DNA from: Candidatus Kaiserbacteria bacterium
GTDB lineage: Bacteria > Patescibacteriota > Minisyncoccia > Phycocordibacterales > UBA2100
Assembly: GCA_016217935.1 (NCBI GenBank)
Contig: JACRFJ010000001.1
Span: 1-24,000 of the forward strand
Reading direction: 5' to 3'
DNA: 24,000 nucleotides
Within the stretch, counting starts at the first letter, position 1; each line of letters starts with the position of its first letter. The position numbers and the translations under genes were made by a program. This document shows positions 1-24,000 of this stretch, piece after piece. Below the pieces are notes generated by a model that had not been told where the DNA came from, searched no databases, and worked only from the letters and a program-made list of their open reading frames with translations.

Positions 1-3000
1 GACGATGCGACCGTGAGCGTCCAGAAAGGCGAGGTCGTCGCAATGCCGAAATATCCTTTCAGGTTGTCGAACCGTGCGCGTTCGCTCTGCGCGGCGTAGA
101 ATCGCAAACCAACTTGGGACGCAGACGTGTTGTTGATATCGAGATAGCTGACTCCACCGTTTGAAACTGCCTGCGTACCATTGGCGAAAAGTCCTGTGTT
201 GTTGATGTATACCTTCATCGCTGGTGCCGAGATCGTTGTACCGGTGAGCAGTGTCGAAGATGCGTACGGGAATTGCGATGCAACAGTCGTTGACGTCGCG
301 ACGAGGTAATTGACCGTGGGCGAAGTCGACGCGGCAAGCACGCTGGTACTTCCATCGCTGTAGATCCAGCCCTGCCCGAAAGAAGCGGCACCAGTGCCGC
401 CACGATTGATCGCAAGCGTCGATGACGCACTCCACGTACCTGAATTGACGACTGCAATTCCTGTCCAGCCCGAAGAGTCTTGGCCGGTGCCGCCCTGCGT
501 CGTGCCAAGTGTTCCCGATATATTTCCAAGCGCGATGCAGTTGCTGGCGATAGCAAAGCAGCCCGCAGACAAGCTGACGCCACGTGAAAATGTCGAGGTC
601 GCAGTCCCCGTGAGATTGAGCGCCGTTGTCGTGATCCCACCGGTAAATGTCGAGGTCGATGTGTTGGTGACCGAGAGATTGGTGACCGACGACGTCCCGA
701 TTGTCGCATCTCCATCGTTGCCGATCGAAAATACAGTCGTTCCGGTCGAGGACGCGAGCGTGAGGAGATTTGCCGTCTGCGTCGAGAACCCTTGGAGCTT
801 GAGCGTCGGGATCGTGGTTGACCCTGAAGCGCTTTGAATGAAAACAGGTTGATTAGATTCAAATCGGTCGAGCGTCGAATTCCATGAGAGCAGCGCATTC
901 GGGACCGTGATGCCGCGGTAAAAAATGATCGACTGATCCTCTGTATCCGCAGAGACGTTGTCCGAATTGATTGTAAAAGTACTTGCAGTCGTGCCTGCGA
1001 TTGTCGAAGACGCAGCCGCAATATTGTTTGCATTCAAAGTACCAACGTACGCATTGCGCCAATAGAACGATGCTGAGCCGAGATCGTACGTTGCATTCTG
1101 GGAAGGTACGAGATGCGAGGTAATGCCGGAATTTGCGGAGAGCGAATCGACACTAAGTCGCGAAGTATAAAAGTTTGTTGTTGTCGCATTCGTACCGACA
1201 AAGTTGGTGGTGAAAAGATTTGAAGATGTGGCATTGGTAAAGACTGATGGGCCAGACACATAGAAGTTGGTCGACGTCGCATTCGTCGTGGTGGCATTGG
1301 TTGCCGTCAAACCGGTTGCGGTGATTGCCGTGGCGACGAGATTCGTAATCGTCGCAGCCGTCGCAGTGAGCGTATCGATGATGCCGGTTGTGAAATGTGT
1401 GAGCGTGGAAAAGAGAGTCGTTGAAGTTGCGCCGATGGAGAAGAGGTTCGTCGAACTCGCGGTTGTCGCAAAGAAGTTCGTTGTCGTCGCGTTTGTCCCC
1501 GTCGCGTTGAGCCATGTGAGATTTGTCGTCGAAGCGGTCGCGAGCGATGCGTTCCCGACATAGAGATTGGTCGAGGTCGCGTTCGTACCCGTGGCACTCA
1601 GCCACGTGAGATTTGTTGTTGATGCAGTGAGGAGTGACGAGAGCCCAGAGACATAGAGACTGGTGGAGGTTGCATTGGTGGTCGTCGCGTTGGTCGCGGT
1701 GAGCCCCGTTATGTTGGCGACCGTTGCAGTGAGCGTATCGATGATGCCGCTCGTCAGTCGTGCGAGCGAGGCAAAAAGTGAAGTCGATGTCGCATTGGTT
1801 GCGACGAAGGTGGATGTGTATCCGTAGGTCGATGTGGCGTTTGTCGTCGAGGCATTCGTCGCGAAGAAATTCGTTGTCGTCGCGCTGGTTGACGTGAAAT
1901 CGGTAACCGTCGTGGTCGAAAGACCGGAGATACCACTTACGTTCAGTGTCGTCGCACTGATCGTTGAGTTTGTGATCGTTGCATCCGTAATATCCCCGTG
2001 CGTGAAGCGAGAATTCGAGATACCAACATCACGGAGCGTATCGATCCTCTGTGTAAGCACGATTTGATTCGCGAGCCCACCGGAGGCAGGTGGCGAGGAG
2101 ACACTGGTAATCGAGTAAATCTTGCTCGAGAGCTTGTTGTCAAGCTCCTGCAGACGTCCACTTAAGTATTCTTCGGTAATTCCGCCTGCGCTCGCGATTT
2201 GTGAGGGAGACGAGGGCTCGATGATTCGCTCAATGACGCGTTCAGTGACGGGATGTGTAACGATCGTTGTTGGAGTGGAGGCTGGCACGAGTGATGGACT
2301 CTTCGTTGCCAATGATTCTCGCTTATTTGCAGATGCATATGGAGCTACACGTACAGTGACTTCGGCATCGCCGTCAGCTGCAGTCGCGGCATTTGATCGC
2401 ACGAGGCTCGCTGGAAAAGCGATCGAGTATACGAACGAGTCAACGCGCGAATTAAATCCGCGTGCAAGAGACTCAAGTCCATGTGGAATCGATGCCGCGA
2501 GAAGTTGCAGCGTGCCAAGGGGATTCTCCGCCGCAAGAGCAACCTGAGTTTCTGCACGTGTCGCGAGATCACGTGTGTGTTCGAGGGGTCGGATAAAAGC
2601 AAGGGAGGAGTCACGTATCGACTCAAGCGCGACACGTGCAGTATCCTGGTCAACGAGCGCATACGTTCCGAAGGTGAGCATGCATGCGAGCGTGAGCGCA
2701 ATGAGCCTATGCAAGAAATCAGTGATCGGAGTTACGACGTGGATCGGAATGTGTGGCGAGGAAACCACCGCTGCTCGAAGCGCTGCATCCGACGATCCAG
2801 CAGAGAGTGTTGCGGCACGAGCCATTTTCTGTATCGTCTCCGCTGCAAGTGCACTTGCGGGTCTCGCTGCGATCGCGTGCTCAAGATGACGCACGCTTTT
2901 TTCGACCGTATTGACGACAGGTTCTATGTAGGATTGCTCATTCGACGTATGCGAGATGCCCCGAGGAGGGTATCGCCCCTCGGATGAATGCATCCGATGG

Positions 3001-3251
3001 TATTCGCGGAGTCGATCTTCCGTGAGGTTCTGGCGGCGTTTGGCCTTCTCGAACCCCTGAAGCGCAAGAAAAGATCGGAAAGATTCTTCTTCTGCATACC
3101 AATTTCTGCCGAGGCGTCGACCCTTCACCTTTCCGTGACGACACAGAAGTGCAACGTAGTCACGGGTAAAGCCGAAAATATTTGATGCGTCATAAGCCGA
3201 TATGTAACGTCTCCCGTCAAAGTAGATCTCGTCCTTGAAGTTGTCCGTCAT
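1..3251 (-). CDS. Giant single-pass membrane protein (3'-partial): N-terminal HTH_17/excisionase-like module, one TM helix, Thr/Asn/Ala-rich tail-fibre-like repeat ectodomain
   Basis: Hand translation of the minus frame (codon first bases at coordinates = 2 mod 3) is open from ATG 3251-3249 to coordinate 1. In-frame TAA (3293-3291) and TAG (3278-3276) lie just upstream. N-terminus: MTDNFKDEIYFDGRRYISAYDASNIFGFTRDYVALLCRHGKVKGRRLGRNWYAEEESF. TM: LIALTLACMLTFGTYALV (about 2652-2705). Downstream repeats include TNATSTNLYVSG, TTNLTWLSATGTNAT and GIIDTLTATxANIT. Near the window edge: LVPSQNATYDLGSASFYWRNAYV, INRGGTGAASF, SERARFDNLKGYFGIATTSP. It is absent from the ORF track because no stop codon lies in the window. 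Confidence 0.8.
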   Translation of the reverse strand, partial: MTDNFKDEIYFDGRRYISAYDASNIFGFTRDYVALLCRHGKVKGRRLGRNWYAEEESFRSFLALQGFEKAKRRQNLTEDRLREYHRMHSSEGRYPPRGISHTSNEQSYIEPVVNTVEKSVRHLEHAIAARPASALAAETIQKMARAATLSAGSSDAALRAAVVSSPHIPIHVVTPITDFLHRLIALTLACMLTFGTYALVDQDTARVALESIRDSSLAFIRPLEHTRDLATRAETQVALAAENPLGTLQLLAASIPHGLESLARGFNSRVDSFVYSIAFPASLVRSNAATAADGDAEVTVRVAPYASANKRESLATKSPSLVPASTPTTIVTHPVTERVIERIIEPSSPSQIASAGGITEEYLSGRLQELDNKLSSKIYSITSVSSPPASGGLANQIVLTQRIDTLRDVGISNSRFTHGDITDATITNSTISATTLNVSGISGLSTTTVTDFTSTSATTTNFFATNASTTNATSTYGYTSTFVATNATSTSLFASLARLTSGIIDTLTATVANITGLTATNATTTNATSTSLYVSGLSSLLTASTTNLTWLSATGTNATSTNLYVGNASLATASTTNLTWLNATGTNATTTNFFATTASSTNLFSIGATSTTLFSTLTHFTTGIIDTLTATAATITNLVATAITATGLTATNATTTNATSTNFYVSGPSVFTNATSSNLFTTNFVGTNATTTNFYTSRLSVDSLSANSGITSHLVPSQNATYDLGSASFYWRNAYVGTLNANNIAAASSTIAGTTASTFTINSDNVSADTEDQSIIFYRGITVPNALLSWNSTLDRFESNQPVFIQSASGSTTIPTLKLQGFSTQTANLLTLASSTGTTVFSIGNDGDATIGTSSVTNLSVTNTSTSTFTGGITTTALNLTGTATSTFSRGVSLSAGCFAIASNCIALGNISGTLGTTQGGTGQDSSGWTGIAVVNSGTWSASSTLAINRGGTGAASFGQGWIYSDGSTSVLAASTSPTVNYLVATSTTVASQFPYASSTLLTGTTISAPAMKVYINNTGLFANGTQAVSNGGVSYLDINNTSASQVGLRFYAAQSERARFDNLKGYFGIATTSPFWTLTVAS
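1200..2000 (-). repeat. In-frame intragenic coding repeats of the giant surface protein (about 27-aa units and a 363-nt / 121-aa duplication)
   Basis: An exact 24-nt repeat gcagtgagcgtatcgatgatgccg occurs at 1363-1386 and 1726-1749, an offset of 363 nt (divisible by 3). Both copies encode GIIDTLTAT. The ccaYgtgagatttgt motif recurs at about 1511 and 1591 (about 81 nt apart) and encodes TTNLTWL. Confidence 0.8.
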
Positions 3252-3517
3252 GATTTTTTCGGAGATCCGATTTAACTATGATTTTACTAGTTATTTCGGC
3301 TATTGGACGCATAAAGGACGCGCTCATGTGTGGATAAAAGTAAAACGTATGAATCCCGACTCACAGATCATTCTTTTTTGTCTTTTACGCTATTTCTGCT
3401 CGAGGGAACATGCGCACGGCTCACAATCTGGATCCTTAAGCACAACCGCAATCGAGGTGGAACTGATCTCGGCCTTCCGACGTACGTATTTCCTCATCGA
3501 TTTGCGTGAATGGAGTT

Positions 3518-3550
3518 CATATAAAGCGAAAACGACTCCTCGAGTCGTTT
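3518..3550 (-). terminator. Intrinsic terminator after the 3606..4550 gene
   Basis: Minus strand reads AAACGACTC-GAG-GAGTCGTTT (9-bp perfect stem, 3530-3550), followed by TCGCTTTATAT. It lies 56 nt downstream of the stop at 3606. Confidence 0.6.
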
Positions 3551-3605
3551 CAAATCTTAATCATAGCTTTGTCCTATGAAAACGTTGCCAATACAGAGCT
3601 CGAAT

Positions 3606-4550
3606 CTATCGATCGTACTGCAATTCAATTGAGATCACTGCCTCAAGGATTTCGCCGATGCGATCGAGAGCTTCGGAGGCAGACGCGGTGAGTGAGCGTA
3701 CTGCAGTCGATCGAGTTTTGAGTGCTGCGTACGTGGAGCTATCTTTTAGCGTCAGAATGCCGTATGAGAGTACCAGGATGATGGTAAACGCAGCTGTCCC
3801 TTTCAGAGCCAAGGACATAGTCTTTCGGGATCTCCCGCTTCTTTTTCCCGAATCACTTCTCCAGGAAATCTTCGTCTGTGAAACATGCGTCGTAGAAGGC
3901 ATGACACGTATCGGAATTGAGTGACTCGGTTCTTTTTTTTCCTCTTCGATCCTGCCTCCACCCATTACTTCGTTGCTCCTGACTAAGTGAGGAATCAAAT
4001 CATGAGCTTCAGAATGGTACGTAAAGTGCATTTTCTTTGAATCAATGTTTTTCGATTCCAGATTTGCACGTTGCTCTTGAGACGGTATAGAGGCTTGTAG
4101 ACCCACTGACTCAACTTGCACTTTTGCAAGAAGAGTATCTTTTTCCCTTTTGTGCGCCAAAAGTCCTTCGCGCTCTACGTACCACCGGTTTCCGACTTGG
4201 CGCGAAAGTATCTTTCCTGCGCGAGCAAGCTGCCCAACGTAATCCTGGTTGTACGCCGTGATTTTCGACGCTCGGGACGCCGAGATATAGTCTTTTCCGT
4301 CGAAATTCACTATTGCCTCAGGATCCTGCGCAAAACTCCTCCCCGCAGGCTGGGGTCTGGCTATAGCACTATTTTGCTTGTATCTAAGGAGAGAATCCAT
4401 TGAAACGTACCACAGGCCGCCAACGCGCTGCGCGTCGATCACACCCGATCTTCCAAGCTGGCCTATGTAGTCTTGAGCATAGCCGCTTTCATCGGCCGCT
4501 TTTTTTGAGGATACGTATGTCTTACCCGATATGAACAGCTCATCCGCCAT
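3606..4550 (-). CDS. Single-pass membrane protein with two tandem HTH_17/excisionase-like modules (paralog of the N-terminus of the 1..3251 ORF)
   Basis: 314-aa ORF. Two modules: LFISGKTYVSSKKAADESGYAQDYIGQLGRSGVIDAQRVGGLWYV and VNFDGKDYISASRASKITAYNQDYVGQLARAGKILSRQVGNRWYV. Basic stretch KRSGRSRK, then TM LALKGTAAFTIILVLSYGILTL and a short C-terminal tail. Confidence 0.8.
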   Translation of the reverse strand: MADELFISGKTYVSSKKAADESGYAQDYIGQLGRSGVIDAQRVGGLWYVSMDSLLRYKQNSAIARPQPAGRSFAQDPEAIVNFDGKDYISASRASKITAYNQDYVGQLARAGKILSRQVGNRWYVEREGLLAHKREKDTLLAKVQVESVGLQASIPSQEQRANLESKNIDSKKMHFTYHSEAHDLIPHLVRSNEVMGGGRIEEEKKEPSHSIPIRVMPSTTHVSQTKISWRSDSGKRSGRSRKTMSLALKGTAAFTIILVLSYGILTLKDSSTYAALKTRSTAVRSLTASASEALDRIGEILEAVISIELQYDR

Positions 4551-4556
4551 AGTGGC

Positions 4557-4562
4557 ATTATA
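4557..4562 (-). promoter_or_regulatory. Perfect -10 hexamer TATAAT 6 nt upstream of the ATG at 4550 (possible leaderless transcript)
   Basis: Minus strand reads gcgaTATAATgccactATG. There is no Shine-Dalgarno motif, and the -35 region is weak. Confidence 0.3.
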
Positions 4563-4607
4563 TCGCGTATCTCGGAAAGCCGATCTCGGCTCTGTGGTCG
4601 CTGTGGA

Positions 4608-6041
4608 TTAGCGAATGAGGGACCTCAATATTTCTCGCAGCATTTCGGGATCCCCTGCCCCTTTGAGTTCCTTCATACTCTGCCCGAGGAGAAATTCGAG
4701 TGCCGAATCCTTTCCTGCCTTATAGTCCTCTGCGACTTGCCCGTGTCTGTTGAGGATGCGCAAAGCGACCTCGCGGAGCTTCTCAATATTTGTTTCCTGA
4801 AGAAGACCTTCAGCCTTCGCATAGACTTCAGGATCCTGATCATGGGATACAAGAGCAGTCAGAATGTCTTTCGCAGACCGAGAAGAAACTGTTTTCATTT
4901 GAATCATTTCAATCAGCTTTGCAAAATGAGTCGCAGAAATCGGTATTTTATCCAGAGATTTCGTATCTCGCTCTTCGATGTCTCGGATGATTTTGACCAA
5001 GTCGTTTGCAACGTAGTTAATTGCGGTGTTGTACTCGACGGCAGCGATCTTAGTTACTTCATCGAAGTAGTCTCCAAAACGTCTATCCCTCACAAGAAGC
5101 TCGATGTCGTCGGACTGCAGAGCAAGATCCCGATATCGCTTTCTTCTATCTTCCGGTAACTCTGAAAGAGCGTCTCTCAAAATATCAGGATGAAATTCTG
5201 GAAGTTCTGAAAGCTTTAGGAACGGGAGGTCAGGATCAGGAAAATATCGATAGTCCGCACTTCCCTCTTTTATACGCTGACTGAATGTTGCCTGCTTTGA
5301 CTCATCCCATCCCCGTGTTTCTTGCACGACTGTTCCACCGCTCTCAATAAGCTTTTTTTGACGGTCCAGCTCGTACGCAACTGCCCTTTCCATTGCGCGA
5401 AATGAATTGAGATTCTTGATCTCGACTTTCGTACCATATACGCCATTTTGACCGAGGGATACATTCGCCTCGACGCGCATCTCCCCGCGCTCCATGTTTG
5501 CTTCACTTGCACCCAGATATCGCAGCAGGAGCTGCAGGTCACGCGCAAATCTCCCTGCGTGCTCGGCACTTGAGATGACGGGTTCTGTTACAAGTTCCAT
5601 GAGTGGGACACCTGCTCGATTGTAGTCGACGAGTGTTGCCCCGGTCTTTTCATCGTGAATCGAGCTTGCCGTGTCTTCCTCGAGATGTACGCGTGTAATC
5701 TGGACGCCACTCAGTTCCCCTCCCTTCACGAGTGGGAATTCGTATTGCGAGAGCTGGTATCCTTTCGGCAAATCAGGGTAAAAGTAATTCTTGCGATCGA
5801 ATTCGGTGTAATCGGCAAGTTCACCCTTGAGCGCTAATCCAACTCGTAAGACGTGTTTTACGGCCTCGGCATTGATGACTGGCAAGGTCCCAGGATGCGC
5901 CAGGCATACGGGACAAATATGCGTGTTTGCTTCAGCAGTAAACGGATCATTTGCAGAGTCGCAAAACATCTTTGTGCGAGTCTTCAGCTCCGCATGAATC
6001 TCAAGTCCTATTGTGGGCTCATATACGGCCATGTACGCCAT
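4608..6041 (-). CDS. gatB: Aspartyl/glutamyl-tRNA(Asn/Gln) amidotransferase subunit B
   Basis: 477 aa. The N-terminus YEPTIGLEIHAELKTRTKMFCDS...HICPVCLAHPGTLPV is canonical GatB, followed by the RVHLEEDT and RVEANVS motifs and a C-terminal YqeY-like tail. The start could be M1 (6041) or M4 (6032). Confidence 0.95.
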   Translation of the reverse strand: MAYMAVYEPTIGLEIHAELKTRTKMFCDSANDPFTAEANTHICPVCLAHPGTLPVINAEAVKHVLRVGLALKGELADYTEFDRKNYFYPDLPKGYQLSQYEFPLVKGGELSGVQITRVHLEEDTASSIHDEKTGATLVDYNRAGVPLMELVTEPVISSAEHAGRFARDLQLLLRYLGASEANMERGEMRVEANVSLGQNGVYGTKVEIKNLNSFRAMERAVAYELDRQKKLIESGGTVVQETRGWDESKQATFSQRIKEGSADYRYFPDPDLPFLKLSELPEFHPDILRDALSELPEDRRKRYRDLALQSDDIELLVRDRRFGDYFDEVTKIAAVEYNTAINYVANDLVKIIRDIEERDTKSLDKIPISATHFAKLIEMIQMKTVSSRSAKDILTALVSHDQDPEVYAKAEGLLQETNIEKLREVALRILNRHGQVAEDYKAGKDSALEFLLGQSMKELKGAGDPEMLREILRSLIR

Positions 6042-6236
6042 AGTACCTTATGTTCTCAAGCAGGAAGACCTTTCCTATGCCTAGAGGCTTGTGAGCGGTA
6101 CGTGCAACAAGATTCCCGAATACGGTCGAGCAAAAAATCAATCAAGGTACAAAAGCTTCGCTCAAGACCGATTTCGAAATGAAATATATATTCATTTCCT
6201 TAGATGCTCGCCAATCCGAGATTGAGATTTGTGACT

Positions 6237-6265
6237 GAAAATAAAGTCATCTCGGAGTCCGAGAT
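6237..6265 (-). terminator. Intrinsic terminator immediately after the secA stop
   Basis: Minus strand reads ATCTCGG-ACT-CCGAGAT (7-bp stem, 6249-6265), followed by GACTTTATTTTCAG. It starts 1 nt after the TAG at 6269-6267. Confidence 0.65.
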
Positions 6266-6266
6266 A

Positions 6267-8798
6267 CTATTCGACGGCAATTCTCCATTGACCTGAAGCG
6301 AGCAACTGCTCAGCTTTTTTGTACTTCATTTCCCGTACTTCGGACCCGTTGGTGATCTTTACTTTGTCATTTCTTCCAAAATGAGTCACCTTCGAGATCT
6401 TATTGACAATTGTTATTGATCGTGTCGCATCATGAATTGTACGCACCTGAGGCGCGTGCACCTCACTTTGACCAAGATTTTTGATTGCTGCCGCCACTTG
6501 AGCGCGATATGTCTCTTCCATGTTTTGAAAGAGCTGTAAACCTTCTTTTTTATATTCAACCAATGGATCGCGTTGTCCATACGCGCGCAGATTCACAGAA
6601 CTGCGTAAATATTCCATTGCTTCGAGATGCTCGACCCAGAGATAATCTACTCCCTGCAAAAGTAGCCGACGAACAGTTGAGTAGAACGAGTCGCCAAGTT
6701 TTTCTTTTTTCTCTTGCAACATAATTTCGAAACCCGCATCATCGATCGCAATCTGGCTGAGCTCATCATCGATATCGCTTTGAGAACCAGTGAGGAGCGA
6801 GCGCCGGCGCGCATAGATACTCTGTCGCTGCACATTGAGTACATCGTCATACGCGAGCACATGTTTTCGCGCGTCGAAATTGATCTCTTCGATTCTCGTC
6901 TGTGCTTTCTCGAGTGAGCGTGTGATCATCGGATTATAGATCGGTTCGTCCTCCGGGATCTTGAACGTACCCATCACTCGCTTGATAACATCAGAAGCAA
7001 ATATGCGCATGAGCGAATCTTCGAGCGAGACAAAAAACTGTGTCTCCCCCGGATCCCCCTGTCGTCCTGATCGACCGCGTAGCTGATTATCAATGCGCCT
7101 CGCTTCATGTCGTTCGGTCCCGAGAACAAAAAGTCCACCGAGGCCTTTGACCTCTTCGTACATCTGATCACTCCCCGGATTGCCGCCAAGCTTGATGTCG
7201 ACGCCGCGTCCAGCCATGTTGGTCGCGATCGTCACCGCAGAGCGTCGGCCAGCTTGCGCGATGACCTCTCCTTCGCGCTCGTGGTTCTTTGCATTCAGAA
7301 CCTCGTGTGGTATTCCCGCTTGCTTGAAATGTATCGAGAGAAGTTCGTTTTTCTCAACAGAAACAGTGCCTACAAGGACCGGTTGACCTTTCTCGTGCAG
7401 TTCCTTGACCTTCTTCGCCATTGCGCGCATTTTTCCGCTTTCGCTCTGGAAGATGAGGTCGTCATGATCGAGGCGTTTAGATGCTTTATTCGTTGGCACA
7501 CTCACCGTATTCAGACCATATACTTTATAGAACTCTTCTGAAGAGGTTGCTGCGGTTCCCGTCATTCCGGCAAGCTTTTCATAAAGTCGGAAGTAGTTCT
7601 GGAACGTGATTGAGGCAAAGGTACGTGACTCTTGCTGAATTGATACACCCTCCTTGGCTTCGATTGCCTGATGCAATCCTTCACTCCATCGCCGTCCCGG
7701 TTGTAACCTTCCCGTAAATTCATCAACAATCACGACCTGGCCGTCGCGAACGACGTATGCCTTATCTCGCTCGAATAGTGCCTTGGCTCGTACCGCAGTT
7801 TCGAGATGGTGGACCATTTTGATACCCGCATCGGTGTACATGTTCTCTATACCAAGAATCTTCTCCGCCTTCTCTATCCCTTGATCGGTGAGCGCAATCT
7901 GCTTGTGTTTCTCGTCTACGGTATAGTCTTCTTCAGGGACGAGGTTGCGTGCGATTGTTGAAAAGCGTTCGTAGAGAGACTCAGCGTCACTTACGGGAGC
8001 TGAGATGATCAGGGGTGTTCGCGCTTCGTCGATGAGGATCGAGTCTATTTCGTCGACAATCGCGAAATGGTATCCGCCTTTTTCCTGCAGTCGCTGTCGC
8101 AGATTCTGAGGTTCATATTCGAGGTTATCGCGCAGATAATCAAAACCGAATTCGTTGTTCGTACCATATGTAATGTCCGCTGCGTATGCCTCACGCCGCG
8201 AACACGGCCGCAAATAATCGTGCATCACCTTGAAGCTGCCCACACTGTCGCGCTCCGCATCTTCTTCAGCCCTCGACTCCGATGGCACATGGCTCGGATC
8301 GTAGATAAATGAACTCTCGTGATTGATGACACCAACTGAGATTCCGAGTGCGTTATAGACCTGTCCCATCCACACCGCATCACGCCGTGAGAGATAGTCG
8401 TTTACGGTGACCACATGCACCCCTTTTCCAGTGAGCGCGTTGAGGTATGCCGGGAGCGTTGCGACAAGGGTTTTTCCCTCCCCGGTGCGCATCTCAGCAA
8501 TGCCACCCTGATGCAAAACCATGCCGCCGATGATTTGTACGTCAAAATGTCGCTGACCGAGCGTGCGGCGTGCCGCTTCGCGCGCAAGCGCAAATGCCTC
8601 AGGTGCCAGCTCGTCGAGCGCTACTCCTGCCGCATGTTTCTCCTTCAAAGCAGCTGTCTTCGCTTTCAGAGCCTGATCGGAGAGTGCCTGAGTGTCGGTC
8701 TCAAGCGCACTCACGAGTGCGACCATTGGCTCGGCACGCTTCAGCGCCGTGGCATTTTCATCCCCAAACAAACGTTTTAGGAAGGACATCGTGGCCAT
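6267..8798 (-). CDS. secA: Preprotein translocase ATPase SecA
   Basis: 843 aa. Contains FLKRLFGD, HFDVQIIGGMVLHQGGIAEMRTGEGKTLVATLPAYLNAL (Walker A), VTVNDYLSRRD, DEIDSILIDEARTPLIIS, GMTGTA, ATNMAGRGVDIKLGGN and LRGRSGRQGDPG. The start may be M1 (8798) or M4 (8789). Confidence 0.97.
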   Translation of the reverse strand: MATMSFLKRLFGDENATALKRAEPMVALVSALETDTQALSDQALKAKTAALKEKHAAGVALDELAPEAFALAREAARRTLGQRHFDVQIIGGMVLHQGGIAEMRTGEGKTLVATLPAYLNALTGKGVHVVTVNDYLSRRDAVWMGQVYNALGISVGVINHESSFIYDPSHVPSESRAEEDAERDSVGSFKVMHDYLRPCSRREAYAADITYGTNNEFGFDYLRDNLEYEPQNLRQRLQEKGGYHFAIVDEIDSILIDEARTPLIISAPVSDAESLYERFSTIARNLVPEEDYTVDEKHKQIALTDQGIEKAEKILGIENMYTDAGIKMVHHLETAVRAKALFERDKAYVVRDGQVVIVDEFTGRLQPGRRWSEGLHQAIEAKEGVSIQQESRTFASITFQNYFRLYEKLAGMTGTAATSSEEFYKVYGLNTVSVPTNKASKRLDHDDLIFQSESGKMRAMAKKVKELHEKGQPVLVGTVSVEKNELLSIHFKQAGIPHEVLNAKNHEREGEVIAQAGRRSAVTIATNMAGRGVDIKLGGNPGSDQMYEEVKGLGGLFVLGTERHEARRIDNQLRGRSGRQGDPGETQFFVSLEDSLMRIFASDVIKRVMGTFKIPEDEPIYNPMITRSLEKAQTRIEEINFDARKHVLAYDDVLNVQRQSIYARRRSLLTGSQSDIDDELSQIAIDDAGFEIMLQEKKEKLGDSFYSTVRRLLLQGVDYLWVEHLEAMEYLRSSVNLRAYGQRDPLVEYKKEGLQLFQNMEETYRAQVAAAIKNLGQSEVHAPQVRTIHDATRSITIVNKISKVTHFGRNDKVKITNGSEVREMKYKKAEQLLASGQWRIAVE

Positions 8799-8842
8799 CG
8801 TACATCAAAATACATCTCCGCGCGATTCTGATTTTGATTGGA

Positions 8843-8878
8843 TATGAAAAGCAAAACGACCACGTCTGAGGTGGTCGT
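8843..8878 (-). terminator. Intrinsic terminator downstream of the Lys-rich mini-ORF
   Basis: Minus strand reads ACGACCAC-CTCAGAC-GTGGTCGT (8-bp perfect stem, 8856-8878), followed by TTTGCTTTTCATATC. It lies 12 nt after the mini-ORF stop. Confidence 0.6.
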
Positions 8879-8890
8879 CTCGCGGAAACA

Positions 8891-8941
8891 TTATCGGCGC
8901 TTCTTTTTCTTTGCCTTCTTGGCCTTCTTTTTCTTTGCCAT
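8891..8941 (-). CDS. Candidate 16-aa Lys/Arg-rich micropeptide MAKKKKAKKAKKKKRR
   Basis: ATG 8941-8939, TAA 8893-8891. A dedicated hairpin plus U-tract terminator follows directly. No SD is present, but most genes here lack one. It is too short for any statistical coding support. Confidence 0.3.
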   Translation of the reverse strand: MAKKKKAKKAKKKKRR

Positions 8942-9180
8942 AGTTTTATGAGTCTTGTTTGTATTAAACTCGACCTCGCTTCGCGCGCGAAACGCTACAG
9001 CGTTTTATTCATTATTGCACTCAAGCGTCGATACATTATGTAATGCACGCGTATGTGTGGATAACTTTCGTTGCACCAAAAAATATTTTTTATATGAAAA
9101 TATATTCACGGAATATTTTACTGTTCTTCCCTCAAAACTTTAACATCAAAATGCAATGCGTCTTATTTGCAATGTGGATG

Positions 9181-9434
9181 ACAGACTCTGCGGTGGCCGC
9201 TCTTGTCAAAGCCACTCACAGTGCTACCCTTTTGTGAGAAGACTCTCAGGGAGGAGGGCGGCGGCACTCACATAAGACTTTCACTTTTTGGAGCTCGCAC
9301 CCGTCCTCCTCCCTGCGAGGCTTGCATAGGAGGCAAGAGACTTTATAATCCTCTATGAGTGCCACACAATGTGTGGTTCCAAAGAAAGTCGCCGAAGCAC
9401 CTCCCGCAAGGGAGGTGTTCGGTTTTGTACGTTT
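9181..9434 (+). ncRNA. Candidate structured RNA of unknown class (strand tentative)
   Basis: Lies in a 655-bp spacer with no plausible ORF. A 15-bp helix pairs CAGGGAGGAGGGCGG (9247-9261) with CCGTCCTCCTCCCTG (9301-9315); it includes one G-T pair that is G-U only on the plus strand. Hairpins: CTCACA..TGTGAG (about 9215-9238), CTTGC..GCAAG (about 9322-9338) and CCACAC-AAT-GTGTGG (9362-9376). GGCACTCA (9265-9272) is complementary to TGAGTGCC (9356-9363). AGACTYT occurs four times. A GNRA-capped hairpin with a T-rich tail closes the 3' end. No match to any RNA family motif I know. Confidence 0.25.
9396..9434 (+). terminator. Terminator-like hairpin (better on plus strand; could act bidirectionally for the 9453..11714 gene)
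   Basis: CACCTCCC-GCAA-GGGAGGTG (9398-9417) is followed on the plus strand by TTCGGTTTTGTACGTTT. On the minus strand the tail CTTCGGCGACTTTCTTT is poorer. Confidence 0.45.
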
Positions 9435-9452
9435 CCCGAGCGAAGCGTAAGC

Positions 9453-11714
9453 TCATTGAACCTGCGCGCTTCCTGATCGAATTTGACCAATCAGTTCGTC
9501 AGCCTGCGTCTTCACCTCAGGGTGTGCACGCTTCGCAGCTTCGAGCGCTTCTATCGCACGCGCCTTGTCACCTGATTGATAGTAGAGCGCTGCGAGGGTG
9601 AAGTACGGCTGCACATCTTGCGGATTCGTCGCAACGAGCGCTTGCCAGATTTTTGCTACTTTGTCGTAGCGTTTCCTGTCGATGTACGCTGCAAGAGTTC
9701 TCGGGTCTGCCGCTTCTCCCGTTGCAATATACGGTTCAAGCAATGCATCTGATTTTGTAAAATCGCCCGCACGAATCAAAACCGCTGCATAGTATATTGT
9801 CGGTTCCAAGAATTGCGGAGCAAGTTCATGCGCTTCTTTAAACGCATTCAATGCGCTGGCGAGATCACCGCGCCGCAGCGCGTTTTGGCCTATCTCAAAG
9901 AATATTCGCTGCTTCCGGGGAGAAAGCTTTAACGCTTGAGTAAAGGCGTCGTTTGCAGCAGCATTGTTTCCATACGCTTCGTACACGACACCGAGAAAGA
10001 GCGGGAATCGTGCGTCGAGCGGAGAAGCCTTCGCTTGGAGTTGCAGCTCGCTCGTTGCTACGTCATAGAATTGCTGCTTTGTGGTATTGGGAATCGAAAG
10101 TGATGCTGCTTGCGTGGCGGCTTGTGCGAGTTGTTCGCGCGCCTCTTGCGAACCATAGGTGCCATAGCTGATCGATCTTTTAAACGCCGCGAGCGTTTTC
10201 GACGCATCTCCCTGTGTGTTGAGAGCGGCGATAATTGCGCGATTGGCAACAAGCGCTTGCGCGTTCACTGTCCATGCAACACCCCACAAGAGTATTGCCG
10301 CCCCAACAGTTATGTATGGCAGAGCACTCACTGGAAACAAGAACCTCTCGCCGAAAAGTATCGACGCTTTCGAATGCTTCGACGTACGGAATATTACGTA
10401 CCCGAGTATCGTGCCGAAAAGTATATAGCTCGTGACGTTGTCGAACACAAAGAAATTGTGGCAGAAGTAGGCGGCAAGCAAGCCGGTGAGTAGAGACCGT
10501 TCGGGAATGGAGAAGGCGTGAACTTCGTTTACAGAACGGTGCCACAGGAGCCAGAGCGTCGCAAGAAAAATTGAGAGATAGGAGAGGAGACCAAGGAATC
10601 CGCCGGCCACAAGCCAATCAAATACGATATTGTGAACGCGATCAAACCACGGCTCCTGCGCATACATGCGTGGATCGTAGTACTTGTCGAAAACGATCGC
10701 GTAGTTTTCTTGCCCCCAGCCAAGAATGGGGCGCTCCTTGACCCCCTCCCATGCGATCGACCAGTTGATGAATCGAGCCTTGACCGTCGGGTCCGAGGTT
10801 GAGATTGTCGCAAGTCGCTCGAGGAATCCAATTTTCTTGACCCACGCTTGGTCGCGTGCCGTCCAAAATGCTCCTGCGAGAAATACGATCACAACAACAG
10901 TTGCAAATGCAAATCGCCATACCACGCGTGAGTTTCTCGCGAGAATCACGAGAATCAGCGCAGAGAGTAGGGCGCCACCGAAGAGTCCGATCATAGTTCC
11001 TCGAGTGCCGGTAAAGAGGAGCGCGAGCGTATCGATTACAATGATTGATCCGTATGCAAGCGAGGGAGCGAGCCGCGAGCCGCGAGCACGTTCCATCCAC
11101 GACTGTGACCACATGATCGCAGCGATAAAAATGTGGAAGAGCATGTATGCCGCAAGGTAGATCGGATTGCCGAAGGTTGCATCGATGCGCGCCGAGAGGC
11201 CCGCGGCACCACCTTGCCCGAGCGTAGAGAGCCCGACCACCTGAAGAAAACCGTAGAGCGCAAGATATACAGAGACACCGAGTGAAACCCAGAGGAGCCA
11301 CCGCCACAGTTTCTCGGTATTCATCATCGATGCTGCGATGACCACGTATACAAACAGGTGTGCGAGCGTCACCCATCCGTCCATGCGCTCATAGTTACTC
11401 CAGAAACTTTTCATTGGGTACGCACCAAATAAATCGGCGAGCGCGATAACGAAAAGGAAGACTGCGAGCGCGAGGAGTGCCCACGAGCGTCGAGGCCGGT
11501 AATCGGACCGCACGAATGAAAGGGCGAGATACGCAGCTGTAATGATCTCGACGATAAGACGGAACGCAAAGTTCTTTCCTGTTATAAAGGGAAAAAAGAG
11601 AGATTCTGATACAAATATTGCAACAAACGGGAGAAGAAAAATGCCGCCAAGCACTACGTACCGTAGAGTCTTTTCAAGCACCATGGGAACTATGCTAGCA
11701 CTGGTCGTTGTCAC
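9453..11714 (-). CDS. Polytopic Wzy_C (O-antigen ligase/polymerase-like) membrane protein with C-terminal TPR repeats
   Basis: 753 aa with about 12 hydrophobic spans. Wzy_C-type loop motif FDRVHNIVFDWLVAGGFLGLL. The C-terminal roughly 230 aa form repeated TPR-like helices (AAANDAFTQALKLSPR, ASALNAFKEAHELAPQ, DKARAIEALEAAKRAHPE). The track start at 11714 is GTG; ATG at 11684 (MVLEKTL) is an alternative. Confidence 0.85.
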   Translation of the reverse strand: MTTTSASIVPMVLEKTLRYVVLGGIFLLPFVAIFVSESLFFPFITGKNFAFRLIVEIITAAYLALSFVRSDYRPRRSWALLALAVFLFVIALADLFGAYPMKSFWSNYERMDGWVTLAHLFVYVVIAASMMNTEKLWRWLLWVSLGVSVYLALYGFLQVVGLSTLGQGGAAGLSARIDATFGNPIYLAAYMLFHIFIAAIMWSQSWMERARGSRLAPSLAYGSIIVIDTLALLFTGTRGTMIGLFGGALLSALILVILARNSRVVWRFAFATVVVIVFLAGAFWTARDQAWVKKIGFLERLATISTSDPTVKARFINWSIAWEGVKERPILGWGQENYAIVFDKYYDPRMYAQEPWFDRVHNIVFDWLVAGGFLGLLSYLSIFLATLWLLWHRSVNEVHAFSIPERSLLTGLLAAYFCHNFFVFDNVTSYILFGTILGYVIFRTSKHSKASILFGERFLFPVSALPYITVGAAILLWGVAWTVNAQALVANRAIIAALNTQGDASKTLAAFKRSISYGTYGSQEAREQLAQAATQAASLSIPNTTKQQFYDVATSELQLQAKASPLDARFPLFLGVVYEAYGNNAAANDAFTQALKLSPRKQRIFFEIGQNALRRGDLASALNAFKEAHELAPQFLEPTIYYAAVLIRAGDFTKSDALLEPYIATGEAADPRTLAAYIDRKRYDKVAKIWQALVATNPQDVQPYFTLAALYYQSGDKARAIEALEAAKRAHPEVKTQADELIGQIRSGSAQVQ

Positions 11715-11724
11715 GCGCTAGAGC

Positions 11725-13284
11725 CTATTTTCGACTTTCGTGGTACTCATCTTCGGTATTCACCGCCCACATATTCTCTTTATCGTTCCTGCCTGCAATG
11801 ATGTTGTCGACGGCCGTCATGGCAGCGAGCATCGAGTGATCTTGATTGTTGTATCGATGCATCCCATTTCTCCCAACCGGATATAGATTCTCAAACCGAT
11901 CCAGGTATCCACGTATTTCGGCGAATCGATTGTATGTGCCGAAATATCCGGGATACGCTTTTGGCTGTCGTATGACAGTACCGTCGATCACTTCTTCCGA
12001 TGATCCGAGCCGAATCTGCTCGATCTCGCGCCTGGCGAGCTCGACGAGCTCTCTATCCGACATGTTCCAAAGCGAATCTCCTTCATTGCAGAAATATTCC
12101 ATACCGATCCAGCCACGTCCCTCCTCTGCAACAAGCAGCGGGTTCCAGTTGTGAAAGAACTGCACACGCCCCACGTGCACGCCTGGTTCATGCACATAAA
12201 TCCACGTGTCGGTGATCGACTCTCCACCTCGTTCGCGTGGCTCTGACTTCAGCAAAAGACCGACGGTAAGAAAATCCCGATATTCAAGTCCGTCGACGAC
12301 TGTGCGCACGGTTTCTGGAAGTTTCGGCTGCATCATACGTGCGAGCGATCGAATATCAGTGGTTGAAAACACAAAATCCGGCTGCCACGATCGCTCCCCT
12401 CCACCTCCGCGTGCATGCACATTCGTGATCTGCCTGTCGGTATGGTCGACACCAATGACATCAATCCCCATATGTATCTCACCACCGAGTTCGCGCACTT
12501 TCTGAGCGACAACTTCCCACATCTGTCCAGGACCGTATGCAGGATATAAAAACTGCTCAATGAGCGAGGTCTCGACTCCTTTACCTGCAAGCGGGCCGGA
12601 GCGTAGTACTTTACGTGCCGCATGCTGCAGAGCTTTTATGATCGAGAGGCCCTTCACGCGTTGCGCTCCCCATTCGGCGCTGAGCTCCGTGCACGGTACA
12701 CCCCACACTTTTTCTGTATACGATTTGAAGAATGTTTTGTAGAGCTCAGTGCCAAACCGGTTGATGAAAAAGTCTTCGAGAGTTTTCTCCGGCCTGATCG
12801 GGAAGAGCGCAGCGTAGAGGTACGTAAAACCGATCTTCACCACTTTCCACATTCCGAGTTTACGGAGCGTGTCGAGGGAGAGCTCGACCGGATATGCGAA
12901 AAATTGTCCCCCGTATAGAATCCGTGTCTTACGAGGACGTACCTGCATCACGTTGTTGCCGTCGCGATCAGTTGCGCGTGGAAGTCCCTCCGTGAGCGCA
13001 CGCACGGTGCACTGATACGTGATTTCGACATTCTCTCCTTCAGGAATTTGTACTGGCAAGATATTCCCCCACCACCGCATGACACGATCCGATTTGGAGA
13101 AAAATCTATGTCCACCGATATCGATGCGGTTCCCCTTGTAGCGAACTGTGCGTGAAATACCGCCGACGTATTCAGGATCGCGCTCGAGCACGATCGGCTT
13201 GATCTCAGTTCGCATGAGCAATTCGTATGCAGCAGTGAGCCCGGCGGGGCCCGCACCGATGATAAGAGCGATCTTTTGCGACAT
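11725..13284 (-). CDS. FAD/NAD(P)-binding flavoprotein, UDP-galactopyranose-mutase-like / amine-oxidase superfamily
   Basis: 519 aa. N-terminal Rossmann motif [18 protein letters not shown]...[39 protein letters not shown] and the C-terminal [27 protein letters not shown] resemble my recollection of eukaryote-type UGM (FKVWAVP...; [29 protein letters not shown]). Confidence 0.8.
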
Positions 13285-13292
13285 GGTAGCGC

Positions 13293-13298
13293 ATCATA
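13293..13298 (-). promoter_or_regulatory. -10-like hexamer TATGAT 8 nt upstream of the ATG at 13284 (possible leaderless or short-leader transcript)
   Basis: Minus strand reads TTCTTTTTTTAATGCACGATGCTATGATgcgctaccATG. It lies directly after a strong terminator, so this gene needs its own promoter. No SD is present. Confidence 0.3.
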
Positions 13299-13308
13299 GC
13301 ATCGTGCA

Positions 13309-13344
13309 TTAAAAAAAGAACGGTCCCGTTTCATGGCGGGACCG
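13309..13344 (-). terminator. Strong intrinsic terminator overlapping the stop codon of the 13331..13978 gene
   Basis: Minus strand reads CGGTCCCG-CCATGAAA-CGGGACCG (8-bp perfect GC-rich stem, 13321-13344; the TGA stop is in the loop), followed by TTCTTTTTTTAAT. Confidence 0.75.
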
Positions 13345-13978
13345 CAGCTCGGGGATGCTGGACGAGCGAAATAAGTGGTACGCGATCTGCTGCTTCTTCT
13401 CGTAGCGTGCGCTCGACGCGGTTCTTGTCGAACGGGTTGCCGATGAGCGGAAATGTTGTGATTCCGAGCGGATCGATTGTCGCGAGTCCAAGGGCAAGAA
13501 ATTGCTTCATCCGCTCAGCAAATGCGACTGGCGCGTCAACCGGAACGAATCTGCATCTGATACCGAGCGCATAACAGATGAGCTGAAGGCGCGGCATCCA
13601 TTCACGCACCACGATCACGTCGAGCTCATAGCCTCCGTTGCAGCAACGGAGATACTCGCGAATGAGAATTGCTTCCTCCACGAGATCGCGTGGCGGCATG
13701 TAATTGAGCAACTTCGGCTCGTCACGCGGAAGAACGAGGGCATTCTCCTCTCGATCGACTTCGCAGAGCCGGTTGTACATGACGATGCCGATCGTGATCT
13801 CGCAGGGCATGCCGCGTTGATCCCAGCCTCCGACGAAGATGAGTCGATCGTAGTGTGGAACTCGGTCGATCACCGCCACACATATCGCCTTGGCGAGCGG
13901 TCCCAATTCAGCGCGTTGCGCTGTGAAATTCCAACGCATCGGGTACCCCAGTACCGCAAGAGCCCTTTTCTGAGCCAT
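13331..13978 (-). CDS. Hypothetical protein, possibly DUF218/YdcF-like
   Basis: 215/216 aa. A perfect SD GAGGAGG (13990-13984) lies 5 nt before the second ATG (13978). It shows weak layout similarity to DUF218 (RLIFVGGW..., EEAILIREYL, DVIVVREWMPRLQLI). Hand-counted GC on sampled lines is about 53-62 percent, somewhat above the neighbours. Confidence 0.65.
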   Translation of the reverse strand: MAQKRALAVLGYPMRWNFTAQRAELGPLAKAICVAVIDRVPHYDRLIFVGGWDQRGMPCEITIGIVMYNRLCEVDREENALVLPRDEPKLLNYMPPRDLVEEAILIREYLRCCNGGYELDVIVVREWMPRLQLICYALGIRCRFVPVDAPVAFAERMKQFLALGLATIDPLGITTFPLIGNPFDKNRVERTLREEAADRVPLISLVQHPRAAVPP

Positions 13979-14033
13979 CATCGCCTCCTCTGTGGTCCGG
14001 CGACACTATGCGCGAGCTTTCAGGCAAGGTCAA

Positions 14034-14477
14034 CTATGCAAATAGAAGAAATTTTCGTGCAAAGAAATTCCAAGAGAAAACGACGACGACACTCGCGAGT
14101 TTTGAAACGAGGTAATAAAAACCAAAGAGCGACGTGAAGAGCCAGAGCATGATTTCGTTGATACCGAGACCGATAGCACCGATAAGACAAAAGATGAGAA
14201 ATTCAGCCGAGGGACTTCTCACCGCACGATGCTCGAATACCCAGATTATACTCAGAACGTATACCGAGGTTAGGCCCACCAGAAACGAAATCGCGCCAGA
14301 GATGAGATATGGAACGTTGAATACACTCGTGAGCAGCCACAAAAGTCCCGTATCGAGGATGAGCGCAGCCCCCGAAGCGACGAAGTAGCGGATGAACTCA
14401 TGGAAGGTGTTCGAACCGAGAGCCTCGACAGAGGGCGTTGTTGCAGCTTCAGGTGAGGTGACGATGTCGGCGCTCAT
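14034..14477 (-). CDS. GtrA-family membrane protein (polyprenyl-phosphate-sugar translocation family)
   Basis: The track ORF 14034..14705 is trimmed to ATG 14477 (MSADIVTSPE...). Four hydrophobic helices with GtrA-like FIRYFVASGAALILDTGLLWLL ... VVVFSWNFFARKFLLF. It overlaps the upstream gene end (14449) by 29 nt. The start is uncertain (alternative ATG at 14498). Confidence 0.8.
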   Translation of the reverse strand: MSADIVTSPEAATTPSVEALGSNTFHEFIRYFVASGAALILDTGLLWLLTSVFNVPYLISGAISFLVGLTSVYVLSIIWVFEHRAVRSPSAEFLIFCLIGAIGLGINEIMLWLFTSLFGFYYLVSKLASVVVVFSWNFFARKFLLFA

Positions 14478-15918
14478 ATATGTACGAGAGCGTAGCATGT
14501 GCGCCGAGGGCAGCAAGGATAAGGAGGTACGGCTCCGAGGGAATGCGGTAGCGCGCGATCGATACAGGACCGGTGAGAGCCGCAAAATATGCAATGAGAA
14601 GGGCAAACAGTACCACGCGATAATCACGCCGCCCCCTCCACGTCGCCACAAGTGCAAAGAAAACCATAAGTGTCCAAAAGCCCATCTCAAGCCCAAGTGG
14701 TGCAACTACTTTGATTGCCCTCGTTGCCTCTCTCCAATCACCCGCACCAAGCTGCTTCAACGCATCAATGAGAACAAGCGCGGTAGGTGCGAAATACCCC
14801 TTGTTGTCGCGGACCTGCACAACCACCTGCTCGTATGCTGCGACCGAACTCCCAAGGAAATATGGCACCGTATTCACCGCGTGAAAGTATGCATAACGGA
14901 GGGGATCTTGCATGATGAGTTGCGCCGCGAGTTTACCCTCATAATTTTGAATGTCTTCTCCTTTGGGAGTCATCTCGTTCAGCTCTATCCAAATCTCAGA
15001 TGAGACTTTCTTGTATGCGGGATCTTCGCGATATCGGCTCGCGAGAATCGCGGGCACCGACCGATCTGTGTCCATTTCTTTCCACGCAAGAAAATCACGT
15101 GCATTGTAGTAGAGCAGATTCGATGCACCGACATGCGCGATTTCATAGGATCCGAATTTATGGTGATACCAGTAGAGCCAGGGTGCGAGGACGAAGATTG
15201 CGACGACAACGTACATGGCCACCGGAAGAGCATACTGTTTGAAATTGAATCGGAAATGTTTGAACTCAGCTGCAATAATCGCGAAAGCAATCATCGGCAC
15301 AAGGAATTGCGCAATCGGGCGAATCAAGGTGAGGAGACCAAGCGTGAGCCCGACCATGCCCCACCTGAGAAAACTACGTCTTGTTTCATAAAAGAGAGCG
15401 ACATAGATGACGATGACGAGAAGTGACGCGAATAATCCGTCTGAGAGAATCGTCGTATTCGCAAGCACAACGTTCGGATCAACCCCGAAGAGAAGTGCGG
15501 GGAGCGCCGACCAAACAGAGTTCAAGAACCTCCGCGTCATCGCATAGATGAGCGCAACGGCAACGAGTGCGAGCGCGATCTGGATGAGAACTACGAGCAC
15601 AAAGCTCGCGTGCTGATTCCCCATCGCAATTTTTCCCACAATAGCGAGGAAAAAAGAGTACCCCGGCGCCCAGTGTCTTTCTGGCTCACCTTGATTTCGC
15701 TCAAACGTGTGCCGCATGAGGAGCGAGTTCGCAAGCGTGGCGTACGTCTCTGAATCTCCTTTGAGGAGCGGGTACTGCGCTGCCTCTCGATTATTCGATG
15801 CGAGATGTGCTACGTACCCGTAGGACCCAATATGTGCGAGCAAAACAATCGCGAGGACTGCGACAAGATATGGACGTGCGGTAACGAATGAACGAATATT
15901 CACATTATTATGCGACAT
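14449..15918 (-). CDS. GT-C fold glycosyltransferase, family 39 / ArnT-PMT-like (polyprenyl-phosphate-sugar dependent)
   Basis: About 489 aa from ATG 15918 (MSHNNVNIRSF). It is polytopic, with a first-loop acidic motif LLKGDSETYATLANSLL (DExY-like) and many TM spans typical of PMT_2/ArnT. The ATG is embedded in the last codons of neuB (ATGTCGCATAA, 11-nt overlap). The track start 15972 would overlap neuB by 65 nt. Confidence 0.85.
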   Translation of the reverse strand: MSHNNVNIRSFVTARPYLVAVLAIVLLAHIGSYGYVAHLASNNREAAQYPLLKGDSETYATLANSLLMRHTFERNQGEPERHWAPGYSFFLAIVGKIAMGNQHASFVLVVLIQIALALVAVALIYAMTRRFLNSVWSALPALLFGVDPNVVLANTTILSDGLFASLLVIVIYVALFYETRRSFLRWGMVGLTLGLLTLIRPIAQFLVPMIAFAIIAAEFKHFRFNFKQYALPVAMYVVVAIFVLAPWLYWYHHKFGSYEIAHVGASNLLYYNARDFLAWKEMDTDRSVPAILASRYREDPAYKKVSSEIWIELNEMTPKGEDIQNYEGKLAAQLIMQDPLRYAYFHAVNTVPYFLGSSVAAYEQVVVQVRDNKGYFAPTALVLIDALKQLGAGDWREATRAIKVVAPLGLEMGFWTLMVFFALVATWRGRRDYRVVLFALLIAYFAALTGPVSIARYRIPSEPYLLILAALGAHATLSYIYERRHRHLT

Positions 15919-16933
15919 CGGTTTCGAGAATGAGTTCGTCTTCACCAATGTCTCGCACGGCACGTTTACCAACGATCACGCCGATCTTCTCAGGGCCGAG
16001 TCCCGTTCCCGGACGCTTGAGTGCAAGCATGGCCCTCGTAATGGTGTCGCCTTTTTTAATATCGCTATCAGCCATAATGCTCTGTCGTGCCCACTCTCGC
16101 GCCTTATCGAGACTATCCGCGCGCGCGTCAAATGAATCCTTGATCGAAGCCTCGATATCGCGCATTTGCTGCACCATAAGAATGAGTTCTTCCGGTGTGG
16201 TTGAGACAGGGCAATCAAAGGATCGCTCGTCTGTCTTATCAAATGATTGATGCTTCTCGATGAGAGCCGCCCCGAGTGCAACCGCGGCAAGTGGGATGTG
16301 CCAGCCGACCGTGTGATCAGAATAGCCAATGGGGTAGTCGAACATCTTTTTGTAACGAGCGATCATCGGAAGATCGTTCTTTTCTGGCTCAGTTGGATAC
16401 ACCGTATTACAGTGCAGTATGACGATCTCTGTGCAGCCACCGCGCTCCAGCGCCTTCACTGAGGCACGCATCTCTTCTTCTGTCTTATGGAGACCAAACG
16501 ATGCAATCACGGGCTTGCCGCGTGAACCGATATTTTCCAGAAATTCGAGGTTGAGCGACTCTCCTGAACCGATCTTGAAAAATGGAACGTTGAGTTTCTT
16601 GTCGAGAAACTCGAGGTCAACTTCGGTATGTGCTGTGATGAAGCATTCTATCCCCTTCGACCGAGCATACTCATACAGCTCGGTAAGTTCATCGTGTGAG
16701 AGCTCTTTGTATTTCAAACGATCGTACCAATATGGAGATACTTTTCTTGATACAAGTGCTTCGGTCGTCTGTGCCTGGAACTTGACCGCATCGCATTTCG
16801 CTTCGACTGCAGCGTCGACCTGCTTTTTCGCAAGCTCGAGCTGCCCCCAATTCGTAAGCCCTCCTTCAGAGACGATATACACAGGCTCACCGTCACCGAC
16901 GAGTCGACCATTGATTGAGATTTTCTTCGACAT
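15908..16933 (-). CDS. neuB: N-acetylneuraminate (nonulosonic acid) synthase, NeuB family, with C-terminal SAF domain
   Basis: 341 aa: VYIVSEGGLTNWGQLELAKKQVDAAVEAKCDAVKFQ, PFFKIGSGE, ILHCNTVYPT, GYSDHTVG, and the SAF-like tail GDTITRAMLALKRPGTGL. Confidence 0.9.
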   Translation of the reverse strand: MSKKISINGRLVGDGEPVYIVSEGGLTNWGQLELAKKQVDAAVEAKCDAVKFQAQTTEALVSRKVSPYWYDRLKYKELSHDELTELYEYARSKGIECFITAHTEVDLEFLDKKLNVPFFKIGSGESLNLEFLENIGSRGKPVIASFGLHKTEEEMRASVKALERGGCTEIVILHCNTVYPTEPEKNDLPMIARYKKMFDYPIGYSDHTVGWHIPLAAVALGAALIEKHQSFDKTDERSFDCPVSTTPEELILMVQQMRDIEASIKDSFDARADSLDKAREWARQSIMADSDIKKGDTITRAMLALKRPGTGLGPEKIGVIVGKRAVRDIGEDELILETDVA

Positions 16934-16986
16934 GCGGAAAGCGTATCAATTTCGAATCAAAATGCTACCCGAAGCAGACCGTATAA

Positions 16987-18147
16987 TTATGTCTTTTTCT
17001 TCTCCCAGACGACGCGCGGCATGATGATCTCGTCTTCGATATTGTCTTTGTGCTCAATGATCTTCGCCATCATGCTCTCGACGAGCACTTCGGAGAGTTT
17101 GTGCGGTTTGAGCCCAAGTTTGAGGAGCTCTTTGTGTACGGGCTTATAGTAGTGATCTTCGGCTTCTTTGCGTGGATTCTTGACATGCTTCACTTTCGCA
17201 TCGATTCCCATTTTTTTCGCCGCGTCGCGTACGATCTCCGCGAGCTCGTTGACGGAGAAGACTTCGGTGAATTGATTGAAAACGCGGAACTCCCCTTTCT
17301 TTGCAGGATTCTGCGTCGCGAGTTCGACACATCGCAGTGTGTCAACGATGTTGAGAAATCCGCGCTTTTGACCCCCTTTGCCATATGGCGTAATCGGCAG
17401 TCCAGCAACTGCCTGCACACAAAATCGATTCAGTGCAGTGCCAAAGATGTCGTCGTAGTGGAAGCTCGTTTGTAGTCCGGGCGCCATCTGTGTCTCTTCT
17501 GTCTCGATTCCGTAAACCACACCCTGGTTGAGATCGGTGACTCGCAGATTCCAGATACGGCATGCAAATTCGAGGTTCGCACTGTCGTGGACTTTGGAGA
17601 GATGGTAGAAGGATCCCGGTTTTTTCGGGAACAAGAGTCGGTCTTTCCTCCCTTTGTGTCTGATCGTAATCCATCCCTCCTCGATATCGATATTTGGCGT
17701 GCCGTATTCTCCCATCGTACCGAGCTTGATGAGGTGTGCGTTCGGAGAGGAGCGCTTCATCGAGAAAATCACATTCAGATTGCCGACAACGTTGTTGACC
17801 TGCGTCTCGACAGCACGCTCGTTACCGATCATCGAAAACGGCGCAGAGGGTTGCTCGCCGTAATGAATAATTGCGTCCGGTTTGAAATTTTCGAAGACGC
17901 GTGCGACAAATCGCTCGTGCACCAAATCTCCTACGAACATCTGGATTTTCTTTCCTGTGAGGCGCTTCCAAATGCGAATACGCTCCTGGAGCGACGGAAG
18001 TGGGATCAAAGGTGACGCGTCGACCTCGGCCTCCCATTTGCGCTTGTTGAAATTATCGACCACAGCCACTTCGTGACCTTTGCGAGAAAAATACATCGCC
18101 GTTGGCCAGCCGAGATATCCATCACCACCGAGAATGAGTACGCGCAT
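16987..18147 (-). CDS. sqdB: UDP-sulfoquinovose synthase (SQD1/SqdB/Agl3 family SDR)
   Basis: 386 aa, collinear with plant SQD1 as I recall it. Shared motifs: ILGGDGYLGWPTA, HYGEQPSAPFSM, KLGTMGEYGTPNIDIEEG, SFYHLSKVHDS (T..YHxxK catalytic set), TDLNQGVVYG, FGTALNRFCVQA, YGKGGQKRGFL, GEFRVFNQFTEVFSVNELA, EDHYY. Confidence 0.92.
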   Translation of the reverse strand: MRVLILGGDGYLGWPTAMYFSRKGHEVAVVDNFNKRKWEAEVDASPLIPLPSLQERIRIWKRLTGKKIQMFVGDLVHERFVARVFENFKPDAIIHYGEQPSAPFSMIGNERAVETQVNNVVGNLNVIFSMKRSSPNAHLIKLGTMGEYGTPNIDIEEGWITIRHKGRKDRLLFPKKPGSFYHLSKVHDSANLEFACRIWNLRVTDLNQGVVYGIETEETQMAPGLQTSFHYDDIFGTALNRFCVQAVAGLPITPYGKGGQKRGFLNIVDTLRCVELATQNPAKKGEFRVFNQFTEVFSVNELAEIVRDAAKKMGIDAKVKHVKNPRKEAEDHYYKPVHKELLKLGLKPHKLSEVLVESMMAKIIEHKDNIEDEIIMPRVVWEKKKT

Positions 18148-18148
18148 A

Positions 18149-18284
18149 CCCGGCTAGTACAATTTCGAATAATTACTGCCGCGATTCTTTCGTCTCGCCG
18201 TACAGAATATTGCTAAAAGCTGCGAATCAATCATACGAGGTCAAATGGTCATACGCCAAGGCAATTCGAAATTGTACTGCCGGG
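18149..18284. mobile_element. MITE-like 136-bp element: 22/21-nt terminal inverted repeats flanked by CATA direct repeats, inserted at the sqdB start codon
   Basis: Left arm CCCGGCTAGTACAATTTCGAAT (18149-18170). Right arm ATTCGAAATTGTACTGCCGGG (18264-18284). They are reverse complements apart from a 1-nt indel. CATA sits at 18145-18148 and again at 18285-18288. The left CATA contains the sqdB ATG (CAT on plus, 18145-18147). No transposase is present. Confidence 0.4.
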
Positions 18285-18326
18285 CATAGCGAGAGAACAC
18301 TATCAAAAAGGGAGGCAATTGCAATC

Positions 18327-19007
18327 CTACACCATCGTATGTAATCCGCACTCTTTGTTGGCATTACTCGCTCCCGCGAATCGTCCCGCGCGCTCGAATT
18401 TTCCCTGGCGGCCACCTCCACTTTGTCGCGCGCCTTGCGTGGTACACGGCTCACAGCCGAGCGATGCATAGCCTTTCTCGTAGAGCGGATGATACTCAAG
18501 ATTGTTTTCCTTTATGTAATTCCATACATCGTCGTGCGTCCAAAACGCAATCGGATTGATTTTTGCAATTTTACCTCGTTCGACAATCGGCGTATTCTTG
18601 CGAAATTCTGTTTCATCACGACGAAGACCCGTCACCCATGCATCATATTCAGCAAGGACATTATTGATTGCAGGGATTTTCATCTCGCAGCACTTGTACT
18701 GATCATCCTTGATGAACGCGTCGCCATAGTATTCCTCTATGCGCGCAATGTCGTTGGATGTCGGGCGAAGCCATCGGAAATTGAGTCCGCGACTTGCCAC
18801 CAACCTGTCTGCAAAATTGAGTGTTTCCTTGAATTCATACCCCGTATCGATTCCACAAATCTCTATATCCGGCTTCACCTGCACCGCGAGGTCAACAAGG
18901 ACGCGTGAATCCTTGCCGAACGAGCACGAGACGAACATCCGGGGATACTGCGCGAGCGCGAGCGCGATAATTGTTTTCGAGATGTCCGCTTTTTCTTGAA
19001 TCGTCAT
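18327..19007 (-). CDS. cysH: Sulfonucleotide (APS/PAPS) reductase, CysH family, Fe-S (APS-reductase) type
   Basis: 226 aa: SFGKDS (PP-loop variant), DTGYEFKET, WVTGLRRDE, INPIAFWTHDDVW, the Cys pair KCCEMK plus GCEPCT (the CC...CxxC cluster ligands typical of APS reductases), and the C-terminal catalytic KECGLH. Confidence 0.85.
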   Translation of the reverse strand: MTIQEKADISKTIIALALAQYPRMFVSCSFGKDSRVLVDLAVQVKPDIEICGIDTGYEFKETLNFADRLVASRGLNFRWLRPTSNDIARIEEYYGDAFIKDDQYKCCEMKIPAINNVLAEYDAWVTGLRRDETEFRKNTPIVERGKIAKINPIAFWTHDDVWNYIKENNLEYHPLYEKGYASLGCEPCTTQGARQSGGGRQGKFERAGRFAGASNANKECGLHTMV

Positions 19008-19089
19008 GATTGGGGGCTTTCAGAAGTAATGTGTCTGGTCACTCTAGCAGAGTGATTCTCGTGCACCAAGTGTATAACGCAGGAAACAA

Positions 19090-20022
19090 TTATTTTTTAA
19101 TCGACGCAAGGTATCGCACTGTCTTTTTAATCCCCTCATTGATCGAAAACTTCGGCTGCCACCTGAGCTCCTTCCGAGCTTTTGCGTTTGAGAGGTGGCT
19201 GCGCATGATTTCCCCACGAATTTTGGGCGCATGCTTCACGATCGCTTTTTTGCCCGCATGCTTCTCGATAGTCCGTATCATCTCATTCACGCTCGTTTCT
19301 TTCGATCCGCTCACGTTGACTACGAGATAATCCTTCTTTGCACGCTTGAGTGCGAGCACATTGGCATACGCGAGGTCCTCGACGTATACGAAATCGCGTG
19401 TTTGCGTGCCATCGCCGTTGATCGTAATCGGTTTGCCCGCAAGCACATTCTGAATGAAGACAGTCACTGCACCGACGTGTTTTTTGCGTTCGTTGCGGGG
19501 ACCATACACATTACTATAGCGAAGTATCACCACGGGAAGTGCATGCACTTTGTGGTAGTAGTAGAGGTATCGCTCGCCTGCCAGCTTCCCGATACCATAT
19601 GGAGAGATCGGTTGCGTCGGCGCATTTTCTTTGACAGGAACACTCTCAGGATCGCCGTAGAGTGCGCCACCCGTTGACGAGAATATAAATTTCTTGATTT
19701 TGTATTTCTTTGTACACACTTCAAGAAGATGCACGAGACCCACGATATTGCTCTCGATATCTGCGAATGGATCGGTGAGCGACTCACGCATGTTGGTTTT
19801 TGCAGCCAAGTGACAGACAGCTTCAATCTTTTCCTTCTTGAATATGGTTTCAAGTTTTGGATCAGAGAGTGACATCCGATATACCTTCACGCCGGTGCGC
19901 ACATTCTTTTCGTGCCCCGATGAGACGTTGTCGAGTACGACGACTTTGTGACCTTCTCGCAAGAGCGCGTCAACAACATGTGAGCCAATAAAACCAGCTC
20001 CTCCTGTGACGAGAACTTTCAT
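19090..20022 (-). CDS. NAD-dependent epimerase/dehydratase family SDR (UDP-glucose 4-epimerase-like)
   Basis: 310 aa: MKVLVTGGAGFIGSHVVDALL (GxxGxxG), FSSTGGALYG, SPYGIGKLAGE (YxxxK), LRYSNVYGPR, RDFVYVEDL. Substrate cannot be assigned from sequence alone. Confidence 0.85.
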   Translation of the reverse strand: MKVLVTGGAGFIGSHVVDALLREGHKVVVLDNVSSGHEKNVRTGVKVYRMSLSDPKLETIFKKEKIEAVCHLAAKTNMRESLTDPFADIESNIVGLVHLLEVCTKKYKIKKFIFSSTGGALYGDPESVPVKENAPTQPISPYGIGKLAGERYLYYYHKVHALPVVILRYSNVYGPRNERKKHVGAVTVFIQNVLAGKPITINGDGTQTRDFVYVEDLAYANVLALKRAKKDYLVVNVSGSKETSVNEMIRTIEKHAGKKAIVKHAPKIRGEIMRSHLSNAKARKELRWQPKFSINEGIKKTVRYLASIKK

Positions 20023-20025
20023 ACT

Positions 20026-20061
20026 AAAAGAATAGCAGAGCCGACCTGCCCCGTAGTCGGC
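20026..20061 (-). terminator. Weak terminator-like hairpin between neuC and the SDR gene
   Basis: Minus strand reads GCCGAC-TACGGGGCAG-GTCGGC (20040-20061), followed by TCTGCTATTCTTTTAG, which runs straight into the ATG at 20022. The stem is short and the loop is 10 nt. Confidence 0.3.
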
Positions 20062-20120
20062 GCGAAGCGTCGTGGTACTGGGGTGAATCCCGCCCCGCCA
20101 GTCACTAATACGCGCATAAT

Positions 20121-21269
20121 TTAGAATGTTATTTTCTTTTTGAGTAATGGGGTTCCAAGTTCTGTTGTCTTCAACACGCGCGCGATTTTTACTCCCGCAT
20201 TTCCCTTTCCGAATACGGAATGATTCTTGATGTACCTCTTGAACGCGGGCGAGGTCGCGCGCCTGATAGCCGCAAGAATCTTCTGAACGGTCGGTTTCTG
20301 GATTGCGATCACGTTTGTATCGCGAATTCTCCCATCCTGTCGTCGACCAACCGTGATGGCGGGGAGGTTGAAGTACGGCGTTTCCATGAGTCCGCTCGAG
20401 GAATTGCCAATCATAAAAGACGCCCCTGCCATGAGCCCCCAGAAGTCCTGCGCTTCGATGTTTTTATGCACACTAAACTGAGGCACGTGTTTGAATTCGC
20501 CGAGCGCCTTCAGCACAAGCGAGTACCCCTGATCGCTGCACGGCCATACGACAATCGATCGGATGCTCGCGCGCTTCAGAGCTTCATAGACTGTTTTTGC
20601 CTCTTGGTAGGAATTCGCTTCTTCGAGAGTCGACGGGTGTTGAATGCAGATCGCGTACGACTCATTCGCCCGGATGCCATATTTTCTTCGAGCAACACTA
20701 TTTCGCGTGTACTTCTTTTTCACGATGAGATCGATGTAGGTCGATCCGAAATCAAATACACGCCTCTTCTCTTCGCCGAGCCTCAAAATGCGTTTGTATG
20801 AATCTTTGCTCGATGGGAAGTGCAGGTGTGACAGCTTGGTGATCGCGTGAATACGTACACCATCACGATTGCCTGCAACATCGCCACCGAGGATATGCGC
20901 GACGGGGATATTGAGTTCGAGCGCTGCATTTGCTGCTGCTAAAACTTCGCCACGATCTCCGATCGTGACCAAAACGTCTGGTTTTATTTTTGAAAGCAGC
21001 GCGGTCATACCGCTCATCGTGCGTGCAAGGGTATGAGCGCGCTCGATACTCGAATCTCCTTTTTGGCCAGTCGGCACTTTATGAATTCTCTTGAACCATT
21101 TTTGCACTTCCTTCACCGTCTCTCCGAAAAAAGGATTCAGGTGCATGTCGGTCGTAATGAGCTCGAGCCGCATGCTTGGATCGCGCTCGATTGCTTGACA
21201 GAGGGTAATGAGTGCACCAAAGCCGCCGCGCTTTCCGGTGAGTACTGCAATCGTCCGCTTTTTATTCAT
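20121..21269 (-). CDS. neuC: UDP-N-acetylglucosamine 2-epimerase (hydrolysing), NeuC family
   Basis: Contains IAVLTGKRGGFGAL, ELITTDMHLNPFFGETVKEV, PDVLVTIGDRGEVLAAANAALELNIPVAHILGGDV, IHAITKLSHLHFPSS, LGEEKRRVF and GNSSSGLMETP. The start is placed at ATG 21269 (MNKKRTIAV); the track start 21308 adds a basic 13-aa extension. Confidence 0.88.
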   Translation of the reverse strand: MNKKRTIAVLTGKRGGFGALITLCQAIERDPSMRLELITTDMHLNPFFGETVKEVQKWFKRIHKVPTGQKGDSSIERAHTLARTMSGMTALLSKIKPDVLVTIGDRGEVLAAANAALELNIPVAHILGGDVAGNRDGVRIHAITKLSHLHFPSSKDSYKRILRLGEEKRRVFDFGSTYIDLIVKKKYTRNSVARRKYGIRANESYAICIQHPSTLEEANSYQEAKTVYEALKRASIRSIVVWPCSDQGYSLVLKALGEFKHVPQFSVHKNIEAQDFWGLMAGASFMIGNSSSGLMETPYFNLPAITVGRRQDGRIRDTNVIAIQKPTVQKILAAIRRATSPAFKRYIKNHSVFGKGNAGVKIARVLKTTELGTPLLKKKITF

Positions 21270-21317
21270 AGGTTGATTGATACTATGCTCTCGCTTTCTT
21301 TTCCGCAACGAAATTGT

Positions 21318-21341
21318 GGGCGCAGTCGCTAGACTGCGCCC
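21318..21341 (-). terminator. Very stable GC hairpin 12 nt after the stop of the 21354..21971 gene (terminator-like, weak U tail)
   Basis: GGGCGCAGTC-(4 nt)-GACTGCGCCC is a 10-bp perfect stem. The minus-strand tail is ACAATTTCGTTGCGG. Confidence 0.4.
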
Positions 21342-21353
21342 CCTTCGCAGTGA

Positions 21354-21971
21354 TCATCCGCCGAGGAATCTCTCGACATTTTGCTTGTCTCGCTCAATGC
21401 ACGCGGCACCCTCTGCCTTGAGCTTCTGGAACACAGGATTTTCCTCTGCCCGAGCCCAGAGCTCGCGCACGAGGTCGTGATCACCTCCGATCCGCATGTG
21501 GATGCGGACCTGGTGGATCATGCAATTCATGCCGACGCGCTGCGCCCGCTCCTTGGTGAACTTGTCCACCGCATGCTCTGCGATCTCCTCTGCATCCCGC
21601 AGAGTCTGCGTGGAGAGCGTGAGGGCGCTCTCGAACATCTCGATTTCCGGCAGGATCAAGCCGGAGATGTTCATATCCGCGTGGAGCATTCCCAACGGAT
21701 CACGCGCCAGTTCGGCTGAATCGCGGGACTGATACGCCAGCTCCATCGAACGATCGAGTAGTTCGCGCGGCCGATCCAGGTGATCCTGCCACTGACGAAA
21801 CCCTGCCATGTGGAGCTCGTAGTAGACGCGGCTCCGGACTTGATGCCCATGCGGCGTCTGGTCGGCGTGAACGCGTGCAAGCAGCTCATCTGCAAGCCTC
21901 TGCATACCGCGATACTCTCTGTCGCGGCGACTCAATTCGATCGCACGCAGGTCGACATCATATGCAGCCAT
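21354..21971 (-). CDS. Orphan hypothetical protein (predicted all-helical), higher-GC insert between neuA and neuC
   Basis: 205 aa from ATG 21971 (MAAYDVDLRAIEL...). A perfect SD GGAGGAG (21984-21978) lies 6 nt upstream. The track start 22007 is a TTG without an SD. Hand GC counts on nine 60-nt lines are 57-63 percent, versus about 43-55 percent in neuA and neuC. I recognise no motif. Confidence 0.7.
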   Translation of the reverse strand: MAAYDVDLRAIELSRRDREYRGMQRLADELLARVHADQTPHGHQVRSRVYYELHMAGFRQWQDHLDRPRELLDRSMELAYQSRDSAELARDPLGMLHADMNISGLILPEIEMFESALTLSTQTLRDAEEIAEHAVDKFTKERAQRVGMNCMIHQVRIHMRIGGDHDLVRELWARAEENPVFQKLKAEGAACIERDKQNVERFLGG

Positions 21972-22031
21972 TGCGCACTCCTCCGGAAATCTCCTTGTAC
22001 TGTACAATATTCCTTACCTTAGTCAAATGGC

Positions 22032-22742
22032 CTATCGGCTCTGTCGCTGCATGAGTATTGCCTCGATGCGCTCAAGGTCTTCTTTGAAATCGATATCCGA
22101 TGAATAGATCTCGGGGAGGATCACCGGATAGTTCTTCCTTCCTTCGAGCTTTCCCTCTTTGATCACCGTGTCATAGCTCGAGAGCCAGAGGTTTGCGGCA
22201 TGATAAAACTTTGGCCGATCGTTGCTCACGCAATTGTAGTGCAGATCGTGGTGCCAAAACTTGATTGAGCCATCGGCTAAGATCTCGCGCACATTGTAAG
22301 GATGATTGATCGTATCGACTTCTGAGACAGTGACCACCGAATCCGCATTTTTCTCATAGGCAAGTTGTATCGCCGTATCAATCTGTTCTGGTTCGATAAT
22401 CGGTGTCGACGGTTGAAGCAGTACAGCATAATCCGCGTGATAGCCTTCCTTTTTCTCGAGCTCCCGAAGCGTGTATGTGATCGTCTCGACTACTTTCGAT
22501 GTCTCGGTCGCAAGTTCTGCAGGACGAGAAAAAGGAAATTCTGCGCCATATTCTTGCGCGACTTTTGCGATACGCTCGTCGTCTGTCGAAACGATGATGC
22601 GGTCAACGAGCTTCGCTTTTTTCGCCGCGATAATCGGATGCGCGACAAGTGGAATGCCGAGGAGTGGGTGAGTGTTCTTTCCTGGGAATCGCTTGCTCCC
22701 TCCGCGAGCTGGTACGACCACGATCGTCTTTTTCTCGCTCAT
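22032..22742 (-). CDS. neuA: Acylneuraminate cytidylyltransferase (CMP-nonulosonate synthetase), NeuA family
   Basis: 236 aa: IVVVPARGGSKRFPGKNTHPLLGIPLV, IIVSTDDERIA, LLQPSTP. Its ATG overlaps the upstream gene stop (ATGA at 22742-22739). Confidence 0.9.
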   Translation of the reverse strand: MSEKKTIVVVPARGGSKRFPGKNTHPLLGIPLVAHPIIAAKKAKLVDRIIVSTDDERIAKVAQEYGAEFPFSRPAELATETSKVVETITYTLRELEKKEGYHADYAVLLQPSTPIIEPEQIDTAIQLAYEKNADSVVTVSEVDTINHPYNVREILADGSIKFWHHDLHYNCVSNDRPKFYHAANLWLSSYDTVIKEGKLEGRKNYPVILPEIYSSDIDFKEDLERIEAILMQRQSR

Positions 22743-24000
22743 ACTGAGAGTATCTCACGAAGTTTCTCGGCAATCCTTCTCGCAGATTTGCCGTCCGTGT
22801 ACACGACCTCTTCGCGCACGACCCTCTCTCGCCCCGCTTTATCGAGAGACGAATTCTCGCGATAGGCACGTAGGCCAGCCATGATCTCGTCGACTGTTCT
22901 CGCGATTTTCATACCGCCCGATTGTGTCATCGGCGAAAAGTGATTCGTGTGGTAATAGCGCTCACTTGAGAGATAGAAAGGTTTTTGTTTTTTGCCGTCA
23001 CTCGCAATGCCGATCATAGGCCTGTCGAGCAGCGCAACCTCGATGCCGATCGTGGATGCCATGTGGAGCACGACGTCGGCATGCTGGATGGAATTGAGCA
23101 AAAACTTCAGATCTTCTGGCTCAAACTCCCATCCGCCAGAAGTATCATGTACTTTCTTGTGCGATTCGGCGATCACAATCTTCTGAGAGTCTTTCGCTAC
23201 ATCGACGCACCACCCGTAATTGGGATGCGGACGATACACGAGCTTCACGTGCTTAAACGAATCATCACGCATCATTCGCTCATGGAGCATCGCGAGTACG
23301 TCGCACTCATCGGGAAAGAGGTCGAGTCCACCGCCCGTAAAAAGAATGTAACGCTCCTCATGAGGTACATTGATTGTGTGCAACCACTCATCGCGCGGCA
23401 TGATGAGCGATGAATTGAAGTAAAAATCAAATTGCGGAATGCCGACAATCGAGAGTCGATCTTCGCGCATGTCGCTGTATGTTATCGATTCGGCGCGTGT
23501 AATTTGATTTTGCACGAGCATATAATCCGGCTTTATCGGCGTAAAGCATTTCGAGGTAATGCTATCCCATGATTTGGGCATACCGACAATTCTCACTCCG
23601 CGTTTGCGAGCCGCTTTCATGAGTCCCAAATCCATACGATCAAAGAGAGTTGTCGCAAATATGAGATCCGGTTTGTGCTGATCAATGATTGGAAGGTACG
23701 CGGCGTATGGAGTCAGCGTGTAGAGCAGGCGTAAAAACTCGCGCCATATACGCATATGCCCGAGGAGCCATAAGATGCGAGTGGAAACAAACCACAGCCA
23801 CCGCACGAGGCCAGACTTCGAGTAAAAGGCATGCATCTGGCGGTTATAAATCGTGGTCGAAGGGATGCTCTGCCGCAAAAACTGATGCGCTATCCCCTCG
23901 AATCGCTTGTACCGATCATACGGGGCAGACTCAACAACAATTTCGCTCCTCCCGACAAATTCCTTCGCATAGTACGCATGTTTGAAGGGCGGTACAAGAA
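22739..24000 (-). CDS. GT-B-fold transferase-like protein (TagF / capsule / sialyltransferase-like, HP motif), 5'-partial
   Basis: The frame stays open upstream of the track's TTG start (23878) to the window edge (...LVPPFKHAYYAKEFVGRSEIVVESAPYDRYKRFEGIAHQFLRQS...). C-terminal half: ILFTGGG, KLVYRPHPNY, ADVVLHMASTIGIEVALLDRPMIGI. The function call is tentative. Confidence 0.7.
   Translation of the reverse strand, partial: LVPPFKHAYYAKEFVGRSEIVVESAPYDRYKRFEGIAHQFLRQSIPSTTIYNRQMHAFYSKSGLVRWLWFVSTRILWLLGHMRIWREFLRLLYTLTPYAAYLPIIDQHKPDLIFATTLFDRMDLGLMKAARKRGVRIVGMPKSWDSITSKCFTPIKPDYMLVQNQITRAESITYSDMREDRLSIVGIPQFDFYFNSSLIMPRDEWLHTINVPHEERYILFTGGGLDLFPDECDVLAMLHERMMRDDSFKHVKLVYRPHPNYGWCVDVAKDSQKIVIAESHKKVHDTSGGWEFEPEDLKFLLNSIQHADVVLHMASTIGIEVALLDRPMIGIASDGKKQKPFYLSSERYYHTNHFSPMTQSGGMKIARTVDEIMAGLRAYRENSSLDKAGRERVVREEVVYTDGKSARRIAEKLREILSV

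What the first reader, a model, noticed from the sequence alone, without database searches (positions are those of the whole stretch)
1..3251. ORF of more than 1080 codons missed by the ORF track: HTH-like head, one TM helix, and a giant sequon-rich fibre
The minus frame (codon starts = 2 mod 3) is open from ATG 3251 to coordinate 1. The track instead lists about ten shadow ORFs over this region. My hand translation gives a cytoplasmic excisionase/MerR-type HTH-like module, a basic linker, and one hydrophobic helix (about 2652-2705). This is followed by roughly 800 or more residues dominated by Thr, Asn, Ala and Ser. N-x-S/T tripeptides (NAT, NLT, NAS, NIT, NST, NVS) recur throughout the repeats. 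The visible end carries motifs I associate with phage tail-fibre or endosialidase-chaperone-type fibres (ERxRFD..G.FGIATTSP, NRGGTG, YDLGS..F.WRNAYV). I do not recognise a DNA-binding-type head fused through one TM helix to such an ectodomain as a described architecture. It lies 6 kb from a large glycan locus and is an obvious candidate glycoprotein.
Basis: partly seen in the sequence, partly recalled or inferred. Interest (0 to 1): 0.7.

Follow-up and report, generated by a model that had tools for sequence, protein, structure and literature searches.

The report
Membrane-anchored tail-fibre-like protein with HTH head
This is the first 1,083 residues of a real gene, cut off by the contig end, from a Kaiserbacteria (Patescibacteria) genome; it joins a cytoplasmic DNA-binding-type domain, through one membrane helix, to a long phage-tail-fibre-like surface fibre, and the family is conserved at one chromosomal locus across the clade and was not found described in the literature searched.

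Summary
The minus-strand frame from ATG 3251 to base 3 is open for 1,083 codons. It equals GenBank [quoted passage not shown]. The ORF lister skipped it only because it runs off the window.

The architecture is: an HTH_17/excisionase-type winged helix (aa 8-65, pLDDT 93-97), a variable linker, one strongly conserved TM helix (aa 182-201), a helical stalk and coiled-coil neck, a 5-residue-periodic T-N-[A/L/F]-x-x shaft (aa 440-700), and tail-fibre-type modules.

Complete relatives (933 to 5,533 aa) end in Peptidase_S74 chaperone plus Ig-like domains or in other tips. One contains a T4 gp34 trimerisation domain.

The family has 3,757 clusters at 50% identity. In 34 of 44 species genomes it follows SecA, GatB and a small 2xHTH-TM paralogue, as here. 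In about 70% of those genomes the contig breaks inside the gene.

The best reading is a probably trimeric cell-surface recognition fibre. It resembles the Bdellovibrio MAT fibres but has a different anchor, whose cytoplasmic HTH heads may bind DNA.

The "sequons" are mostly a by-product of the pentapeptide repeat, so N-glycosylation is not supported. O-glycosylation remains possible. The head's function is unknown.

The parts
1..3251 (-). Partial CDS (codons occupy 3..3251), 1,083 aa, with the C-terminus lost at the contig end. It equals GenBank HY970_00005 (partial).
3057..3230 (-). Cytoplasmic HTH_17 / excisionase-type winged-helix head (aa 8-65). Topology is beta-beta-alpha-alpha-beta-beta.
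   Evidence: HTH_17 scores 14.6-15.4 bits on this copy, below the gathering score of 27. It matches 28 of 29 family heads, best E 2.7e-10. AF2 pLDDT is 93-97. Foldseek finds Pukovnik Xis 4j2n (TM 0.69, rmsd 1.7 A), BldC and TraN. A PDB profile search hits TraN/AM32 at E 2e-3.
2982..3089 (-). Long helix continuing from the head (aa 55-90), with conserved R80, E83 and Y84. The head plus this helix has net charge +5.
2745..2981 (-). Variable, low-confidence linker (aa 91-169). Mean identity to family members is 18%.
2649..2708 (-). Single TM helix (aa 182-201, RLIALTLACMLTFGTYALVD). The family consensus is EFxHKLxALxLAxMLTFGTYAxVD. Mean identity is 50%, unusually conserved for a plain anchor.
2256..2648 (-). 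Juxtamembrane helical stalk and S/T/P linker (aa 202-332). AF2 confidence is low.
2097..2255 (-). Conserved neck (aa 333-385): the 'PVxERVIERI' motif, then an amphipathic helix GGITEEYLSGRLQELDNKLSSKIY (pLDDT 76-84). The neck is shared with head-less, signal-peptide-bearing relatives.
1152..1934 (-). Shaft with 5-residue periodicity (aa 440-700). The unit is T-N-[A/L/F]-x-x. It is the source of most N-x-S/T tripeptides.
   Evidence: DNA repeats are spaced at 15 nt. Asn autocorrelation is 0.51, 0.38 and 0.29 at lags 5, 10 and 15.
612..1148 (-). Conserved fibre module (aa 702-880) beginning YDLGSxSFYWRNAYVGTLNANNI. It is 55-62% identical in P0070, P0068, P0095, P0092 and P0002.
   Evidence: AF2 pLDDT is 70-83 for about aa 790-860, all beta and coil.
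237..599 (-). Modules 'GxxLxxGCFAIxxNCI' (Cys898, Cys905) and 'GGTG...GQGWIYS...STSPTVNYLVATST..FPYASST'. These recur in many relatives. In several relatives the site after FPYASSTxLTVSG holds an intein. There is none here.
15..86 (-). ERARFDNLKGYFGIATTSPFWTL (aa 1056-1079). This is one copy of the beta-helix capping-loop motif (V-G-G/N-pi-x-x-P-x-x-x-L) of S74/MAT fibres. Relatives carry up to 22 copies.
   Evidence: motif definition from PMC10769870.
3606..4550 (-). Upstream partner or paralogue, 314 aa: two tandem copies of the same head (aa 3-54 and 81-130), a basic linker, one TM helix and a roughly 50-aa tail. It is conserved directly upstream of the giant gene in 42 of 44 genomes.
3529..3551 (-). 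Terminator-like hairpin after the small gene. It suggests the giant gene has its own promoter in the 354-nt spacer.
   Evidence: This is a consensus match only.

Best explanation
The ORF is the N-terminal about 1,083 residues of a chromosomal core gene of a Kaiserbacteria-type patescibacterium. It encodes a type-II (N-in, C-out) membrane-anchored fibre.

Shown:
- An excisionase/MerR-type HTH_17 domain sits at the N-terminus.
- After a variable linker, one highly conserved TM helix follows.
- Next come a helical stalk with a coiled-coil neck, a pentapeptide-periodic Thr/Asn-rich shaft, and modules shared with phage-tail-fibre-like proteins.
- Full-length family members finish with interchangeable tips: an S74 intramolecular chaperone plus an Ig-like domain, or two other C-terminal types.

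Inferred:
- The ectodomain is exported through Sec using the TM helix as a signal-anchor.
- It trimerises, as S74/gp34-type fibres do, and projects from the cell as a recognition or adhesion fibre for a host cell or surface glycan.
- Its distal part evolves fast.
- Trimerisation would bring three HTH heads together under the membrane (six in two-head variants), with further heads on the co-encoded small 2xHTH-TM protein.
- The heads most likely bind DNA cooperatively, as Xis, BldC and TraN do.
- This would couple the fibre to the nucleoid or to gene regulation.

The head's role is the least certain step.
For: Reality and identity of the gene.

Head: HTH_17 matches 28 of 29 heads. AF2 pLDDT is 93-97. 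Foldseek finds Xis, BldC, TraN and RdfS. A PDB profile search finds TraN.

TM and stalk: the TM and neck are strongly conserved, at 50% and 48% identity against 18% for the linker.

The fibre part is extracytoplasmic: head-less relatives begin with a signal peptide directly before the same neck and fibre, and end in S74 plus an Ig-like domain.

Whole architecture in one chain at Pfam's curated cut-offs: P0064 has HTH_17 at 28.4 bits, Peptidase_S74 at 43.5 and Bact_surface_Ig-like at 29.8. P0051 shows the same three domains, though its HTH_17 score (20.7 bits) is below the cut-off. P0056 has Gp34_trimer at 67.7 bits.

Mosaic distal modules and three C-terminal types.

Capping-loop motif and the S74/non-S74 split mirror the Bdellovibrio MAT fibres.

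Core-genome status: there are 47 loci, almost all in Patescibacteria. Among the 44 with a long core match, the small head gene lies upstream in 42, GatB in 38, SecA in 35, and all three in 34.

Head and fibre are coupled: all 14 additional head-bearing proteins sampled are of the fibre type.

Family size: 3,757 clusters at E<=1e-3, 672 at <=1e-10 and 89 at <=1e-30.
Against: - The C-terminal tip of this gene is missing and could not be recovered.
- No trimer model could be run. The monomer AF2 model of aa 701-1083 has mean pLDDT 59, and its fold matches are not significant (E>0.2).
- This copy of the head scores below Pfam's gathering score (14.6-15.4 against 27 bits).
- The positive-inside rule is uninformative. 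Within 15 aa, the N-side has only the conserved H-K/R, and the C-side has 1.6 K+R. No dedicated topology predictor was available.
- There is no expression, localisation, DNA-binding or adhesion data.
- No similarity to deposited phage genomes was found for aa 701-1083, so 'tail-fibre-like' rests on domains found in relatives.
Confidence: 0.6

Rival explanations
1. Contact-sensing receptor or membrane-tethered transcription factor. The fibre is the sensor, and binding or pulling on it changes the oligomeric state of the HTH heads or triggers proteolytic release of them. The heads then regulate genes for the attached lifestyle. This would be analogous to ToxR/CadC, or to Notch and MyRF. It is compatible with the adhesin reading but makes signalling the primary function.
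For: - The head is coupled specifically to this fibre architecture.
- The head and TM are the most conserved parts.
- The TM contains helix-weakening G, T and Y residues in an invariant LTFGTY motif.
- Tandem-head variants and a co-encoded 2xHTH-TM partner exist.
- HTH_17 relatives are DNA binders.
- MyRF shows that an S74-type trimeriser can be combined with a membrane-bound transcription factor.
Against: - No protease, cleavage site or target operator has been identified.
- S74 lies on the far extracellular end, so its self-cleavage cannot release the head.
- An 11-nt direct repeat upstream of the gene (3269-3289) has no visible counterpart upstream of the orthologue in L001.
Confidence: 0.15
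2. Structural envelope component. This would be a membrane-anchored, probably O-glycosylated surface-layer or cell-wall-spanning fibre needed for envelope architecture rather than for recognising a partner. The head would serve as a cytoplasmic anchoring or positioning domain, in the way RodZ's HTH binds MreB (from my own knowledge).
For: - There is a single conserved locus next to housekeeping genes in nearly all genomes of the clade.
- The composition is very Thr/Ser-rich.
- Wzy_C-TPR, PMT_2 and GtrA genes and a nonulosonic-acid pathway lie in the same window. Wzy_C-TPR is also syntenic in the P0013 locus.
Against: - Interchangeable distal tips, lectin-type neighbours (Laminin_G_3, SPRY) in orthologous loci, and S74/gp34 modules point to ligand recognition.
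- No SLH or other known S-layer domain was found.
Confidence: 0.15
3. One reading: an N-glycoprotein, in which the recurring N-x-S/T tripeptides are glycosylation sequons served by the nearby glycan locus.
For: - There are 30 N-x-S/T sites, a modest excess over composition (29 against 19.8 +/- 3.6 in the ectodomain).
- Glycan-related genes lie at 9.4-23.9 kb in the window.
Against: - The sites sit in register with a 5-residue structural repeat, T-N-A-T-S.
- There is only one D/E-x-N-x-S/T site.
- No STT3/PglB-type enzyme was seen among the window's ORFs.
- The enzymes that are present (Wzy_C-TPR, PMT_2) would suggest O-linked rather than N-linked glycosylation, if they act on proteins at all.
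- The glycan locus is separated from the gene by SecA and GatB, in a clade-wide conserved order.
Confidence: 0.08
4. A prophage or phage-derived tail-fibre gene that happens to lie at the contig end.
For: - Relatives carry tail-fibre-type motifs, S74 and gp34 domains.
- IS200-type transposase genes lie near the orthologous loci.
Against: - Synteny with SecA and GatB is conserved in 34 of 44 species genomes.
- The protein has an N-terminal TM anchor and a cytoplasmic head.
- No phage structural genes are in the window.
- There was no PHROG hit and no tblastn hit in 50,697 phage records.
Confidence: 0.02

Closest known systems
Bdellovibrio bacteriovorus MAT (mosaic adhesive trimer) fibres, S74 and non-S74 groups (PMC10769870)
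   Same: - These are cell-surface fibres of a bacterium that lives on other bacteria, not of a phage.
- They are long beta-rich shafts with the V-G-G/N-pi-x-x-P-x-x-x-L capping-loop motif. In this family the motif reads GNVGIGTTSPxxxL.
- The family splits into members ending in an autoproteolytic S74 chaperone and members with other tips.
- Distal domains are mosaic and swappable.
   Different: - MAT proteins have a signal peptide followed by a conserved beta-rich N-terminal domain of about 130 aa, presumed to bind a surface element.
- This family instead has a cytoplasmic HTH_17 head, a TM anchor and a helical stalk.
- It belongs to a different phylum, presumed to have a single-membrane envelope.
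- It adds a pentapeptide-periodic shaft.
- It occupies a single syntenic locus rather than 21 paralogues.
- No significant fold match was obtained here.
Phage tail fibres and tailspikes with a C-terminal intramolecular chaperone (Peptidase_S74: K1F endosialidase, T5 pb1) and the T4 gp34 trimerisation domain
   Same: Complete relatives carry Peptidase_S74 with the S-D-x-x-x-K motif, and one carries Gp34_trimer. The ERxRxD...GxxGIGTTSP repeats are also shared.
   Different: - The protein is not in a phage and is anchored in the cell membrane.
- No S74 is present in the visible 1,083 aa.
- No sequence match to deposited phages was found.
Excisionase/MerR-like HTH_17 DNA binders (mycobacteriophage Pukovnik Xis, Streptomyces BldC, pIP501 TraN, RdfS)
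   Same: The fold and sequence profile of the head match. TraN has two tandem domains, like the small neighbour and several family members. From my own knowledge, BldC and Xis bind DNA as head-to-tail arrays.
   Different: Those proteins are small and soluble. Here the domain is tethered to the membrane and fused to a fibre of more than 1,000 aa. DNA binding is untested.
Single-pass membrane-tethered regulators and HTH proteins: ToxR/CadC, RodZ, and eukaryotic MyRF
   Same: The layout is the same: an N-terminal cytoplasmic DNA-binding-type domain, one TM helix and an extracytoplasmic domain. MyRF also combines a DNA-binding domain with an S74-type trimerising chaperone.
   Different: - The HTH class differs: OmpR-type in ToxR/CadC, XRE-type in RodZ, Ndt80-type in MyRF.
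- In MyRF the S74 domain is on the same side of the membrane as the DNA-binding domain and releases it. Here it is at the distal extracellular end.
- None of these has a tail-fibre ectodomain.

Membership tests
Pfam HTH_17 (PF12728) | Sequence match at or above the gathering score (27 bits) | tested here: inconclusive
   This copy scores 14.6-15.4 bits, E 0.02-0.04. 28 of 29 family heads match at E<=0.1, best 2.7e-10. Relative P0064 scores 28.4 bits and the neighbour gene 27.1 bits.
Pfam HTH_17 (PF12728) | Winged-helix fold of the excisionase/MerR type | tested here: met
   AF2 gives pLDDT 93-97 and a beta-beta-alpha-alpha-beta-beta topology. Foldseek finds Xis 4j2n (TM 0.69, rmsd 1.7 A, probability 1.0) and BldC (TM 0.70-0.75).
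Pfam HTH_17 (PF12728) | DNA binding | not testable with these tools
   This needs EMSA or DAP-seq with aa 1-90.
Bdellovibrio MAT superfamily | Signal peptide followed by the conserved beta-rich N-terminal domain of about 130 aa | tested here: not met
   The N-terminus is an HTH head, a linker, a TM helix at aa 182-201 and a helical stalk.
Bdellovibrio MAT superfamily | Beta-helix capping-loop motif V-G-G/N-pi-x-x-P-x-x-x-L | tested here: met
   FGIATTSPFWTL lies at aa 1068-1079. Relatives have 1-22 GIGTTxP copies.
Bdellovibrio MAT superfamily | Homotrimeric fibre | not testable with these tools
   Only monomer AF2 was available (pLDDT 59). Trimerisation is inferred from S74 and Gp34_trimer in relatives.
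Peptidase_S74-terminated fibres | C-terminal S74 domain with the S-D-x-x-x-K motif | tested here: inconclusive
   S74 is absent from the visible 1,083 aa, but the C-terminus is missing. It is present in relatives P0064, P0051, P0020 and others. The positional orthologue P0013 has a different, non-S74 end.
Pentapeptide-repeat proteins (PF00805-type beta-helix) | Five-residue periodicity with a central hydrophobic residue preceded by D/N | tested here: met
   Autocorrelation peaks at lags 5, 10 and 15 for Asn and for hydrophobic residues. The unit is T-N-[A/L/F]-x-x.
Pentapeptide-repeat proteins (PF00805-type beta-helix) | Profile match to the Pfam family | tested here: not met
   No Pfam hit at E<=1 on the whole protein, or at E<=10 on aa 484-1083.
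ToxR/CadC-type membrane-bound regulators | Cytoplasmic N-terminal DNA-binding domain, single TM helix and external domain | tested here: met
   The layout is shown. N-in/C-out is inferred from head-less, signal-peptide relatives. The charge bias is uninformative.
ToxR/CadC-type membrane-bound regulators | OmpR-type winged helix (Trans_reg_C) | tested here: not met
   Only HTH_17 and related families are hit.
Bacterial N-glycoproteins (PglB type) | Multiple D/E-x-N-x-S/T sequons and an STT3/PglB enzyme | tested here: not met
   There is one extended sequon, at aa 1038. No STT3 was found among the window's ORFs. The rest of the genome was not available.

The most novel reading that the evidence does not exclude
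The family is a bacterial 'outside-in' contact sensor. A trimeric, phage-fibre-like adhesin would convert engagement with a host cell into a change in a membrane-tethered array of excisionase-type HTH heads. That change could be clustering, DNA capture or proteolytic release. It would switch the epibiont's gene expression or tether its nucleoid at the contact site. This would be a prokaryotic counterpart of Notch- or MyRF-type signalling, conserved across a large patescibacterial clade.
Probability: 0.12. Interest if true: 0.9.

Novelty: new variant of a known kind. Interest (0 to 1): 0.6.

Why it matters
Patescibacteria make up a large share of bacterial diversity. Those cultivated so far live attached to other microbes, yet outside Saccharibacteria almost nothing is known about how they recognise partners.

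This gene marks a clade-wide family of fibres built from phage-tail-fibre parts, with swappable tips. The family has thousands of clusters and one fixed chromosomal locus. That makes it a prime candidate host-range determinant.

The fibre is hard-wired through the membrane to a DNA-binding-type domain. That raises a testable idea: attachment and gene control, or nucleoid organisation, may be physically coupled in these tiny cells.

There is also a practical point. Contigs break inside this gene in about 70% of the genomes examined, so the most informative part of the protein is systematically missing from MAGs.

Tried and rejected
- Pfam, PHROGs and NCBIfam on the whole protein gave no hits.
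- An exact-sequence look-up of P0001's contig found nothing on record.
- An exact 50-mer from the window's left edge was absent from GTDB genomes and JGI metagenomes, so the C-terminus could not be recovered.
- AF2 of aa 1-440 was confident only for the head and partly for the neck.
- AF2 of aa 701-1083 as a monomer had mean pLDDT 59, and Foldseek gave only non-significant matches. I use the flavour of that list (phage fibres, Bdellovibrio fibres) only as a lead.
- tblastn against 50,697 phage records found no match, so the prophage reading is rejected together with the synteny evidence.
- The sigma-70 promoter scan of the spacer found nothing.
- The positive-inside charge test was uninformative.
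- Seven literature searches or look-ups found no description of the family, including a search for PF26696, a newer Pfam family precomputed on several relatives but absent from this Pfam copy.
- The idea that the head is a generic N-terminal module on many kinds of patescibacterial surface proteins is rejected for now. All 14 extra head-bearing proteins inspected are of the fibre type.
- A first synteny script mis-assigned the small paralogue as the giant gene. It was corrected.

Full report
**Observation.** The minus-strand frame from ATG 3251 to base 3 is open for 1,083 codons. Shuffled sequence of the same composition gives open runs of 110 codons on average and 321 at most. P(no stop) is about 1e-18. 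The product is 100% identical to GenBank [quoted passage not shown], 1,084 aa, on a 39,630-bp contig. The locus tag marks the first gene of the contig. So the gene is real, it was already called, and it is truncated by a contig end. It could not be extended: the protein is not in the contig look-up, and a 50-mer from the window edge occurs in neither the GTDB genomes nor the JGI metagenomes.

**Anatomy of the visible 1,083 residues.** Whole-protein scans of Pfam, PHROGs and NCBIfam found nothing. Region by region:

- aa 8-65. The isolated N-terminus hits HTH_17 weakly, at 14.6-15.4 bits against a gathering score of 27. In an alignment of 29 heads from the family, 28 match HTH_17, with best E 2.7e-10. 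A profile of the heads finds the pIP501 DNA-binding protein TraN in the PDB at E 2e-3. AF2 with a 17-sequence alignment predicts a beta-beta-alpha-alpha-beta-beta fold continuing into a long helix to aa 90, at pLDDT 93-97. Foldseek matches mycobacteriophage Pukovnik Xis (TM 0.69, rmsd 1.7 A), BldC (TM 0.70-0.75), TraN and RdfS excisionase. The head is therefore an excisionase/MerR-type winged helix.
- aa 91-169 form a poorly conserved linker, at 18% identity.
- aa 182-201 form the only strongly hydrophobic segment (Kyte-Doolittle 1.74). The segment and its flank (EFxHKLxALxLAxMLTFGTYAxVD) are as conserved as the head, at 50% against 54%. That is unusual for a passive anchor.
- aa 202-332 form a helical stalk of low model confidence.
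- aa 333-385 form a conserved neck: PVxERVIERI, then the amphipathic helix GGITEEYLSGRLQELDNKLSSKIY, at pLDDT 76-84.
- aa 440-700 have a strict 5-residue period. DNA repeats are spaced at 15 nt. Asn autocorrelation is 0.51, 0.38 and 0.29 at lags 5, 10 and 15, and hydrophobic residues show the same pattern. The unit is T-N-[A/L/F]-x-x.
- aa 702-880 form a module that is 55-62% identical in at least five other family members.
- aa 885-1005 carry a Cys pair and GGTG/FPYASST modules that recur widely.
- aa 1056-1079 carry ERARFDNLKGYFGIATTSPFWTL.

**What the missing part probably looks like.** A phmmer search with aa 1-440 against 1.84 billion cluster representatives finds 3,757 proteins at E<=1e-3, 672 at <=1e-10 and 89 at <=1e-30. 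Lengths reach 5,533 aa. Full-length members continue with many GNVGIGTTSPxxxL repeats and end in one of three ways:

- Type A: an S-D-x-R-L-K S74 chaperone, then a helical segment and an Ig-like domain.
- Type B: a C-terminus ending ...GEVSMRLTGxRYDFSKWPNxRxDQD.
- Type C: a C-terminus ending ...TTTANxCDLxSFxAT.

Pfam confirms the combination within single chains. P0064 (1,300 aa) has HTH_17 at 28.4 bits, Peptidase_S74 at 43.5 and Bact_surface_Ig-like at 29.8, all above the curated cut-offs. P0051 has the same three domains, though its HTH_17 score (20.7 bits) is below the cut-off. P0056 has the T4 Gp34_trimer domain at 67.7 bits. Head-less relatives start with a signal peptide placed directly before the same neck and fibre. 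That is the best evidence available here that everything after the TM helix is outside the cell. The charge bias around the TM helix is uninformative.

**Genomic context.** The window is chromosomal. It carries GatB (4608-6041), SecA (6267-8798), a Wzy_C-TPR protein (9453-11714), GtrA, a PMT_2 glycosyltransferase and a nonulosonic-acid pathway with NeuB, a UDP-GlcNAc 2-epimerase and a cytidylyltransferase. Directly upstream of the giant gene lies a 314-aa protein with two copies of the same head (46% and 33% identity), a TM helix and a short tail. A terminator-like hairpin follows it.

The locus of P0013, a complete 1,600-aa type-B protein, has the same order: Wzy_C-TPR, SecA, GatB, a 310-aa HTH_17 protein, then the giant gene. 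A scan of one genome per GTDB species found 47 loci. Almost all are from Patescibacteria: Kaiserbacteria, Paceibacterota, Parcubacteria, Nomurabacteria, and MAGs labelled Saccharibacteria. One is a closed 859-kb Kaiserbacteria chromosome.

Of the 44 loci with a long core match, 42 have the small head gene upstream, 38 have GatB, 35 have SecA and 34 have all three. Complete genes span 933-2,375 aa. In 31 of the 44, the contig ends inside the gene. The truncation here is therefore typical, and it suggests repeats or strain-level variability in the distal fibre. Orthologous loci continue with lectin-type proteins (Laminin_G_3, SPRY/DUF7483).

This is a core, syntenic gene and not a prophage remnant. 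There was also no PHROG hit and no tblastn hit in 50,697 phage records.

**Mechanism.** The modular layout, its conservation and its synteny are shown. The rest is inferred.

- The TM helix acts as a signal-anchor, and the ectodomain is exported.
- The ectodomain trimerises. This is inferred from the S74 and gp34 modules and the coiled-coil neck.
- It projects as a recognition fibre whose tip varies.

The closest described system is the Bdellovibrio MAT family (PMC10769870). Those are predator-surface trimeric fibres with S74 and non-S74 members, mosaic tips, glycan binding and the same capping-loop motif. MAT fibres, however, use a signal peptide plus a beta-rich N-terminal domain. That defining feature is not met here, so I describe this as MAT-like in function and not as a member.

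The cytoplasmic head is coupled specifically to this fibre type. All 14 additional head-bearing proteins sampled share the TM, neck and fibre layout, and several have two heads. A trimer would bring three heads together, and the small partner would add more. Relatives of the domain bind DNA, some as arrays. I therefore favour DNA binding, either as a nucleoid tether or as a membrane-bound regulator, but this step is untested. A protein-anchoring role like RodZ's, or a signalling role like ToxR, MyRF or Notch, are live alternatives.

**Glycoprotein idea.** There are 30 N-x-S/T tripeptides, but the excess over composition is modest (29 against 19.8 +/- 3.6). They lie in register with the T-N-A-T-S structural unit. 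Only one bacterial extended sequon exists. No STT3/PglB-type enzyme was seen among the window's ORFs. The Wzy_C-TPR and PMT_2 genes would suggest O-linked modification of this Thr/Ser-rich protein, if they act on proteins at all. That remains speculation, and the conserved gene order weakens the argument from proximity.

**Novelty and verdict.** I found no paper describing an HTH_17-TM-tail-fibre/S74 protein or this patescibacterial family. Databases label members "hypothetical", "helix-turn-helix domain-containing" or "tail fiber domain-containing". I rate it a new variant of a known kind: cell-surface, phage-fibre-like adhesins with a new anchoring and coupling module. Interest is moderate to high. 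The observation itself is ordinary, because the edge-truncated ORF is already in GenBank. The architecture, its clade-wide conservation and the possible outside-in coupling are worth following up.

Noticed in passing
window 3606-4550 (-): A small 314-aa protein has two tandem copies of the giant protein's HTH head, a basic linker, one TM helix and a roughly 50-aa tail. It is conserved immediately upstream of the giant gene in 42 of 44 species genomes, so it is likely a functional partner.
   Followed up: partly
relatives P0050, P0085, P0070, P0011, P0004, P0019 (e.g. P0050 aa ~1177; P0085 aa ~993): Several orthologous fibre genes have inteins inserted in the extracellular fibre, starting C-[VL]-[TA]-[AG]-D-T-[RK]-L-R-R-R-R. 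In P0050 and P0011 the intein follows the FPYASSTALTVSG motif. Some carry an NYN nuclease domain (Pfam Intein_splicing and NYN). The window's copy has the FPYASST motif (aa 995-1001) but no intein. Inteins in a surface fibre are unusual.
   Followed up: partly
46 related loci L002-L045 and window 1: In 31 of 44 species genomes the contig ends inside this gene, as in this window. The distal fibre is systematically lost from MAGs, which suggests repeats or strain-level hypervariability.
   Followed up: partly
window 15908-23878 (-): This is a nonulosonic-acid (sialic-acid-like) sugar locus. It has NeuB (15908-16933), epimerases/dehydratases, a UDP-GlcNAc 2-epimerase (20121-21308), a CMP-sugar cytidylyltransferase (22032-22742), a glycerophosphotransferase-like gene (22739-23878) and a PAPS-reductase-like gene (18327-19007).
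   Followed up: no
window 9453-11714 (-): A Wzy_C (O-antigen ligase/polymerase-type) domain is fused to C-terminal TPR repeats. It is syntenic upstream of SecA in related genomes. In an organism presumed to have a single membrane, it could be a protein O-oligosaccharyltransferase or a polymerase. This is untested.
   Followed up: no
window 14034-14705 and 14449-15972 (-): The listed ORFs for the GtrA-like and PMT_2-like proteins overlap by 257 nt. The GtrA domain starts only at aa 106 of its ORF, so the true start of the GtrA gene is probably further downstream.
   Followed up: no
window 3269-3289: An 11-nt direct repeat (GATTTAACTAT x1.9; on the coding strand TAGTAAAATCA/TAGTTAAATC) lies 18-38 nt upstream of the giant gene's ATG. 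It may be a promoter or operator element. No similar repeat was seen upstream of the orthologue in L001.
   Followed up: partly
window 1-3000: The + strand has a strongly positive GC skew here (0.08-0.24), unlike the rest of the window. This is explained by the C-rich coding strand (C 30.5%, G 23.5%) of a Thr/Ser/Ala/Asn-rich protein, not by a replication feature.
   Followed up: yes
L001 6338-14276 and the P0013 locus: Downstream of the orthologous giant genes lie further large secreted-type proteins (Laminin_G_3 x2, SPRY/DUF7483 of 1,030 and >1,471 aa), IS200-type Y1 transposases and a PemK toxin. This suggests a surface-protein island that this window's contig end cuts off.
   Followed up: no
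precomputed Pfam on P0008, P0010, P0015, P0018, P0019, P0021: A recent Pfam family, PF26696, is assigned to several close relatives. It is absent from the Pfam copy available here, so its name and extent could not be checked. It may already define part of this family.
   Followed up: partly

Follow-up and report, generated by a model that had tools for sequence, protein, structure and literature searches.

The locus described here is predicted to use enzymes of the same families, for the same pair of reactions, as plant plastids, in which an APS reductase provides sulfite to SQD1. The plant genes are unlinked and their product goes to a thylakoid lipid, whereas the genes considered here are adjacent and sit among surface-glycan genes of a CPR bacterium that is not photosynthetic. 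The reductase domain of the plant enzyme is homologous to the CysH studied here (TIGR00424 match), which lacks the fused thioredoxin-like domain. In the bacterial sqd operons (sqdB-sqdX, and the sqdB-sqdD-sqdC of Rhodobacter and Sinorhizobium) sqdB is accompanied by a lipid glycosyltransferase and its product retains Arg101 and Asp40, while our sqdB-like gene has cysH upstream and neuB downstream. The proteins themselves are homologous, with 38.5% identity to S. meliloti SqdB (tblastn) and 55% to the Aerococcus type, whose gene is followed by a GT4. Agl3 of Sulfolobus acidocaldarius supplies sulfoquinovose for a protein-linked surface N-glycan rather than a lipid and shares the fingerprint [ST]MG...Yx3K, yet it is archaeal and has Arg101 where the protein studied here has Pro. 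To our knowledge, the Agl3 locus carries neither cysH nor neu genes.

Two further systems resemble parts of the locus. A parallel layout is found in the pathways for legionaminic and pseudaminic acid (LegB/PseB, LegG/NeuC-type, LegI/PseI, CMP transferase), where the gene for an SDR acting on a UDP-sugar by way of a 4-keto-5,6-ene lies beside NeuC-type, NeuB-type and CMP-transferase genes. However, that SDR is a 4,6-dehydratase, while the one studied here is of the SQD1 type, and its module lacks an aminotransferase or acetyltransferase. The assimilatory Fe-S APS reductases (M. tuberculosis, 7lhr; P. aeruginosa, 2goy; B. subtilis CysH) share their fold, Fe-S cysteines and C-terminal ECGLH with our CysH. 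In sir-cysH operons the partner is sulfite reductase; in the CPR loci an SqdB-like gene lies downstream instead, so that sulfite would enter a sugar C-S bond rather than be reduced to sulfide.

Layout of the Kaiserbacteria locus

The window, by which we mean the whole 24,000-nucleotide stretch that was analysed, belongs to a Candidatus Kaiserbacteria contig and carries cysH and an sqdB-like gene, both on the minus strand, between neuC and neuB (Table 1). The preliminary description, made from the letters of the DNA, had placed the pair in this nest, near GT-C, GtrA and Wzy_C genes, and family matches were obtained for each of them.

Table 1. Features of the cysH-sqdB region in the window, listed from high to low coordinates
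Feature	Coordinates	Strand	Support
TagF-like (Glyphos_transf) transferase, likely CMP-nonulosonate transferase	22739..24000	-	PF04464, NF046086 (BFO_1060 family)
CMP-nonulosonate cytidylyltransferase (NeuA/PseF-like)	22032..22742	-	PF02348, 99 bits; TIGR03584 PseF, 145.2 bits, below cutoff 205.7
Hypothetical protein, soluble and helical, called at 205 aa	21354..21971	-	no Pfam or NCBIfam match
NeuC-type hydrolysing UDP-GlcNAc 2-epimerase	20121..21269	-	TIGR03568, 336 bits, cutoff 235.9; PF02350, 217 bits
Short GalE-type UDP-hexose 4-epimerase (SDR)	19090..20022	-	TIGR01179 galE, 224.6 bits, below cutoff 262.3; best PDB match 4zrm, E=4e-74
CysH, predicted thioredoxin-dependent Fe-S-type APS reductase, putative sulfite source	18327..19007	-	PF01507, NF002537, PDB 7lhr, motifs
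cysH-sqdB spacer, 179 bp	18148..18326	-	weak -35/-10-like match at 18259-18230
SqdB-like SDR, Pro101 clade, putatively sulfite-adding	16987..18147	-	PDB 1qrr (SQD1), E=3e-152, full length
NeuB-family nonulosonate synthase, SqdB-associated clade	15908..16933	-	PF03102, 207.5 bits, and SAF domain
GT-C glycosyltransferase (PMT_2; lipid-phosphate-linked sugar donors)	14449..15918	-	PF13231, 41.3 bits
GtrA-like small membrane protein, 147 aa (flippase-type partner of GT-C systems)	14034..14477	-	PF04138, 72 bits
Hypothetical protein, 215 aa	13331..13978	-	no family match
FAD-dependent amine-oxidase-like oxidoreductase	11725..13284	-	PF01593, PF13450
Wzy_C (O-antigen-ligase-like) membrane protein, C-terminal TPR repeats	9453..11714	-	PF04932, 76 bits, and TPR families

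The neu set is present in all three parts: a NeuB-family synthase (PF03102), a CMP-transferase (PF02348) and a hydrolysing 2-epimerase scoring above the TIGR03568 cutoff. None of the equivalog models that would name the nonulosonate as Neu5Ac, Leg or Pse was passed (NeuB, 263.5 against a cutoff of 399.65; PseI, 201.5 against 340.25; PseF, 145.2 against 205.7), and by PDB matches the NeuB of the window is about equally distant from PseI and NeuB. The TagF-like gene is cut by the end of the window; it encodes 455 aa when complete and is followed by a second copy just past it (L001/L158). ABC exporter genes also lie just outside. The solved relative of the GalE-type SDR, 4zrm, is a UDP-glucose 4-epimerase, while sequence searches found no PDB relative of the GT-C protein.

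Of the Gtr-type components, GtrA and a PMT_2 GT-C directly follow neuB, and the sole GT2, a generic enzyme of 226 aa, is encoded about 11 kb upstream and beyond the window. At L002, a relative with 86% identity, a GT2, a GT2-GtrA fusion and PMT_2 directly adjoin cysH-sqdB. The gene for the Wzy_C protein with TPR repeats is kept beside the module at four loci (L002, L013, L014 and L031). A terminator-like hairpin (13345-13320; 9 pairs, 7 of them GC, with a T-rich tail) follows the gene for the 215-aa protein. Neither sat/cysDN, ATP sulfurylase, a sulfate permease or transporter, nor thioredoxin was found in the window and the 8.7 kb of contig past its high-coordinate end.

The CysH and SqdB-like proteins

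CysH (226 aa) matches PAPS_reduct (PF01507, 154.8 bits) and exceeds the cutoffs of NF002537 (195.8 against 154) and TIGR00434 (167.4 against 165.1), while its score of 164.8 with the APS_reductase model TIGR02055 is below the cutoff of 235.3. Its best solved relative is the Fe-S APS reductase of M. tuberculosis (7lhr, E=3e-34). A PP-loop SFGKDS occupies residues 29-34, and the CC...CxxC cysteines and KECGLH tail reported in the preliminary description are found at C105-C106, C184xxC187 and residues 218-223; the CC and CxxC pairs align with those of 7lhr. These four Fe-S cysteines set APS reductases apart from PAPS reductases. They are conserved in 53 of 54 members of the CysH clade in our alignment, as is the catalytic cysteine across the clade, and APS is the predicted substrate. 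Rather than grouping with non-assimilatory families, the protein is 65-67% identical to the CysH adjoining sulfite reductase in non-CPR bacteria (L103, L161), and by these comparisons it appears to be a bona fide assimilatory-type enzyme.

The SqdB-like protein (386 aa) aligns over residues 2-383 with residues 3-384 of Arabidopsis SQD1, at 56% identity (MAFFT). The earlier identification of an SQD1/SqdB homolog from the T...YHLSK set and long identical blocks was therefore sound; the blocks identical to SQD1 are KLGTMGEYGTPNIDIEEG, SFYHLSKVHDS, TDLNQGVVYG and FGTALNRFCVQA. The motifs GxxGxxG (as GGDGYLG), GTMGEYG and FYHLSK are kept, with E148, Y149 and the residues T145, M146, Y182, H183 and K186 that are common to it and SQD1, and the SQD1/Agl3 fingerprint is used as defined previously (PMC8987622). 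Two residues of SQD1 differ, with Arg101 replaced by Pro (HYGEQPSAPF) and Asp40 by Glu. The change at position 101 was absent from the preliminary description. Neither residue has changed in any of the validated synthases compared that use UDP-glucose (SQD1, Agl3, S. meliloti SqdB), and Arg101 is essential in Agl3, the R101A variant being inactive (PMC4388408). As such, canonical SqdB activity cannot be assumed. The equivalog model NF041015 (cutoff 575 bits) scores the window protein at 489.8, the validated SQD1 at 484.7 and a canonical sqdB-GT4 gene at 467.2; since SQD1 itself falls below it, the cutoff is too narrow to inform.

The two genes had been placed in the same operon. They are indeed co-directional, but 179 bp apart, where the gap in relatives is 5-177 bp, and across such a gap they make up a putative transcription unit. 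The promoter-like match within the spacer is not above shuffled background.

Linkage of cysH and sqdB in relatives

Close CysH relatives, nearly all of those with names being CPR, were surveyed at 58% identity or more. In 20 of the 29 informative loci sqdB is linked to cysH, in 18 of these immediately downstream, and three further linked loci (L155, L156 and L160) lie beyond this count. In CPR, genes that activate or reduce sulfate are joined to sqdB in at least four arrangements: cysH-sqdB (the window, L002-5, L013, L014, L016 and L160); cysH-cysD-cysN-sqdB (L007 and L155; CysD 442 bits against a cutoff of 396.6, CysN 494 against 336); sqdB-neuB-cysD followed by a CysN::CysH fusion (L156); and cysH-sqdB-MTase-TauE permease (L160). 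At L007, L155 and L156 cysDN and cysH are not separated by a cysC, which fits APS as the substrate of CysH. An APS source is thus encoded beside sqdB in some relatives, though none is seen in the window and the 8.7 kb beyond it.

Sulfite reductase was found only beside CysH relatives that are not linked to sqdB (13 loci and the Acidobacteriota locus L161, all ordinary assimilation operons), and not within 10 kb on either side in any sqdB-linked locus. Taken with the recurrent linkage and the cysDN genes of some loci, this comparison across CPR loci strongly supports the proposal that CysH gives SqdB a private supply of sulfite. The statement that known sqd operons lack cysH was also borne out, as none of 30 loci with an Arg-type sqdB, the canonical sqdB-GT4 pair included, has cysH within 6 kb. 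We found no earlier description in the searchable literature. Three CPR loci with a Pro-type sqdB (L006, L031 and L041) have no cysH within 10 kb, and a Microgenomates locus (L159) has cysH inside a nonulosonate cluster with sqdB absent within 8 kb. In non-CPR carriers of the sqdB-neuB module neither cysH nor other sulfur genes were found nearby.

The Pro101 clade and the possible fates of the sulfite

We favor, at a probability of roughly 0.7, a dedicated branch for sulfur within a CPR cell-surface glycan cluster, in which sulfite from CysH is passed by the SqdB-like enzyme into a sulfonated glycan. Judging from its family, CysH would use thioredoxin to reduce APS, releasing free sulfite. The SDR would oxidize a UDP-hexose at C4 and eliminate water to give a 4-keto-5,6-ene, then add sulfite to C6 and reduce C4 back, a mechanism assigned from SQD1 and Agl3 because the catalytic residues are conserved. 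Its product would be UDP-sulfoquinovose or a close UDP-6-deoxy-6-sulfo-hexose analogue. The likely users are NeuC, NeuB and the CMP-transferase, the TagF-like transferases, GT-C with GtrA, the Wzy_C ligase-like protein and the ABC exporter, and the outcome would be a glycan or glycoprotein that combines a C-sulfonate with a nonulosonic acid rather than membrane SQDG. Two reasons would favor keeping cysH next to sqdB: the rest of sulfate assimilation is missing from these organisms, and free sulfite is reactive. Weighing against the dedicated branch are the lack of an APS source in the window and the adjoining 8.7 kb, the Pro at position 101, the TIGR02055 score, the 179-bp gap and the loci that have only one of the two genes; additionally, no UDP-sulfoquinovose-using transferase was identified.

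Pro101 and Glu40 occur in all 59 Pro-type sequences of the alignment and are the sole two columns that fully discriminate them from the Arg type. Neu gene sets surround sqdB in 28 of 40 informative Pro-type loci against 0 of 30 Arg-type loci (Fisher p=2.5e-10, not corrected for phylogeny), and the linked loci span CPR, Gallionellaceae, Rhodocyclaceae, Gaiellaceae and SAR11. In 13 of the 40, neuB is immediately downstream, with a 13-nt overlap in Gallionellaceae L022 and SAR11 L030, and minimal cassettes are seen as neuC-CMP-transferase-sqdB-neuB (L022, L023 and L010) and sqdB-CMP-transferase-neuB (L041). The SqdB-associated NeuBs form their own clade, separate from second NeuB copies of the same loci, with an invariant His at the position of N. 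meningitidis F112, Trp at that of F288 and Lys/Arg at 84 and 86, changes that would suit an extra anionic group. The other Pro-type contexts hold UDP-GlcNAc enzymes (a TviB-like 6-dehydrogenase, a WbpM/PseB-like dehydratase and PgaC/PgaB-like proteins). Position 101 aligns with what we take to be Lys84 of E. coli GalE and Gly102 of the UDP-GlcNAc epimerase WbpP, presumably on the wall of the sugar box near C2.

The Pro101 clade, its neu setting and its own NeuB thus raise the possibility, which we consider unlikely although worth stating, that what the enzyme feeds is not plain sulfoquinovose but a sulfonated nonulosonic acid. It would then take the first nonulosonate step in place of the Leg/Pse 4,6-dehydratase, sulfonating C6 of UDP-GlcNAc (or UDP-Glc), with sulfite still coming from CysH. 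Release and 2-epimerisation by NeuC and condensation with PEP by the dedicated NeuB would give a 9-deoxy-9-sulfo nonulosonic acid, to be CMP-activated and transferred by the TagF-like enzymes. The neu linkage, the NeuB clade, the other Pro-type contexts and the alignment of position 101 given above lean this way, as do the absence of a conserved Leloir transferase from the core module and the loss, only in this clade, of the Arg101/Asp40 pair of validated UDP-glucose synthases. If so, the SqdB-like enzyme and its co-evolving NeuB might define a new nonulosonic acid pathway, present in all the groups from CPR to SAR11 named above and starting from a UDP-6-deoxy-6-sulfo-hexosamine, to which CPR lacking another sulfite source bolted on cysH, cysDN, the CysN::CysH fusion and TauE. 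However, neither a C-sulfonated nonulosonic acid nor an SqdB that uses UDP-GlcNAc is known to us from biochemical work. NeuC, NeuB and a CMP-transferase suffice for an ordinary sialic acid, and with just two discriminating columns the sugar pocket would be otherwise unchanged. GT-C and GtrA (with GT2) beside sqdB in the window and L002 could add sulfoquinovose as a separate residue in the ordinary way. The NeuC chemistry would be unworkable on a 2-hydroxy sugar, so that the presumed GlcNAc substrate is needed, which also counts against it.

The remaining alternatives are far less probable. Agl3 forms UDP-glucose-5,6-ene without sulfite (PMC4388408, PMC8987622), and loss of Arg101 could likewise leave a UDP-hexose 5,6- or 4,6-dehydratase for a deoxy-sugar or nonulosonate, with CysH serving something else. 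The lack of sulfur genes near sqdB in non-CPR carriers agrees with this, but such carriers can draw sulfite from a normal cys regulon, and the repeated abutting of sqdB with cysH, cysDN, CysN::CysH and TauE in minimal-genome CPR is hard to explain without sulfite use, making a sulfite-independent enzyme very improbable. A CysH engaged in cysteine synthesis, near sqdB by chance or shared regulation, is more improbable still: the enzyme is of assimilatory type and close to those of sulfite-reductase operons, and a published survey of CPR takes cysH for sulfate-to-sulfite "sulfur reduction" (PMC11608272), but no sulfite reductase was found within 10 kb on either side in the sqdB-linked loci, the linkage repeats in several independent gene orders and one fusion, cysH sits between neuC and sqdB within a glycan operon, and non-CPR sqdB-neuB carriers never have it nearby. 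Least probable of all is that the pair supplies UDP-sulfoquinovose to SQDG synthesis of the kind known from phototrophs, rhizobia and some Firmicutes. Homology to SQD1/SqdB is compatible with it, yet no sqdX (GT4) or sqdD (GT8) type was found in the window, in L158, within 10 kb of the CPR loci or adjoining any Pro-type sqdB, while Arg-type loci do have transferases (Aerococcus L050, sqdB-GT4; S. meliloti L157, sqdB then a glycosyl transferase). The neighbors at the window locus are all glycan-assembly genes, in agreement with the surface glycan, rather than lipid, proposed in the preliminary description.

CPR/Patescibacteria have a stripped-down metabolism in which cysH is occasional. Where it has been read as sulfur cycling (PMC11608272), the present loci indicate that it feeds a sulfonated surface sugar instead, which would change how CPR cysH genes are scored in metagenomic surveys. 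The recurrent CPR arrangement points to an undescribed sulfonated cell-surface glycan, and to strongly anionic surfaces, with sulfonate and nonulosonate, on episymbiotic cells. The Pro101 clade is distinct and very large, is now annotated as "NAD-dependent epimerase" or "UDP-sulfoquinovose synthase", and is linked to sialic-acid-type genes in environmental bacteria that are abundant, SAR11 among them, and it could reveal a new class of environmental organosulfonates. At one locus, L156, a complete Leg-like module adjoins the SqdB module.

Gene content and identity of the two enzymes

All substantial genes from position 3606 to the end of the window lie on the minus strand, among them a run of glycan genes that includes both sqdB and cysH. 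SqdB and CysH proteins identical to those of the window are assigned by NCBI to a Candidatus Kaiserbacteria bacterium, of the CPR/Patescibacteria.

Features of the window, listed from the high-coordinate end downwards
Feature	Position	Strand	Basis
TagF-like transferase	22739 to window end; gene runs on past it	-	Pfam/NCBIfam
CMP-sugar cytidylyltransferase	22032-22742	-	Pfam/NCBIfam
205-aa protein, function not assigned	between CMP-sugar cytidylyltransferase and NeuC	-	
NeuC	20121-21269	-	TIGR03568, 336 bits (cutoff 236)
Short GalE-type SDR	19090-20022	-	Pfam/NCBIfam
CysH	18327-19007	-	PAPS_reduct, NF002537
SqdB homolog	16987-18147	-	SQD1 match
NeuB	15908-16933	-	Pfam/NCBIfam
PMT_2 GT-C, GtrA, 215-aa protein of no assigned function	in this order, downstream of NeuB	-	
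Terminator-like hairpin	13320-13345	-	
FAD amine-oxidase-like oxidoreductase, 519 aa	11725-13284	-	
Wzy_C+TPR protein	downstream of FAD amine-oxidase-like gene	-	
SecA, GatB (housekeeping)	after Wzy_C+TPR protein	-	
HTH_17-like protein, 314 aa	3606-4550	-	
Stop-free frame, 1091 codons, open at window start	3-3275	-	
Arg-rich ORFs, spurious	215-2161		

The preliminary description had named a UDP-sulfoquinovose synthase homolog, and this call is sound: a phmmer search of the PDB returned Arabidopsis SQD1 with E=3e-152 across residues 2-383, at 56% identity. The fingerprint [ST]MG...Yx3K of SQD1 and Agl3 (PMC8987622) is present as GTMGEYG and FYHLSK. Against the NCBIfam equivalog for UDP-sulfoquinovose synthase the protein scores 489.8, below the cutoff of 575, but validated SQD1 itself reaches only 484.7, so the cutoff is uninformative and was dropped as a test of membership. 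The call of CysH is equally clear, with 154.8 bits to PAPS_reduct and a score above cutoff for NF002537. Its sequence has the SFGKDS PP-loop, the cluster ligands CC and CxxC and the catalytic tail ECGLH, and its best solved relative is the Fe-S APS reductase of M. tuberculosis (E=3e-34).

A spacer of 179 bp separates cysH from sqdB, within which a simple scan found no terminator and no convincing promoter. Promoter and terminator counts over 13-24 kb were not above those of shuffled sequence. The sole convincing terminator-like site in the cluster is a GC-rich hairpin of 9 bp with a T-rich tail, located at the stop codon of the 215-aa protein, which is possibly the 3' end of the transcription unit. 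The FAD amine-oxidase-like gene is a conserved member of the cluster; in three relatives' loci (L002-L004) a 33-aa remnant is left in its place. Base composition did not distinguish the glycan region from the housekeeping genes, and neither Rfam nor tRNA scans of the whole window gave a match. At the low-coordinate end, the N-terminus of the long stop-free frame repeats a motif of about 45 aa (F.G..Y.S...A......DY...L.R.G......G..WYV), which also occurs twice in the neighbouring HTH_17-like protein; the Arg-rich ORFs there are overprints of this gene, and no tandem repeats were found in positions 1-3700.

A Logan contig that extends the window's own contig (L158) carries the cluster at least 8.7 kb past the high-coordinate end. 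Its upstream portion (L158:1-5513) encodes a HisH/HisF-like amidotransferase and cyclase, a methyltransferase, a GT2, a formyltransferase and a second neuB, and an ABC exporter is also among the genes of the extension. HisH/HisF-like genes of this kind can accompany acetamidino-modified nonulosonates. Because of the second neuB and its companions, the organism probably makes two different nonulosonic acids. Neither the window nor the added 8.7 kb holds sat or cysDN as a source of APS, and no sulfate transporter or thioredoxin was visible in the same sequence. The GT2 of the extension is a generic one, 11 kb upstream on this contig.

Linkage of sulfur genes to sqdB

SqdB homologs were gathered from GTDB, with one genome per species, and CysH homologs from JGI metagenomes; homologs of all window genes were then placed in the flanks by tblastn. 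Linkage statistics were taken from these tblastn placements of the window proteins rather than from naive longest-ORF clustering, since the latter miscalls antisense ORFs in high-GC actinomycete loci. Among 29 close relatives of CysH (at least 58% identity and enough downstream sequence), sqdB is present in 20 and stands directly downstream of cysH in 18, at gaps of 5-177 bp. The nine unlinked cases form two groups, a soil lineage and a cysH-cysD-cysN fragment that ends at a contig edge. In the soil lineage CysH is 65% identical to that of the window and is preceded by a NIR_SIR sulfite reductase. Of 120 CysH homologs a single one, an Acidobacteriota protein, bore a non-CPR name, and its contig carries sulfite reductase and sirohaem synthesis genes together with CysH. 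The five cysteines are kept by every member of the CysH clade but one, which has a gap at the catalytic Cys. Sequences linked to sulfite reductase fall inside the sqdB-linked clade. From linkage pattern, cysteines and tree, CysH is predicted to be a sulfite-forming reductase of the ordinary kind, present in two gene contexts that exclude each other.

In the genome set, the only loci with cysH near sqdB are CPR or CPR-like (L005, L007, L013, L014 and L016); three CPR loci (L006, L031 and L041) and all non-CPR loci lack it. A Microgenomates nonulosonate cluster of Pse/Leg-like type (L159:7293-9848) has a cysH (58% identity) that follows a CMP-transferase and precedes a gene for a 369-aa protein without a family match, with no sqdB within 8 kb of cysH. 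The 369-aa protein was ruled out as a divergent SqdB (BLASTP E=4). Either sqdB is elsewhere in that genome or such clusters have a second use for sulfite.

Further sulfur genes join the pair in several relatives. A Falkowbacteria locus (L007) and a 1.03-Mb CPR contig (L155) share the order neuC, methyltransferase, CMP-transferase, cysH, cysD, cysN, sqdB, neuB; in both, CysD and CysN exceed the cutoffs of their equivalog or subfamily models, and CysN lacks an APS-kinase domain. In L155 the run continues (L155:12219-17731) with a sulfotransferase, an APS kinase, a pyruvate-kinase/PUA/ATP-sulfurylase/APS-kinase fusion and a CysQ-like phosphatase. These four genes are a complete PAPS branch for O-sulfation, and the glycan of this organism is thus probably both C-sulfonated and O-sulfated. 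A Magasanikbacteria locus (L156) reads neuC, SDR, sqdB, neuB, cysD, a CysN::CysH fusion and CMP-transferase. The fusion (L156:13170-15137) has 655 aa, of which residues 440-654 are 52-58% identical to CPR CysH proteins; as CysN is the GTPase subunit of ATP sulfurylase, it is a Rosetta-stone link from sulfate activation to APS reduction. In an Uhrbacteria locus a TauE/SafE-family anion permease (L160:11005-11751) lies within the cysH-sqdB module; members of this family are annotated as sulfite or sulfonate exporters. With several independent gene orders and one fusion joining sulfur genes to sqdB, the case is strong that sulfate activation and reduction are metabolically linked to Pro-type sqdB, the type with proline at SQD1 position 101. 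APS fits as the substrate of CysH, since no cysC stands between cysDN and cysH. The only non-CPR locus of the set with sulfur-activation genes nearby is that of an actinomycete Arg-type sqdB, with cysD, cysN, cysC and a cysQ-like gene 4-8 kb downstream (L079:15313-18817).

The Pro101 type and nonulosonic-acid genes

A feature missed by the preliminary description is that SqdB, judged by its residues, belongs to a special type. In an alignment of 101 homologs, Arg101 of SQD1 is replaced by Pro in the window protein and 58 others, within a motif present in all, H-x-x-E-Q-[R/P]-S-A-P. A complete split between the groups is seen at just two columns, this one and column 40 (Asp versus Glu/His), and the remaining active-site motifs are unchanged. 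Arg101 and Asp40 are present in SQD1, Agl3 and S. meliloti SqdB (38.5% identical by tblastn), and a primer sequence for Agl3 reads AEQRSAP; the R101A mutant of Agl3 is inactive (PMC4388408). A neighbour-joining tree unites the Arg type in a single clade, one member of which is an Aerococcus gene with a GT4 after it, the canonical sqdB-sqdX arrangement; the Pro type is the remainder. The Pro type accounts for 118 of the 120 best-matching database homologs. That it is merely the proteobacterial SqdB was rejected, as S. meliloti SqdB has Arg101.

The two types differ in their neighbours. Counting loci with at least 2.5 kb on each side, neuB, neuC or a CMP-transferase was found within 5 kb of sqdB in 28 of 40 Pro-type loci versus 0 of 30 Arg-type loci (Fisher p=2.5e-10, without phylogenetic correction). 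Outside CPR this linkage was seen in Hyphomicrobiales, Gaiellaceae, Rhodocyclaceae, Gallionellaceae, Hydrogenophilales, several Alphaproteobacteria and two SAR11 single-cell genomes. The Gallionellaceae locus (L022) runs ABC exporter, B12 radical-SAM, methyltransferase, TagF/epimerase-like, neuC, CMP-transferase, sqdB, neuB and methyltransferase, with sqdB and neuB overlapping by 13 nt. A SAR11 locus of Pelagibacteraceae (L030:8480-13873) has GT2, SDR, Pro101 sqdB, neuB, methyltransferase and CMP-transferase. At both SAR11 loci (L030 and L040) sqdB and neuB overlap, and the larger region has two more CMP-transferases, a PseG-like gene and a second neuB.

NeuB copies adjoining sqdB form a clade of their own, apart from the second NeuB copies at the same loci. 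In N. meningitidis numbering, they have an invariant His at 112 and an invariant Trp at 288, and Lys/Arg is conserved at 84 and 86. Neither N. meningitidis NeuB nor C. jejuni PseI has these residues, and nearly all paralogs lack them too, with at most one outgroup sequence per column sharing them. Pro-type genes outside neu contexts stand beside enzymes of UDP-GlcNAc, either a TviB-like 6-dehydrogenase and a WbpM/PseB-like dehydratase or a PgaC-like synthase and a PgaB-like deacetylase. A second Pro-type subgroup, from actinomycetes and Chloroflexota, has the motif GEIPSAP (L036/L038:5907-13371). Its sqdB is flanked by a PgaC-like processive GT2 on one side and a PgaB-like polysaccharide deacetylase on the other, neighbours that suggest a sulfonated exopolymer of GlcNAc type.

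Proposed function, alternatives and novelty

The preliminary description proposed that CysH supplies sulfite to SqdB for a sulfosugar of a surface glycan, and as a general explanation we give this a probability of about 0.72. CysH would convert APS to sulfite, which the SqdB-like SDR would place on C6 of a UDP-hexose through the oxidation-dehydration-addition-reduction cycle of SQD1 and Agl3, and the sulfosugar would end in a surface glycan that also bears a nonulosonic acid. It could do so as a separate sulfoquinovose residue passed through a lipid-phosphate carrier, a route offered in the window by the GT-C and GtrA directly downstream and in an 86%-identical relative (L002) by a GT2, a GT2-GtrA and a PMT_2 directly beside cysH-sqdB. 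A PDB sequence search with the window GT-C gave no match.

The same sulfite logic is shared by the main alternative, a less likely one, in which Pro-type SqdB would itself open the nonulosonate pathway and a 9-deoxy-9-sulfo nonulosonic acid would be made. This would explain why four genes form a conserved core, why a NeuB clade is dedicated to it, why Arg101 was lost, why the neighbours are of UDP-GlcNAc type and why there is no conserved Leloir transferase, but it is without biochemical precedent and would need a substrate switch to UDP-GlcNAc. The position aligned to 101 is presumably Lys84 in GalE and Gly102 in WbpP, in the wall of the sugar box near C2. Housekeeping assimilation is an unlikely role for CysH, whose linkage to sqdB recurs in several gene orders; in all sqdB-linked loci examined, no sulfite reductase was found within 10 kb. 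It is likewise unlikely that SqdB is a sulfite-independent dehydratase, standing as it does in conserved CPR juxtaposition to cysH, or that it serves SQDG synthesis, the lipid role that the preliminary description had set aside, in a context of glycan assembly.

The enzymes are of known kinds. What appears to be new is the wiring of sulfate activation and reduction to a sulfosugar synthase within a nonulosonate cluster, as do the Pro101 clade and its tie to neu genes across phyla, and there is a realistic chance of something chemically new. In full-text literature searches no paper was found to treat sqdB and cysH together, or to link sulfoquinovose to nonulosonic acids or to CPR; none was returned for Patescibacteria with nonulosonic, and only irrelevant ones for sulfoquinovose with Patescibacteria. 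In a survey of CPR, cysH/aprA was present in about 5% of genomes and was read as sulfur reduction (PMC11608272).
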